From positions 1 through 61,223 of the forward strand of contig MEDY01000153.1 of NCBI GenBank assembly GCA_001724265.1: a stretch of DNA of 61,223 nt. The letters are read 5' to 3'. This DNA is from Rhizaria sp. SCN 62-66. Lineage: Eukaryota. Both the position numbers and the translations under genes were made by a program. The notes beneath the pieces were generated by a model. It did not search any database. It was not told the origin of the DNA and was given only the letters and a program-made list of their open reading frames with translations. Positions 1 through 61,223 of this stretch are shown piece after piece (position 1 is the stretch's first letter; each line of letters starts with the position of its first letter).

Positions 1-23
1 GGCGAGACGGATGGGGGACGTAC

Positions 24-138
24 GGGAAGTGCCGTTCTTGCCGATGACGGTGGCCTCGTTGGGGTCGAGCCAGACCTTGCCCTTGCCGCAGGACATGACA
101 GAGGCAGCCAGGCGCTTCTGGAGCTTCAGACTCACCAT
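24..138 (-). CDS. RPL19: 60S ribosomal protein L19 (eL19), first coding exon; gene continues off the left edge
   Basis: Minus strand reads [38 protein letters not shown], matching the eL19 N-terminus ([20 protein letters not shown]). A GTACGT donor follows at 23. Not in the ORF track. Confidence 0.93.
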
Positions 139-143
139 GTTTG

Positions 144-258
144 CTATAGCAGAGGGAGTGATAAACGCAGTGGGAAGGAAGCGGTGTGAGGAAAGAGTCG
201 TGATGGGGCAGGGTGAACATTGCAAGAGAACTCAGCGACACGGTCTCGAAGAGCTCAC
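144..258 (-). other. Probable 5'-UTR intron of RPL19
   Basis: GTGAGC donor at 258, pyrimidine-rich body on the minus strand and a TATAG acceptor 5 nt before the ATG. Confidence 0.5.
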
Positions 259-764
259 CGTGAGCGGGACCCTCAAAACAGTGAAAAGCGACCTGAAGCG
301 AACGGCCACAGAACTCAGCAGCAGCGGAAATAGAGTACAAGAATATCACTATATAATTCATTCCAACGACGAACTGTAAACAAGAAACGGCAAGGCCAGC
401 ACAGGGTCTTTTTGAGTCCCGCGAAAGCGCAACCCACTGGCCACCCCTAAAGTCTAGCCGGCGACCAGACTTTCAGATCAGGAGCCCACAGTCCCCGCCC
501 ACGGTCACCTCGGGCCGAGCGCAGTACTAAAGTACTCGATTGTCGCAGCACATGTTCAGTATACAATAATTATTTCGTTTGTTTCAGTGAGATCCCTATT
601 CTACAAATATACTCGTGTATTTGATGTATCTTCAAAAGAACAAAATAGACAACAAACACTCCAAAACACAATTCTATGCAACAACTGGCTCAAAACCATC
701 AATAAATCAAGGCAACAACGATTAAACTGGACAGCTATGAGGCTAATTTCAACAGCAGAGGCTT

Positions 765-2486
765 TTAGAGCAGAATCTTGTACTTTTCATTTGAAGGCAC
801 TGATCCAATGAGCACGCGGCCATCAATCGAGACCGAGGCAAACACCCAAGGGCTCGTCGCAGACCATGTGATGCTATGACAGGAAAGAAAGAAATATACC
901 AATGATGTAAAAAAGAGATGAGATGATACGTACATTGCAGGTCGTATTCAATCATTAAAAGGTAATACATGGTCGTTAGTTGTAGTAGTTGTAGCTGAGA
1001 TACAGATATATAACCAGCACAATTGACATATGTTCAAGTCAAAAGGCGAAGCTTCATGAAAGCGCAACATCTGTTTCACGTCGCCGTTCGTTCTAGTTTC
1101 ATTCAAAGCGTACCTGTGGATGGTGTCCTCGTGCTCGTCCATGTGACAGAGCATGCGGTCCACGACTTCCCCTTCGCTGCCCTCGCTCTCGCCCTCGCCA
1201 TCCTGGTCCTGGCCGCTGCCGCTGCCGCTATAGCCGTGGCTGTGGCCGTAGCCCTGGATCGCGCCCTGGCCGGCCGGGCCGCCCTTGGCGCCCTGCGCGG
1301 GCTCGAAGCTGGCTTGCGGCACCGAGGACACGGACAGCGCGCTCCACAGGGCGACCACGCTGTCGTCGCCCGCCGTGATCAGCAGCTGGTCATGTGACTG
1401 GTTGTACGCCACCGCCGTCAGCGACGCCGCCGTGGCCGCCAGCGCGAGCAGCGGCTGCAGCGGGCGCCGCTCGTCCCACACGCGCACGTGTCCGTCGGTG
1501 CCCACCGTTACGACGGTGTGCGGCCGGTTCGGATTGACATCGATGGCCGTGACGGCGCCGGCGTGCGCCTGGCGGATCACCGCCGTCTCAGCCATCGTGC
1601 GCACGTCCCACGCCCGCAGCGCGCGGCCCGACGCCGTGTAGAAGGCGGCGCCCGGCCGGTGCGGGTCCCAGCACAGCGCGGCGAGAGGCGCCGTGAGCGC
1701 TGTGGACGTGACGGCTGTGTGGCCGATGTCCGAGGAGCCCTGGTCGATGTCCCACAGGTACACGTGGTGCGCGTGACGCGTGAGAACCTTGCTCACGGTC
1801 GCCGCGGCCGCCACCGACGCCGAAGGTGACGTCGCGCCTGCGGCGCTGTTGGGCGGCGGGGGGCACCAGGCGACGGCGCCGCGCGGGCCCGCAGGCGTGG
1901 CCGGCAGCTGGTACGCCGTCGGCAGCGTAAAGCGCGCCGTCGCGGGGTCCGCCACCGTGCCGAACAGCGTCGCGGCGGGCGGCAGCGCGCCGGCGCCCGC
2001 GGCCGCGCCCGAGGGGGAGCCGAAAGGCCCGCCGGCGGCGAGGGCGGCGGCGGCGTGGGAGAGGCCTGGAGGGAGCACGGGCGCGGGGGCCGCGGTGGGG
2101 ATGCGCAGCGTAAGCAGCGCCTCGGGTGCAAGCGTCGTGGTGTCGGCGGCGGCGGCGGCGGCCAGGTCAGGGACCTTCCAGAGCGTGGCGACGCCGCAGT
2201 CGGTGGAGGCGATGTGCTGCACGGTGAAGTAGCGGTCCGAAAAGGCTGGGGACGTCGTGATACCTGTGATCTCGGCGTCGGAGTGGCGCAGAGTGAATGA
2301 GTCGCGCAGGGTCAGCGCCTCGTCGTCGTAGTCGAAGACGTGGACCTCGTTGGGCGCCTCGGTGGTCGCTGTGCCTACCAGGAAGGTGTGGGCTGAGGCG
2401 GGCGCGGATGCGTTAGGGACGAGCCCAGCGACGGGGCCAGACGCCAGCGGGAGGTTATAAGACGAAACGGGGGCGTGAGAGGCCAT
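765..2486 (-). CDS. EIPR1: WD40 protein EIPR1/TSSC1 (EARP/GARP interactor); exons 2486-1114, 873-765; 493 aa; stop TAA
   Basis: FLVGT..NEVH N-terminus, WDPH and DVNPNRPH WD repeats, YNQSHDQLLITAGDDS. The spliced C-terminus EHEDTIHSITWSATSPWVFASVSIDGRVLIGSVPSNEKYKILL matches the TSSC1 tail. Confidence 0.88.
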
Positions 2487-2920
2487 TTGGTTCGGGGGAG
2501 CGCGGAAATCGAAGTCGGAGACGTGACGGGGCGCGGGAAAAAGGCGCAGAACAGCGGTGTCGCGAGATGGCGGGTGACGCAGTAGGATCTAAAGGCACAG
2601 CGCCGTGGTAGTTAAGTGAAACAGAAAGAAAGTGAGACATTTACAGACAATTTATCACGCGTAATGAAAATCGAATGAATACAGAGTGTGTCGGAAGACA
2701 GAAAGATCAGAGAATCGGAAATGTGAGACGTTGGGATGCACTACACGATGGTCGCTGGTTCAAAAGCGAGTGCGGATCTTTGAAAAGACGAGTTTGGGCC
2801 ACCAAATCCGTTGATCAAGATACTCTATTGGAAAAAAGTACAAGCCACCGACTTGAAGTTGTTGCATAAATTCGCACGAGATAAACGTTCGTCGTGTCCG
2901 CTGTGTCGACTAAACTTTGA

Positions 2921-5900
2921 ATGTCTGCCACAGGCCCTGGACCCAGCGCTCTCATTGGCGCAGCTGGCCTCGGAGATCCAGCCTTGCCCTCCGGCGCGCC
3001 TGCGCCTGACCATCACCATATGACGCATGTACCAGTGTTATTTAACTCCTCTCCTGCGCACGGAGACCCCGCGGGCCTGCAGTCTTCCTCACACGCAGCC
3101 TCCGACGTGTCACCCGTTGCGCTCTCCCAAGCCCCCACAGCCGCCGTCGCCGCCGCCGCATCACAACTTGCGCCCGCCGCTGCCGCCGCTGCCCCGCTTA
3201 CCGACCTGCCCCTTGCCGACGCTTCCGTTGACAGCAGCACAACAGACGACGCCTCCGAGGCGTTCCTGGAGGAGGAAAGCCGCGACTATTTCGACGCAAC
3301 CCACGAGTTCAAGCTCCTTCCTGCCGCCACCGTCGCCGCCACCAGCTCCCGTCGCGCGCGCCCTTCCCGCCGCACCGCGTCGTCCGGCGCAGCCCCCGTC
3401 ATCGAGACCGAGCCCCAGCCCACCGGGACGCCTTCGACTGCGTCCTCGGCGGTGGCCTCGGCGGCGTACCGCGGGATCTTCGACGAGGTCGACGACGGGT
3501 CGCGCCCCCCGGGCCACGACATCGTGCCCTTCCTCACGCTTGCGGAGCTGCGATCCTTCTTTCTCGACGGCGGCGTCGCGCTGCTCGACGATTCTTTCAC
3601 GCCCGAAGGCGACCCGTGCCCGCACGCGCGCTGGGACGGCGCCGTAGCCGTGGCGGCCGCCGAGGCCGACGAGGCCGCGCAGCTCGCCATCCTGCGCCAG
3701 TCCCCCAACGCCGTCGCGCGGGACCTAGCGGCCGCCGTCTCACCCTCCGCGCCGGCCTTTGCGGGCGCCGCGGCGGGGGACGACGGGTGGCGCGCGCGCG
3801 TGGCGACGGGGCGGCCGCCGGAGTCGTTCGCGTCTCTCGACGAGGTCAAGCGCTTCCGAAAGGCCGCTGTGGGATCGATCAAAGAGGCGGCGCATCTGCT
3901 CGATGTGTTTGACCACTACGCGGCGTACCACCACGCCACCAAGGGCATGCTTAAGCGGCAGGAGGCGCAGATCGACCGACTGGAGTGGAAAGCGCGCGCT
4001 GTGCTGGGAGATATGAGGAGAAAGTTCCTCCAGAGGGAGATGTGCACCGACGAAAACCAACAGTTTCTCACAGAGCTCCTCCGCACTCAGGTACGATTAA
4101 TAACACAATCACTGAATACCGTAGCTTTTTTATCAAACCCAAGTTTCCCTAATTTTGTGTATTTTAACTCACCAGTGACTTCTTGCGTCTTGGCTCGTCG
4201 TTTTTGGATCCAGGCCCTGGGCGACCCGCGCGTCGACTTCACCCGCGTGCGCGACCTCTGCCCGACGAACCGCCACCTGCCGAACCCCGACAAGGTGCGC
4301 GCCGCGCTCAAGCAGTGTGCGCGCGACTGGAGCGTCGAGGGCGAGAAAGAGCGCGCATCGTGCTACGGCCCCATTCTCGAGGTACGCAACTTGAACAAGC
4401 TCCTAACCCGGTCGCCAGCAACGGATCACTTGAATATACCAGTTTGTTTGTACTCTACTGTTACGCTTGTTGCAACCATTTTTTTCAGTGTTTATGAGAA
4501 GTATGATAGCACACAAAATATTTCTAACCTAGTTCTATCATTTTTGTTGTCTGAATCTCACGCGATACGCAGACACTGACGCGTTTGTTTCCTGACGAGG
4601 ACGCTCGTGGGGACCTCGCAGTCTTGGTCCCTGGCACAGGCCTCTCTCGCCTGCACTATGACATCGCCCGCATGGGCTTCCAGTCCCACGGCGTCGAGTT
4701 CTCCTACTACATGCTGCTCCCGGCATACTACCTGCTTAATTGCGTTGAACGCAAGGAGCAGTGGAACATCTATCCCTGGGTCCACGCCTCCAGCAACGTC
4801 CGCGCCTCTGTCGACCGCGTCACTCCCATCAAAGTACGTCTCGTTTTTCCCAAACCACATCGTCGCGCGAAGTGTCATTTCATTATTTAGATAGACATGT
4901 TGCATTCTACACTGTTTCAACTCATTTTCCTTCTCCCGTATTTTGTTTCTGCTGTTGCAGATCCCCGACCTGGTGTGCGGGTCGGTTCCGCTGGCGCCCA
5001 AAGCCGGCGAAGGCTTCCGCATGATGGCGGGTGACTTCCTCGACGTCATGGGTCCCCACACGGCCGACACGTACGACGCCGTAGTGACGTGCTTTTTCAT
5101 CGACACGGCACACAACGTGCTCGACTATCTGCGCCGCATCTCGCTCGTGCTCAAGCCTGGCGGCAAGTGGATCAACCTCGGACCCCTGCTCTACCACTTC
5201 GCGGACCTGGTACGCGCTTAAATATGATATTTGTACTGTATACTTAATGCGCCGCTGTTGAATTTGGTACCGTCCACAATGTTTATTACCGCTCTTCCTC
5301 AACGACGCAGGTTCACTCACTTTAAGCCATCTTTTCTAACATCGTCGCTTCACCATGAACTTCCCCGTTTTTCTCTATTCCATGTATGTCTACCCTCTCT
5401 AGCCTGGTGAGGAATCGATTGAGCTGGCCTGGGACGAAATTCGCGCCGCAATGGTGTCTTTCGGCCTGTCGCTGGACACCGAGTCGTTCGACAACATTGC
5501 CAACTACGCCGTCGCGCCCCACGCCCTCATGGCCACAACTTATAAGTACGTTTCACGAAACACGCATATATACGGCGCAAACGCACTCCCATTGAAAGAT
5601 TGACTCTGATGAAACTAGGAGCGTTTCTTTACACATGTGCGCTCTTGATTTTATAGCGTCAACGCGATGTATCCCTCTTCGTATGCCCTATTTCACATCC
5701 ATTCTTGCTCACCATCACCGCTTTCTACATGCACTTCTGTCCGCAGCTGCGTCTTCTCCGTGGCGACCAAGACTTCGGACACGACCGACACGGACGGCTG
5801 GGACCCGACCGTGTTGACCGCCATCCTAACCGCGGGCGCCATTGCCGACGCGCAGCAGCAGCAGCAGCAGCAGCAGTTGCTGGAGCAGCAGCAGCTTGAT

Positions 5901-5979
5901 CAGGGCCATGACCATCAGAAGCACGCCCGCAGGCAGATGCGCAAACAACAAAAGCTCCTGTAGCAGCAGCAGCAGCAGC

Positions 5980-6020
<41 letters not shown>

Positions 6021-6275
6021 AGTCAGCCACAAGCCCCAGAGGATTCCGCCTTGCTGCAACAGCAGCTCCAGCAGTTGCAGCAGCTGCAGTTTCTGCACAA
6101 GCAGCTTCCGCAGCAGCAACATCAGCAGCAACAGCAGCGCAACCCTGCTCACAGCCACTCTCACGGCCACGGTCACGGCCACGGTCACGGTCACAGCCAT
6201 GGACTAAGCGGCAGCCCTTGCGGCGGCCACGACGACGGCAACGGCGACGGCAGCGAGTATAGCCACGCGCAGTAA
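2921..6275 (+). CDS. CARNMT1: Carnosine N-methyltransferase (N2227 family); exons 2921-4090, 4214-4381, 4573-4833, 4961-5209, 5403-5545, 5747-6275; 839 aa if TAG 5961 and 5985 are sense; stop TAA
   Basis: Motifs KVRAALKQCARDWSVEG, VLVPGTGLSRL (SAM binding), EFSYYML, AGDF, VVTCFFIDTAHNVLDY, LKPGGKWINLGPLLYHF, ESIELAWDEI. All five introns are GT-AG and keep frame. Under the standard code the CDS would end at 5963. Confidence 0.88.
5853..6137 (+). repeat. CAG/CAA trinucleotide (poly-Gln) tracts in the last CARNMT1 exon, containing two in-phase TAG triplets
   Basis: (CAG)n runs are directly visible; TAG at 5961-5963 and 5985-5987 are in register with the CAG units. Confidence 0.9.
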
Positions 6276-8450
6276 GTAACGGGTGGCATCCACTGTTCTC
6301 TGATGTCATACCTGTGCACAACACTTATCTTATGACTGTACTGTTGACTGGCCAGTGTTGAATCTTAGCCACTATCGCTTTCATCGACACAACTCTCTCT
6401 ACTCGTAGGATTAACTGCGTGTAGTAAGTTTAATAATTATGGTCACAATTACTATATGAATCGCGCGTCAAGTCGACATTTGTGCGCTGTTTTTTGCAGA
6501 CTACACGCACGGCTAGCACAAACGCCATATCAAACACCCACTCATTCACTCATTCTTTCACCCACCACATCGAAACGCAAACCTTTGACCTCTAAACTAA
6601 CGGACCACTGCTGTAAGTCGCTCCGAGCCTGGCAGACACGAACGCGGACTCTGTGATACTGATTTCTTCACTATGTCCGTGCGCGCGCGTGCCTGCTCTC
6701 TGCACTTTCATGTGCAACAAACATGACTCTTACGCATGTTGACGTATTTGCGTCGGGTTAATTTCTTTTATATACCGATCCTAGTTTTTATGTGTTTTTT
6801 TTTCGTTTTTGTTTTAGTGGGTGCATTTAGTTCTTTTTTCAACTCTAAATGTCGCATTCAATCTGAACAAGTTTACCACACCGTTTTTATCCGGCCTTTC
6901 TCTGATATATTGTTTTGACTCTATTTTGTTCTGTCATCTGCCTGACTTTTTGTTTGATTTTGTTCTATTATACGTATGTCTTTTAGATTTGTACATCTCA
7001 TTGCTCTGTTCCTGCGTGAGTCTGCCTTGATCTGTGTCAAACTGTATAGTCTCTTGTAACTTCATAATAACAATTGTAATTGCTACGGCAAAAACGCCGC
7101 ACGAACGCGGCATTTTTTTTTCTCTCATTCCACACCATTCCATGACAATTTACCATCTCTTTTTTATTTTGTTTGAACGTTAAGCTGATTTTACTTATTC
7201 TAGTCAAAGCACTACGATTCTAAAGCCAGTCTCAGTCCCTGTGTCCGTCGTAGCTCCGAGTTTCTGTTGCCTGTTTGCCTGTTTGTCACAGCCACGGTGG
7301 TTCTTACCTCGCGTTTGCTGCGGTCGATTGCCGCTCACTCCGATGTCCTCACTCTTGCTGCCTTCAAGCCTGCTTCAGCCACTCTTGTGCTACTCACAGT
7401 CACTCGCCATTGCTCTCAGTCCCTTGCACTGCGCACTGACGCGATCGCAGCATGTCGCCGTGACATGCTGCCTTGCTTTGCGCACCCGCGTCTCCTCGGT
7501 TGTACAATGTTGCCACCACTCTGACACCTTCGACATTTTGCATATTTATTGCACTTTGCTTTCAAGTGCACACGGCATCGCGACTCTACACTGCGTGTAT
7601 ATTGTTGTGTTTAGGTCTGCTCCTTTGTTGCGCACCAACACTGGCGCCACCCAGCGGCTATCTTTACTGCCGTTTTTGTCGATAGTCTACATACTATTAT
7701 TACTGTTCCCTATTTTTTGTGTATTTCTGATTTGTTTTACCTCTACTCTGTGTTTATTTTTCTTGAAACCCCTTCAACACTCCCCTGACCCGCTTTCATT
7801 ATTTGAATCTGTTCTCCCTCTCATCACACTCCTGTTTCTGTTTGGACTTGCGATACATGTCGATACCTCGCTTTTTTGGCTCATTTTTTGTGTACGCACG
7901 ATACTGCTGCGCTGCTCAATATCCATTCAATTCGCACTCTTTGTTCGTTTAATGGAGTCACAATGAGTTTAGCACTGCGTGCCCTTTCACACATCACCGT
8001 ATGTTGTTTCTGTTCCCTGCGTCGACCGCAACACCAAGCACTATTTTGTGTTGCTTCAACCCTTATTTGTATGTGTCTATTTTCATTTCTTTTGCCTTGT
8101 ATTTTTCATCGCTTCTGTGACCCTTTCGCACTTGTAGCTCCCATTGCTAGTACCTGTTCGTTGGGCTTCTTCTGCGAGTAGCCCTCTCATAACGAATCGT
8201 ACGCATAACCCGTCGGCCCGACCGTTGTCAGCTGTTACGGTACTTTACATATAACACGTTGGCCCGGTCGGCGTCCGTTCGTTACACCAGCAATCAGAGA
8301 CTTTTTTCCTCGTGTACATACTGGATCTTACATGTTCCTCTTCAGTGTCTGTTTTGTTCATGCGTCTTTTTTTGTTTTTTCTTGCCTGTCCTCATGTTGC
8401 TCCTGCATTCCTGCGGGCATTAAATGTGACCCCGCAGCTCGAGAGACCCG

Positions 8451-8482
8451 CACAAACACACACACACAACACACACACACAC
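8451..8482. repeat. Imperfect (CA)n microsatellite
   Basis: cacaaacacacacacacaacacacacacacac. Confidence 0.8.
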
Positions 8483-8829
8483 TTCCTCACTCCCCCATCC
8501 GCCCAGACTCTTCTCTGCTTGTCACTCGCAGTGCTGAGAGTTCTGATCCCCAAACAAATAAGCTCGCGCGCACTCTCGCCCTTTCAAAAATACAATTCCC
8601 GACAAATGAATGCTTTATAAACGTGTCTCTTGTGACAAGCCTGGTGATTTCACACGTCGTGACAAAAATATAATGACTCGTGAGCTTTCTTATTGAACTG
8701 ATTAATAAAGGGTCAACTTTTAATGATAATAATTGGTAGCGATTAACAGTTGCTCTTGGATAAACCGATGTTATCGGGCAAACCTCTGAAGGCTATTGGC
8801 TTGTCCCAGCTTGTAGTGATCAGCGTTTC

Positions 8830-11800
8830 TTAGAATGCAGACCCAGCCGCCCCTCCACGCGTGTTGACCTCTGCAACAAACTGCTCGTAGTCAGTCTCCA
8901 ACTTGTGTCCGCCAAAGCAGCCGCGGGGCCCGGCACAGCGGCAGGTGCCGCCGTACTGCGCGGGCAGCTGGTCGGGCGCGATGATCTCGAGCAGCGTCTT
9001 GGCGGCGTCGGCGCCGTTGCAAATCATTGTCTTCTTGATGGTGCGCTCGTGCAGCAGCGGCTTGACAACCTTCCAGATCATGTTGAACCACGACGGTACG
9101 TTGATGACGACGATCTTGGCGCTGCGCACGGGGTAGTGCGCTTGCAGAAGCTTCGACACGGACTTGACAAAGCTCATGGCGGAGCCGCCAATCATGTCGC
9201 GCATGCCGATGCCCTCCAGGTCGAGCACGGTGACGCACACGGCCTCGAGCCGGTTGTCCAGCACCGACCACTGGTACTCGCAGTTGTGCAGATAATGCAT
9301 CTGCAGGGCCTCGTCGCTCACGCCCGCGGCCTTGATGGTCTTGATGTTGAGCTTTCCGGGCCGCTCAATGTACACAAAGTGGCCGTCGCGCGAGTGCCCG
9401 TGGAACACGTGCCCGCACAGCTCGCGCACGCGGCTAAACTTCGGGTACGGCGTCGCGAGCAGCGAGTTGATGCCGTGCTCGGCGCGCCAGCGCTTGGTTT
9501 CGACCCAGCGCACTTTGGCCTTGGCCACGTCGCCCATCTCGGCCGCCACGTAGCGGCTCGGCATGTCAAAGCACAGCCGGTCCAGCACGGCGGGCGGCAG
9601 CGCCGTCGCGGCGGGCGGGAAAGGCCGGTCCTCGTTGCGCCACGTGAGGTTGAACTGCGGGTGGAACACGGTGCGAAGAGCCTGTACGTAACAAGTTAAG
9701 AAACAAACGCGAATATGAAAAAAACGGATTGGCATAAGAGGAATAGAACAAAGAAAAACAAGAAATTATGTAAAAGATCGAAGATCGTATGTAGTTGCAG
9801 TTTAATTGCTACCCACGTCGTTGTCCGTACCTCGTCTGGGTTGAGGTTCACCGGCTTGTTGCCACAGTGCTCATGGTCAAACAGCACCCAGTGGCGCGTG
9901 GGGTCGCCGCCGAGGAAGCCGCCAATGCCCTCGCCGGCGCCCGCAGTCGCGACTCTGGCGCCGCCCGCCGCGGCCGTCGCGTCTGCCGTGACGCCGGCGC
10001 TGCTGTCGGCGGGCGTGGCGTACGACTCAGAGAACGGGTTGGTGTCGATGAACGCGTCATCCGTCGTCGCCGTCTCCGCGCCCGCGCCGCCCGCAGCCGC
10101 AGCGGCCGCAGCAGCAGCAGCCGCCGCAGCAGCGCGACGCCGGCCGCCCCCGGTCCCGCGCCTGCCAGCGCCCGCGCCGCCGCTGCCGGCGCCGCTGCTC
10201 TGCGTAAGTGCAAGCTCTCTCAGCACGAAGGCCCTGATACGAGCGCGCTCCTCGCGGACTTGCGCGCGCGCGCGCTCGCGGGCCCAGGTGGTAGCGCCCA
10301 CGGCCGCGGCGGCGACGGCCGCGCCTGCGCCGACTACGTGCCACAGCGACACGGGCGCGGCCTCGGTGTAAGCCTGCGCGAGCGAGAGCAGCACGCGCGC
10401 GATGAGCGCCAGGCAGCTCAGCGCGCCCACCAGCCGCCACGCGCGCCGCGCCGCGCCGGCGCCGGAGCCTGCGGAGGCGGACGAGGACGAGGCGTCGCCG
10501 TCAAGGGTGTCTGCGGAGTCGCCCGCGGCGGCCGCGGCGGCGAGCGCAGAGTCAACGCTCTCCATCGCGCTCTTGGTCAGGCTGCCACTGCTGCTCGCAC
10601 CGCTGCTGCTCGCACCGCTGCTGCTGCTGTTGTTGATGGTGCTGTTGTTTGCGCCACTCACGCTGGCGTTGGCGTGGCTGGGGCTGTTGTTCTTGTTTGC
10701 TGGGACTTGACCTGGGGCGATGTAGGTACCTTCGGCGCCCCCCTTAGACCCAGCACCCTTAGACCCCGCGCCCGCGTTGACACTGCCGCGGTGGCCATTG
10801 ATGTGCCCCTGCGCCGCACCGGCGCCCGCAGTCGTAGACGCCACCGCGGCCGCGGAACCACTGGCGGAGAGCGAGAGCGAGAGCGAGAGCGCGGGCGCAG
10901 TCAGCGGCGCCGCGCCTGCGGCCCCGCTGTCGCCCGAGGAGGCCGATGGCGTGAAGGGCGGCGACGTGGCGGACACGCGCCGCAGCGGCGACATCGGCGT
11001 CGTCGGCCGCCGTGCGCCGCCGCCGTTGCCGCCGCTGAGGCTGCCGCGCGGGCCCCCCGCCGCTGGCGTCCCGGGGGCAGCAGCGCCGGCCGCGGCGCCG
11101 CCGGCGGTGGCAGTGCCGCTGGCAGCGGCCGAGGAGGAGGAGGAGGAAGAGGACTGGTGGCTGTGCGCGCGCATGCGCAGCTCGCCGAGGCTCAGTGTGC
11201 TGCCGTCACTGGACGAGAGACTACTCCTGGCGCCGCCCCCGCTGCCGTAGCCGTGGCCGTGGCCGCTGTGATCGGCGTCGGCAGCTGCGTGGACGCTGGC
11301 GGCCTCGCTGTGGCCGCGGCTGTCGCCGTCGCCGTCCTCGTCCTCGTCCTCGTCCTCGTCTTCGTCGTCGTAGCGCATCTCAGCGTCCTCCCAGTCGCTG
11401 TCGTCCTCGTCATCATAGCCGTCTCCGTGTCCGTGCCCGTGGCCGTGGCCGGTGGGGTGGGCGCCGCCCTTGTGACTGCGGGCCTCGGCGCGCGCGGCCG
11501 CCTCGGCCGCCACAGCGGCGGCCGTCGCAGCGGCCGTCGCAACGGCTGCGGCGGCGGCGGCTTGGTTGTGCGCATGCACTTGCGTATGCGACTGTAATTG
11601 AAGTTTACCGGGCGTCGCAGCAGCAGCACCAACAGCGGAAGTAGCAGTCGCAGTTGAAGTAGTGGCGGCAGCAGCAGCCGCAGCAGCAGCCGCAGCAGCA
11701 GCAGCCGGCGCAACACCGGCGGCCCCGCCGTTCGCTGCATTGCTGCCGCTGGTGGCGGCGGCGAGCGCGGCCTCCGCAGCCACGGCGGGCGGTGGCGCCA

Positions 11801-13472
11801 CAGCCGGGTAGATGACGAAGGTGAGGTCGAGGCCCTTGCCGTCGCACACCACAAAACCGCCCGCCTGGCTCGAGTCCTCGCAGAACGCGCCCCCGCCGCC
11901 CCCGCCTACACTGGCGCTGGCGCCGGCGCCACTGTCGGAGACGGAGGAGGACGACGGCTGCAGCGCGCGGCCGCCGAGCTGCGGCGTCGCCTCGCTCTGC
12001 GCGAAAGACTGTGAGTGCGAATGAGACAGTAGGTGCGCGGGCAGCGCGCCGCCGGCCGGCGCGGCGGGCGTGGCGGGCGCCGAGGCCGTGACCGCGATGC
12101 TCACAGAGTTGGATCTGCTCGAGCCCACGGCATGCCCGTGAGAGTCCAGCAGGGCGATTGCCCCGCCGACCATGACGCCGCCGCCGGGGCCGCCCGGGGC
12201 GCCGACAGCAGTACTCACGCCGACAGCGGAGCCCGCTGCGCTCTTGCCGTCCTTGCCGTCGCCCGCCTTGGCGTCTTTGCCACCGCTCTTGGTGTCCTTG
12301 TCCTTGCCCTTCTTGGAGCCGCTCGAGGCGACGAGCGAGCTGGCGAAGGACATGAGCTTGCTCTTCTTGGGCTTGAACGCCGTGAGCCGCTTACTGTAGC
12401 GCGACATGGACCGGTTGGCGGTGTCGATGTCCACGAAAACGGGGTCGCCCACGCGCACCGGCGCCAGCGGCGGCTTGTCGGCCGACGCGAACGACACGTG
12501 GAGCTCGCCGCGCGTGTGCCGCGGGCGCGGGCCGATGTAGCCGGTGAGCCAGCCAGTCTTGTTGTTCCACACCGCGCCCGACTGGTCAACGAGCACGACG
12601 GTCATGCCGTACAGCACGGGCTCGCGCAGGCGGTGGCGCAGCACGTCCTAGTTCACCGCCGCGTTCGTCGACAGCACCGTGAACACGTGCGGCACAAACC
12701 GCGCCGCGCTACCAGCAACGCCGGACTGCGGCGCCGCACCGCCCGCACCGCTCGCAGAGCCGAGGCCCGCGGCCGCGGGGCCGTGGCTCGAGGCCGAGGC
12801 CGCGGAGGCGGCGATGGACGACGTCGACGTCGAGTGCATTAGCCCGTCGCCCGCGCCCGCCGTCCCCGCCGCAGCCGCCGCGGACGACGGGTCGGCAGGG
12901 ATGTAGAGCGAGCGCACGTGGGGCGGGATCGAGGTCACGATGCCGTGGCCTTTGTACGGCGCGGTGACGTAGCCGACGAAGCCGCCCGCGGAGCAGGGCG
13001 CGTAGGGCGACACCGTGAAGAGCTTGATCTGATCGCCCAAGTACAGGCGTGAGCCCCACGCGCCCGCCTGGTTCGCGCCGAACGTCGTGGGGCCGCTCGC
13101 CACGGGCGCGGAGGCCGGGGCCGCGCTCGGAGCAAAGGCAGCGCTGCTCGCGGCTCTACTAGCGTTCGTAGCAGAGGTGCCAATGTTGCTGTGATTGTTA
13201 CTGCTGTTGTTGTTGTTGAGGACGGGGGAGGTGGGCGGCGACAGAGCCGGTGCGGGTCCGGGGGTGTATGGCGTCGCGGGGTACGCGGCAGCAGACGAGG
13301 CGGAGGCAGAGCCCGCAGGCGTGGCATGGCCGTGCGTGTTGGCGTTGGCGTACAAGCTGAGGTTGGGGTATGAAGGAGACTTCACCGGGGTCGTCGGGTA
13401 GTGCTGCGGGCCTGAGACGCCGTTACTGGCGGCTAAGCCCGGCGCCGCCGAGTAGCCGGGAAGGTGGGACAT
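8830..13472 (-). CDS. Large CRAL-TRIO/Sec14 lipid-binding protein with an N-terminal globular domain and two predicted TM helices; exons 13472-9831, 9681-8830; 1497 aa with in-frame TAG at 12648-12650; stop TAA
   Basis: C-terminal Sec14 motifs (WRAEHGI, FHGHSRDGHFVYIERPG, VLDLEG, HYPVRSAKIVVINVPSWFNMIWKVVKPLL, IAPDQLPAQYGG). ORFs 12648..13658 and 9696..12644 are in the same frame and separated only by TAG-GAC. GTACGG..ACAG intron at 9830-9682. Confidence 0.8.
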
Positions 13473-14417
13473 CGCGCGCGGGGCGAGCAGGGAGCCGCGG
13501 GAGGCGCCGGTGGGGCGGGGCCGGGTGCGCGGGGGGAAGCGAGGCGAGAAAGCGCGAACGAGGTGGTTGGGTGCGAGTCGACGCTGAAAGTAAAGACAGT
13601 ATCGAGGTGTGATAAGATATGAGTACGTGAATATGATAGAGTGTGAATAAACACACATGGGAAATGTGGTGGTGAATCGCCAGCCACGTGTTGATGTAGG
13701 CAGTGACGCGCTTGAAATGTGGCCGCGGCAACAATGCTAACGGCGCGCGACCACCCTTTTCGCGACACGATCGTCTTAGTACATTTAAGAGTTGTTAAGC
13801 CATCGTTATGGTATCTTATGGAAGCCATTTGCAATATACGTATACTGCAACGAAAAGTTGCAGCAACGTCGCGAATACTCGACTGTATCGTGTTTACCAA
13901 CCACCTCTCCGCCTTGGACTGGTACGTTGTCCCGATGCTGCCTAACGCCGAAGGAAGCCGAACAACACCATTTTTGCATACAGAAATCTCAAACAATACA
14001 GTACGACTAAAAGAAACAACATATACTGTACAGTGAAGTGTGTGAATGATTAAAAACATATATTTATTAGAATAAAGTATAAAGCTCGCGTGCCTATTCT
14101 CACACAGCTGCATGCGTAACACAGCAGTGAGACTCCTGAGGCACGCCGGTAGCCATGAATATACGTCATAAAAAACGCTTGTAAGTAACACGGGAGGGCC
14201 AATCTTTTCTCAGATCATATCATAAACAACATCTCCAACAAAAGAAATACCAACAACAACAACAACCACAGCAGCATCGGGAGTAACAGCAGTAGCAGAA
14301 GATGAAAGGAACGCACAACACTGCGAGTCAAGACTTAACTCAACAACACACAGTGTTCACGCCGACACATCTCTCTTTCAGAGCTCATGCCGTTCTCGCC
14401 GTCATCAGCCGGCTACT

Positions 14418-16962
14418 TCATGAGCGGCCTCCGAAGCCGCCGCCGCGGCCGAAACCACCGCGGCCACCGCCACCGCCGCCGCGGCCGCCGCCGAAGCCGC
14501 CGCCGAAGCCACCACCGCCGCCACCGCGGCCGCCGCCGCCGCCGCCGAAGCGGCGCTGCTGCCAGCTGGGCGGCGGGGGACGCTCGGGGGCGCGCTCCTG
14601 GAGCTCAGGCAGCGCGTCGGGGATGGACACGGTATACTTGTAGTCCTGGATGTTGCTGACGATGTCGCGCACGTCCGAGGGCACGTCGAACACGGCACCC
14701 ATCTGGTCCGCGGTGAGCTTGATGCCCTTGACCTTCTCGTCGTTGCCCTCGGGGTAGATGTGGCGGCGGATGAAGTTCCACACCAGGCCGAGTGAATGCA
14801 TGCGCTCGTTGCCCGCGATGTACACGGTGATGTGGTCCGACAGCGACGACAGAAGCGAGCGCTCCTTGAGCGGCTCCGTGTTGCCCGAGATCACGGCCAG
14901 CGCGGCCGACACGGCCCACAGCCCGCCCTTCTTCTCGATGATCGCCTTGGCCGTGTCCTCGAACGTCGGGATCACCGACTCGTGCACGGACATGAGCTGC
15001 TCCAGCGCCGCGTACGCAGAGGCCTTGATAATGTGCGACTGCGAGGGCACCGACAGGCGCTCGAACTTGAGGTTGATCTTGCGCTCGATGTTCTGCAGCG
15101 TCCACATCTGCTTGGGCGTGTAGAAAGTGATGCACGTGCCCGTCTTGTTGGCGCGGCCCGTGCGGCCGGAGCGGTGGACGTACGTCTCGACGTTCTTGGG
15201 CGGCTCGGTGTTGATGACGAGCTCGACGTCGGGGATGTCGATACCGCGCGCTGCGACGTCGGTGGCGATCAGCACGGGGAACTTGCCGTCACGGAACGCC
15301 TTAAGCGTCGCCTCGCGCTGATTCTGCGGGATGTCGCCGTGAATCGCCTGCGCCTCCGAGGCGAAGCACGCCAGGATCTCATTGGCCTCGCGCTTGGTGT
15401 CGACGAAGACGATGCTGCGCGCCTTGGCGCCGCCGTGAACGAGGATCACCGTCGACATGACCTGGTTGCGCTCCGTGTAGTGGCACGCCATCGCCTTGTG
15501 CGTCACCGACACAGAGGCCTGGATTTTCTGCGACTTGACCAGGTCCACCGACACGGGGTCGGGGCGCTGGAACTTGCGCGTGACCTGCTGGACCCACTCG
15601 GGCAGCGTGGCCGAGAAGAGCAGCGTCTGCAGCGGGACAGGGCCGTCGCGGGGCACAGACTGCGGGGCGGTTGTGAACGGGAGAAGGAAACAAAGAAACA
15701 AGATACAAGATGAGAAGTGGGAATTAGTGGCAGTTTAAGTTTAGACGTACGACCAAGAAAACAAAACACAAGCAAAGACGCTACATTAAGACATCAGTAA
15801 GATGACAGGATATGATGTGAAAGCGTGCGTACCTGGAGGATGGTCTCGACGGCCTCCTGGAAGCCCTCGTTGAGCATCTCATCAGCCTCATCGAGCACGA
15901 CGTACTGGATGTTGGAGAGCTTGAGGGTGCCGCCCTCGAGCATGTCCTTGACGCGGCCGCACGTGCCGACGATGACGTCGATGCCGTTGCGCAGCGCCTG
16001 GATCGCGTCGCGGTACGAGGTGCCGCCGTAGATGCAGATCGTCGACAGCTGCGGCGCCGTGAGCTCGAACTCCTTCGCGATCTGCAGCGACAGCTCGCGG
16101 GTGGGCGACAGCACCAGTACGCGCGCGAGGCGCGACTTGCTGTTGGCCGCCGCGAAGCCCTGCTCGGCGTTCTGGCGCAGCAGCTTCTCCACGATGGGAA
16201 GAGTGAAGGCTAGGGTCTTGCCCGTGCCCGTGCGCGCGCGGCCGATGACGTCGTTGCCCTCGATAATCGCCTCGAACGTGGCGGCCTGGGAGGGGGAGTG
16301 CGAGAGATTATGAGACGGAAGAACAAGTGATTGGTGTGAGTGGAAATCATTAATACAGGAAGACAAAATATAGGCAATGTGTTATCAAAGAAGTTGATAA
16401 TAAAGAGTGATGTAAAACGTGGAGTTATACGTACCTGAATGGGGAACATGTGGGTGATGCCGCGCATGGCGAGGGCGCCGACGACGGTGGGGTTGATGGG
16501 GAACTCCTTCGTCGGCGGGTTGCCGTGCTCGTCCGGCTCGTCGGGGTTCGCGCCCGTCTTGGCCTTGCGCCGCTCGATCTCAGCCGTCATCGAGTCGACC
16601 TCGCTGAGCGCGTACGACGACGCAGAGTTGGGCGGCGCCAGCTGCACGATCCGGTCGCGGTCCTCGGCCGGGGCAGCCTTCTTGGACTTCTTGGTGCGGG
16701 CGGTGATCTCGACGTCGGAGGCGAGATCGTCGTCGCGGTCCTCCTCGTCGTCGTCGGAGGCGGCGACGTAGACCTTCTCTTTCTTCTCCTTCTTCTCCTT
16801 CTTCTCCTTCTTCTCCTTCTTTTCCTTCTTCTCCTTCTTGTCCTTCTTCTCCTTCTTCTCGGAGACCTCGTCAGCCTCAGCGGCGACGCGCTTGAGGGAC
16901 TTCTTGACCGGCACGTCGGACATCTCGTCCTCGCTGACAGGATCGACAACCTTCTTAGCCAT
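14418..16962 (-). CDS. DDX21: DEAD-box RNA helicase DDX21/DDX50 (nucleolar RH7-like) with GUCT domain and RGG tail; exons 16962-16435, 16285-15833, 15659-14418; 740 aa; stop TGA
   Basis: FPIQ, ARTGTGKTLAF, PTREL, LDEAD, SAT, HGDIPQNQRE, ATDVAARGID, YVHRSGRTGRA; Lys/Glu-rich N-terminus and GGRGG C-terminus. Confidence 0.92.
16776..16860 (-). repeat. Coding (KEK)n repeat (AAGGAGAAG units) in the DDX21 N-terminus
   Basis: Tandem cttctcctt units on the plus strand. Confidence 0.85.
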
Positions 16963-17616
16963 ACTGAGTCGGTTCTGTGCGGGCACGAGCAAGAGCGGGA
17001 GCAGGGGGCAAAGGGAGTGGCGGTTAGGTGAACAATTTGCGGGTATGGACAGTGAGGAGGATAGATCGCATTTCATGGCATCGTAAAAAAGTCAAAAGAT
17101 AAACACATCCGCGCTAATGCTATTCTGCAAATCAGTTTGTCTTCTGATGAAAGCAAGAAGGCATAAGAAGCAAGTTGCCGTGACGGCAAACCCGGGCAGT
17201 CTACGCCAGCCGCTGGCCGCAGTACAGCCACGATTCGAAAACGGCTCGCTCGGCCGGCCAGCCGACTGTGGGCGGCGCTCACAGTCACCGAAGGTCCTGA
17301 GAGCTCTTTTGCAAGACCTTCGTGATGGTGTTGAGTGTCTGCGTAGACTTGAATGCAATTGCAGTATAATATGCTGCCATCTTTTTTTGTGGTGCTCCGC
17401 TTTTTATACGTCTAATAATGGATGTCTTGCCCAACTTCCACCTTCGGAATTTCTTCCGGGTGCTGCACTATAAGCCATCCACCCAACTTATCTCACAAAC
17501 TCATGCTATATGCATGCTTCTATAACAGATTTCATAACTGATTCGGTATATAAACGCGCGGACTCTTGGGACAAACTTGACTTGCTCTTGAAATCCCGGC
17601 TCTCTGACGCCGCACA

Positions 17617-19392
17617 ATGTCGTCCTTGGCTCCCCGTCTGCGAGCCTTGCTGCCTCTGCAGGCGCTCGCGCCCGCGCCCAGCGTCGTCGCCTCGCTGCTT
17701 CCGCGTCACGCTGGCCCGTCTCCACCCTCATCGATCACGCCGCCTTACGGATACGCCCAGCTGATGGCCTCCGAATCGTCTTCCGCGCGCCCCCGCCCAT
17801 CGGCAGCCGCCGCCGCTAAGGTCGCCTGCCCGCGTCTCCCCAGCAACAATATCTCCCGCTCTGTCTTCGCAGCGTCAAGCCTGAGCCGCCCCGCGCGCGG
17901 CCTGCGTGCGCCCCAGTCGGCGCCGCACCGGCCTTTCTACTTGTCCGCGGGCGGCAGCGGCGGCGGCGGCGCGGGGAGCCCCAGTCCGCCGTCGTGGGCG
18001 CCCCGCGCGCTGGCGCCTCTCGACACGCCCTACACGGCGACGCCGCGCAGCGTGCTCGTGATCAAGAAGTGGGGCTCCCGCAGCGCGACGCGGTACGCCA
18101 ACGACGTGGCGGCGCTGCTGACGGAGCGCGGCGTGCAGGTGTTCATCGAGCCCACCACGGTGCTCGACTATGACGAACACACGCAGTACCCCACCATCCT
18201 CGACCTCATCGCGCGCGCCGACCCAGCTGCCGAGAGCGTGTTCACGCACAACTTCGCGCCCGTTATCACAGACTCGTTCACGTTCGGGCACAAGGCGCTT
18301 GCGAGCAACGGCGGCGGCGGCGCCAGCGCGGGCTTCTACAGCCCAAGCTCAGACTCGGTCTCCACGTCGACCGCAGAGAGCTCCGCTGCATCAAACGCCA
18401 ACTCGAGCCCTGGCTCTGGCCTCAACCCCGCTGCCGCCGCAGAGCCGAGTCGCGAGATCCCGGACTCGGACATCTCGTGCTCGTCGTCCTGGGCGGGCTT
18501 CGCGCGCGCCCCGGCCCCCGCCGCGGCACTATCGGCGCTGGACCCGCGCGAGTGCATCGCCTACGCGCGCAAGCTCGACTCGTGGCAGCGCCATATCGAC
18601 CTGGTCGTCTCCATCGGCGGCGATGGCACGCTGCTGCACGTTTCCACGCTCTTCCCGCACACCGTGCCGCCCACGCTGGCCTTCGGCTGCGGGTCCTTTG
18701 GCTTCCTCATGCCGTTCAACCCCGACTTCGCCGGGCTCGCCATCGACGCGCTGCTCGCGGGCCGACTCCGCGTGTACAACCGCTCCCGCCTCGCCTTCAA
18801 GGTCGGTGGCGTGGCGGGCTACGACGCGCGCGGCTCGCCCTGGGTGCCGCCCTTCTCGGCCACGGACCCGCATTGTTACCACCTGCTCAACGAAGTCGTG
18901 CTCAAGCACTCGTACGGCCTTAACGTCGGTGCCGGCGTGAGCGAGATCGAGTGCCGCATTGACGGAGACGTGCTGGCGCGCTTTCAGGGCGACGGGCTCA
19001 TGATTGCCTCCCCGACGGGCTCCACGGCCTATAGTATGGCGGCGGGGGGCAGCATCGTGCACCCCGCGCTGCAGTCGATCCTGATCACGCCCATCTGCCC
19101 GATGACGCTGTCCTCGCGCCCGCTGGTGCTGCCAGGGCAGAGCACGGTGACGCTGACGCCCATACACGATGCCGTGTTGCTCGAGGGTAAGTTCGGCCGC
19201 GTGATTCAGCCGCTCGAGGTGGTGACGGTGCGCCAGAGCGAGTACCCCGTGCCCGTGTTCGCGCGCATGTCCGTCACCACCGACTTCGTCACGGACCTGG
19301 GCTCACGGATGAACTACGCGCGCATGGTGCGCGTGCGCCGCGACGAGCCCTCGCTGCTGCCGCATCTCGCCAACGCCACCGCCACTGCTACA

Positions 19393-19442
<50 letters not shown>

Positions 19443-20253
19443 TAGCAGCAGCAGCAGCAGCAGCAGCATTGATGGCAGCAGCAGTAGCAGCAGCAGTATG
19501 GTGTCAGACACGGTCACAGCGAGTGCAAGTGTGTGCGCCAGCGCGCCCGGCGCGAGCGCGAGCGCCAACGGCGCGGTGCCTGCGTGGCAGCTGTCGGGCG
19601 TGTCGCTGTCGCCGTCGTCGGCACACCTGCACGCGCGCGAGGCGGCGCAGCACGCGCAGCACCAGCAGCACACGGCCCTGTTCGGCGGCCAGCTCGTGGG
19701 GCCCGCGGCGGGCGGCGGCGGCGGCGCGCACGGCCGCGACGGCGCCGGCAGCGGCAGCAGCGGCAGCAGCGCGGGCGCGGACGTGAGCGCCGGCAGCGCG
19801 CCCGGGGTTGTGTTCGTGCCGTCTAGCCACGGCAACACGTTCGACGGCCACGCCAACGCTTCCAACGCCACGGTGACCGCTGGCCCCACTGACGGCGCCG
19901 GTCGGAGTAGTGATGCTGCTGCGAAGCACAAGGTGGGCGAGGCAACGGCCAAGGGCTCGAATGGCCCTGCTGGTGCGGCTGCTGATAGCAACGCTGCCGG
20001 TGATAATGCAACGCAGGATGGGTTTGACCCTGTCGCTGCGGCCGTCAACAACGCCGCACAGCTGCAATAGCAAGCGCAGGCGAAGCAGGCTCAGCGGCAG
20101 CAGAAACAGCAACAGCAGAAGCAACAACAACAGCAACAGCAGCAGCCGCAGCAACAGGCCTTCGGTCCGATCGGCTCGTTCATGTCGAAGCGCGAGCAGG
20201 AGGAGGTGACCAAGGACCGGGACATCGACGGCATGGGGCGCGCTCGCAAGTGA
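17617..20253 (+). CDS. NADK: ATP-NAD(H) kinase, possibly mitochondrial; single exon; 878 aa if TAG 20068 is sense; stop TGA
   Basis: VSIGGDGTLL, LLNEVVL, GDGLMIASPTGSTAYSMAAGGSIVHP, ITPICP..LSSRPLVLP. The Arg/Ser/Ala-rich, acid-poor N-terminus resembles a presequence. The standard code would stop at 20070. Confidence 0.9.
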
Positions 20254-20941
20254 CTAGGACTATGAGTCTCTGTGACTTGACTGTGAGCTGCAGAAGACGA
20301 TGTACATCAGCGATATCAATTCGGTCGTCTTGATCTTATCTAGCACCATTATAAGTGGTCTCTTTCTATATTTATCGTGATCTGTTTATTCTCATTTCAA
20401 AGTCACACATGATACTGATCGTTGATAAAAATACACATGCAATCAGCATCGTCTAACCCAAAGCAAAAAGTGAACAAAACAGAATGTATTAAATTTGTTG
20501 CATGAAGCAATATCAAGATTCTTGCTCTCAAGTGGAGAAACTCCTCAACAATGCTCTTAGCACGTCAAAAGCTCCTCAAAGAAACAGAAAAAATACACAC
20601 TGGAATCTTCTCATACGACTCATACGACTATCACGTTGTTATCCATTTGATGATGGAGATTGCTGGTGTGCTGATTCTCGCAAGGAAGAGAGAACCTAGC
20701 ACCAAACAAACATAAGACAAAGAAAAAAGAACAGAAACAAAACCACACCCACTTTGGCGAGACATAAGTAAGAGACAGTCTCTTTACTTTACTTCTCGCA
20801 ACTCAACATGAGACACACATATCACTTGTGTCGTCGTCAATACAGCTTAAACCACAAGATCAACCCTCTTCCACTCATAGCAGCAGCGTCGTAACGTAGG
20901 ACTAACTGACCGACTGTTTGATTGGCTCGGCAGCGGCACGC

Positions 20942-23900
20942 TTAGAAACGCTCGCGCGCGGCTGTGGCGACGTCGTTGGCGGTACGGCGGTTGGCCGTCA
21001 GCGCGCTGTATGCGTCGCGCACGCCGCGGAAGAAGCCGGGCTTAACGCGCGCCTCAGTGCTCTTGTCGTTGGGGTCCTTGACGAGGATGAGCTCGGTGGC
21101 CGTCATCGTGGGCAGCTCGGCAGAAGAGATGGACACGATGGCGCCGACCCAGCGTGAGGACGCCGTGTCGAGCTTGGCGGTGAGCCCGCCGAAGGTGTAG
21201 ATGTGCTCGCCCTTGGGGCCGCGCTCGAGCACGGGCGCGGGGAAGCGCGCGACCTCGGGGCGCGACGCGGTGGTCTGGCCGGCGACCTCGATGCCGACAA
21301 CGGCGTCAGTGAGCTTGACCACGCCCTCGGGGTCGGTCAGTGCGACGGAGCACGACAGCGTGTCGCCCTTGGTGTACTCAGACACGCCGCCACAGTTGAT
21401 CGACACGTAGGGCTGGTTGATCTGGAGCGCGATCTCGTCGAAGAACATCGCGCCGTCGGCCTCGCCCTCGACGGCGTCGACGGACATGCGGATGCGGAAG
21501 TTGTTGGTCCACTTGAACGCGGCCTGCACAGGAGAAGACACCCACAGCGCGCGGTCCCACTCCATCACCATGGGCTTGCCCGTGGGCGTGCCCGAAGCGT
21601 CGGTGCGGAACGTGCCCATGACGGTGCGCAGACGCGACGTGGGGTCGTCCTCGGCGTTGCGCGTCGACACGGCCTCGGCGGTGATGGTCCAGCGGTACAC
21701 GACGGCCGAGGAGCCGGAGTACTTGATCTCGAAGCGGAGGTTGTCACCGAAGCGCGCGGGGCCGATGTCGTCCTTGTTGGCGCGCACGGGCAGCACGGAC
21801 GACTTAAGCGGAAGGGCGGGGGCGTACACCTCAGTGTCGACCTCGGTCTCGGCCTCGAACTCGACGGACGCGTTGGTGAAGGCGCCCATCTCAAGGAAGG
21901 TGCCGACGCGGGAGTAGGAGCGCGCAGCGTTGGCGTTGCACACCGAGGTGTAGCCGCGCTGGCCGAGCGTCTCGGACGTGCAGAGCGAGTCGGGCATCTT
22001 GGTGATCATGTACCGGCCAACGGTCTCGGTGTCGGTCTTGGTCACGACGTAGTTGTTGCTGTTGTACTTGCGCACACGGGTCACCTTGGCGCAGTTGGAG
22101 GCGGCCGAGAGGAAGGCCGCGTCGTACTTGGAGTTGAAGTCGAGGCGCTGGAGCGCGTCGAGCGAGGCGGGGCCGTTAAAGTAGTCGTGGCGCGTGAAGG
22201 GCAGCTCGTTGGGGCCTTCGTAGGACTTCTCCTGGGGCGTCGCGTCGACGGCCTGCCAGCCGTTGCCGTTGGCGATGTCGGTGCGGCGGAACCACACATC
22301 GGCCCAGACGTGGAAGTTCCAGATGGACGCGTCGTCCTTGGCCTTCTCCCACGTGTACTCGCCCGACGCGGACTGGGTGAAGTGCGTATAGCACTTGTTG
22401 TCCTTGGACACGCCAGTGCGGTGGATGTACTTGTGCGCCGAGTCCATGTTGGTGACGGAGCGCGTGGGGTAGCCGATGGAGCGCGCCATGGACACGAGGA
22501 TGGCGGAGAAAACCCAGCACTGGCCGTACTTGACGGGGCTCTGCGACGTGACGAAGCGCGCGAAGATGGGCAGCGACGACGTCCACGTCCAGGGCGCGTT
22601 GCCGTCGGCGTAGTTATTGTCCCAGCGGCCCGCGAGGACGCGGTAGCCGGCCGTGGTGAGAAAGCGCGACACGCGCACAGGGTCGGCGCGCTGGGCGATG
22701 GTGAAGCGGAGCAGGAAGCCCATGGTGATGTCAATGACGGTCATGTCATACTGGTTGAACGCCCAGGGGATCCAGGTCGGCGGCGCGCGCGAGGAGCCCT
22801 GGTAGATGGCGCCGAACTCGCTGAAGAGGTGCTCGTTGAGGTCGACGTTGAGCTCGGAGTTGGAGCCGTACTTAACGCGGTCCGCGGCCGAGACGTAGGA
22901 CACGCAGTCCGAGTGCATGGGGTTGAAGACGAAGTAGAAGAGGTCCTTGGCGCGGTACACGAGCTTGGTGCCGACGACAGCCTCGAGGTAGTAGCGGCCA
23001 ATGGCGCGCTTGTTGGCGAGGATGATGCGGCCGCGGTCGACCTTGAGCAGCGTGGCGTCGATGGCCTGGCCGATCTGGTCGACGAAGCGCAGCTTGGAGC
23101 CCGCGGGGAGGGAGTTGCGCGGGATCTGCACCGCGAAGGCGGCGTGGAGACGCAGCACGATGGCGTTAGCGGGGCGCGCGCCGGACGTGGTGCGGTACTT
23201 AGTGGTCGAGTGCACCTTGAGGTTGGTCTCGTAAAAGGTGCTGTAGGTGTCCAGGTTGGTCATCGGCAGCGAAGAGAGCTCCGCGGGGATCACGGTCGAG
23301 CCGGCCTCCATCGCGGCCTCGGAGACCACGGCGGCGGCGGCAGCCAGGGTCGCGGCGGCCTCGGCGCTAACCTCGGTCTCAGCCTCAAGCTCGGCCTCGA
23401 CAAAGGCCTCGGACTCAGCCTCAGCCTCAGCCTCAGCCTCGACCTCAGCCTCGACCTCAGTCTCGGCTTCAGCCTCAACCTCAGCGTCAACCTCGGCCTC
23501 AGCTTCAGTCTCAGCCTCAACCTCAGCCTCGGCCTCGGCATCAACCTCGGCATCAGCCTCGGCGTCGACCTCGGCCTCAGCGTCGGCCTCAACGAGCGAG
23601 GTGTACTGGGGCTCAATCACAATCTCCGACTCGGACTCGGTCTCAGCCTCCGCATCAGCCTCGGCCTCGAGCTCGTTCTCAGTCTCAGACTCAGCCTCGA
23701 GCTCGAGCTCGGACTCGTTCTCGGCCTCGGCGTCCATCTCAGCCTCGGCGTCGAGCTCGGCCTCGGCGTCGGCATCCATCTCGGCGTTGAGCTCGAGGAG
23801 GGCGAGCGTGTTGGCGTCAGCCTCAACCTCAAGGTCGGCCGCGAGGTCGAGAGCGTTGAAAAGCCCGCTCTCGGCCTCCACGGTCGTGGAGTGGGCCATG

Positions 23901-23956
23901 AAGGCCGTGAGGCACGCAACCAACAGGCACACAAGCAGTGCCAGGTTCAGCCTCAT
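20942..23956 (-). CDS. Secreted protein-glutamine gamma-glutamyltransferase (animal/Factor XIIIa-type transglutaminase) with an acidic Glu/Ala-rich pro-region; 1004 aa; stop TAA
   Basis: Signal peptide [23 protein letters not shown]. TGase core motifs: [31 protein letters not shown] (catalytic Cys at 22517-22519), [16 protein letters not shown] (His), [11 protein letters not shown] (Asp). Confidence 0.9.
23370..23835 (-). repeat. Coding (Glu-Ala)n / EAEVE low-complexity repeat in the transglutaminase
   Basis: Tandem GAGGCT/GAGGCC hexamers on the minus strand. Confidence 0.85.
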
Positions 23957-24824
23957 CACTGGGAGAGGGGGCAAGCACGAGAAGGGAAGGGGCAAACAGA
24001 ATGGAGGCGGACGCGAATATAGAGGAAATAAACAGGGATGGTGAGGTCACTAAGGGGTGTTTGTCGGATATCGCACTCTAAATACGTCGTTCTTAAGCAG
24101 GCAAACACTAAAATTCATAGTGATGCGTATTGTGGGACATGAAATAGTCCTGGAGTGAGTGCCCATACGGATCATCCCACCAACCCAACGAACATCATCA
24201 GGCCGACCCTGATCTGGCACCCACGCCAACAAAACAAATTAAAATGCAAAGAACACAGATTGGCAAAGCGAAATTGTGTTGCTCGTGACCAGTTGACCGC
24301 AGGAAAGCCGCATACAGCACGAATTAGTATCCCACATGGTCCCCCTTGTCTCGCTCTCAAAGTTAGGCCGCTCGGTTGATTGACTCAGTCCAACAGTCGA
24401 ACTCTCGCTCGACCTTTGCTCCACACAAGCACAGCCCACATCCATCGCGCCCAATCTTGAGCGACTTCGCACGGTATCGAAACGTCCGTAAAACGGGGCG
24501 TATTTTGAACATAGTATTAAACCTTAAAATTTATCTTTATGAATAATTGAGTTAGTCTTATATCTGCAACAGAGACTCACCCAGCACTAATTTCTTTCAT
24601 CGCCCCCTTCTCTCTTGCAAAGCACTTCGACTTCCACTCGCCGATTGATCCCCGGCTCCTGTGCGTTCCTTCTTTCGACATCCGCGCCCCGCGCTTGCTT
24701 TGCGCCTTCTTTGCGCGCCCCTCCCCCGCGTTTTCAGCCCTTCTCGCGTGGATAACTGACCCGCAGCAGCAACCGCAGCAGCACCAACTCACTCAGTTTC
24801 CGCCTTCTCGAAGTCGTCGCCACG

Positions 24825-27800
24825 ATGGTACTGTGCACCGCGTGCGGCCTGGCCGCCGTGCAGGACGTTGACGGCGTGCTGTCGTGCACCAACTGCGGCT
24901 TCATGCTCGCTGACTCGACCATCGTTAACGAAATCGGCTTCCAGGACTCTGCCAACGGCGCCAGCTCCGTCGTCGGCCAGTTCGTGCCATCGTCCGGCCC
25001 GCGCACGCTGTCGATGGGCGGCGGCCGCGGCATGCCGCAGGGCCACTCGCGCAACTCGCGCGAAGTGACCATTGTCAAGGGCAAGAACATCATTGCGCGC
25101 ATCGCGCAGCAGCTGCCGTCGCTGCAGAACCACCAGGGTGTGCTCGACTCCGCCGCCAAGCTCTACCAGCACGCCGTCGAGAACAAGTTCATCCAGGGCC
25201 GCAAGTCGGAGAACGTGGCCGCCGCGTGCCTCTACGTCGCTTGCCGCCGTACCAACATGAACCAGCTGCTCATCGACTTCTCGGACGTGCTCCACGTCAA
25301 CGTCTTCGTGCTGGGCAACGTCGTCGTCCGCTTCACGCAGCGGCTCAGCCTACGTCTCCCGCTCACGGACCCGTCGCTGTACATGGACCGCTTCGCCAAC
25401 GACCTGGACCTGGGCCAGCACGCGTACCAGGTTGCCTCCACGGGGCTGCGCCTGCTGTCGCACATGCGCCGCGACTGGCTCGTCACGGGCCGCCGCCCCG
25501 CGGGCCTCTGCGGCGCGTGCCTGCTCGTGGCGACTCGCATCCACAACTTCACGCGCTCCGAGAACGAGGTCGCGCGCGTGGTCCGCGTGTCCGAGACGAC
25601 CCTTGCGCGGCGCATCACCGAGTTTGCGGCCACACCCACGGTCGACATGCTGACCGAGGAGCTCGGCGACCTGCCGCGCCTGGACCCCAAGGCCGTCGCG
25701 CCCGGGCTCGCGATGGACCCGCCCGCGTTCGCGCGCGCCGAGGCCGCGGCAGACCGGCGCCGCCGGCTGCGCGTGCTGCTCAACCACCGGCCCGACCTCC
25801 ACGCGCTGCTGCTGCCGCCCACGCCGGCCGCGGCGGCCATCGCGGCGGCCGCGGCCGAGGCGGCCGCCAAGGCGGCTGCGCTGCCGGCGCCGCCTACGTC
25901 TGCGGTGACGGCGACGGGCGCGGGCGCGGACGCCGCGGCCGAGATCGAGGCCGCGCTGGCGTCGCTCACTAACAGCGCAAACTCCACCAATAGCGACGGC
26001 GGCGGCAGCAGTGCGGGTGCGGGCGCGAGTGCAGGTGTGGGTGGAGCGAGCGCGGGCGCCGGCAGCAAGGGGGCCGCTGGCGGCCCGGCGGCCGTGGGCG
26101 TGAGTGGGTCGGGCGTGGTGAGCCGCGCGCTCGCCGCGGCGGGCTCCGAGCTGCCCGACGCATCGGTGCTCTCGCTGGCGGACGACGACCTCGACGACGT
26201 GGTGCGCCAGATCCGCGGCGTGCTCAAGCTCTTCCCCGTGCTCAACCAGGTCGCTGATATGGTGCTGCTGCAGGCGGGCAACTCAGCGCTCGACCCGCTC
26301 AACAGCGCCGCTGGGCAAGGACCCACCGGCCTGCGGCCCGGGCGGATGACCGCCGACCAGCGCGCCGCCGTGGCTTCCTCGGCGGCGGCTTCCGCGGCCG
26401 CGGCAGCCAACGTGCCCGCGGACCTCGCGCGGCCGTCGGCGCGCGCTCAGCAGCAGCAGCAGCAGCAGGGCCAGGGAGACTCCGACTCTGATAACGATGA
26501 CGATGACTCGCAGTCGAAGTCGAAGAGCAAGGTCAAGACCGAGGTTAAGATAGAGACCCGCGCAATCAAAGCCGAGGGTGGTAAGATCAAGAATGAGAAC
26601 GGCTCAGCAGCTGTCAGTATTGACACCAAGGGCAGCAGCCGCAGTCGCAGCGCGGCGGCCGCGGGATCTGACTCGGAGAGCCGCAGCGTCAGTGATGACA
26701 ACGACGACGATGAAGAGGAAGAGGAGGACGAGAGTGACGTTGCAAGCCACCGTGGCCGCAAGGGTCGCAAGGGCTCTCATAGCAAGAGCAAGAGCAGCCG
26801 CAAGGGCAGCGGTTCTGACTCGTCCCGCGCCCTCATTGTCGCCGACTCCGCCGCCGACTGCGCCTCTGCCGGCGTCGTCGGTGTCGCCAACGGGGCCTTG
26901 GGCGCCGCGCTGGCGCCGATCCCCGCCGTACGGCTGCCGCGCCGCGGCGGCGACGACTGGCAGGCCGCGCGCGTGGCGCATCTGCGCTCGGCGCTGGGCG
27001 CGGACTCGGTCACCGACGACGACCTCGCCGCGCTCATCGACCAGGTACGTCAATTGTGATGTAAGATATATGTCGCGGATTTAACATGTTAGCTGTACAA
27101 ATGTGTAATGTTTAACGTTGCGCTGTGTATTCCGATATTTTTCTAATTTTAAAGCAAATATCATTTATTTGCCTTCTCAATCATCTGAACATATCTCTTT
27201 CTTCGCTTCACATCACAGGTGCACGACAGCTCCGACCCACGCGCGCACCCCAAGACCCTGGCCCGGTCCGGCGACCTGGCGCTGCTGACGGCGATCGAGC
27301 GCGCGGCGCTTGTCCCGTCGCTGGCGCTCACGCCGCTGCCCTCGGACGCGGCTCTGGCGCTGTCCGACCGCGTCGACGGCGACTTCGCCGCGCGCGAGCG
27401 GCGGCGCGCAGCCGAGCTGGACGCCGGCTACGCGCCCGCGTTGGCGCGGCTGGTGGCGGACCTCGAGGCGTACCGGCTCGAGGAGAGCAAGACGGGGCTC
27501 GACGATTTACCTGATGGCGACGTCGATGAGCTCATCTCCTCCACCGAGGAGCGCCGTCTCCAGGCCAAGCTCTGGCTGCGGCTCAACGAGGGCTTTCTGC
27601 GCGAGCAGGCGCGGCGGCGCGCCGACGACGAGGCCGCGGGGCTGCAGCCGCGGCCGGCGGGCGCGGCGGGGCGCGGGCGCGGGCGGCGCGCCGAGGCCGC
27701 GGACCCGGCGGCAGCGCTGCACACCCGCGTCAACGTCGACGTGCTGGCGCAGCTGGGCTCGGACGCGGGCGGCGCCGACGGCGGGCTGGCCGCGCTTATG

Positions 27801-29015
27801 GCCACGCCCGCGGCCGGCGCCGGGGCCGCGGCGCTCGCGGGCAGGGCAGCCCCGGGCAGGACGGCCATGGGCGACGACAGCGATGTTGAGGAAGACGAGG
27901 ACGAGGACGCTGCGGCGCTGCTGGGCCGTGGCGGCGCCAAGAGAGAGACCGACCGGGCTAATGTCAAGGCCAAGACCGCCGCCAAGGCCCAGGACAAGAA
28001 GGCCCTGGGCAAGGGCAAGGCCGGCAAACCCGGCGACAGCGACGAGGAAGAAGAGGAAGAGGACGAGGACGAGGACGACGCGAGCAGAGGCAGACGCGGC
28101 GCCGGTGCCGCTGCGGCCGCCGCCAAGAGGGCTGCCGCGGCGGCTGCGCGCGCGCAGCTGCAGCAGCCGCCTATGCCCTCGTCCGGCGCCCCCGCGGTCT
28201 CCGAGGCTGCCGCCGCCGCGGCCGCAGCCGCAGCGGCCGCCGCGTCCTCTGCGGCGAACATCACCGCGACGGGCGACCTCGGCCGCATCCTCAGCGAGTT
28301 CGCGTCCCCGACTTCCTCCAGCGCCGCCGCCGCGACGGCCGCCGGCGTGGGCGCCGCGCTGGGTTCGCCAATCGCGTCCACTCCCGTCACCGGCGCCAGT
28401 GTCGGAGCCGCTGCCGGCGGCGCAGGCGCGGGCGCGGCGGGCGCGGGCGCGAACTACATGAGTCTGATCGGTGGCGCGGCCGGCAAGCGGCGGCCCGCGC
28501 AAGCGGGGCCTATGCCCGGTGCCAGGGCCGGCGCGGCCGGTGCCAATGCCAATGCCGGTGCTGCGGGCTCCGCCAACAAGTCTGACGCGACTCCCGGCGC
28601 CGCTGCTGCTCAAACGCAGCGGTCGCAGCCAGTCCAGACGTTGGTGTCGATGACGCAGGTGCCGTCGTCGCAGGTGGCTGCGCCGATGGGCTTTACACAG
28701 TCCTCGCTGCCCTTCGCGGACGCGTTCAGCGACGACTTGCCCTCACGGTTGCAGGCGCAGACGGGGGATGAGATGGAGATGGAGGTCACTAGCAGTAACT
28801 CCAGCTCCAACTCCAAGAACTCCAACGCAGCGGACGCGGCGGCTGTGCAGCTCCCCGCGCCTGCCGCCACTGCTACGAAGCCCGCGGCTGCGGCGCAGCA
28901 GAGCCAGAGCGCGCTTCTGGCCGGTCTGGTCGGCGGCGTCGGGGCGCGCGCCAAGAGCAAGGCGCCCACGGGGCCCGTGGCCAAGGCGCCCGCCAAGAGG
29001 CCTAACGCCAAGTAA
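24825..29015 (+). CDS. BRF1: TFIIIB subunit BRF1; exons 24825-27044, 27219-29015; 1338 aa; stop TAA
   Basis: Zn ribbon CTAC..CTNCG, cyclin folds (FIQGRKSENVAAACLYVACR, LLIDFSD, DPSLYMDRFA, MRRDWLVTGRRPAGLCGACL, TLARRITEF) and a C-terminal TBP-binding-like block (DDLPDGDVDELISSTEERRLQAKLWLRLN). Confidence 0.92.
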
Positions 29016-29799
29016 ACGACGGCTGCGCAATGATGACCATGGAACTGGATACCTAGTTTATGATAGTAAGTAAGATAACAGAGAATGGTGATGATAATAC
29101 ACAAATGTGCCAATGCATTGACTTGAAGCTTGTTCGTTTTTAGTTGGAACGAGGGACATGCGCATCGAAGAGAAAGAAACGATGCGTTGGCCATATAGTG
29201 CATCGAAGGGGATTTATTTACTGAAATAGAATAATGACGATGGGCTTTGCTTCATGTGGCTATGCGCTGAAATCGGAAACTCCACAGGGGCATTTTTTTT
29301 CGGAACCAGGTCAACAAAATCTTCGACCATGCTGTCGCTGGCTGGCGTCGAGTCCAACTTCAACCACGTTGCTAGGGCCGTATCTTCGTTATTGTGAAAA
29401 TCTGTAACTATTTTAAGCACTTAGGTGGTTGGAAATATTTGCATATTCAACTGTGTTTTCTGTGGATGTCATCTTGAGCTGCGGAAGGACTGGGCTGACA
29501 CAGCAGGGATCCTCCCTCCAACTGACTGGTCAGCACGTCTTTCCACCGTCCTCAAAGTCCCGCAACATCACATAACTGGATGCATTGTTACTGTATCGTT
29601 GCCGTGTGGCGTGCTATATTTAATTCGTAGGTTAACCCCTTCAACAGGTCGGGCTTCTCTGTAGTATCGCACTTGCCTTTTCCTCTGGGTCGTTGTTGCT
29701 GTGCTGCTCGCACTCACTCACCTTCCGTCTCACACTGCTCCCACCTCGCCAATCACGTCCCCCACCGTCTCCTTTCACCACAGACCGTTCTCTGTCACG

Positions 29800-32709
29800 A
29801 TGCAGTTCGTTGACATGGAGAACCGCGACGGCGTGCGTTTCTCGTGGAACGTGCTGCCCACAAACCGCGTCTCGGCACAGCGGCTGGCTGTCCCCATCGG
29901 CTGCCTCTACACGCCGCTCAAGCCGCTTCAGGGACTCGGCACCGTCAACTACAAGCCCGTGCTCTGCCCCAACGCGCAGTGCGGCGCCATTCTCAACCCT
30001 TATTGGTACGTAGCTGCTCTTATCTCTTTCTCGGCAAGCATTAGTTTGCTGTTGCAGAGCAATATCTCGCGAATAGTCAATATTGTGTTGGTATTCCGAG
30101 ATCAGATTCTCATGATCTAACAAAATACGGATATATCCATACGCCACTTGTTCATCATGTTTGAATCTCAATCTCTTTTGCGACTTCTGCTCTATCCCAG
30201 CGCGATTGCGTCTGCGAAGCTGTGGATCTGCCCCTTCTGCTCTGGCCGCAACGCCTTCCCGGCCAACTACGCCGACATCTCCGCCTCGAACCGGCCCGCC
30301 GAGACGATGCCGCAGTACACCACGCTTGAGTACGTGCTGGACTCGACGGAGAAGCCGCCCGTGTTTCTGTTCGTGATCGACACGAGCCTCATCGCCGATG
30401 AGCTCACCGCGCTCAAGCAGGCCATCCTCGAGGCGATGATGCTGCTGCCCGACAACGCGCTCGTCGGCGTCATCGCGTTCGGCTCCGACGTCCACATCTA
30501 CGAGCTCGCTTTCCGCGCCTTCCCCAAGTCCTACTGCATCAAGGGCGCGACCAAGGCAGCCGACATCCGCCTCCCCGCGGCAGCGACTGTCGCGCACCCT
30601 ACCACGGCCGCCGCCGCCGCTGCCGCCGCGGCCGCCGCGGCCGCCGCGCGCCCCGAGCAGAAGGGCCCTGACGGACTCCCGCTGCCAGGCTCCGCGGCCG
30701 CCGCCGCCGCCGCCGCCGCTGCCGAGGCGAGCAAGAGTCGGTTCTTCCTGCCATTCACCGAGTGTGACTCGCAGCTGACGATGATCTTCGACGACATGGC
30801 GCGCGACCGCTGGCCGCAGGAGCGCGGGCAGCGCCACGACCGCTGCACGGGCACGGCCGTTGCCGTCGCGCTCAAGCTGCTGGAGAACGGCTTCAAGACG
30901 AGCAACGCGCGCGTCATGCTCTTCGCTGGCGGGCCCGCGACCGTGGGACAGGGCACCGTCGTCGGCAAGGAAGAGAAGATCCCCATCCGCTCGCACAAGG
31001 ACATCGACCGCGACGAGGCGCCGCTGCTCGCGCCCGCTACGGCTTTCTACACCTCGCTCGCCACGCAGGCGGCCGGTAACGGACACGTCATCGACATCTT
31101 CGCGGGCTGTCTCGACCAGGTACGCTTCAGACAGCAGGACATCGCGCAAACCTCATCATGTCATGAATATACTATAGTACTAAATATGTGGAACTGGTAG
31201 AGACTGTTTTGTTTGTAATTAGCTTATTTAGATCCTTCTTCGTTGTTATATCTTGCTTACAACCCCGTTCCTACAGGTCGGTCTGGTGGAGATGCATTCG
31301 ATGGTGACGACGACGGGTGGCAACCTCGTCCTGGACGACTCGTTCACGCGCGGCGCCTTCCAGGGCTCGCTGCGCCGCCTCTTTGCCGTGGACCCCGACG
31401 ACAACAACGACCTCATCATGGCCTTCAACGCCGAGACGCAGGTCATCTGCTCCAAGGAGATCAAGGTCCAGGGCGCGAGCGGCCACCTGACCTCGCTCAA
31501 CCGCAAGTCGACCTCGGTGGCCGAGACGACCGTGGGCGTGGGCGGCACTTGCGCGTGGCGGCTGGGCGGCATCGACCACACGGCCACGGCGGCCTTCTTC
31601 TTCGACCTGACCAACACGGCCACCGCGCCGCCCGCGGCCGGCGCGCCACAGGGCCCGCAGCAGTGCTACGTGCAGATCGCCACCAAGTACCGCCACTCCT
31701 CGGGCCGGCTCCACCTCCGCGTCACCACGGTCGCCAAGCCGCTGCAGCAGCTCGACACGCCCGCCGGGCACGCCGCCATCCGCGTCGCCTTCGACCAGGT
31801 ACGGCGATGCATCGCATAGATATGCGTCAATATGACTCACTCTCAAGTACTCTGTGGGATTCCATTCAACTCATGTTTTATTCTACTGTTTTTCTGTTCT
31901 GTATCTATCATCATCTCTAACATTATCCTATCGTCTTATTTCATCACGTTTGCCTTCTCTGCTCGCAGGAGGCCGCCGCTGCGGTCATGACCCGCTACGC
32001 GCTGACGCGCACCGCGATCGAAACACCAGTGGAGCTGATGCGCCTGCTGGACCGCATCCTGATTCGCTTTGCGTCCCGCTTTGGCCGCTACACCAAGGGC
32101 GACCCGAACTCGTTCCAGCTGGCACCGGAGCTGGCCTTCTACCCGCAGTTCATGTTCCACCTGCGGCGCAGCCAGTTCCTGCAGCTGTTCAACAACTCGC
32201 CCGACGAGATGGCCTTCTTCCGCACGATCGGCAACCGCGAAAACACGGTCAACACGCTGGTGATGATCCAGCCCACGCTGACGGCCTACTCGCTCAACGG
32301 GCCCGCCGCGCCGGCCTCGCTTGACGTGTCGTCCATCGCGTCGGACCGCATCCTCCTGCTCGACACCTTCTTCCACATCGTCGTGTGGTACGGCGACACG
32401 ATCAACCGCTGGCGCGCGGACAATGTGCAGGCGAACCCGCAGTACGCGCACTTCGCGCAGCTGCTCAAGGCCCCGGCGCAGGACGCCAAAGCGCTCATGG
32501 CGACGCGCTTCCCCACGCCGCGCTACATCGAGTGCGTCGAGAACGGCTCGCAGGCGCGCTTCCTGCTCGTTAAGCTGGACCCCTCGAGCACGGCGCAGTC
32601 GACTGCCCAGTCCTTCGCGGGCGGCGAGCCCGCCGTGTTCACTGAGGACGTGTCGCTCAAGAAGTTTGTCCAGCACCTCAAGAAGGTCGCTGTCATGGAC
32701 CAGAACTAA
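29800..32709 (+). CDS. SEC23: COPII coat protein SEC23; exons 29800-30005, 30201-31119, 31277-31798, 31969-32709; 795 aa; stop TAA
   Basis: DGVRFSWNVLP, PIGCLYTPLK, Zn finger C..C/WICPFC, PPVFLFVID, GGPATVGQG, PIRSHKDI, FDQEAAA, YPQFMFHLRRSQFLQLFNNSPDE, GSQARFLL, TEDVSL. Confidence 0.97.
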
Positions 32710-33389
32710 GCAGAGGTAAAGTATGAGTAGTATTTGTGTTGTTGTGTCTATCATTGTGTTTGTGTTATCATTAACCTATTTTTCATAGTTTGGAATACAG
32801 AATAAGGAGCTTTGAAAGGATGATAGCAAATGTCATGGATAGAAGTGTGAGTGCTTTAAAGAGTAGTAATGTATGTAAATCATAGAGTTTAATAAGTGAG
32901 TGAAAATGACAGCGTTAGCGCGCTGGTGCGGCAGCAACAAAGGCCGCACGCAACGTCAAAAACAACAGTAACAACAGCACAGCAAGCAGCTCATGGCGGG
33001 GTGACTTCGACCATCGGGCTGCGGAAGTATATAAACATAAACAACAGCACTGCGTGCGGACACGCGTGCGCAACCGCCAAAAAGGAAAGACTTGAATCGA
33101 TATAGGAAATCGGCATGGTGTTGGTCGTGTACAGCAGAGGAAGAGACTATGTAACGGGAATCAAGGTGATTCAGGCAAGCGTTTGTCGTAAGAAAAACAA
33201 CCAACCTGAGATTGTAGTGAAAGAGTGTGTACATTTAAGTACTTAAATGTTTAACATGTGAACGTGTGGGAGCGAGTTCGGGGTGTCGAGCGGATGATAT
33301 AAGCATTCGCAGCGCTACTATGTAATAACCCTCTCAGAACCGCCCCTCAAGTGAGAAACGCGAGTGAGAACGCACAGCTCGGCGAGCGC

Positions 33390-34586
33390 TTAGACGCGCA
33401 TGTTGCGAAGGTTCTCCTCGATAGCGGCCATGTCAGCGCCGGCGGTGGCGACAGGCGCGGCCTTCTGGGGCACGCCGCTGCCGACGCCGAGCCCGGCGGC
33501 CTGCTTGATGAGCGAGGTCGCGTAGTTGAACATGCTGTTGACGGTGCCGTTGCTGCGGGCCGCCGCGGAGGACGGGGACATCGCGGCCAGCGGGCGGGGC
33601 GCCACGGCGGCGGCAGACGCGGTAGCGGAGACGGCGGCGGCGTGCGCGGGGCTGGGGGCGGCGGAAGAGAGCGCGCAGGGGATGGCCGAGTTGTACGCAC
33701 TGGGGCGGGCCGCGGTGTCCTTGCTCTCATCGGCGGCGGCGCTAAGCTCGTCGTCGAAGGCGGAGCGGCTGCCGCGGGACAGCGCGGGGCTGTTGGTGGG
33801 GAGCGCGGCGTCGCCCATGAGCCAGGCGTCGATCTCGTCCTGCACGGCGAAGCCCTGGCCGGCGGGCGCGCAGGGGCCCATGTCCTCGGGCTCGTCCGCG
33901 GCGGCCGCGTCGAGCTCGTCCTCGGACTCGGCGTCGATGTCAATGCCGTCCTCGGCCGCCCAGCGCCGGCGAATCGCGCCGCGCGGGGGGATGATCTTGG
34001 TCTGGTTGAAGATGGAGAAGTTCAGGCGCTTCTTCTCGGAGGAGCGAGGGACATTCTTGGCCGTGGAGAGGATCGAAACTGGGGTGCCGTCGCCGTTGCG
34101 GCGGGGCTTGGTCTTGAGAGGGGACAGGAGCGTAGGGGAAACGCCGCAGTTGCGGCGCGCCTCGGGGTTGTTCTCGTCCTTAGGTGGAGACGGGGGCAGC
34201 TCGACCTCAAGCAGGGAGAAGTTTGAGCCCTGGGAGCGACGCTCGTAATTGAACTGCTTGCGGTGCCACTCCTGCAGACGCTCAATGAGCTGCTCGCGGG
34301 TGCCACGGCCGCCAATCTGAAGCTTCATGCAGAGCTTCTGAAGGTCACGGAAGGTCCTGTCAAAATGTATCACAGAAAAAGTCGAGTTATAATGAGTGAA
34401 GACGTGGGGCGTGCGAATCGGAAGGGTCGTCGAGCGAGTGCGGTTTCATGCCGGTTTCATGTCAAGAAGTAGTGCAGAAGTAAAAAGTAAGTTCACTTAC
34501 CACTTGTCATCATCAAGAAGTCCAGGGTTAAAGGTAATGTAGGCGCTGGGGAGGTTAGCCTTAGCATCACAGATCTGGCGAGACAT
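33390..34586 (-). CDS. SAP-domain protein with SP/TP-rich region and candidate PP1-docking motifs; exons 34586-34501, 34356-33390; 350 aa; stop TAA
   Basis: The spliced N-terminus ...LLDDDKWTFRDLQKLCMKLQIGGRGTREQLIERLQEW fits the SAP pattern. A GTAAGT..ACAG phase-2 intron restores the frame. Confidence 0.7.
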
Positions 34587-34656
34587 CCTGTGCGGACACG
34601 AAACGCTGCGGTAGGTGGGGGAATACGGCAAGTCGGATATTTCGCGTGAGATGCAA

Positions 34657-34883
34657 AGCCGTTGAGATATAATTTTAAGAACAAGTATTTACATGTGTAA
34701 ATCCGTAGGAAATAGTGTTTTCATGCACGCTAAAAGGCAGTAACCAGTTATTTTGCTAATAACAACACGGCCTAGACACCTCTCGGTTTCGCCCACCCCC
34801 CTCGAAGCCGCCAGCAGCTGCGACGAATCTTGGTCTCGGATCAACGGCTCTAATCTGCAGCGACTGTGGGCAGAGCCGTTGGA
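34657..34883. promoter_or_regulatory. Cluster of three MSA-like (CAACGGCT) MYB-type elements in a bidirectional promoter
   Basis: TCTCAACGGCT (minus, 34657-34667), TCAACGGCTC (plus, 34841-34850), TCCAACGGCTC (minus, 34873-34883). Function is inferred only. Confidence 0.55.
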
Positions 34884-35044
34884 GATGTGGGCCCAACTTA
34901 AAGCGACGCTGATCTGCGTAACGCCATCATCAAAAAGGTAACCCTTAAAATATAATGTACTTTTAGTTGTTTTCTATTCACACAAATCACTCAGAGTCCG
35001 TCCAAACAAACATCTCCTTACAAACACCTGACCTTCTTAGGCGC

Positions 35045-38000
35045 ATGGACTCAACCAAGTCCTTGTACCGGCCGACGGACGAAAACCCGCCCCAGTCCCG
35101 TGGGGCCGGGACCGCCCCGCCCACCAAGCACCCCAGAGCACTAAACTCTGCTCAGGCAAACGCTCTGCTGACCCCTGCGCGCCGCCCCTTCGAGCCCGTC
35201 GCTCCCGGATCGGCCGCCGCCAACTCCGCCGTTGCCCCTGCTTCTGCCTCGAAGTTCTTCTCCCCCGCCATCAAGGGTGCTGCAACTGCGCGTCTCGCCG
35301 CTGCCGGCTCCGTTTCAGGCAACTCCGCGGTGAATCCCAGCAGCGCCCCGCGCTCGCGCCGCACTCCCGATGACTTCGGCACGATCTTCACCTCGAAGGG
35401 CGTCGACGACTCCGTCGCGGCCGACTCCATCTTCTCCGTTGAGGAGCTCATGTTCGACTGCGACCCCCTCACTGCGTCCCCGCAGCACCGCGGCTCCAGC
35501 AACAACGCCGCCTCTGGCGCGCATGCCGCTGCCGCTCGCGGCGACAACTCCGTCGTGTCGGCGTCCGCCACGGCGCCTCGCACGCGCGCCGCGCGCTTCA
35601 GCCCCGCCTCGCCTGCAGGCTCCGTCGCCGCGCCGCCGTCTTCGGCCGAGTCGGCGCTCTCCGTACGCGTGGAGCAGCTTGAGCAGCTCACGGACGAGTA
35701 CGAAAAGGCTCTCTCGGAGCAGTCCGCGCACGTCGCGCGCGTCGCTGCAGGCGCCGCTGCGATGGAGACCGAGCACGACCGCGTCTGCGCAGACTACCAG
35801 GCCGTCGTCGCCAAACTCACCGCGCGCGACTCCGCGCTCTCAGCCGCCACCAAGCGCATTGCCGCGCTCAGCACCGAGCTCAGCACCGCCAAGCGCGACC
35901 TCGCTGCGGCGGGCAAGCGCAACAAGGAGCTCACCGCGGCGCTGGCGGAGCGCGACCTGGCCCTCGCCGCGGCCGAGGCTGCGCGCGACGAGGCCGCCGC
36001 AACGGCCGCCGAAGCCGCGACCGCGACGCAGGCCGCCGCCGCCATGACTGAGGAGGCGCGCGCGCACGCGGCCGCGCTGGGCGCCGAGATGGCGCTGTTG
36101 CGCGAGCAGCTGCAGTCTGCCAACAGCCTGCTCGATGAGAACAAGGCCAGCATCCTCTCCGACATGCCGCCCTCGATGCCCTCGGCCTCGAACTCCATCG
36201 CCCCTTCCGGTCGCTCGGCTATGTCGCTCAGCGGCGTCGCGTCCCCCGGCCGCCCCGCCGTGACCTCGCGCCTGAGCACAGGCCCCCGCGCGCGCGTACC
36301 GCTGCACGGTGTCGCCGGCTTCGCGGCCCGCGCCTCCGCCGCCGCGGGCATCGCGGCCCCCGCTGGCACCAGCGCCGAGGACCGCCGCCGCTCGCAGGAG
36401 ACCCAGCTTGGCAAGCCTGCGGCCGGCGGCGCTAAGCGCGGCGCCGCCGCCGCCGCCGCTGCGTCGCGCTCCAACGCGAGCGCGAACTCTAGCCGGCTGA
36501 GCAACGACTCGACTGCGACTGCGCTGTCAAGTGGCGTCGAGGACGAGCTCATGGAGCTGAACCAGCGTCTGCAGGGCGAGAACGACGTGCTGCAGGAGCT
36601 GTCCCGCTCGCTGCAGACGGAGCTGGCCGAGAAGGCCGCAGCGCTCGACGGCCTGCGCGTGGACTTCGACGCCCGCGCCGCCGACGTGGCCGAGCTCACG
36701 ACGCGCCTGCGCGACGCGGGCGCCGAGGCCGAGGCCGCCGAGTCGCGGCTGCGCGCCGCCGACGCGCGCACCGCGGCGGCCGTGGCAGAGCTGCAGGCCG
36801 CGCAGGTGGACCACGGCACGCACGTGCGCGGGCTCTACACCGAGATCCAGGAGCTGCGCGAGGACGTCGTGGCGCGCTCCAGCGAGAAGTCAGCCCTTGA
36901 GGCCGCCGCGTTTGAGGCGCAGGAGGCGCGCATCGCCGCCGAGGAGGCCGCGGATGACGCGAAGCTGCAGCTGAGCGAGGCCGAGGACCGCGCGGACGAG
37001 GCCGCCGCGCAGGCCACGCGCGCCGAGGCCGAGCTGATGCTTCTGCGATGGGTCGAGACGACTGTCAAGGCTCAGGGCCGCGCGCTCTCGGCCTCGCGCG
37101 AGCGCATCGTGGTGCTCGAGCGCGAGGCCGCGTCGGCGCACGCCGAGTACAGCCGCAACCTGGACGCCGTGCGCGACGAGTACAACGCGCAGGCGTACCG
37201 CGACAAGTATTGCGAGCTGGCCGTCGAGAACGCCGTGCTACGCAACGAGCTGGCCAAGAGCCAGCTCATCGCGACCGAGGCCGCAGCGACGCTGCGCGAG
37301 GCCGAGGGCGCCTACGAGCAGCTCTGTGCGCAGGCCGATGCGCTCAGTGGAGAGCGTGCGCGTCTGGCGGAGACGGTCAAGCGCGCCGCGCACGCTCAGA
37401 GCAAGTTTGACACCGTCACGACCTCATTGGCTTCGGCTGAGGAGGACGTCGCGGTGCTGAGCGAGCAGCTCGCGCAGCTGAAGCAGACGCACACGGCGAC
37501 GCTGGCGGCGCTCAAGTGCGAGAGCGCTGCCGACGCCGCGGGCGTGCAGTCCGCGCACACGGCTACGGTCGGCCAGCTCACCACGGAGCGCGACGCCGCG
37601 CTCGCGCGTGAGAGTGAGACCGCAACCGCGCTGACCGTCACCCGCGCCGCCGCCGCCGCGCTCGAGGACGACCTGGCTGCGCGCTCCACCGAGTGCGAAG
37701 AGCTCACCGCAAAGCTCGGCAGCACCGCTGCCGCGCTAGAGTCTGAGACCGCGCGCGGCGTGGAGCTTGCCGCGACGCTGGCCGAGGCCGAGAGTGCGCT
37801 GGCCGGCGCCAAGGAGCACCTGCAGTCTGCTGAGGCGCGCATTGTGGAGCTCAACGCCCACGTCACCGAGCTGTCTTGCGAGTACGAGAATGTGACGCAG
37901 CGCGCGCAGGCGCTCGACGAGTGCGTTGCTACACTTAGCGCTGAGCTCACCGTGAGCCGCGAGGCTGAGGCCGCGACGGCAGCGGCGAAGGACGAGACCG

Positions 38001-39133
38001 CCGCCGCGTTGACCGCGGTAACTGCGGCCAAGATGGCTGGCGACGACGAGTCCGCGCGCAAGGTGAGCGAGCTTGTCCACCGCGTAGCGATGCTCGAGAC
38101 CGAGTCGCAATCGGTCAACGGCGGCGCGCACTTCCTCTCCGCCGAGGCCGAGCGCGCGCGCTCCGAGCTGGAGCGGCTGCAGGAGCAGCTCGACCGTGCC
38201 GAGGCCGAGGCCGAGTCCGCCACTGCGGCGGCGCACGCGGCCGAGAGCGACCGCGATCGCTTCGAGGACGAAGTGCGCACGCTTCGCCGCAGCGTCAAGC
38301 AGCTCAACAACCAGCTGCGGGCTGCGGGCACCGCCGCGGCGTTTGACGCGGACGACATCACGGGCGTCCTCCCGGTCTCCGGCGACGTGGTCAAGCGCGG
38401 TGAGTATGATGCGCTGGCCAAGGAGCTGGTCGCGGTCAAGGCGCAGCGCGACCAGTTCCGCCGTGACGCGCAGCGCCTGGAGCAGGAGCATCGCGAGGCC
38501 GTCGCCGCCACCACGCAGGCCACTGAGCGCGCCGCGTCGCTGCGCGCTGCAGCCAAGGCCGCCGAGGCCGAGCTCGCCGACGCGTACACGATGCGCGAAA
38601 GCGTCGCCCGCCAGGCGCGCGAGGCCGCTGCCGCCGCCGCCGAGTCCGAGGACCGGGCACGCAGCGAGGCCGCCAAGGCGCGCGCCGCCGAGAACAAGGC
38701 CGCCGAGGCGCTTGCCCGCGCTGAAGCCGCCGAGGCCAAGGCCGGCGCGGCGACTGGCGCGGCGGCTGGCGCGGGCTCGGAGGAGACGGAGCAGCTCAAG
38801 GCTGCTGTACGCGAGCTGCGCGCGGCAAGCAAGCGCGCGGGTGTGGAGCTGAAGCTCGCGCAGACGCGCGAGACCGAGGTGACGGCGCGCGCGGAGGAGG
38901 CCGAGAAGGGCGTGAGTCGGCTGACGGAGTACCTGACCACCTACAAGACCGAATGTAGGAAGGCTATCGATGAGCTTAAGAGCAACCTCTGCGGCAAGGA
39001 GTGTGTGTCTGCGAAGCGCAATGTGCGGAAGCTGCGTGCGATGTACGAGGTCGTTGCGCGCAAGACGGGTTTGATTCGGACGCTTGCAGACAAAGAGTTG
39101 AACGAGATTATGGACACCCTTGTGGCGCAGTGA
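35045..39133 (+). CDS. Long coiled-coil protein of unknown function; single exon; 1362 aa; stop TGA
   Basis: Uninterrupted 4.1 kb ORF with GC3-biased codons, extensive Ala/Glu/Leu heptads and a disordered SP/TP-rich N-terminus. First ATG at 35045. Confidence 0.85.
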   Translation: MDSTKSLYRPTDENPPQSRGAGTAPPTKHPRALNSAQANALLTPARRPFEPVAPGSAAANSAVAPASASKFFSPAIKGAATARLAAAGSVSGNSAVNPSSAPRSRRTPDDFGTIFTSKGVDDSVAADSIFSVEELMFDCDPLTASPQHRGSSNNAASGAHAAAARGDNSVVSASATAPRTRAARFSPASPAGSVAAPPSSAESALSVRVEQLEQLTDEYEKALSEQSAHVARVAAGAAAMETEHDRVCADYQAVVAKLTARDSALSAATKRIAALSTELSTAKRDLAAAGKRNKELTAALAERDLALAAAEAARDEAAATAAEAATATQAAAAMTEEARAHAAALGAEMALLREQLQSANSLLDENKASILSDMPPSMPSASNSIAPSGRSAMSLSGVASPGRPAVTSRLSTGPRARVPLHGVAGFAARASAAAGIAAPAGTSAEDRRRSQETQLGKPAAGGAKRGAAAAAAASRSNASANSSRLSNDSTATALSSGVEDELMELNQRLQGENDVLQELSRSLQTELAEKAAALDGLRVDFDARAADVAELTTRLRDAGAEAEAAESRLRAADARTAAAVAELQAAQVDHGTHVRGLYTEIQELREDVVARSSEKSALEAAAFEAQEARIAAEEAADDAKLQLSEAEDRADEAAAQATRAEAELMLLRWVETTVKAQGRALSASRERIVVLEREAASAHAEYSRNLDAVRDEYNAQAYRDKYCELAVENAVLRNELAKSQLIATEAAATLREAEGAYEQLCAQADALSGERARLAETVKRAAHAQSKFDTVTTSLASAEEDVAVLSEQLAQLKQTHTATLAALKCESAADAAGVQSAHTATVGQLTTERDAALARESETATALTVTRAAAAALEDDLAARSTECEELTAKLGSTAAALESETARGVELAATLAEAESALAGAKEHLQSAEARIVELNAHVTELSCEYENVTQRAQALDECVATLSAELTVSREAEAATAAAKDETAAALTAVTAAKMAGDDESARKVSELVHRVAMLETESQSVNGGAHFLSAEAERARSELERLQEQLDRAEAEAESATAAAHAAESDRDRFEDEVRTLRRSVKQLNNQLRAAGTAAAFDADDITGVLPVSGDVVKRGEYDALAKELVAVKAQRDQFRRDAQRLEQEHREAVAATTQATERAASLRAAAKAAEAELADAYTMRESVARQAREAAAAAAESEDRARSEAAKARAAENKAAEALARAEAAEAKAGAATGAAAGAGSEETEQLKAAVRELRAASKRAGVELKLAQTRETEVTARAEEAEKGVSRLTEYLTTYKTECRKAIDELKSNLCGKECVSAKRNVRKLRAMYEVVARKTGLIRTLADKELNEIMDTLVAQ

Positions 39134-39862
39134 ACGAGTGCGCTGTGCAAGCGACTATCGATAGTGATCAAAAGAGAAATGTGTAAGAAAAATGTTAAGT
39201 TGTTTGGTGACGTCACCAGTGGACGGTGACGCGCTTCACACAGAGGTGGTGTTGCTGTTTTGTCGATCTGCGGGCCAAATGTGTTACGTAACCAATGAAC
39301 GTGCACCGACTGAGAGCATTGTTTAAATTCGTCAACAAGTGACGAGAATACACCTTTATAAATGAAACAACGACAAACGTGGTACATTATATTGAGAATA
39401 GAAACGATAACGTTGTATTACCACGAGAACAAGTCCAGTGTGGAAACGCCGCGCATTGAGCAGCGGTCGGAAATCTATGTAGAAATTTGGCTGAAAAGGA
39501 TTAGGTATCGAGAGACCAACTTGAATCAAGAATAAAAAGAATAGTCGTAGAATAGTAATAGCTTCTACGGTATGTTTGATCGAAACGCAGCATAAACGCT
39601 GCGCGGACTCACGTAGATAATAATAGTGCGATCTATGCAGCATGCATGAAGAGCATGCTAAGACACATCATGACCTCATCTACATCTATATATAACTCAG
39701 CTTGTTAAAGATACCAAATTCTAAATAGTTATGGAACTCAAAATACAAATGTGAAGATTGTACAACTTCCAAAATCAAATGAAACACGAACAAGTGTGAT
39801 CACGTCTTAGTCACAAACAAAACAACGTTGATTACTGTCGAGAACGCAGTGAGATGTCGCTC

Positions 39863-42472
39863 TCAGTCTGTATGGCGGGTGATCTTACTGCGGTACCCGC
39901 CGGGACTGTAAATGCCCTGCACGCTCGCGTCGCGCGCGGACAGCGAGCCGCGCTCACTGCCACTGCCCGCGGCGCTGCCGCTGCCGCGGTTGTCTCGTTC
40001 GCTCACGCCGCCCGCGCTGCTGCCAGGGCCGGTGCTGCCCCCGCCGTAGACCGCCGCGCTGCCCGAGGCCGCGAGCAGACGCGAGAGCCCATGCGGCTGC
40101 GCCTGGGGGTGCAGGTGCGAGTGCGCGTACGGGTGGGACGGCGAGTGCAGCAGGAACGCGGGGGGCGGAGGAGGCACGAAGCCCGGGGGGGCTGCGAAGC
40201 CGGCGTACGGGTGCGGCGGCTGCGGCTGCTGCTGCATCCCCGCGTAGCCATAGAGGCCAAACCCGTGCTGTTGCTGCTGCAGCAAGCCCGCGTACCCAGG
40301 CTGTCCCAACGCCCCGTAGCCGCCGCCAGGAAACCCCAGTTGCTGCGGCGGGCCGTATCCCGGGTAGGCTCTCGCATGCGCGTGCGCGTGTGACGGTGAC
40401 ATTGGCGCCGCGGCGGGGGCGCCGGAGAAGCCCGAGGCCGCGGCGGCCGCGGCGGCCAGCGCGGCGGCAAGCGCAGCGGCGGAGCCGGGCGGTGGAGGCA
40501 ACATGCCCGCGGCAGATGCCGGCGCGGCGCCGGTGGCGGTGGACTGTGAAGACAAGGCCGGCGACGACGACGACGACGCATGACCTGAACCAGCGTGGCC
40601 GCGACCGGAGCTGTGACCCTGAGCGTCACCGTGATTGTGAGCGTGCTCCTTGAAAGGCGTCTGAAATGGGGCCTCTGTTGCAGTCGTCGCGTCCGTGGCT
40701 GCGGCCGCGGGATTCGTCTCGTGGTCCTCGGCCAGCGTGGGCAGCACCTCCGGCAGTGCGCCGCTGAGCAGCTGCGACCGTGACAGCAGCGACTCACGTT
40801 CCAGCTCCTGGTCCTGCGTGCTCTCGGCCTGACCGGTGGCCAGCGGTTTCTGGCTCAACGACTGAGGCGACAGTCGTCCCTGCGCGCCCACAACGCTCCC
40901 GCTGGCAGCCAATGTGGCGGTGTCGGCGTCGACATCGCTCTCGCTCGCGCTCGCGCTGCCCAGCCCGCCGCCGCTGGCCCGGGACCGGCCCCTGCCGCGT
41001 CCGGCGCTCACGGGCGCACTCGCAGTCATATTGACACCGCTGACGCCGCCGTTGCTGTTGTTGTTGGCGCTGTTAGCGGTGGCGAGCGCGGCCCCGCGCG
41101 GCAGCGACGGTGACCGCGACAGAGAGCGCGAAAGCGACGGCTGTGGCGAACGGCCGCCGCCCGACGCCGCCGCTGCGGCCGCGGCCGCCGCGCGCGCCTG
41201 TTGCTTCTCCTCGAGCGAGGCCTGGCGCTGCGCGCGGATGGCGCTATCGAGCGCAATCCGCTGCAGCCGCGGGTCGTCGCCGCAGCCCGCGCCGGGCGAT
41301 GACAGCGACTGCCCAAACGCCAGCCCACCGCCGCTGCCAGAGCTCGCGCTCGCGCTCGCGCTCCCGGCGGCATTGGAGTAGGGGTAGGGCATGAGGGACG
41401 CGGGGGCGGGGGAAGGACTAGCGGCGCGGAATGACGGCGAGCCGGGCGCGGGCGCGGGCGCGGGCGCGGCTGCCGTGGGCGACGGTGACTGCAGCTGCGA
41501 CTGTTGGGACTGCGACCGCGAAAGTGACGGCGACAGAGACTTGAACGGGGTCTGCGGGGACTGCGACAGGGGCAGGGGCGCTCTAATCGCGATTTCAGGC
41601 GACGTGGCTGCGGCCGAAGGTCCCCCAGCACCGACATCTGCAGCCGTCGCAGTTTTAGGCTTGTCAGTGGCGCTGACACTGACATTGACGCTAGCACTGG
41701 CATTCGCAGCGTTCATGTTTGCAGTCGGACTCGAGCTCGCAGTGGAGTCAGCTCTGGCGCCGACCTCAGCGCTCTCTGAGTCAGGCTCAGCACTCTCCCT
41801 TCCTTCAGCAATCGCGCTGACGAGACTCGCTCGCGCACTCGCGTTCAAGTGAACGCTTGCCTGAGAGCTCGCGCTCGCGAGGGCGCGGGCGCGCGCGGCG
41901 GCCTCGGCCTCGGCCTCTGCCTCGGTCTCCGCCTCCGCCTCGGGGATCGGGGTGGGGATGTCCACGCCGACGCCGCCCATCAGGCTGCTGGAGACGCCCA
42001 CGGACTGCATCGGTGGCAACGCACCAAACGACGACGCGGAGCCGGCACCGGAGAAGTTGGGCGAGCTGGAGTTGAACGCGGGCGGGGCGGGGTTGTCGTT
42101 GCCAGCGATGATATTCCCGCCTAACGCGTTGCTTGGATTGTTGGCAGTGTTAGCGGCGGTGCGTGCGACCTGGCGCCGGAACGGTTTCACCTCGGGCTGC
42201 CGCATCGAAGGCGACATCGAGGAGCCCCTGATAGGAGCGCGTGCGGACGAAGCCGCCGAAGAACCAGGGGTGCCGATGCCGCCACCCGAGTTATAGCTGT
42301 TTGGACTTGCGAAGCTGCCGGGTGCGTTTGATCCAGTGCCAGACTTTGCCCTCGTCAGTCCGGGAGAAGTGGGCGTACCCGTCATCGCGGCACCGGCTGT
42401 AGAAAGCGAGGAGCGTGCGTGTGGGACTGGGGAGCGACCGCCGCGGAAGTTGGGAGTGCCCGTGGAGGCCAT
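39863..42472 (-). CDS. Ser/Ala/Pro/Gly-rich, largely disordered hypothetical protein; 869 aa; stop TGA
   Basis: Long ORF that coincides with a GC-rich block bounded by AT-rich flanks; no recognisable domain. Confidence 0.75.
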   Translation of the reverse strand: MASTGTPNFRGGRSPVPHARSSLSTAGAAMTGTPTSPGLTRAKSGTGSNAPGSFASPNSYNSGGGIGTPGSSAASSARAPIRGSSMSPSMRQPEVKPFRRQVARTAANTANNPSNALGGNIIAGNDNPAPPAFNSSSPNFSGAGSASSFGALPPMQSVGVSSSLMGGVGVDIPTPIPEAEAETEAEAEAEAAARARALASASSQASVHLNASARASLVSAIAEGRESAEPDSESAEVGARADSTASSSPTANMNAANASASVNVSVSATDKPKTATAADVGAGGPSAAATSPEIAIRAPLPLSQSPQTPFKSLSPSLSRSQSQQSQLQSPSPTAAAPAPAPAPGSPSFRAASPSPAPASLMPYPYSNAAGSASASASSGSGGGLAFGQSLSSPGAGCGDDPRLQRIALDSAIRAQRQASLEEKQQARAAAAAAAAASGGGRSPQPSLSRSLSRSPSLPRGAALATANSANNNSNGGVSGVNMTASAPVSAGRGRGRSRASGGGLGSASASESDVDADTATLAASGSVVGAQGRLSPQSLSQKPLATGQAESTQDQELERESLLSRSQLLSGALPEVLPTLAEDHETNPAAAATDATTATEAPFQTPFKEHAHNHGDAQGHSSGRGHAGSGHASSSSSPALSSQSTATGAAPASAAGMLPPPPGSAAALAAALAAAAAAASGFSGAPAAAPMSPSHAHAHARAYPGYGPPQQLGFPGGGYGALGQPGYAGLLQQQQHGFGLYGYAGMQQQPQPPHPYAGFAAPPGFVPPPPPAFLLHSPSHPYAHSHLHPQAQPHGLSRLLAASGSAAVYGGGSTGPGSSAGGVSERDNRGSGSAAGSGSERGSLSARDASVQGIYSPGGYRSKITRHTD

Positions 42473-42981
42473 GGGCAGTCTGCAGACGTTTCACACCCAG
42501 TGAAAGGGGGACTCGAGATAGTGCTTTATATACGCAAAGTTTGAAATGCTAAAAAGAAAAAAGAAAATGCATAAAATATGTTAGCCTGGACATGCACAAT
42601 GCAATTCAAATGACGATGAGGAAGTGTCCAGGGACTCCTGTTGGCCTCCTCTCTTTGATCGAGTTGATGCTCCTGTAGTGACTGTGACCGTGGGCAGATC
42701 CTAACGCGCCCACGGTCACCGAGCCGCTGCAACCACTGGCCAGCCAGCGACGTTCGAGGGGTGTGTCGGCTGCTGCAAACGCGTTTCCTGTGGACTTGCC
42801 TTTCACCCTATGCGTATTCTATCGACTGCTTTATTTTGATCTCGGTGTCTAGTTTCAGTTTTTCTTTTTGTGTGTGCACTGGACGTGATTATCCCGACTT
42901 GCTACCATATTTCGTTGGAGTGTTTACGTGACCTGTTGCTCATCTGCCCGATTGCCTAATTGCCTTTTTTCCCTGAGTAGG

Positions 42982-43650
42982 ATGTGCTCGTTTACCTGCT
43001 GCGGCACGTGCTGCGGAAGTACGTCTCTTAACCATTCCGTTGGTTTCTCTTATTGCACTTCATCCCTCTGTCTATGCCTTGAACTACTTAGTCTTCTCCT
43101 CGCCACCACCTCGTCATGCTTCGCTCTTTCGTCCCTCGCTCCCGTCCCCTGACCGCTCCTTGCTATTCCCTTTGCCTGCCTCCACACTGCTCTCCATACT
43201 CCCCCACGCAGGTTTCTCCATGTTCGGACTCATCTTCCTGGTACGTTCCTCGCGTAACCCTCCGCTCCCGCCCCTCCCTGTTCCCAAACTGCGACAAACT
43301 CCGCATCTGTGAACCGCCCTCCACGCCCATCCTGTCATTCACAACCAATCCCTCTCACTCTCACGCTCACTCATTCTTCTGTATCACTATCCTCTCCTTC
43401 TGCTACCACTCCTCGCGCTCTTGTTTCCGTCCAGCTTTGCATCGGTGGCATCATCGACAGCGGCTCCCACTCGATCAACATCGCCGAGTCGTCCCGTGCC
43501 GACGCCGCCAACAACGCCTACGTCGGCGCCGCCATCTACGCCGCCTTTGTCGGCGCCTCGATTATCATGTACTTCTTCGGCCGCTGGCGCTCCCGCACCC
43601 TCGCTGCCGCCAACGCCTCCGCGCAGCCCCTGCTCGAGAACCGCTACTAA
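42982..43650 (+). CDS. RNASEK: RNase kappa / V-ATPase subunit f-like small two-TM protein; exons 42982-43018, 43212-43240, 43435-43650; 93 aa; stop TAA
   Basis: Spliced product MCSFTCCGTCCGSFSMFGLIFLLCIGGII..AANNAYVGAAIYAAFVGASIIMYFF fits the CC..S.FG.I.L / AA.Y pattern of the family. Two GTACGT..CAG introns keep frame. Confidence 0.72.
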
Positions 43651-44502
43651 GTCCCCCCGCCCTTTCCAGCATGTTATTCCTAGTTTAGCTTAATATGGTG
43701 TTTGTGTGAGTGGTAGTGGTCACTGGGGGACGCAGCGCGCATGCGCACTTGCATGTCGCGCGGACCCTTGCTCTGTTCGCTTTTTTCCCTTCTCAGGCTC
43801 TCTCCCCTACGTGCTCTGGCGTTTTAACTCACACCCAGTCGAGTCGTATCTCCAAGCGTGGCCGCTTGCTCGCATTTATCGTTCTCGTGTCCTCACTGTA
43901 GCCAATCGCGACAGTTATGCTCTCACAAGCATGCTCGAACGTCGGGCTCTGTTGTGCGTCGTCGGGCCACTCGCAGGCAGCGCTTGGGACTCGCGCGAGC
44001 TGTAGTTGAACACAACAGAGGCGGTATGCTCTTGCTACCGTGAGTGAATCTGCTAGATACGTTCGTCATGAGAGAGTTTTGTGGTGAATTTTGCCGTGAA
44101 CAGAGGCGCTGACGACGCTTACCCGTCAATTTCGATAGTATTTCTCTTCAGTTTCGTTTCGTTTCTTTATTCTTTCTTTATTCTTTCTTTTTTACACATT
44201 TATTTTGTTTTCTTTTGATTGATGTTCGTTTGTATCTGACGTGTGCAGTCACGTAACGAACATCAACGCCCAACGTTACAAATATACTCCAATAAAAACA
44301 AAAATATCTCAATTTAAAAACCCGCAAAATCTGTATTAAAACATAAAGAATACATTGTGAATCTCAAAACTACCAAACAACTACCATAAACACGACAATC
44401 AATAACCATAGAAAGTTATCATCATATCTTAAGTGAGCTTCTCTCAGCTTAACTAAACACCAGCCAGACAGTCCAGCAACACAGAAAGAGCAGCCTCTGC
44501 GC

Positions 44503-47500
44503 TTAGATGACGCGCTGACGGATCTCCTCGATGCGGCGCACCACGTCCCTGGGCTCCGAAGCCAGCTCCTCGGCCACGCTCTGTAGCTGTCCCACCGTCA
44601 GCAGCCCGACGCCCTGGCCGACACTCCCGCCCGCGCCGGCGCCGGGCGCCGCGGCCGTGGCGAGCGCACCCGCGGCCGAGTGCCCGCGGTAGGCCTCGGC
44701 GTAGGCCTCGCAGAGGTCGCCGTCGACGACGTTGGCCACGGGCGCATAGTAGGACCGGTACGAGAGGTGCTCGCGGCCCACCAGCGAGGGCACTTCGTTG
44801 CGCAGATGCAGCTCGAGATGCGTGAGGAACTCGCCGTCCTCGCGGAACGCCACGGGCGCCAGCACACCGACGGCGCCGAGCATCGTGGCGTAGACGAGCA
44901 CCTTCTCGCCGCCCGGGGACAGCGCTGTGTGTTCAATGCCCGTCACGATGTCGCCCGTGAAGGTCGACGCCACGTCTGTCATCAGCACGGGCGGGCGCCG
45001 CACCGTCGCCGTCGCGGCGTCGATAGACGAGTGCGCCGCGCGCAGGCCGCCGCCCGTGGGATCGGTGTCGATCGCGTCGGCGTCCTCGGCCGCGAGGCGC
45101 GTCAGCGTGAGGTTGCCGAAGCGGTCGCCGCTGGCTAGGGTGACGGGGTCTACGCAGCACGCCGCCGACAGCACGCGCGGCGTGGGGGACACGGCCACCA
45201 CGGCGAAGCGGCGCTGGTACGAGGCTGAGGGCGTCGCCGCGGCGCCTAGGCCCGAGGGTGCGACGGCGTTGACGGCGGCGACGAGCGTGACCGAGTACTG
45301 GCACACGTAGAAGCCGGTCGTGGCGTCGCCCACGGTCACCTTGACGCCGTTGGCGGCCAGCGGGTCAGTCCCCACGCCCATCGCCGTCGCAGCGCCCGCG
45401 CCAGAGCCGGCGGCGGAGCCGGAGCCCGCGGCACCGCCGGCGGAACCCGCGGCGCCGGCGCCCGCGATGGCGCTGGTAGGGGCGCCGCTAGCGGCCGCGG
45501 CCGCGGCGACGGACTTAGGGATCGTGTCGTCGTTGAGGTGGATGCTGGTGAGCATCGAGGCGTTGGCGACCTTAAGCTCGCTCTTGAGCAGCAGCTTGCG
45601 CTTGCCCAGCTCGTACACGCGCAGGGCGTTGCCGACGCCGGCCAGCAGCAGGCCCTCGGCCGTGAAGCCCGCGACCGCGCCCGGCACGTCTGTCACGGGC
45701 GTGCGGTGCAGGAAGGTAAGCCGCGGGGCCGGGGCGCCCGCCGCCGAGTCGGCAGCGTCCGTCGCGGCGGCAGCGGCCGCGGGGCCGGGGGAGACGGCGT
45801 AGACGAGCAGCGCACCTCCGGCGTGCGAGCGCTTGGGCAGCTGGATGAGGTCCTTGACGACGCCGACGACGAGGTACAGCCCCACGGCGTTCTCGTCGCC
45901 CGCGGCCACGGCGGCCGGGGTCGCGCCCGCGGAGACGAGGGTGCAGAAGGCGGCCGAGAGCGCGACCTCGTTGTTGGTCATCTCGATCGTCTGGACCGTG
46001 CTCAGGTCGATGGGGTCCACGACGCGGATGCACGACGCCCACTTGCCTGTGAATGTCGTCGCAAGATTGCCAAGACAGCAATAAAGGCGTGGTGAGATAA
46101 TATTCGGATATAGAAAAGTAGATGTCAATATATAAATGAGTAATTAAATATAATCGTGTCGTATTCGTATGTTCATTCGCTCAGATGTTATGTTTCACAG
46201 TCCGTACCTGACTGCGCCTGTGGAACACCGCACTGGAGCTCAAGAGCCCGGTACTCGGCCTCCATCTGCTCCGCGTCCGCAGCCGCCTCTGCAGCCGCAG
46301 CCTCGGCCTCGTCGTACTCCTGCCCCGTGGCGGCGGCCAGCTCGCGCGCTTCCTGCCGCGCGGCCTCGCGCGCCTCGGCCTTGGCGGCCTTAGACGTCTC
46401 CGCGAGCGCCTCGCGCGCCGCGGCCGTCATCTCCTCCTTAACGTCCCAGGGCAGCGCGTTATCGTCGCCCTCGACGGTGACGAGCAGCGCCGCCGCGGGT
46501 GCGCGGCCCGCCGCGACGAGCGCGCGGTGGCGGCGCGGCTCAAACGCGAGCAGCTTGCGCGGCGTGTAGCGCAGCGGCGTCGACACGCGCGCGAACGCGT
46601 CGCCCAGCGCGTCCGCGGTCAGGATCAGCATCGACGCGCCGCTGGTGGCCACCAGGCCCTGCGGAAAGGACTCCGAGACGAAGGGCGCGATGGTGGTGAT
46701 CGGGGACGACACGGGTGCGGCGCCCGTGGCGCGCGAGGCGGCGATGGCGGCGTCGCTGAAGGGGATAAAGAGGGGCGCCTCGTGGACGGCGCCGGCGTAG
46801 GTGTAAAAAGCCCAGGGCCGCGAGCTCAGCGCGATGACGGCCACACCGCTGCCGAGCGTGACCGTGGCCAAACGAACAGGCGCCGCGCCCAGCACGCGGC
46901 GGCGCGGGTCCGAGAGCTGGCCCGAAGCGGCGTCGAGCGAGGAGCGCACCAAGAGCCCGTTCTCGAGCCCGATGTAGAGCGTCAGCGCGGCCGACGCCGA
47001 CGCCGACACGGCGCCCGCGGCCGTGCTGGGTGGCGTGACCGTGAGCGCGCAGGGGACGTCGGGCAGGCCCTGCAGCGTGAGCTGCTGCAGCAGCGAGTCC
47101 GGCGACAGCGACAGCACGCGCACCGTGCGGTCGTGCCCGCCCACAGCGACGAAGGGCGCGCGCTGGCGGCCCGGCGCCACGGGCGCGAGCGCGAGCGCGG
47201 CCGCCGTGTTGCCCATGGGCTTCTGGAGGATGTCGCGCATGTTGCCGTGCTCTGCCTCCAGGTACACCAGGTCGCCGCCGTCGAGCGACAGCACCAGCTG
47301 CGAGTCGTTAGCGGCGCAGCGCACGATAGGGCGCCCGCGCGGGGCGTTCCAGTTGGACACTTTGCCAGTGGCGACCGAGACGAGGCGCACGCACTGGGGC
47401 GTCACCTGCAGCCAGCCGCCCGTCGCCGACGCCGCGGCCGCGGGGCCCGCCTCGTTGAAGGACGTCAGCAGCAGCGTGGGCGACTCGGTCAGCAGCCCCG

Positions 47501-49121
47501 TGTCGGCGTCCTCCTCGATCGAGTCGCCCTCGCAGCGCAGCACCAGCGTCTTGTCCTCGAAGGAGAGCGCGACGAGAGCGTGGTGCTGTTGAGTGAGCGC
47601 GGTCTTGGCCGTGAACACGGCCGTGGGACGGCTGGGCAGCTCGATCGCTGTGAACTCGCGCAGCGCGAGCCCGTGGCGCAGCGCCTTGAGCGTCGCGCGG
47701 TTGCTGCGGCCGCACGCGGCGTAAAGCTGGGGCGCGCGCTCCTTGGTCAGGTCGGCAACCTTGAGCGCGAGGATCGGCCCCATCGAGTCGACGTGGCTCA
47801 AGAACTCGAGGTTCGTCAGCGGCCGCGGCGCAAAGTATGTGCGCCCGCCGTCGAGCTCGTCGTCAACGGCCGGCACGCCCGCGCCGATGCCGGAGAGGTC
47901 GCCGTTGAGCTGCTGCTGCATCTGCTGCTGCTGGAGCATGAGCGCGCCGTGGGTGGACGCCATGGCGACGACTGCGCCGTCCTCGTCGCGGTCGCCGAAC
48001 GCCGTGACGCGGAGGAACTGGCTCGCGCCCGTCTCGGCGGCGGCGAAGAGGAAGCCCGAGTCTGTGAGGCACAGTGCAACAGCGGGCGGCAGCGTGTCGA
48101 AGTAGCTCAGCGAGAGGTCCGTCACCACAGTTACGTCGGCGTCGAGCGCCGAGGCCGCGAGGTCGAAGTCGAGCTTGTAGATGTCGCCGTACTCAGACTG
48201 CAGCAGGAAGAAGAGCATGTCTGCGTTCTTGCGCATGATGTTGCACACGGTGGCGGCGGTAATGAGCACGGTCTTGTCGTCGCCAGTATCGAAGCGGCGC
48301 GGGATCGGCACGTGCAGCGGCTGCTCACGCTCACGCGAGTAGTACGACACGACGTCCTCGGAGCACACCACCACGCCGCCGGGGCGCCGCTTGTCGCCGG
48401 GCACGGAGAGCACGAGGCTGGCGCCCGGGTGCAGCGGGGTCGACCACACGCGCGACACGGTGTTGACGCCGAGGTCTAGCTCGTAGTACACCAGGTGCTT
48501 CGCGAGCACGGGCAGTCCCGTGACGGGGTGCGTGGGCGCGGCGTCGTTCTCGTCGTAGTTGGCCTCGATGCACGCAAACACCGGGTTGTCGAAGCCGTGG
48601 ACGTGGACGCCGCACATGGAGAAGACGACGGTGTGCGCGCGGTGCGCCTCGAGCGGGCTCGAGATCGTCAGCCGGTTGTCGGAGCTGCGGTTCAGCGAGT
48701 AGATGAACTTCTGCTTCTCGAGCGCGCCGACCATAACGGCGCGGCCCTTGGGGTCTGCGGCGAGCAGCTGGCCCGGCACGATGCGGCGGCACCCGGTCTT
48801 GCCGAAGGTCTCCTCGTGCACCTTCTCGAAGCTGTTACTGGCCGAGACGTACTCCAGGATCACGAGCTTGCCCGCGTCGCTGCCGAGCACGATAAAGTCG
48901 CGCGAGGAGCCCGGGAGGCGGAAGGCCTTGAGGTCGCGGATGACGCCGAAGACGTCCGTCTTGAGCACCGACACGACGCGGCCGTCGTTGAGCGGGCGCA
49001 ACAGCTCCAGCGAGTGGCTGTGCGCGACGAGCAGCTCCTGCGCCTTGGGCGAGGAGAAGTGGCCGAAAATAGCGTGCGTCACCGTCTGCGGCGGCTGCAG
49101 CGTGTAGTTGTACAGCTGCAT
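44503..49121 (-). CDS. SF3B3: Splicing factor 3B subunit 3 (SAP130/Rse1); exons 49121-46208, 46046-44503; 1485 aa; stop TAA
   Basis: MQLYNYTLQPP, VFGVIRDL, GSDAGK, FEKVHEETFGKTGCRRIVPGQLLAADPKGRAVM, ISSPLEAH, YELDLGVN, WASCIR, YELGKRKLL, GREHLSYRSYYAPVANVVDGDLCE. Confidence 0.96.
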
Positions 49122-50087
49122 GGCGGGGGCTGGTGGTGCGCGGCGGCGACGGCAGCGACGGCGGCGGCGGCGGCGGTGGCGGTGGTGTGTTTAGGTGTTG
49201 GAATCGAAAGAGCTGTCAGCAAACTATAGCTCAGTTTTTTAACGGGGCAAAACTCGATCAATGGGCTACAGAAGAAGCAAAGGTGTCCGAACAAAAGCGT
49301 TTGAGTGAGCCGAGAAGATTGTAGATGCAGAAACATACCAGATAGTGAAGAAGTCAAGGATGAGTTGACTGTGAAGCGCGGAGATTGGACAACGAAATAG
49401 CATAACAGTCTAATCGCCAACAAGAGATCTAGCAGCCGCCTAAGATTATACAAAGGCTGGTCTGTTTTATCGCAAAATTAGAATTTAAACAAAAGCTGCT
49501 GGAAGCAAGAACCAGCTCAAGAAAGTCTTTACACGAAAGCTTGACCAACAGTGTCGGTTCGTGAAAAATAAAAAGCACCACCGCCCACGGTCATCGTTAG
49601 GACGGCAAGCGGTGAGCGAATGACGCAATGTTCGGGCATTCATGAATTGTGGCATATCTATCGATAAAATAGCACCGCTGTTTAATATGCGCTACGACGT
49701 GGGTGTGATTCATAATATGACAATTTTGTGTCCCTTGAGAAGGCGTTTTAGCCTGTCGGATGTCTCTAGAGCCGATCATGGCAAACGTAGTCGTTCGCGC
49801 GAACAGACGCGAGCCACGCATCCCCCTGCTCGCGCCGCCCACAAAGCCACAGACCCACCTCCCACGATGTCCGCGCGCACGAAACGACCTCAGTGTCCCC
49901 CTTGATTCTCTCTTTTTCTCTTTGTTCCCGCTTTATCTCACGCATCTATCCCCTCCTTTGTCTCCCCCCTCTCCTGGCCCTCCTTCCGCGCACTCTGCCT
50001 AATCTCCATCGCACGCCAACGATCTCGCTCAAAACCCGATCTTTTTTACTTTTCCTTACTTTCACCGCTTCTGGGTCTGCAGTCGCG

Positions 50088-52521
50088 ATGTCTGACAACG
50101 AGGAGTACGACGATATGCCCGAGGACACCCAGGAGGTCGACGCCGGTGAGAGCACCCCTAAGTCGCCCACCAGCACCGGCGGCACCAGCAAGGTCCTCCG
50201 CGGCAAGAACGGTAAGCCCCTCAAGGGCGCCGCCGCCGCCAAGGCCAAGGCCGCCATCGCCAAGAAGAACGCCCCCGTGGTCGCGAAGCAGCAGGAGGTC
50301 GTGGCCAACGCCGCCGCCATCATCGCCGCCGCCAGCGCAGTCAACAAGGAGAAGGAGATGTACCGCTCGTGCACCGGCGTCCTGACCTCCGATCCCATGG
50401 CGCGCGACGTCAAGATCTCCGGCGTGACGCTCACGTCGTGGTCGCAGGAGCTTATCTCGGACTCGTCCATCGAGCTCACCATTGGCCGCCGCTACGGCCT
50501 CCTCGGCCCCAACGGCTGCGGCAAGTCGACCTTCCTCAAGATGCTCGCCGCGCGCGAGGTACGTCACACAACAAAACTAGGGCGTCATTTTATATTTCAA
50601 CGATCAACGACTCATGTTGGTGAGTGGATATATCTGTGTTAACGAACTCAATTCATAGTTCTCTTCTGCTCCAATCATCTCACTCTTCCTGTTTGTCACT
50701 TGCTCCTTTGCTGTTTGCCTTCGCAGGTCCCGATCCCCGAGCACATCGACATTTTCTTCCTGGAGAACGAGGCCCCCGCGTCCGATTACACGGGCATCCA
50801 GTGGATTGCCAACGAGGTCAAGATGGCCATCGCCGCGCTCGAGGCGCGCGCCGAGGCCCTCTGCGAGGAGTACGGCCCCGAGTCGCTCCAGCTTCAGGTA
50901 TGCAAACTAAAACATCACGTACCACCGCATGTATGATTATCTATTGTTTAAGTACTCTGTTTTTATGATATACCTGAAGTTTTGTCTCTCACGCACTTTA
51001 TCTTTGCTCTCTCAATTCTCTCCACTAATTCTCCTCGTGTGACTCGCTAGGTCGTGTACGACGACCTGAGCAAGCTCGAGGAGCTGAACCCCGAGACGCA
51101 CGCGGCTATCCTGCTGCACGGTCTCGGCTTTGGCCCCAAGATGATGGCCAAGGCGACCAAGGACATGTCCGGTGGGTGGCGCATGCGCGTGGCGCTGGCC
51201 AAGGCGCTCTTCGTGCGCCCCACGCTGCTGCTGCTCGACGAGCCTACGAACCACCTCGACCTGGAGGCGTGCGTGTGGCTCGAGAACTACCTCGCCGACT
51301 ACGACAAGTGCCTCGTCGTCGTCTCGCACTCGCAGGACTTCCTGAACACCGTCTGCACCAACATCATCGAGTTCAACCACAAGGCGGAGCTCGTTTACTG
51401 GTCCGGTAACTACGATCAGTACCTTAAGACCAAGCAGGAGCACGAGGTGAACCAGCTCAAGAAGTACGAGAAGGAGCAGGACGACATCAAGCACATCAAG
51501 TCCTTCATCGCCTCGTGCGGTACCTTCTCGAACCTCGTCCGTCAGGCCAAGTCCAAGCAGAAGATCCTCGACAAGATGTACGAGGCTGGGTACGTCTCAC
51601 ACTCAAAAACAGGATACTTAGACAATTTATGAATTTGTCTTGAAAAAAAAAATGTTTGAATTGTGTACCTTCTATTCGAGCGAAATCTTCATTGAACACA
51701 TCCTCACGACTCTTGTCTCCTTTCCTTCCTTATCGCTCTCCTTGTTTAGTCTGACTGAGAAGCCCGTGGCTCCCCCGACGTTCAACTTCAAGTTCGCGCC
51801 CTGTGGCAAGCTGGCCCCGCCCGTGCTGTCGTTCAACAAGGTCGGCTTCGCCTATTCCGGCCGCAAGGAGGACATGCTCTACAGCGGCGTGGACCTGGCC
51901 GTCGACATGGACTCGCGCATCGCGCTCGTGGGCCCCAACGGCGCGGGCAAGTCGACGCTGCTGAAGCTCATGGTCGGCGAGATCGAGGCCACTGAGGGCT
52001 CCATCAAGCGCCACCTCGACCTTAAGTTCGGCCGCTACCACCAGCACGTGACGGCGGAGCTCGACGAGGAGTTGACGCCGCTCGAGTTCGTGTCGAAGAA
52101 GTTCGCCGAGCTCAAGTATGAGGAGGAGCAGTGGCGCACCATCATCGGCCGCTACGGCGTGTCGGGTCGCATGCAGAAGATGAAGATCGGCGCCATGTCC
52201 GACGGCCAGAAGTCGCGCATCGTCTTCTGCATCATGGCGATCAAGAACCCCAACATCCTGCTGCTCGATGAGCCGACGAACCACCTGGACATGCAGTGCA
52301 TCGACGCGCTGGCCGAGGCCATCAACGCCTTCGAGGGCGGCGTTGTGCTCGTGTCGCACGACTTCCGCCTCATCTCGCAGGTTGCGCAGACCATCTGGCT
52401 CTGCGACAACGGCGGCGTCAACACCTTCCAGGGCTCGATCCGCGACTACAAGCAGTTCCTCGTCAAGCAGGTCATGGCCTCCGAGGACAAGTTTAAGGGC
52501 TCGCTCGGCACCTCCAAGTAA
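50088..52521 (+). CDS. ABCF2: ABC-F family ATPase ABCF2/Arb1; exons 50088-50558, 50727-50897, 51051-51589, 51750-52521; 650 aa; stop TAA
   Basis: Two NBDs and no TM segments: [86 protein letters not shown]. Confidence 0.95.
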
Positions 52522-53131
52522 GCGCGCTGCTGCTGCTGCTGCTGTGATGACGCTGCTGTGATGACGCTGCTGCCGCAACATCTCCGGTCTCGAATGCTCA
52601 AAGCACGCTCTTGCGTTGCTGGGTTCGGTCTGAGTTGTTGCTGCTGTTGTTCTTGTCGATGATGATGAGTCTTTGATTTCCTCGGCTCTCGTCTCTGCTC
52701 TCCCTTGCTTCCTCTGCTTCCACTGATCTCTTCTCTATGCTACATGTAGTTTTTTCTTTTCTTTCGTTTCTCTAGTCGCCGTTCGCACGTTTTCTCTTTC
52801 TGGCGCTTTCACGACACACCGCGTGACCGTCCTCGGCTAACTGTTTTGTTTCCGGGATGGAGCGAGTATAGTCCACGCCTGTTCATAGTTCGTTGCTGCC
52901 GAGATTATCGCGCATCACGAACACAACGATGTACATGGCATTCCTACAATACAAAATTCACATCAAAACTATAATGACACAAAATAATTGTTTGCTTTAA
53001 TATTTATTTGAATTCCTTCATATCCGTGACCTAAACTGGCCCAACATATCTTCACTTCCTCGCGTCAGCAAACTAACACTCACAGAAACTACGAGAGAGC
53101 TCACTTCGGTTTTGTTTTGCTACTTCTGTGT

Positions 53132-54433
53132 TCAGAACTGGGGTCCGCCGGCGATCATGACCTGTCCCCAGTGCCCGTCGAGCCCCGCGGCCCAGAGGCG
53201 GACGGCGCCGTCCTCGCCCGACGAGGCCAGTGTCGTGCCCATCGCGTCCCACGACACGCGCCACGCCTGGCCCTGCTGCTGGCCCGCAGCAGACTGGCCG
53301 GCAGACTGGCCGGCATGTGAGTGGCCGAGGGCGGCGACGAGCACAACCGTAGGCGCCCCTGGCTCGTCACTATTGCCACCGACGCCGCCGTTGACCGCGG
53401 CGTCGTCGCCTGCGCCGTCGTTGTCGGCGATCTGGACGCCGGCGGCGAGCGCGACGTCGACGTTGTCGAAGAGCTGCTGCGGCTTGCCGCGCGGCCAGTA
53501 GCGGAAGACGCGGACGACGCCGTCGGCCGAGGCCGTAGCGATAAGGTGGAAGGACCGGCACAGTGCGGGCGCCCACGCAATGTCGTGCACGGTCGTGTTG
53601 CCATGTCCGGGGAGCGAGGCGAGGCAAGACCAGCGCTGGTGGGGCTCGTTGAACTCCCACACGCGGGCCGTGTTGCCCGCCGCCACGGCCAGCCCCGCGG
53701 GCTCAAACGGGTGCGGGTTCCACGCCAGCGCGCTGCAGTCCTTGCGGCCGGCGTCAAACGACTCGGCGAGTGGCCAGGGCGTCAGGGCGGTCGGATCCGA
53801 GCACTCGTAGACGCGGATGAGCCCGTCATGGGCCGCCGAGGCAAGGCGCAGACCCAGGTGGCGCGGGGCAAAGGCGATAGACTCCACCGAGGCCGTCGAG
53901 TCGGGCATGTGGCAGCGGCGCTGCCAGACAGTCACACCCTTGGCAGTATCGTCTGCGAAACAGAGGAAAGCAAGGCAACACAACGGAAGCGAAAAGTCGG
54001 ATGAGGTATGTGGTAAATAATCCAGATACAGCAAATTATTCAACGTATTTCAAGCGCAATATAATATAGTGTAATCAGATAAAATCTCGGAGCCGAAGCC
54101 ATGAGTCAACGTACGGAACTCCTCATAGACAGCGACGACGCGGCCGCCGGAGCAGGTGGCGATGACTTGTCCGAACTCGGGATGTGCCCACACGACGCGG
54201 TTGATCGCGCCCGCGTTAGAGCGCGGCAGCGTCGATACGGGTGCCCAGTCGCCGGTCGACGCGCTGGCGCCGGCGCCCGCGGCAGAGGAGGACGCGGAAG
54301 CAGAGCCGGTCTGCTCCCAGATCTTGACGGTGCCGTCCGAGGAGCAGGTGGCGAGGCGCTTGCCGTAGTAGTCGTAGGCCACGTCGCGCACGAAGTCGCC
54401 GTGGTCCGCCTTAAAGACCTGGAACGCCTTCAT
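53132..54433 (-). CDS. SEH1: Nucleoporin SEH1 (WD40); exons 54433-54115, 53952-53132; 379 aa; stop TGA
   Basis: DVAYDYYGKRLATCSSD, WAHPEFGQVIATCS, FAPRHLGLRLASA..DGLIRVYE, VHDIAWAP..RSFHLIATAS, WRVSWDAMGTTLASSGEDG (SEH1-type rather than SEC13-type). Confidence 0.9.
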
Positions 54434-55074
54434 CTGAGGGGTAGGGTAAGGAGAGACAACAGCCGGGGGCAGACGCTGGGGAGAGGTGGGAGCGGCGCTG
54501 GAGAGTGGGGAGAGAGAAGAGAGCTGCGAGAGCGCAGGGCAAAGGTTGTAGAGAGGGACATGGTCAGGATTATGAAAATGTGAAAAGCAAAACGATGTGC
54601 CTAGAAGTGTTTCTTTTCCGTGGCGATTGTAGATTTTAAAGCAACGGTGTCTGCGACGCATAGTAGAGTACGCAAATCAGCCGACGTTGAGCCCAGCCGA
54701 GACCGCCAATTGCCGCCATTGCGGTCACACTGTACAACGGGTCACCAGACATTGCGCAAAACCAACTATGTCCGCGCAGAATCAACCGCAAGAGAAAAAT
54801 GAACTCCGAAAATAACAATTATACGTTCTCATTATTGTGGTGAAAATCGATTTCCAGATGTGATATCTAGACGTAGAAAGAATGATGTGTATTCAGCTCG
54901 TGTTCAATGCTTGTTACGTTTGCACCCAACACTATTCAAATCAGGCCACAGCCTCGCCCTAGCACGCCACAGCCCGCGCGTGCGGCCGCCCAGCCCTTCA
55001 GCCGAACTCCGCCCGCGCAGCCTGAGTAGCGGCGCTGCCGGTATCGTCGTTGATGTGGGATCGGAGGAGGGCGC

Positions 55075-55545
55075 TTACGCGGCGGGCGCGGTGGGGAAGG
55101 CCTTCTCGAAAGTGAAGCCCTTGGCGTGCTTCGAGTCGAAGTGCGCCTGCAGGTCACCGCGGTTGGCAGTGCACATGAACGTCTGGCGGCAGATCTGTCA
55201 AGTGGTTGGAGAGCGCATGGGAGAGACAGAGAGAGAATGAGAGAAGGGAAAGCAAGACAACGAGAGAGAGTGTGAGGCGATGACGTAAGATGTCCAGGGA
55301 CGAAAACTGCGGCGAGATGCAGCAAGATGAACGCATAAAACCGCAAATTTAAAAACAGGGCGTTAATCATCATGTGAAATAAAGCGTAATCGAGTGTTGT
55401 TGTGATTTGAGCGTACCTGGCAGGTGATGCTGAGGGCCTTGGCGTTGCCCTCGAGCTGAGACTTAGCGGAACCGCCGGTGGCGGCGGCCTGCTTGGCGTT
55501 GCGCTCACGCTTCTGCGCGGCACGGGCTCCGTTTCCACTGGGCAT
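55075..55545 (-). CDS. Small 4F5/C2H2 zinc-finger protein (ZNF706/At2g23090-like); exons 55545-55417, 55194-55075; 82 aa; stop TAA
   Basis: MPSGNGARAAQKRERNAK..KSQLEGNAKALSITCQICRQTFMCT...LQAHFDSKH. Confidence 0.88.
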
Positions 55546-56354
55546 GTTAAGTAAACTGAGCGCGTGGAGGGCACCGAGAGAGTAAGAACAGGGATATAGA
55601 GTGGCAGGAAGTGTGCGAGAAGGTGAGTCAGAGCGGGGTCAGAGGCGGTTGCAGTGCGAGGTACGCCGAGGAGTGCGGCGAAACAGAAAGAGATGCGGCG
55701 CGAAAACGAAGAGATAACGCGTGGGAATGGCAGACGTAGTAGAATGAGAGGGGTGGAGCTCTGTGGACAAGTTGAGTCAAGTCATGAAGGTTAAAGCCAG
55801 GGCAAAACCGTGATTGCGTCGAATTGATGTGGCGGACCAGCCACGCTGTAGCAGAATGAACCGTATAGACCAAAGATGTGCAAATTCGGCATGCATTATT
55901 GAGCAAAAATGCACAGTGGTCCAGGCATAACGCGATTTACGACATGCATAAACACTATCGGGGCGCGTAGGTGCCGATCATGACTTTGAAAACAAGTCAT
56001 CTCGCAGCCCCAACCAACGCTCGTCGAGCAATGGCAGCACAAGGAATTTTTCGACCGAGCTAGCTGCGGTCGCGCCTCTTTTCGCTCACGGTCGCCGAGA
56101 GGAAAGGGGTTACTCGTATTGATCCTGCACAAACGATCCACCGTAATACTTTCTCCTTCGAATATGCGATGTGTGGCTTGAATTTAAATCATACCAGTTG
56201 TTTGCATTGTCACAGATCCTTTGTACATGTCTCCTGACGCACTTGATTGTCTGCACTGGACGCAGTGTGGGCAGGATCCCGCTGCCGTCTCGCCACCCAC
56301 CCTGCTCGCAAGCTCACCTTTGTCCCTCACTCTGACCGTTCACCCTCCGTACAG

Positions 56355-59300
56355 ATGGCGTCCGATCCTTCCAGGAACGCGGCGTCTGGCCCTCTCAAAG
56401 AGGAAGGTACGTCCCCCGCAGACCGCTTTCTCTTCTCGCGCCTCAGTGCCCTTGCTGCCCGTGAGCAGGACTTCATGTTCTCGCACCGCTCCTGCATATG
56501 CGTTAACTCTGTAACAGATATTACATGCACCTTGTAATTGCTCACCGTGTGTGTTTTGCGCTTGTATGCCTTTCTTTTGATGATATAGACCTCTATCGGA
56601 TGCAACCAGAGGTTGCCGCCTACCCCCACAAGGCACCTCGCATCGACCCTGTTTTATACCAAGTACGTCTATATCTCTGCACGCCTCCACACCTAAGACC
56701 AGCGAATGTGATGGCCCTTTTTTCGGTCTAATTTGTATCTCCTGATCTAATCTTATCGTCACCCTTCTGTTTCCTGTTCTTGTTTTTGCATGATTCCCCC
56801 AGTCCTCGACCCCGGGCTTCGCGCATACCCACCCCGCGCCGCAGACCTACGTCCCGCGCGGCAACGGCCACGCCATCGAGCGCGGCGGTCCCGGCCGTCT
56901 CTACAGCCACACCTCGGTCCACCCTGACGACGCGCGCGCGTCCTTCTCCTTCCTGTCGTCGCTGTTCCCGCCCCCGCTGACGTCGCCGATGCACCTCCCG
57001 TGCACAGACAACGCCATGGCGCTGATGAACGCGCTGCACTACGACCCCGTGCTGTTCCAGGCCTACCTCGCCAAGCCGCTCGTGGACGCCAACATGGCAG
57101 GGCTCTTCACCCCCGCGCCCGCCGCGCTGGCCGCCGACGCTTCCGTCGCCGTCCTCGCCACCACGAACGACGCCGACCTCGCCTACCACAGCAACGCCAC
57201 CAACACCGCAAACAACAACGCCAGCAGCGCGAACGCGCCTGGCGCGGGCGCGGGCGTGACTGGCGACGTGCCCGCGACGCTGGCGATGGGCGCGGGCGGC
57301 TTCGGCCGCGTCTCTGGCGTCGCCCCGCTCGGCGCCGTCGAGGCCACCGCGGCGCGGGCGCTGACGGGGGCTGTGCTCTCCAACGCGTACACGCTCTCGC
57401 TCGCCGCCAAGGCAGCGCAGGACGGTGGCAGCGCGGGCGAGTCTGCTGCTGCTGGCGCTGGCGCTGGTGCAAGCGCGGGGGGCGCGACGGTGCTGTCGAC
57501 GCTGCTGGCAACTGCGATGGTCACGCCCGACGGCTCCGGTCTCGCGCCCAACACCACTGCACTCGCACACAGCCACGCCCACAGTCCTACGACGAGTAGC
57601 GACTGTGGCAGCGGCGCGGCCGGGCCGGAGACCGCGTCCGCGGCGGGCGCGGCGGCGGCGGGCGGCGCGGGCGCACTGTTCGTGCCCACGCTGACGCGCG
57701 CCAGTCTGCCTGACGCGCTCACCACGCCCAGCGGCATCAGCAGCGCGATCAGCAAGGCGAGCGGTAACGCAAGCAACGCGAATGCTGCTGCTCCGATGCT
57801 AGCGCTCCCTACGATGACCGCGACCTCGCTCTCGAGCAACTCTAACGCACACAGTCACGCGCACGGCCACGGCCCCGCGAAGCAAGGCAGCAGCAGCGGC
57901 AGCAGCAGCAGCAGCAGCAGCAAGGGCGGCAGGAGCTCCGGCGCTGGCCGGGGGGCGGCCGTGGGCGGCGCTGGCGGGCACAACTCGCTGGCGGTCGACG
58001 GTGCGGTGAACACCCTGACGGCGTATCTTCCGCCGTACGCCAAGACGGCGCATGTGGGCCCGCTGTCGGCCACGGGCGTCGAGGCGCGCACCGCAGACGC
58101 TGCCGAGGCCGGGGTCGGCCCCGCGGCCTTCGCGGCCACGGCGCACGGCAACGTCAGCAGCAGCAGAGGCGCCGACGCAACTGCTACTGCGGCGGCGGTT
58201 GCGAAGGGCGGCAGGGCGCGCGTGGACCGCAAGGCCCTCGTCGGGCTCGGCGTCGCGGGCGGCTATGCGGAGATCGGCTTCGACGGCGTCCTGCTGCCCG
58301 ACTACCCGTCCCTCCAGCCCGCACCCAGTGCCGAGACCGGAGACGCGGCCGCCGCAACTGCATCCTCCGTTGCTGCCGCTGCGGCTGCCGCGACAGCGAT
58401 GGTGAACGTGGGCGGGCCGCTCGCGTTCGCGGTGCAGCCCGAGGGCGTGCCGCTCGCGGGCCGCGCCGCCATCAGCCCCGACTGCGCGCTCGCCGCCTGC
58501 AACGCTGCGGACGCGGGTGCTGCTGATGTCAGCAGTAGTGTGGGCAAGAGCGGCGTGACCGTAGGCATGAGCCGCGGCGGGATCCCGACCGTGCCCGCAC
58601 CCGTCGGCGCCGCGCCGCCCCATAGCGACAGCGACGACGACGACGGCCACTACACGGTCGGCGGCGTACACAGCGCTGCCAGTGCGGACGACGCGTTCGC
58701 GAGCGCCGGCATGCGCAACCCGTGGGACATCCTGACGACGCCGATCGCGTCGCTGCCGCACGCGCACTGGCTTTCGCTGCCGGCCACGCAGACCCAGTCC
58801 ACGACAGCCTCGCGCGCGCCCTTCACGACCAACCTGCCGTACCCCGCCACGCAGGAGACGGTGGTGGCGCGCTTCGGCGGCGTGGCCCCGCAGGCCGCGC
58901 TGCAGGCGCTCGCCGCCGCCTCGGCCACGGCCGCGCTCACGCAGCCCCAGGCCGCCGCGGGCGCTGTCGCGGGCGCGGGCGTCGGCGCCGGCGCTGGCTC
59001 TGCTGCCGCTGCGGCTGCGGCGGCCGGCGCTGCGGCACAGGCACAGTCGCAGTCGTTTCTGCTGACCGGCTCTGGCGGTGCCAGCGCTGGCGGCAGCAGC
59101 GGCAGTGGGCTGGGCGCCGCGCCGACCGCTGACACGGTGGGCTACTACGGCGCGTGCCTGGACCTCGCGCCCAGCCAGGCGCGGCCCGTACTGGCGGCCG
59201 AGACCGTGGTCGCTGGCGGCAACGACGCCGCCGCGCGCCGGTACAACAACCCCTCTGCGTACGGCTACGCGGGCGGCGAGGGCACCGTCACTGCCGTCTC

Positions 59301-61223
59301 CGCCGCTGTCCCGCTCCATAGTAACGCGGTGGGCGCCGGCAGCGCGCGGGGCCGCGACCTGGCCGGGCTGGCCGGGCTGGGGGTGGCCGCCTCCGCCGCG
59401 GCGGGGCTGCCCGACTCGGCCGTGTCGTTTCTCGCCGCGCGCCTGGCCGAGCACGCGGACCTGCTCGCGGGCCCGCTGCGCGCGCACATCATTGACTGGG
59501 AGCGCACCAACGCGCTCAAGTGGGCAAAGTACGAGGCGCTCGTCAACAAGTACAACGAGAACGCTGTTGCTAGCAGTAACGCCAAGGCCGGTAACGCGAT
59601 GACTGACGGCGACAATGCCACTGCCGCTTCTACGTCGAGTGGTGCCGCTGGGAAGAGCGAGCGCGGCCTGACTTTCTCGCAGCGCGAGGACGCCATTCTC
59701 CGCGACGCTGGCATCACTCTTAACGCCAGCACTAGCTCTAGCTCCAGCTCTAGTCGTCACAGCTCCTCCAGCAGCAGCTCTGGCCAGTCGGGCGCTTTGT
59801 CCGCGGACGTGAGCAGCTCGATGGCGCTCGACTTCGACCTCCGCACGCGCGGCTTCGCGACAACCGAGACGGAGAAGCTGGTCATCGCCGCCAGCGCGGA
59901 CCCCTACTCGGCCGCGGTCACCTCCGCGCGCGCACGCACGGCGCAGCCCGGCGTGACCGTGGGCCCACTTGCGGGCACGTACGCGTACGGCGCTAGCCTC
60001 AGCATCGCGCCCACCAACACGGCCGTCGTGGCCGCGGACAGCAACGACGACGCGAGTAGTAGCAGCAGCAGCAGCAGCAGCAGCTCGAGTGATACGGCTA
60101 GCGCGAGCCTGGGCGTTCTGGGCTCGCCGATGGCGCTCGCCAGCCCAGTCTCTGCCTCGTCCGCGAGCGGCGCCGCCCACAGCGTCCACAACAGCGACCT
60201 CTCGCTGCCCGCCCCGCACCACAGCTGCTCTGGCGGCTCCGAGCTCCACCACGCACAATGCGGCGCGGCGGCGGCGGGCCAGTGCGTGTCGGGCTGCTAC
60301 AGCAGCGTGGCCGCAATCGCGGGCGTCACGGACCCCGCGCTGCTGGCCGAGTCCGCCGTCTACAGCGACCTCAACCACTCGCGCACGGCGTTGACGCTGG
60401 GCCCGCTACCGCCCAACGCGCGCGCCGCGTCCGGAGTCGGCTACTCGCACGTCTTTAACCCCGCGCTGGCGTACGGCGCGCCTAACACCACCAACCATCC
60501 GCACCTCATCGCGGACGCCGCCGCCGCCGCCGCCACGGCCAACGTCGCCGCCGCGGCTGCTGCTGCTGCCGCCGCTGCTGCCGCGGGCGCCGGTGACGCG
60601 GGCCCCGCGGCCGCTGCGGCGGCGCTGGCGGCGGCCACGGCTTCTGCGTCGACCGCCGCTGTGGCGTCGGTGGCCGCAGTCGCCGCCGTCGCCGCCGCGC
60701 TGCCCACCATGAACCTCGGCGTGAACTACAACGTGAACCTCCATGGGCCCTCGCGCGCCGCGGCCGCGACCGCCGCGGGCGCCGCGCGCACGTTCCCCGC
60801 CTCCGTCTCCGCTGATAACATGGCAAGTAGCAGCAACAGCAGCAGCAGTGGTAGTGCCGCGGTGAGCAACATCGGCAAGATCGAGGGCGCGTCCGCCGCG
60901 ACCATCGCGGCCGCGCGCGCGCTGCTGGCAACGAGCACGGGCGTGCACAGCAGCGCGCTGCACCCGTCCTCGGTCACGCCCGCCTCGGCGTTGGCGGCCA
61001 CCACGGTCAACACCACGCACGCCGCCGCGCCCGGCTACGGCTACGGCTGGCGCCACACAGAGGTCGCGCACACGACCACGGCCAACGCGCCCGCCGCCGC
61101 CGCTGCCGCCGCCGCCGCCTCTGCTGCGGCCGCGGCCGGCGGCGGCGCGGCGGCGGGGCTGGGCGTGTCCGCTGCGTCGCTTACCGCCGCTGCGCTGCCC
61201 GCCGCCGCCGCGGTCGCCGCGGC
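56355..61223 (+). CDS. Very large Ala/Gly/Ser-rich hypothetical protein, 3'-truncated by the window edge; exons 56355-56406, 56610-56662, 56803->61223
   Basis: Two GTACGT..CAG introns join MASDPSRN..EE/EVAAYPHK..LYQ/SSTPGF in frame. The frame starting at 56803 has no stop for over 4.4 kb and is absent from the ORF track because it lacks a stop. Confidence 0.78.

Follow-up and report, generated by a model that had tools for sequence, protein, structure and literature searches.

The window, i.e. the whole stretch of DNA analyzed in this work, comprises 61,223 nt of the contig MEDY01000153.1 (assembly GCA_001724265.1, Rhizaria sp. SCN 62-66), taken on the forward strand. Its genes possess GC-rich exons, with a GC content at third codon positions (GC3) near 0.9 in the coding sequence, and ordinary spliceosomal introns of approximately 150-200 nt. 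The first-pass annotation reported four in-frame TAG codons, at 5961, 5985, 12648 (minus strand) and 20068, and all of them were found at these sites; likewise, three of the four (5961, 5985 and 20068) are indeed flanked by CAG or CAA. They reside in three genes, which encode a protein with a beta-trefoil-like and a CRAL-TRIO domain, a NAD kinase, and CARNMT1.

In-frame TAG codons in three genes

The gene at 8830..13472 on the minus strand encodes a beta-trefoil-like domain, a long low-complexity linker and a CRAL-TRIO domain, the last of which sits in the final exon (frame 8830-9765), and it ends with TAA at 8830. TAG 12648 (12648..12650, minus strand, in the context AAC TAG GAC) corresponds to residue 275 counted from the protein start at 13472, and to residue 159 of the 266 residues of the N-terminal beta-trefoil-like region (12327..13124, minus strand). 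If it is read as sense, it falls in the middle of a minus-strand frame that is open for 1,359 codons. The codon score is high in one frame on both sides of this TAG, GC3 amounts to 0.90 before and 0.96 after it, and all 14 codons between it and the next ATG have G or C at the third position.

The beta-trefoil-like region exhibits no match to a Pfam family, and 63 homologues were detected at E<=1e-3. In the 22 homologues that were aligned, conserved blocks are found on both sides of TAG 12648: F-P-S-x-F-T-V upstream, and V-x-Y-G-D..V-L-V-D-Q-x-G-x-V-W-N-N-K..G-Y-I-G-P-R-P-R downstream. The TAG column itself lies in a variable loop (17 gaps, three Glu, one Val and one His). In the AlphaFold2 (AF2) model of the region, block-mean pLDDT values range from 74 to 97 over residues 141-240, the TAG residue included, and this residue begins a helix (159-165) placed between the strands 148-152 and 175-179; the best fold matches of the model are the N-terminal domains of ryanodine receptors (E 2.8e-3, probability 1.0). 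By sequence comparison, TAG 12648 thus splits a single conserved domain. The combination of this N-terminal domain with CRAL-TRIO is also found in proteins from Saprolegnia, Pythium and Albugo. The three letters are identical in two metagenome assemblies from other studies, X3 (record 4, 11817-14353) and X4 (record 11, 12092-12746), with 0 other letters in each, and therefore an assembly error that replaced CAG, which the first-pass annotation had named as an observation that would undermine its reading, does not account for this codon.

The NAD kinase gene (17617..20253, plus strand; Pfam NAD_kinase and NAD_kinase_C) comprises 878 codons if TAG 20068 (20068..20070, CAA TAG CAA), located in a Q-rich tail, is read. 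This TAG is followed by 60 codons before the next in-frame stop, TGA at 20251. The final 30 codons (20161..20250) encode a conserved C-terminal motif, which aligns with the C-terminus of P0122, a relative that shares 89% identity over the kinase part. G853 and K858 do not vary among the five sequences compared, and the motif is partly kept in three more distant relatives. The region that encodes it has a GC3 of 0.93 and a codon score of 0.77 in frame, compared to -1.41 and -1.63 in the other two frames.

The remaining two TAGs, 5961..5963 (CTG TAG CAG, in a CAG run) and 5985..5987 (CAG TAG CAG), both on the plus strand, are found in the C-terminal tail of CARNMT1, i.e. in its last exon (5751..6275, plus strand), which encodes a low-complexity Q/HG-rich sequence and ends with TAA at 6273; the Pfam CARME match falls on the exon upstream. 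The GC content by codon position is 0.69/0.36/0.86 before TAG 5961 and 0.82/0.35/0.76 after TAG 5985, with values of 0.80/0.39/0.74, together with the overall GC content, supporting a coding character around the two TAGs, and the GC content falls to 0.45 past the TAA. We regard these as the weaker cases: the codon score cannot separate frames within CAG repeats, so the argument for them is one of base composition, and as they share one Q-run they are not independent of each other. TAG 5961 could be a true stop that precedes a CAG-rich 3' UTR. The comparison with the other assemblies left out the repeat at 5843-6023, and hence both of these codons.

Gene ends and the stop codons in use

Fifteen gene ends could be assigned in the window, among them the ends of the three genes with TAG codons and that of the last EIPR1-like exon, which is tentative. 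Ten of them are TAA, five are TGA and none is TAG; the earlier tally gave 13 other genes, all ending with TAA or TGA. With a TAG share of 20-30% among stops, 0 of 15 would be expected with a probability of 0.035-0.005; with a share of 15% the probability would be 0.087, and 15 terminators are a small sample. Six-frame segmentation of the window by codon score labelled 9,152 codons in 106 segments and revealed no in-frame TAA or TGA inside coding segments, which bears out the earlier statement on internal stops, while TAG 12648 is the sole in-frame stop away from segment ends and splice sites. With TAG taken as sense, the remaining odd TAGs of true coding frames fall in UTRs, introns or out-of-frame overlaps, and those at 5400 and 51048 provide the AG of 3' splice sites.

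The GC-rich sequence was said to continue past each TAG up to a TAA or TGA at the fall in GC, and this description holds: in the 180 nt past the four TAGs the GC content is 0.60-0.72, compared to 0.32-0.56 past the 15 terminators, each of the four values lying above all 15 (Mann-Whitney p = 0.0016). Two of the terminators can be checked against relatives. The last residue before the TAA of SF3B3 (44503..44505, minus strand), where the GC content falls from 0.75 to 0.44, aligns with residue 1430 of the 1430 residues of P0003, and the TGA of the NAD kinase (20251..20253, plus strand), where it falls from 0.61 to 0.43, occupies the same alignment column as the end of P0122. By these C-termini, one TAA and one TGA are confirmed by homology as genuine stops. 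A code in which both UAA and UAG specify Gln (NCBI table 6) was considered and ruled out, as ten of the 15 genes end with TAA at a fall in coding signal and GC content, one of them confirmed by homology.

UAG is therefore found inside conserved coding sequence, and UAA and UGA stop at homologous C-termini. If TAG 12648 and TAG 20068 were true stops, conserved protein would be lost, in the former case by the splitting of one domain and in the latter by the removal of a C-terminal motif; for these two codons the evidence is beyond chance. Together with the 15 gene ends, this upholds the central claim of the first-pass annotation, namely that UAG is translated while UAA and UGA act as stops. The in-frame UAG in conserved coding sequence corresponds to the layout of NCBI table 15, with UAG alone turned from stop to sense. 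We consider it well supported, and highly probable, that UAG is a sense codon here and that UAA and UGA are stops. The fuller reading, that in the nuclear code of this organism UAG most likely specifies Gln and only UAA and UGA terminate, receives from us a probability of about 0.7, its genome-wide extent being extrapolated from this window. Four UAG codons are in coding use among approximately 13,300 codons of the window, compared to approximately 470 Gln residues counted, so the frequency of UAG is about 1% of that of Gln residues, and the codon occurs mostly within Q-runs.

Probable amino acid at UAG

The usual route of UAG reassignment leads to Gln, and this prior knowledge together with the sequence context makes Gln the likely amino acid inserted; the assignment rests on context because no TAG occupies a conserved column. 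Another Gln adjoins 25.5% of the Gln residues in the window, compared to 9.7% of Leu residues and 4-9% of the rest, and a crude likelihood based on neighbours favours Gln approximately 15-fold over Leu, with a crude posterior for Gln of 0.73 under a flat prior.

We regard it as unlikely that UAG is sense and specifies a different amino acid, the foremost candidate being Leu, its meaning in the rhizarian exLh. A single base change also separates UAG from codons for Glu, Lys, Tyr, Trp and Ser, Leu is the second most Q-adjacent residue, two Leu codons precede TAG 5961, and nuclear codes with UAG as Leu or Ser have been described (PMC11687900). The lack of a TAG at a conserved column leaves room for such an assignment. 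On the other hand, two TAGs interrupt pure runs of CAG/CAA and differ from CAG by one transition, and the neighbour likelihood speaks for Gln. Moreover, UAG is reported to be an abundant Leu codon in some genes of exLh (PMC5304391), whereas it occurs four times in approximately 13,300 codons here.

Explanations that keep UAG as a stop

The code could be standard and UAG leaky, with a near-cognate tRNA-Gln reading through it in Gln-rich contexts to produce C-terminal extensions, while TAG 12648 would be either a nonsense allele that is tolerated or a site of programmed read-through. Gln codons do adjoin three of the four TAGs, in Q-x-Q-like contexts, two sites are close to C-termini, and in yeast with the standard code a Q-x-Q context has been reported to promote read-through of stops with insertion of Gln (PMC13192750). 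However, TAG 12648 is surrounded by Asn and Asp codons, lies approximately 275 codons into a gene of approximately 1,500 codons and inside a folded domain, and weak read-through would leave the CRAL-TRIO part nearly unmade; the NAD kinase motif past TAG 20068 is conserved like normal coding sequence, and TAG ends none of the 15 genes. We find a standard code with context-driven read-through improbable, since TAG terminators are absent and TAG 12648 is read in AAC-TAG-GAC, within a domain.

Alternatively, the code may be ambiguous, with UAG sense within genes and stop near mRNA ends, as in Condylostoma and karyorelict ciliates. Such codes exist (10.1101/2022.04.12.488043), and the 15 gene ends seen are too few to exclude rare use of TAG. 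Nonetheless, none of the 15 terminators is TAG, and TAG 20068 would have to be read although the true stop follows just 61 codons later, which makes this possibility very improbable.

We give almost no credence to the TAGs being artefacts, i.e. assembly or sequencing errors, or products of decay, i.e. nonsense mutations in pseudogenes. It must be noted that, judging from codon usage, at a GC3 near 0.9 most single-step nonsense mutations give TAG, so decay too would produce a pattern of TAG only. But TAG 12648 has the same letters in X3 and X4 as in the window, i.e. in three assemblies, approximately 13,300 codons contain neither frameshifts nor further in-frame stops, and codon bias is intact on either side of the TAGs. 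Three broken genes of about 16, with nothing else broken, do not make a pattern of decay, which would also leave the missing TAG terminators unexplained. Equally negligible is U-to-C editing that would restore CAG in the mRNA before translation, on which the RNA contig pieces listed are silent, none of them crossing a TAG: systematic editing of this kind is not known as an established mechanism in nuclear mRNAs, and editing would retain TAG at gene ends, where it occurs in none of 15.

Proposed mechanism and evolutionary history

Reassignment of UAG alone to Gln would involve a tRNA-Gln with the anticodon CUA, which is reported to decode UAG and not UAA (PMC5304391), and an eRF1 whose N-terminal domain, with its stop-recognition motifs GTS, NIKS and YxCxxxF, has presumably lost, or retained in weakened form, the ability to recognize G as the third base of a stop. 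The window contains no tRNA genes according to ARAGORN, and no eRF1 gene; scans for further DNA yielded nothing. The UAG codons may have arisen by CAG-to-TAG transitions. Their rarity and their placement in Q-runs fit a young or weakly used reassignment, and the prevalence of TAA among stops, despite a GC3 near 0.9, would be consistent with single-step changes of former TAG stops to TAA. The reassignment may be at an early stage, with UAG rare and concentrated in Q-runs.

The organism is an uncultured GC-rich eukaryote that recurs in wastewater and bioreactor metagenomes. As to its placement, the oomycete-like domain architecture is the only hint. Since the closest relatives are metagenome proteins and there is no tie to ciliates or fornicates, an independent origin of the UAG change is plausible. 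The wider proposal, of an independent UAG-only reassignment caught early in an unsampled, GC-rich, free-living eukaryotic lineage, possibly a stramenopile, has in our view somewhat less than an even chance of being correct. If the lineage is a stramenopile, it would provide that group's first reported change of the nuclear code.

Nuclear codes that split UAG from UAA are few, and each new lineage tests how eRF1 separates the two codons and whether codes change by way of an ambiguous stage. The present case would extend the set to a non-ciliate whose exons are GC-rich, in which TAG is expected to be a favoured and not a vanishing stop; if true, the base composition of the genome opposes the classical codon-capture expectation, and the lineage offers a natural experiment on how read-through in Gln contexts may proceed to full codon capture. 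Gene calling with the standard code truncates proteins, as in the public call P0242 (274 aa), which stops at TAG 12648, and metagenome annotation of this lineage will therefore be systematically wrong until the code is set.

Comparison with known genetic codes

In the UAR=Gln code (NCBI table 6), known from many ciliates, hexamitin diplomonads, ulvophytes, Streblomastix and Amoeboaphelidium protococcarum, UAA is also a sense codon. The code proposed here resembles it in the capture of a stop codon by Gln; however, UAA terminates ten of 15 genes in the window, in one case where a homologue also ends, and TAA was not seen in frame. The read-through described in yeast (PMC13192750) is similar in that tRNA-Gln inserts Gln at a stop flanked by Gln codons, and by analogy such read-through could have been the starting point of the UAG change. 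On the other hand, read-through in yeast is partial and all three stops remain in use, whereas in the window none of the gene ends is TAG, and one of the TAGs is decoded away from Gln codons, within a domain.

Different meanings of UAG and UAA have been reported for Iotanema, Protocruzia, some phyllopharyngean ciliates, exLh, Scotinosphaera and one oligohymenophorean ciliate (PMC11687900, PMC5304391). The uncultured rhizarian exLh, like the organism studied here, is a protist known from sequence only with UAG alone reassigned, to Leu in its case (PMC5304391), but there UAG outnumbers every other Leu codon in some genes, whereas in our window it is rare and found in Gln runs. Protocruzia tuzeti and two lineages of phyllopharyngean ciliates, in which UAG=Gln is cited as having independent origins (PMC11687900), share the same codon table; unlike those ciliates, the present organism has spliceosomal genes with introns of approximately 150-200 nt, and no close ciliate homologue appears among the matches listed. 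In the fornicate Iotanema spirale, UAG specifies Gln and UAA is the main stop; this assignment was supported by 60 orthologues as well as a likelihood test, and eRF1 bears a T32G substitution in its GTS motif (PMC5304391). As in Iotanema, UAG is sense here, UAA and UGA terminate, and Gln is the most likely meaning; in contrast to those 60 orthologues, the present case is known from four TAG codons in a window without eRF1. Unlike Iotanema, it has no tie to fornicates, its exons are GC-rich, and the named proteins that share its domain architecture are from oomycetes. Thus, the layout of the code is itself already known, from Iotanema and some ciliates, while the lineage that uses it looks new.

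In-frame TAG codons and their genomic setting

Four in-frame TAG codons occur in the window at exactly the positions reported by the first-pass annotation, namely 5961 and 5985 in the CARNMT1 gene (plus strand), 12648 in the gene of a CRAL-TRIO protein (minus strand) and 20068 in the gene of NAD kinase (NADK; plus strand), and three of the four indeed adjoin CAG or CAA. Its statement that no TAA or TGA interrupts a gene likewise held: in a six-frame segmentation by codon score (9,152 codons labelled, 106 segments) the sole internal in-frame stop codon was TAG 12648. Once TAG is read as sense, no further TAG appears in the true coding frames, the other "odd" TAGs being located in UTRs, introns or out-of-frame overlaps. 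TAG 5400 and TAG 51048 were rejected as sense codons since they form the AG of 3' splice sites, while TAG 13003 (plus), TGA 13030 (plus) and TAG 52152 (minus) were rejected as antisense-frame artefacts of the codon score. We propose, with a probability of roughly 0.88, that UAG is a sense codon in this organism and that UAA and UGA serve as stops. This central claim of the first-pass annotation is upheld by the position of TAG 12648 in a conserved domain, by that of TAG 20068 ahead of a conserved motif, and by the lack of TAG at all 15 gene ends.

According to Pfam, the window encodes an ordinary nuclear eukaryotic gene set: an EIPR1-like WD40 protein, CARNMT1, the CRAL-TRIO protein, a GUCT-type DEAD-box helicase, NAD kinase, a transglutaminase-like protein, BRF1, Sec23, SF3B3, an ABCF ATPase and a Seh1/Sec13-like WD40 protein. 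The window also includes the start of the RPL19 (ribosomal protein L19e) gene (1-231, minus), which runs past the left edge. GC-rich, strongly codon-biased stretches alternate with AT-rich spacers; codons ending in G or C predominate in the eight long frames counted, which comprise 7,264 codons (e.g. CAG 200 vs CAA 10). Five introns could be read off (152-200 nt, GC 0.36-0.46, with GTACGT-like or GTATGC 5' sites), and the window contains no tRNA genes. The conserved proteins of SF3B3 (44503-49190, minus) and several other genes contain long inserted repeats, both Ala/Gly/Ser/Gln-rich and His-Gly. SF3B3 has about 1,500 codons compared to about 1,217 in most eukaryotes; its 61% relative is likewise long (1,430 residues). 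CARNMT1 and the CRAL-TRIO gene converge on an AT-rich spacer (6276-8829) that is unusually long (about 2.5 kb), with no convincing coding signal seen. The stretch 43000-44000 (plus) has a strong pyrimidine skew (GC skew -0.30, AT skew -0.32) and includes a small possible membrane-protein ORF (43258-43650, plus, TAA at 43648).

At least three studies have DNA runs in which the sequence of the window is present, the runs being labelled as bioreactor or wastewater metagenomes. Across studies, contigs agree with it letter for letter over up to 2.5 kb (e.g. 11817-14353 and 12092-12746), and a single difference, an intergenic A>G at 8079, was reported over 17.8 kb. Judging from these matches, this appears to be a near-clonal organism that recurs across bioreactor and wastewater samples. 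Further DNA from it or its relatives was found neither in metagenome contigs, searched with the SF3B3 protein or its alignment with the 61% relative, nor in genome contigs, searched with the NADK alignment or an exact 40-mer, nor in viral contigs.

A TAG codon inside a conserved domain

TAG 12648 is the 275th codon of a minus-strand gene that starts at 13472 and closes with TAA 8830, and the organism's own public gene call at this locus (P0242, 274 aa) ends there. A HMMER search with 266 residues around the TAG against 1.84 billion representatives returned 63 matches at E<=1e-3 to the N-terminal domain region, many of which align across the TAG. In 22 aligned homologues a block F-P-S-x-F-T-V is conserved upstream of the TAG and a block V-x-Y-G-D..V-L-V-D-Q-x-G-x-V-W-N-N-K..G-Y-I-G-P-R-P-R downstream of it. 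In an AlphaFold model built from 25 sequences (block-mean pLDDT 74-97 for residues 141-240) the TAG-encoded residue 159 is predicted to open a short helix that is flanked by a strand on either side. By fold, the closest matches are the N-terminal beta-trefoils of ryanodine receptors, with a weak E-value (2.8e-3) and a probability of 1.0. No match in Pfam was obtained for the domain itself (about 120-250 residues), whose fold is predicted to be a ryanodine-receptor/MIR-like beta-trefoil; a very long low-complexity linker joins it to CRAL-TRIO, and this architecture is also found in many metagenome proteins.

Among 20 clusters looked up, the four with names place the same domain ahead of CRAL-TRIO in proteins from Saprolegnia, Pythium and Albugo, and because of this shared combination we regard the entire 8830-13472 frame as one gene. 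A protein search for close relatives across the TAG, with a query dominated by low-complexity words, found only the Pythium protein P0252. Coding character persists through the site: GC3 is 0.90 before and 0.96 after the TAG, and the in-frame codon score after it is 0.84. An intron across the site was ruled out, the local GC of 0.63-0.85 standing against 0.36-0.46 in the five introns; the GT..AG spans nearby are either only 9 nt long or would remove the conserved F-T-V block.

TAG codons in NAD kinase and in the CARNMT1 tail

The search with NAD kinase found four relatives at 89, 72, 69 and 63% identity, and no other match above 40% in the matching stretch save short ones covering about one sixth of the query. 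Nearly every one of the last 30 residues before TGA 20251 has its counterpart at the C-terminal end of the 89% relative (P0122), with one Gly and one Lys invariant in all five sequences; their codons have a GC3 of 0.93 and score 0.77 in frame vs -1.41 and -1.63 out of frame. Production of this motif requires that TAG 20068 be decoded. The TAG itself falls in a Q-rich insertion absent from the relatives, and its residue therefore cannot be read from the alignment. No listed piece of another assembly spans the site; weak evidence comes from two DNA runs (X3 and X4), which have depth over the corresponding bin without any differing letter reported. Among the RNA contigs listed (X5 and the polyA run X6) none crosses a TAG, and some bins are uncovered, among them 20026-20600 in X6.

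Some 60 codons beyond the methyltransferase domain of CARNMT1, TAG 5961 and TAG 5985 occupy a run of CAG codons, where the codon score does not separate the frames. GC by codon position after TAG 5985 (0.82/0.35/0.76) is close to that of the exon part before TAG 5961, and GC stays at about 0.6 up to TAA 6273 before dropping to 0.45. With composition as their basis, these are weaker cases than TAG 12648 and TAG 20068. The comparison with other assemblies left out 5843-6023 as a repeat, so both codons lie outside that check.

Termination codons

The first-pass annotation had 13 other genes ending in TAA or TGA; our count gives 15 gene ends, with 10 TAA, five TGA and no TAG. At each of them both the coding score and GC fall, and GC of the next 180 nt is 0.32-0.56 after the 15 terminators vs 0.60-0.72 after the four TAGs (p = 0.0016). 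The last residue before the SF3B3 TAA corresponds to the end of its 61% relative (P0003), and the NADK TGA (20251) is level with the end of P0122. Were 20-30% of stops TAG, the chance of finding none in 15 would be 0.035-0.005; we consider this lack suggestive, not decisive. The EIPR1-like gene has a putative final exon at 765-947 (minus), where GC is 0.45 and so far below that of all other coding exons of the window. Both this exon assignment and the TAA terminator that depends on it are tentative.

TAA is the commonest stop (10 of 15) despite a GC3 of about 0.9, and the following base is G in seven of the eight TAA ends examined. This pattern could reflect former TAG stops that turned into TAA, or selection for a strong stop. 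An argument against TAA from the preference for G over A at third positions was dropped, since TAA is the preferred stop of some GC-rich genomes regardless.

Alternative explanations

The serious rival, for the three sites in Gln context, is a standard code in which UAG is read through. In yeast, a Q-x-Q context is described as raising read-through with insertion of Gln (PMC13192750), which matches the surroundings of these TAGs. However, TAG 12648 occurs between Asn and Asp codons, inside a fold and early in a long gene, and read-through leaves the absence of TAG terminators without explanation. The TAGs could also be products of gene decay or error: judging from the codon counts, TAG is the commonest one-step nonsense codon under GC3-rich usage, so that the restriction to TAG by itself proves little. 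Against this, there are neither frameshifts nor other in-frame stops, and an assembly error at TAG 12648 is not borne out by other assemblies, since contigs of two runs from other studies (X3 and X4) have no differing letter and the site is thus identical in three assemblies. An ambiguous UAG acting as both stop and sense, or mRNA editing at the TAGs, is unlikely, with nothing seen in support of either.

The probable amino acid at UAG

With UAG taken as sense, glutamine is the likeliest candidate. Two TAGs are in pure runs of Gln codons, one transition away from CAG. In about 13,300 codons, a Gln neighbour is present for 25.5% of Gln residues, for 9.7% of Leu and for 4-9% of the others. A crude likelihood for three of four sites under a flat prior gives Gln 0.73 and Leu 0.05, and overcounts, two of the TAGs being in the same run. 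The only site that can be aligned, 12648, shows 17 gaps, three Glu, one Val and one His among the homologues. From the Gln-codon context and the frequency with which UAG has become Gln in known codes, a sense UAG is likely to encode Gln; the complete statement, which joins UAG=Gln to UAA and UGA stops, is also likely, if somewhat less secure.

TAG is rare as a codon (four in about 13,300) and concentrated in Q-runs, and TAA dominates among the stops of a GC3-rich genome, which suggests that the reassignment would be young, former TAG stops having moved one step to TAA.

Lineage and comparison with known codes

The nearest SF3B3 and NADK matches are metagenome relatives (61% and 63-89%, respectively), and all named ones are about equally distant (34-42%). 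The domain architecture shared with oomycetes would be the only hint to the placement of the lineage. An aphelid affiliation was dropped: UAR=Gln is reported for Amoeboaphelidium, TAA acts as a stop in the window, and the matches listed include no relative among the aphelids. In the full texts searched, supplements aside, we found no account of this organism and none of a stramenopile with an altered nuclear code.

This kind of code change is already known, and this organism would add one more case. The layout differs from the UAR=Gln code in that TAA terminates genes in the window. It is the same as that given for Iotanema spirale, whose eRF1 carries T32G in GTS (PMC5304391), with UAG=Gln and UAA and UGA as stops, and as the UAG=Gln code of Protocruzia tuzeti and two lineages of phyllopharyngean ciliates (PMC11687900).

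Follow-up and report, generated by a model that had tools for sequence, protein, structure and literature searches.

To our knowledge, the reassignment of UAG alone, with UAA retained as a stop codon, was unknown before 2017 and is now on record for a handful of lineages, mostly AT-rich ciliates. In Iotanema spirale (Fornicata), UAG encodes Gln, and UAA and UGA are stop codons; the report of this code counts 204 UAGs in frame, spread over 126 genes and never terminal, and 22 of 28 hyperconserved UAG sites correspond to Gln (PMC5304391). The same combination of UAG as Gln and UAA as a stop codon is described for Protocruzia tuzeti and for two phyllopharyngean ciliate lineages (PMC11687900). UAG encodes Leu in the rhizarian exLh and in TARA phyllopharyngean MAGs (PMC5304391; PMC11687900) and Ser in Scotinosphaera (PMC11687900). 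In NCBI table 6, both UAR codons encode Gln, as described for many ciliates, Hexamita, Ulvophyceae, Streblomastix, and Amoeboaphelidium (PMC11687900). In searches of an open-access library, none of the titles and abstract openings listed dealt with a reassigned UAG in a stramenopile or in a GC-rich wastewater eukaryote.

Here, we present an analysis of in-frame TAG codons in a window of eukaryotic DNA (the whole stretch of 61,223 nucleotides that was analysed). In-frame TAGs lie inside coding sequence in three genes, encoding a CARNMT1-like protein, a beta-trefoil/CRAL_TRIO protein, and an NAD kinase, and TAG terminators are absent. Altogether, there are four in-frame TAGs in ~13,300 codons, in 3 of ~17 genes, and three of the four are at most 104 codons from the end of their gene. 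From this pattern, we infer the actual translation of TAG, the amino acid, and the changes in tRNA and eRF1.

The exons of the window have a GC content of ~0.7 and a GC3 of ~0.9, while introns and spacers are AT-richer. Near-identical DNA is present in bioreactor, wastewater, and activated-sludge metagenome runs of several studies, which argues that the source is an uncultured organism; these runs differ from the window at few positions, none of them close to any TAG. Based on Pfam, the products include CARNMT1 (CARME), NAD kinase, BRF1, Sec23, ABCF2, and SF3B3 as well as a DEAD/GUCT helicase, a transglutaminase-like protein, EIPR1, a Seh1-like WD40 protein, and a CRAL_TRIO protein. The best relative of the SF3B3 exon is 61% identical and known from metagenomes only (P0003), and named eukaryotes are at most 42% identical among the 120 matches listed. 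Similarly, ABCF2 is 86% identical to a contig of the source of P0003, and the next best match is at most 73% identical. Therefore, the window derives from a lineage without close kin among the named organisms in the searched databases. In a look-up of 20 clusters for the beta-trefoil/CRAL_TRIO protein and SF3B3, all four named clusters were from oomycetes (Saprolegnia, Pythium, and Albugo), a weak hint that the organism might have an affinity to this group; such an affinity was not seen for SF3B3. The organism also has a domain architecture in common with oomycetes. Scans of metagenome contigs, with SF3B3 of the window and P0003 as queries, as well as of genome and viral contigs, returned no confirmed further locus of this organism or of the source of P0003.

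The CARNMT1-like gene is located on the forward strand. Exon 1 (2921..4090) is an open frame from the ATG at 2921 with a long low-complexity N-terminal region; it ends at CAG|GTACG (4090/4091) and is, on its own, without a Pfam match. The following four exons match the Pfam family CARME (PF07942): exon 2 (4214..4381, with both splice sites read) at profile positions 11-42 (E 6.5e-07); exon 3 (4573..4833, followed by the donor GTACGT at 4834) at positions 45-132 (E 6.7e-26), with the match bounded at 4573-4836 in the Pfam annotation; exon 4 (4961..5209) at positions 143-210 (E 6.9e-29); and exon 5 (5403..5545, followed by the donor GTACG at 5546) at positions 213-257 (E 0.095). The match of exon 5 is weak alone and colinear with those of the remaining exons; a PDB sequence search with this exon gave no match. 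Because exons 2 to 5 match the CARME positions in order, the product belongs to the CARME family, and two of these exons reach 91.6 and 101.4 bits compared with the CARME cut-off of 27 bits. If TAG is read as a sense codon, the last exon (5747..6275) starts after the acceptor ...tccgcag|c at 5746/5747 and comprises the end of CARME, a Q-rich part, a His-Gly-rich tail, and TAA; the TAG-bearing tail is outside the CARME domain. All five introns start with GTACG. In the stretch 5748-5960, the frame score is 0.36 in the CARNMT1 frame and between -0.07 and -1.14 in the other five frames. Together, the colinearity of exons 2 to 5 with CARME and this sole positive score fix the frame of the last exon. 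In the RNA run X5 (poly-A), a contig covers 4215-4615 unspliced across the intron 4382-4572; this contig is DNA or pre-mRNA and is uninformative on splicing, 3' ends, and expression.

The last exon of CARNMT1 contains the sequence ...aag ctc ctg TAG (cag)5 caa cag TAG (cag)10 caa ggg..., in which the first TAG is located at 5961..5963 and the second at 5985..5987, 24 bases or 8 codons past the first (both on the forward strand). The two TAGs and two CAA are part of a CAG-type run at 5962..6016 (TRF: period 3, 18.3 copies, 92% matches). A sequence-only reading of this DNA had described the two TAGs as being in register within the CAG run, and they are indeed in the frame of the last exon. The same reading had described the frame as open for 104 codons from the first TAG to the TAA at 6273..6275, the proposed true stop codon of CARNMT1, with GC falling there. 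We found that both observations hold: the GC content (120 bases) is 0.69 before this TAA and 0.46 after it, while it does not drop at the TAGs (0.60/0.62 and 0.58/0.60 on their two sides). The 104 codons are Q-rich, then Q/L-rich, and then His-Gly-rich, with a CAC-GGY (His-Gly) repeat at 6147..6199 (TRF: period 6/12/18); the next in-frame stop codon is 19 codons past the TAA.

Under the standard code, the TAG at 5961 is the real stop codon of CARNMT1, either original or generated recently by CAG>TAG, 5964-6275 is a 3'UTR of decaying CAG and CAC-GGC repeats, and the other TAG-containing genes were recently truncated. The tail itself offers this explanation some room. Although the open stretch after the second TAG is 95 codons long compared with 3-46 codons after the 11 uncontested stop codons of the window, its openness is weak evidence because every forward frame of this repeat-rich tail is almost open (0-1 stops each). 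Moreover, the frame-specific score of the tail is 0.05 in frame, compared with 0.18 in the +1 frame and 0.23 antisense, i.e., the tail is without frame-specific codon bias; for 271 windows read in their true frame, the 5th percentile of this score is higher, at 0.18. The 3'UTR of ABCF2 provides an example of a GC-rich open UTR in the window: after the TAA, its GC content stays at 0.60, and it is open for 46 codons and repeat-bearing. By contrast, the coding-versus-non-coding score of the CARNMT1 tail is 0.22 per codon, whereas 226 non-coding windows reach at most -0.305 and 271 coding windows have a mean of 1.03 and a minimum of 0.18. The GC content of the tail is 0.64, the periods of its repeats are multiples of 3 without exception, and HGHG stretches are also present in undisputed coding DNA, e.g., in the minus strand ORF 9696-13775. 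In runs X3-X6, the contigs are interrupted at the CAG repeat and skip 5843-6023; there was no variant among the rows listed for this part, which does not prove that none exists. Altogether, the CARNMT1 tail differs in composition from the non-coding DNA of the window and is not, by itself, proof of translation.

The antisense score of the tail also raises the idea that the constraint on this sequence lies on the opposite strand, where CTG, CTA, and TTG all encode Leu, in a region encoding poly-Leu. Apart from two TAGs, the antisense frame has no stop codons, and its score of 0.23 exceeds that of the sense frame. However, its product, with 21 residues of poly-Leu and VAVTV repeats, is the mirror of the CAG repeat; the frame is without a start context or any other sign of a gene there; and it overlaps the verified CARNMT1 exon, which scores -0.07 antisense and 0.36 in the sense frame. 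We therefore regard an antisense gene as extremely improbable.

The in-frame TAG in the beta-trefoil/CRAL_TRIO gene (12648..12650, minus strand; TAG 12650) lies within a conserved beta-trefoil domain. This gene extends over 8830..13472 on the minus strand, has an intron near 9700-9770, encodes a Pfam CRAL_TRIO domain, and ends with TAA at 8830-8832. Contigs of two other studies span 12650, have the same base there, and have 0 differences to the window (X3, 11817-14353; X4, 12092-12746). The frame score is 0.48 upstream and 0.68 downstream of the TAG compared with 0.30 and 0.06, respectively, in the best other frame; the surroundings are continuous GC-rich sequence with nothing intron-like nearby; and 983 more codons are open past the TAG, towards the CRAL_TRIO domain. 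When 1.84 billion representatives were searched exhaustively, 63 matched the domain around TAG 12650, while a search restricted to homologues of similar lengths gave none. Among the database entries is a copy of the window's own protein (P0122, 274 aa) that ends precisely at this TAG. Using a local phmmer search, we found that 27 different homologues align across the TAG column. The Albugo homologue crosses it in one frame, with FTVL... before the TAG and V.YG..VVLV..G.VWNNKTG.(I/L)TGYIGPRPR after it. The CRAL_TRIO domain is present in 6 of 8 homologues scanned, and in tblastn, the N-domain (12351-12698) and then CRAL_TRIO (8923-9573), ~3 kb downstream, were found with order and strand kept in 6 of 6 homologues. 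In an AlphaFold model (34-row alignment, mean pLDDT 71.9), the segments flanking the TAG are predicted to form one domain, in which the TAG is residue 136 and located in a helix; the pLDDT is 96 for residues 121-130, 84 for residues 131-140, and 91 for residues 141-150. The best Foldseek matches are the N-terminal beta-trefoils of ryanodine receptors, a weak match (E 1.5e-3). These observations weigh against the standard code, under which a single truncation would have removed two thirds of a conserved domain together with CRAL_TRIO and yet left 983 codons open; the off-frame stop density in the GC-rich DNA of the window is 18 per 1000 codons.

The fourth in-frame TAG (20068..20070, forward strand; TAG 20068) is in the NAD kinase gene (17617..20253, forward strand), within a Q-rich tail. 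The product of this gene has the Pfam domains NAD_kinase and NAD_kinase_C, and the gene ends with TGA at 20251-20253 if TAG is a sense codon. The TAG is found in the context AAQLQ-TAG-QAQAKQ.... Over the 60 codons from the TAG to the TGA, the frame score is 0.21 in frame and at most -0.33 in the other frames. The non-Q, non-repetitive stretch AFGPIGSFMSKREQEEVTKDRDIDGMGRARK after the TAG has a coding-versus-non-coding score of 0.86. None of the listed contig pieces of the other runs spans 20068; the bin that includes it has read depth, and there was no variant among the rows listed, which is not proof that none exists. Codon bias in this tail is thus confined to the correct frame and reaches up to the TGA, which is at odds with a 3'UTR. 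Likewise, the GC content is 0.66 up to the TGA and 0.41 past it and does not fall at the TAG, and stop codons are present in every frame beyond the TGA. In both CARNMT1 and NAD kinase, GC falls at the TAA or TGA rather than at the TAGs, as opposed to what the standard code implies.

The 11 uncontested gene ends of the window are TAA in seven cases, TGA in four, and TAG in none. If TAG normally has a share of 20-25% among stop codons, the probability of 0 in 11 is ~0.04-0.09 according to our arithmetic on this small sample. The TAA ends of SF3B3 and ABCF2 coincide with the C-termini of the proteins of the relative (P0003 and P0192). An initial scan for in-frame TAGs with a GC-driven score was unspecific (45 matches, mostly antisense), and a frame-specific score was used instead. 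With the latter, no in-frame TAA with coding-like flanks was found in the window, and the sole TGA with such flanks is not genuine but antisense to a minus strand gene. An in-frame TAG at 51048 in ABCF2 was discarded because it belongs to an intron acceptor (..cgcTAG|GTC); joining the exons there agrees with the length of the relative's protein. The window contains no tRNA gene based on ARAGORN and Rfam and no eRF1 gene based on Pfam annotation.

That no stop codon other than TAG is found in frame carries no weight of its own because, with a GC3 of ~0.9, most single-base nonsense mutations generate TAG. In line with the standard code, TAG is the expected nonsense product where CAG is abundant, and three of the four TAGs are near gene ends in low-complexity tails that look dispensable. 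Nonetheless, the standard code requires three independent truncations in ~17 genes of a strain that is unchanged across several studies, while none of the 11 other genes ends with TAG. Altogether, we consider it quite improbable that these TAGs are stop codons under the standard code. Alternatively, TAG could be leaky or ambiguous, i.e., mostly a stop codon and partly read, by near-cognate tRNA-Gln(CUG) or depending on context or position as in Condylostoma and Blastocrithidia, giving two products per gene, one short and one extended. The very low usage of TAG (four in ~13,300 codons) and its skew to gene ends would fit this idea, and ambiguous codes are described in other eukaryotes. On the other hand, TAG is at 0 of 11 gene ends; moreover, TAG 12650 is ~1,200 codons from the end of its gene and in a folded domain, where poor read-through would cripple the protein. 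A leaky TAG is therefore, in our view, very unlikely. Rather, we consider it very likely that TAG is a sense codon in the source organism, from which it follows that CARNMT1 very probably ends at the TAA at 6273 rather than at the TAG at 5961. The sequence-only reading, which took TAG as a sense codon and extended CARNMT1 to this TAA, is well supported by TAG 12650, TAG 20068, and the lack of TAG at the 11 uncontested ends.

Concerning the amino acid, TAG 12650 is the only one of the four that can be aligned; the other three are in non-conserved Q-rich tails. Its column has G in seven rows, N in three, D in two, and E, Q, K, P, A, V, S, C, R, and I in one each as well as six gaps and Y in nine rows of one repeat protein. 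Judged from the alignment, TAG 12650 appears to sit in a variable loop, and the column is uninformative on the residue. Three of the four TAGs have a Q-rich context (at least four Q within ±6 residues), a context that is found for 19.5% of Q, 2.1% of L, 2.0% of H, 1.4% of K, 0.3% of E, and 0 of 235 Y, and both neighbours are Q for two of the four TAGs. Because of this context, Gln is the likeliest meaning. A naive context model in which the two CARNMT1 TAGs count as one locus favours Q ~70-fold over the next-best residues (Leu and His); however, this model overstates the case for Gln because new TAGs arise mostly from the abundant CAG codons (385 CAG and 26 CAA in 13,017 codons) whatever TAG means and because Q-rich tails tolerate replacements and Q runs are already broken by Leu.

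The sequence-only reading had argued that TAG stands in for CAG and CAA as a synonymous codon and, therefore, encodes Gln. The Q-rich context points in this direction; as an argument, however, synonymy is weaker than stated. First, TAG and CAA are two of the three transitions of CAG, and an unconstrained repeat would accumulate them likewise; the third transition, CGG, is absent, which has a probability of ~0.2 for four variants according to our arithmetic. Second, CTG, CTA, and TTG are all Leu codons on the opposite strand. Third, Leu codons interrupt the adjoining Q run in the same exon.

If TAG is a sense codon for a residue other than Gln, Leu is the likeliest, and CARNMT1 still extends to the TAA at 6273 with its Q tract interrupted twice. 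All the evidence for read-through fits this idea equally well. Leu interrupts Q runs of the same exon (QQQQQQQQLLEQQQL, LQQLQQLQFL), Leu-Leu directly precedes the first CARNMT1 TAG, a single base change separates TAG from TTG, the beta-trefoil column does not discriminate, and UAG as Leu with UAA as a stop codon is documented (PMC5304391, PMC11687900). In contrast, per locus, Q has a Q-rich context ~9 times as often as L does (19.5% versus 2.1%), two of the four TAGs have Q on either side, and Gln is the more frequent known outcome. Indeed, Gln is the most frequent known meaning of a reassigned UAG (PMC11687900; PMC5304391), and this prior raises our estimate for Gln. Given that TAG is a sense codon, the sequence context and this prior make Gln the meaning that we would expect with good confidence, with Leu as the main alternative; overall, a sense codon other than Gln is unlikely. 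Taking both steps together, UAG is probably a sense codon that most likely encodes Gln, with CARNMT1 translated through both TAGs to the TAA at 6273-6275.

According to the preferred reading of UAG as Gln, CARNMT1 would have a C-terminal tail of ~165 residues past the methyltransferase domain, first poly-Q and then His-Gly-rich. The decoder could be a tRNA-Gln with the anticodon CUA, which is one mutation from tRNA-Gln(CUG), and eRF1 would no longer accept UAG. TAG may then have re-entered genes mainly by C>T in the very abundant CAG codons and, thus, in poly-Q tracts first. We tentatively suggest, with slightly less than an even chance, that this reassignment is independent and evolutionarily young and took place in an unsampled lineage of GC-rich eukaryotes. 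In such a scenario, TAG would have disappeared as a terminator and would be re-entering genes as ~1% of Gln codons via CAG>TAG, and TAA rather than TGA would still be the main stop codon despite a GC3 of ~0.9.

If the reassignment is real, the decoupling of UAG from UAA is bound neither to ciliate biology nor to AT pressure, and the low usage of TAG offers a view of an early code change or codon capture in a GC-rich genome. If, in addition, it is an independent and young reassignment to Gln, such a code would for the first time be seen outside ciliates and metamonads. In practical terms, gene callers that use the standard code would shorten the proteins of this organism: in the database, the beta-trefoil/CRAL_TRIO protein breaks off at the TAG, and CARNMT1 loses 104 codons and NAD kinase 61 under such calling.

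Among the described codes, the window is like Iotanema in having in-frame UAG, no UAG terminators, and UAG decoupled from UAA. In both, UAA is more frequent as a stop codon than UGA (104 versus 15 in Iotanema and seven versus four in the window). Unlike in Iotanema, the window has four TAGs in ~17 genes, none of them on a conserved column, and derives from a GC-rich organism with spliceosomal introns. We draw no link to the fornicates because the organism has no close named kin, as illustrated by SF3B3 with its low identity to named eukaryotes among the matches listed. As for Protocruzia and the phyllopharyngean lineages, the code is deduced from genomic data alone, there partly from metagenome assemblies. 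However, the ciliates described in PMC11687900 have a GC content of 27-54% and up to 91.1% of genes with at least one UAG, compared with an exon GC content of ~0.7, a conventional gene structure, and TAG in 3 of ~17 genes in the window. Features shared with exLh and the TARA MAGs are that UAG alone is reassigned, that UAA is a stop codon, and that a tRNA(CUA) is the proposed decoder, whereas the context in the window favours Gln over their Leu. A reassignment from stop codon to Gln is also what table 6 describes; this table is nevertheless inapplicable because most gene ends of the window are TAA (7 of 11), and two of these match C-termini of the relative's proteins. In Condylostoma, Parduczia, and Blastocrithidia, a stop codon is a sense codon inside genes, as proposed here; in codes of the Condylostoma type, however, the same codon also terminates, and TAG is at none of the 11 ends in the window. 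With respect to the features by which a UAG=Gln code can be recognized, homology or coding signal continues past the in-frame UAG for TAG 12650 and TAG 20068, UAG is unused as a terminator at the 11 ends, and UAA and UGA are kept as terminators and absent in frame. Altogether, the window has the testable features of the known UAG=Gln code type and differs from the known cases in its very low usage of TAG, its GC-rich genes, and its host organism.

TAA is the most frequent stop in the window, closing 7 of 11 uncontested gene ends, and third codon positions are ~90% G+C. This predominance of TAA is unexpected under simple GC pressure and fits a code in which TAG is unavailable as a stop. The 3'UTR of ABCF2 (52522-52640) opens with a (GCT)n/14-mer repeat. 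Its GC content stays at 0.60 and the frame remains open for 46 codons, demonstrating that GC-rich open sequence beyond a true stop exists in this organism.

All five CARNMT1 introns (starting at 4091, 4382, 4834, 5210, and 5546) begin with GTACG, while the ABCF2 intron at 50899 has GTATGC at its 5' end and TAG at its 3' end. This unusual 5' splice-site consensus might help in identifying the lineage. The CARNMT1 intron at 4382-4572 is spanned gap-free by a contig (matching 4215-4615) from X5, a sequencing run labelled as a poly-A metatranscriptome; therefore, this library contains genomic DNA or unspliced RNA of the organism.

The gene at 8830-13472 (-), which has an in-frame TAG at 12650, joins an N-terminal beta-trefoil domain to a C-terminal CRAL_TRIO domain, with a low-complexity spacer of ~800 residues between them. 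The consensus of the beta-trefoil domain (34 sequences) displays three YGD-type repeats; this domain belongs to no Pfam family, and its top Foldseek matches, although weak, are N-terminal domains of ryanodine receptors. Named homologues with the two-domain architecture are exclusively from oomycetes (Saprolegnia, Pythium, and Albugo).

Near its start, the transglutaminase-like protein carries a long acidic Glu-Ala/Asp-Ala repeat (EAEAEA...; 23356-23795 (-)), to which TRF assigned periods of 6-42; a signal-peptide-like N-terminus precedes it. Strand asymmetry is strong in the low-GC spacers at 7001-8000 (GC skew -0.23, AT skew -0.34) and 43001-44000 (GC skew -0.30, AT skew -0.32), in which the + strand is rich in C and T. 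Neither spacer contains an ORF with a coding signal or an Rfam match.

SF3B3 adjoins ABCF2 at 44503-52521. In a relative known only from a metagenome, SF3B3 (P0003, 61%) and ABCF2 (P0192, 86%) share a single contig of 26,409 bases. Because the more distant homologues P0004 (SF3B3, 41%) and P0248 (ABCF2, 69%) are each on a contig of 8,893 bases, the data suggest that this neighbourhood is conserved. In the metagenomic relative, SF3B3 and ABCF2 were each called as one unbroken ORF, whereas the copies in the window have introns.

Follow-up and report, generated by a model that had tools for sequence, protein, structure and literature searches.

An in-frame TAG within a CRAL-TRIO gene suggests that a GC-rich wastewater eukaryote probably reads UAG as an amino acid

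We found a single in-frame TAG inside the N-terminal domain of a CRAL-TRIO gene in the 61,223-nt stretch of DNA analysed here, referred to below as the window. Taken together with three further in-frame TAGs and the stop usage of the window, this TAG makes it probable that UAG is decoded as an amino acid in this organism, with UAA and UGA as terminators. The minus strand around the site reads ...GCG GCG GTG AAC TAG GAC GTG CTG..., where the TAG occupies 12650-12648; the span 12653-12642, to which an earlier note on this DNA had drawn attention, is AAC TAG GAC GTG. The TAG is the sole stop among the 1347 codons of its frame (X363 of P0001, the translation of 13736-9696). As the note had described, it stands between two ORFs (13736-12651 and 12647-9699) that share one frame and adjoin it directly with no spacer, and the peptides quoted there on either side are the same in the translated minus-strand frame. 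Codon log-odds in the TAG frame are +0.53 for the 100 codons before it (GC3 0.90) and +0.69 for the 100 codons after it (GC3 0.96), and from -0.36 to -0.99 in the other two frames around the TAG. The 150-nt flanks have GC contents of 0.77 and 0.71.

The gene comprises 1497 codons in two exons on the minus strand, starting from an ATG at 13472. Gene models in this work are approximate and were built from ORFs, Pfam matches, composition and donor motifs. The encoded protein has a beta-rich domain at its N-terminus, then a long linker of low complexity and then CRAL-TRIO, and the gene has the following features:

9831..13472, minus strand: exon 1 (1214 codons, coding segment score 568.9), with the ATG, the N-terminal domain, a long Ala/Ser/Gly-rich linker and a predicted hydrophobic stretch
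12327..13094, minus strand: N-terminal beta-rich domain, residues 1-256 of an AlphaFold model
12648..12650, minus strand: in-frame TAG, codon 275 of the CRAL-TRIO gene, seen in the sequence and unchanged in contigs of two other studies
9682..9830, minus strand: sole recognised intron of the gene (149 nt, GC 0.36, GTACGG...ACAG, phase 0)
8833..9681, minus strand: exon 2 (283 codons), with CRAL_TRIO (Pfam PF00650) at 8947-9408
8830..8832, minus strand: TAA terminator of the gene, after which GC goes from 0.67 to 0.39

Since the TAG is codon 275 of 1497 and 1222 codons come after it, the earlier count of over 1200 intact codons downstream was correct. Across these 1222 codons there is no frameshift and no second stop. 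The whole Sec14 domain also lies downstream, as had been stated: the CRAL_TRIO match in exon 2 has an E-value of 5.2e-30 and 104.7 bits against a cut-off (gathering score) of 22.6.

We then investigated the homologues of the interrupted domain. An exhaustive HMMER search with the query residues spanning the TAG (X at the TAG) gave 62 proteins at E <= 1e-3. After local re-alignment, the alignment crosses the TAG column in 29 of the 62 matches, or in 28 without P0037, a repetitive protein of 2019 residues that is doubtful among the crossing alignments. In the homologue alignment, a conserved strand F.PS.FTV precedes the TAG, and V.YGD..VLVD, VWNNKTG and GY.GPRPR follow it. A C-terminal CRAL_TRIO domain is present in 18 of the 21 homologues scanned. 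Thus, the 28 alignments across the site and the shared C-terminal domain bear out the earlier view of a TAG that interrupts a single globular domain within a single gene. The note had also suggested looking in homologues for the residue at this position. With P0037 left out, the column holds G in seven cases, a gap in six, N in three, D in two, and E, Q, P, K, A, V, S, C, R and I once each. The column is variable, and the alignment therefore does not identify the encoded residue.

The predicted structure leads to the same picture of one domain. An AlphaFold model of the N-terminal domain (37-sequence alignment, TAG read as Q) has a pLDDT of 75.3 and a pTM of 0.70. The structured parts correspond to 13070-12867 and 12710-12327, with a disordered low-complexity insert at 12866-12711 between them; the TAG is model residue 149. 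The pLDDT is 84-98 over model residues 131-240 and below 50 over residues 77-128, the insert, which is the sole disordered part. The strands before the insert, those just before the TAG and those after the TAG pack as one confident beta-rich domain, and going by this model it is not in doubt that both sides of the TAG belong to a single domain. All 50 of the 50 Foldseek matches listed are ryanodine-receptor (RyR) N-terminal beta-trefoil domains (E 1e-3 to 2.6e-2), with target-normalised TM scores of 0.56-0.61 for isolated RyR N-terminal domains. Pfam returned no family for the N-terminal domain of the window protein, a PDB sequence search returned only matches at E > 1, and the homologue P0028 has a sub-threshold Ins145_P3_rec match (E 0.025). 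The predicted domain may be beta-trefoil-like, of the RyR/IP3R N-terminal, MIR-like kind; this name is tentative because the Foldseek E-values are weak. The nearest named homologues are CRAL-TRIO proteins of oomycetes (Saprolegnia parasitica XP_012194898, S. diclina and Pythium insidiosum). They have the same layout, namely an N-terminal domain with YGD, VWNNKTG and GY.GPRPR, a linker and then CRAL_TRIO, and are 47-49% identical over the matched stretches of the domain query. However, the oomycete proteins are uninterrupted and have 675-787 residues, whereas the window protein has 1497 codons, large low-complexity insertions and the TAG.

To survey the rest of the window, we cut it into 34 coding segments (14,028 codons) with only TAA and TGA as hard stops. 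These segments contain four in-frame TAGs, no TAA and no TGA, where the two zero counts are partly due to the use of both codons as hard stops in building the segments. No pair of same-frame segments among the 34 is parted by just a TAA or TGA. The in-frame exon TAGs are at 12650 in the CRAL-TRIO gene, at 20068 in an NAD kinase gene and at 5961 and 5985 in a methyltransferase-like gene:

20068..20070, plus strand: in-frame TAG of NAD kinase, surrounded by Gln-rich sequence and 60 codons upstream of the terminating TGA (20251-20253)
20146..20223, plus strand: C-terminal NAD kinase motif after the TAG, matched to P0307
5961..5987, plus strand: two TAGs (5961-5963 and 5985-5987) within a run of glutamine codons (CAG/CAA), in the last exon of a gene resembling carnosine N-methyltransferase

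Two other TAGs, at the segment edges 5400 and 51048, were rejected as in-frame codons, both being intron 3' ends. Blind stop-codon scans by GC3 and by codon log-odds were also set aside: TAG is common in the antisense frame with the same wobble position, and this frame confounded both scans.

The NAD kinase TAG is located 7.4 kb from that of the CRAL-TRIO gene. Its frame runs from the kinase domain through ...AAQLQ-TAG-QAQAKQ... to the TGA at 20251, after which GC goes from 0.61 to 0.39. The best database match, P0307 (72% identity), is uninterrupted. In the motif after the TAG, 18 of 26 residues are identical to residues 571-596 of the 605 residues of P0307, at its extreme C-terminus (pairwise E 1e-11), indicating that the conserved end of the NAD kinase lies beyond the TAG. 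The last 31 non-repetitive codons score +0.80 in frame versus -1.29 and -1.43 in the other frames, and a G.F.SKR-like ending is also found in P0310 and L002, which are more distant NAD kinases. In the methyltransferase-like gene, the ORF ends at a TAA (6273-6275) and the frame is set by the non-repeat part at 5748-5960 (score +0.41, GC3 0.86); two frames score alike downstream of the two TAGs, so this case is just suggestive. The one-domain, one-gene evidence and the NAD kinase case support the earlier argument that the TAG of the CRAL-TRIO gene should be translated, as far as sequence comparison can tell. On the other side, the TAGs of the NAD kinase and methyltransferase-like genes fall in low-complexity sequence near the C-terminus, and a protein could tolerate being cut short there, which counts against a reassignment. 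That all four stops are TAG is weak evidence, since the codon usage makes most single-base nonsense mutations TAG.

We then examined how the genes end. The approximate gene models give about 15 gene ends in the window, with TAA at 10, TGA at five and TAG at none. GC in the 150 nt after these ends is mostly 0.33-0.57; it is 0.69 after the end at 55075, which is doubtful and may not be a true gene end. By our own calculation, the chance of finding no TAG among 15 ends is 0.035 if TAG ended 20% of genes. A search of metagenome contigs with an NAD kinase alignment gave 42 loci, two of them related (L001 and L002); a search with an SF3B3 alignment found nothing and missed the window's own contig too. 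L001, a distant relative from another metagenome (51% NAD kinase identity), ends four of its six long ORFs at TAG, and thus the absence of TAG ends in the window is no general trait of the group. L002 is AT-rich, is 63% identical over the NAD kinase core and has a TAA where the near-identical P0310 has Glu. No synteny of L001 with the window was found, and judged by their sequences, L001 and L002 are not close relatives of the window's organism. A search of the window for low-complexity repeats gave no dispersed element usable to recover further contigs.

As a sense codon, UAG would be very rare, appearing about once per 3,500 codons. The 14,028 codons include four UAG, 466 CAG, 38 CAA, three TTA and seven CGA, so that the rarity of UAG is like that of TTA and CGA. 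UAG is nevertheless rarer than the TTG/CTG ratio (36/512) predicts for a settled synonymous codon. This counts against reassignment and suggests either a young reassignment or a poorly decoded codon. ARAGORN found no tRNA gene in the 61-kb window, no Rfam family matched it, and no eRF1 gene is located in it. The code inference covers this one 61-kb contig with about 16 genes, four TAGs and about 15 approximate gene ends.

We propose that codon 275 is translated, most likely as glutamine, and that the CRAL-TRIO gene would thus be intact. Codon 275 would fall where the beta-trefoil-like domain is variable, between two of its conserved strands, and translation would then go on through the remaining 1222 codons to the Sec14-type lipid-binding domain. 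We infer a tRNA with the anticodon CUA (or an equivalent) and an eRF1 that is inactive on UAG. The residue is probably glutamine, the best guess because three of the four TAGs are in glutamine runs and differ from CAG by one transition; the residue may instead be leucine or some other amino acid. With glutamine, the code would correspond to NCBI table 15, the UAG-to-Gln assignment, as in Iotanema spirale. The change could be at an early stage, in which UAG has gone from the gene ends and its sense use arises mostly via CAG-to-TAG changes in glutamine runs.

Among the other readings, the one that survives best, although we consider it unlikely, is that UAG is ambiguous: it would still be a stop, usefully read through by a near-cognate tRNA-Gln or owing to its context, so that both truncated and full-length proteins are made. 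The great rarity of UAG (4 of 14,028 codons) and the CAA or CAG next to three of the four TAGs would agree with this, as, in yeast and plant viruses, CAA or CAG after UAG favours readthrough. Codes with an ambiguous stop/sense codon have been described in other eukaryotes. However, one leaky 3' readthrough context is UAG-CAR-YYA, and none of the four sites has it: the CRAL-TRIO site reads UAG GAC GUG, which is no leaky context, and the other three have CAA or CAG without the rest of the motif. Furthermore, partial termination would be costly at a site 1222 codons before the end and upstream of the intron, and TAG at 0 of 15 gene ends is unexpected for a working stop.

Still less likely is a standard code under which the TAG is a true premature stop, so that this allele would be null, or a young pseudogene, and either common or fixed where it was sampled. 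One C-to-T change turns CAG into TAG, and a recent mutation would leave the downstream part looking intact. With populations this close to clonal (0 differences over 2 kb), the persistence of the TAG across studies says little, and the stray TAA of L002 shows that related metagenome contigs can have stray stops. Yet three of about 16 genes within 61 kb would all have to carry nonsense mutations of recent origin. This reading would remove from the NAD kinase a C-terminal motif that is still 18/26 identical to P0307, and it leaves the absence of TAG terminators (0/15) to chance. The 1222 downstream codons of the CRAL-TRIO gene, free of frameshifts and further stops, also speak against it.

We give a very low probability to the idea that the mRNA lacks this TAG or carries it in altered form, either through an unusual short intron (for example, a 30-nt GTGCTG...AACTAG) or through U-to-C editing. 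Such a 30-nt GT..AG stretch does exist; it is a multiple of three and ends at the TAG, the loop length at the TAG varies among homologues, and the contigs of the RNA runs X7 and X9 leave 12600-12700 uncovered. In the window, however, each of the 15 exon-to-exon gaps examined has GTACG at its start, a length of 115-219 nt and an AT-rich composition (GC 0.33-0.46), whereas the 30-nt stretch is GC-rich; the surroundings of the TAG, with GC 0.71-0.77 and the same coding frame on both sides, are unlike these introns. The 30-nt excision would lose part of the conserved FTV strand and would leave the other three TAGs unexplained, and we know of no nuclear U-to-C editing of the kind needed to alter the TAG. 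The earlier statement that there is no AT-rich gap at the site agrees with the GC of the flanks, but its companion, that there is no GTACG, does not stand: the pentamer occurs 36 nt downstream, at 12612-12608. It lies inside conserved Tyr-Gly codons, and, being downstream of the TAG, it cannot remove it. The nearest upstream GTACG on the minus strand is at 13353, and an intron from there to the TAG was rejected because it would remove conserved coding sequence. Thus, an intron ending AACTAG/G, which the note had named as a possible refutation, finds no donor short of 13353 and would have to span conserved coding sequence.

That the TAG is a sequencing or assembly error can practically be dismissed: the contig comes from a metagenome assembly of modest depth, but contigs of two other studies (X3 at depth 5.3, X4 at depth 4.1) have the same letters and the ATG-to-TAG product is on record from six contigs. 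For this comparison, Logan contigs of four runs (X3, X4 and the RNA runs X7 and X9) were aligned to 8700-13800. In X3, from a different study, a 2537-nt contig covers 11817-13800 with 0 differences and 0 gaps, and in X4, from a third study, a 655-nt contig covers 12092-12746 with 0 differences. X4 behaves like DNA, as one of its contigs (9383-9932) is unspliced through the intron. The contigs of X9, a polyA RNA run, cover only 10471-10726 of the gene region. No alternative letters are listed in any of the four runs across 8700-13800, although Logan contigs lose rare variants and a minority allele at the TAG may go unseen. Accordingly, no CAG, which the note had held would speak against it, is seen at this position in the contigs of the two other studies. 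The recorded product, P0003 (274 residues), comes from six contigs of three sources. The TAG is real and no assembly error.

The contig is eukaryotic, with very GC-rich exons (GC3 about 0.8-0.9), AT-rich introns and spacers, and genes on both strands, and it is present in bioreactor and wastewater metagenome runs. For SF3B3, the best unnamed match is one protein at 61%, and named matches reach at most 42%. A DDX21-like helicase has unnamed matches at 77% and 60% and named ones at up to 47%; for the NAD kinase, the unnamed matches are at 72%, 56% and 51% and the named ones at up to 36%. These sequence matches indicate a lineage without close sequenced relatives. We rejected a placement by best matches, the named identities being too low (SF3B3 <= 42%, helicase <= 47%, NAD kinase <= 36%). 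The best named matches are the oomycete CRAL-TRIO proteins and a Blastocystis NAD kinase, which are weak hints in the sequences that the organism may be near the stramenopiles.

We are somewhat inclined to think that this GC-rich wastewater eukaryote is deep-branching and independently reassigned UAG alone, probably to glutamine, and that the reassignment is still young or little used. Such a code would then have arisen once more, outside the ciliates, fornicates and rhizarians. If so, a UAG-only code in a very GC-rich genome would be an independent data point on stop-codon capture. The low UAG usage is the expected look of a recent or weakly decoded reassignment, a stage rarely observed, and the genome would then offer a snapshot of how a UAG-only code begins. 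Gene callers that assume the standard code would then cut short or split this organism's genes; the database entry P0003 is such a truncated product. In the literature, seen mostly at the level of abstracts and with supplements aside, we found no report of a UAG change in a GC-rich eukaryote from wastewater.

Nuclear codes in which UAG alone has become a sense codon are described in just a handful of eukaryotic lineages (PMC5304391 and PMC11687900). In Iotanema spirale, UAG encodes Gln while UAA and UGA are still stops (PMC5304391). The window resembles it in the proposed change of UAG alone, in having UAA as its main terminator and in glutamine as the likely meaning. In contrast, Iotanema is an anaerobic fornicate known, from that account, through transcriptomes, whereas the genome studied here is GC-rich (GC3 about 0.85-0.9) and intron-bearing, and UAG is very rare in it. 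Several phyllopharyngean ciliates have independently changed UAG alone (to Leu or Gln), with UAA as the preferred stop, as described partly from metagenome-assembled genomes (PMC11687900). UAG is in widespread use in these ciliates, unlike the very rare UAG here. The window is also unlike them in that genes are numerous on both of its strands, its introns (115-219 nt) start with GTACG and its exons are very GC-rich; nor do its conserved proteins point to ciliates (named matches: SF3B3 <= 42%, DDX21-like helicase <= 47%). In the rhizarian exLh (Sainouroidea), UAG encodes Leu: 71 genes contain 384 in-frame UAGs, which fall where leucine is conserved, and the terminators are UAA in 56 cases, UGA in 15 and UAG in none (PMC5304391). 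The window is like exLh in its probable UAG-only change and in its gene ends (TAA 10, TGA 5, TAG 0). Compared with the exLh figures given there, however, its UAGs are far rarer, four in about 16 genes, which counts against reassignment, and three of the four are in glutamine runs.

In the NAD kinase gene of the window, a conserved C-terminal NAD kinase motif (20146-20223, plus strand) lies 3' of an in-frame TAG and 5' of the TGA. This motif is matched in sequence by the C-terminus of the database protein P0307, which is 72% identical to the window's NAD kinase. Two more TAGs are found in a carnosine-N-methyltransferase-like gene, both within a stretch of some 19 CAG/CAA codons; this stretch is followed by a Gln/Leu-rich and His-Gly-repeat tail that leads to a TAA at 6273. 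At the gene ends themselves (about 15), TAA is the most frequent terminator (10 of 15), a preference that contrasts with the 80-90% G+C at third codon positions in the window.

Features of the window
5748-6275, plus strand: last exon of the carnosine-N-methyltransferase-like gene, with two TAGs (5961 and 5985)
12608-12612, minus strand: GTACG pentamer, 36 nt downstream of the TAG under study in the CRAL-TRIO gene
12711-12866, minus strand: Ala/Ser/Gly-rich insert of about 52 residues, splitting the N-terminal domain of the CRAL-TRIO gene
17617-20253, plus strand: NAD kinase gene, with an in-frame TAG at 20068-20070 and a TGA at 20251
23294-23836, minus strand: long imperfect tandem array inside a transglutaminase-like gene

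The splice donors of the window are unusually uniform. All 15 exon-to-exon gaps start with GTACG (for example, at 9830, 15832, 27045 and 46207), mostly preceded by CAG or GAG, and one additional donor, GTATG, is found at 50892. The introns in these gaps resemble one another in length, at 115-219 nt, and are AT-rich, with a GC of 0.33-0.46. The GTACG pentamer in the CRAL-TRIO gene was rejected as a donor, being coding sequence within the codons for a conserved Tyr-Gly of the domain.

The insert in this domain is predicted to be disordered in the AlphaFold model (pLDDT <50), and comparable low-complexity insertions are present in most window proteins. The tandem array, with 31 copies in register at a spacing of 12 and 18 nt, presumably encodes a short peptide repeat.

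We also compared related NAD kinase loci from metagenomes. At 2257-2259, the AT-rich locus L002 carries an in-frame TAA; the database protein P0310 is near-identical but has Glu at this position, and a Phe/Val difference lies close by. Either an error or strain variation probably accounts for this TAA, and the case illustrates that lone stops in metagenome contigs call for independent confirmation. The eukaryotic locus L001 (1-21365; 52% GC), apparently intron-poor, encodes the third-closest NAD kinase to that of the window (51% identity). No synteny with the window was found across L001, where the NAD kinase neighbours are Dicer-like, JmjC, Ssu72 and TPR genes, and TAG ends four of its six long ORFs.
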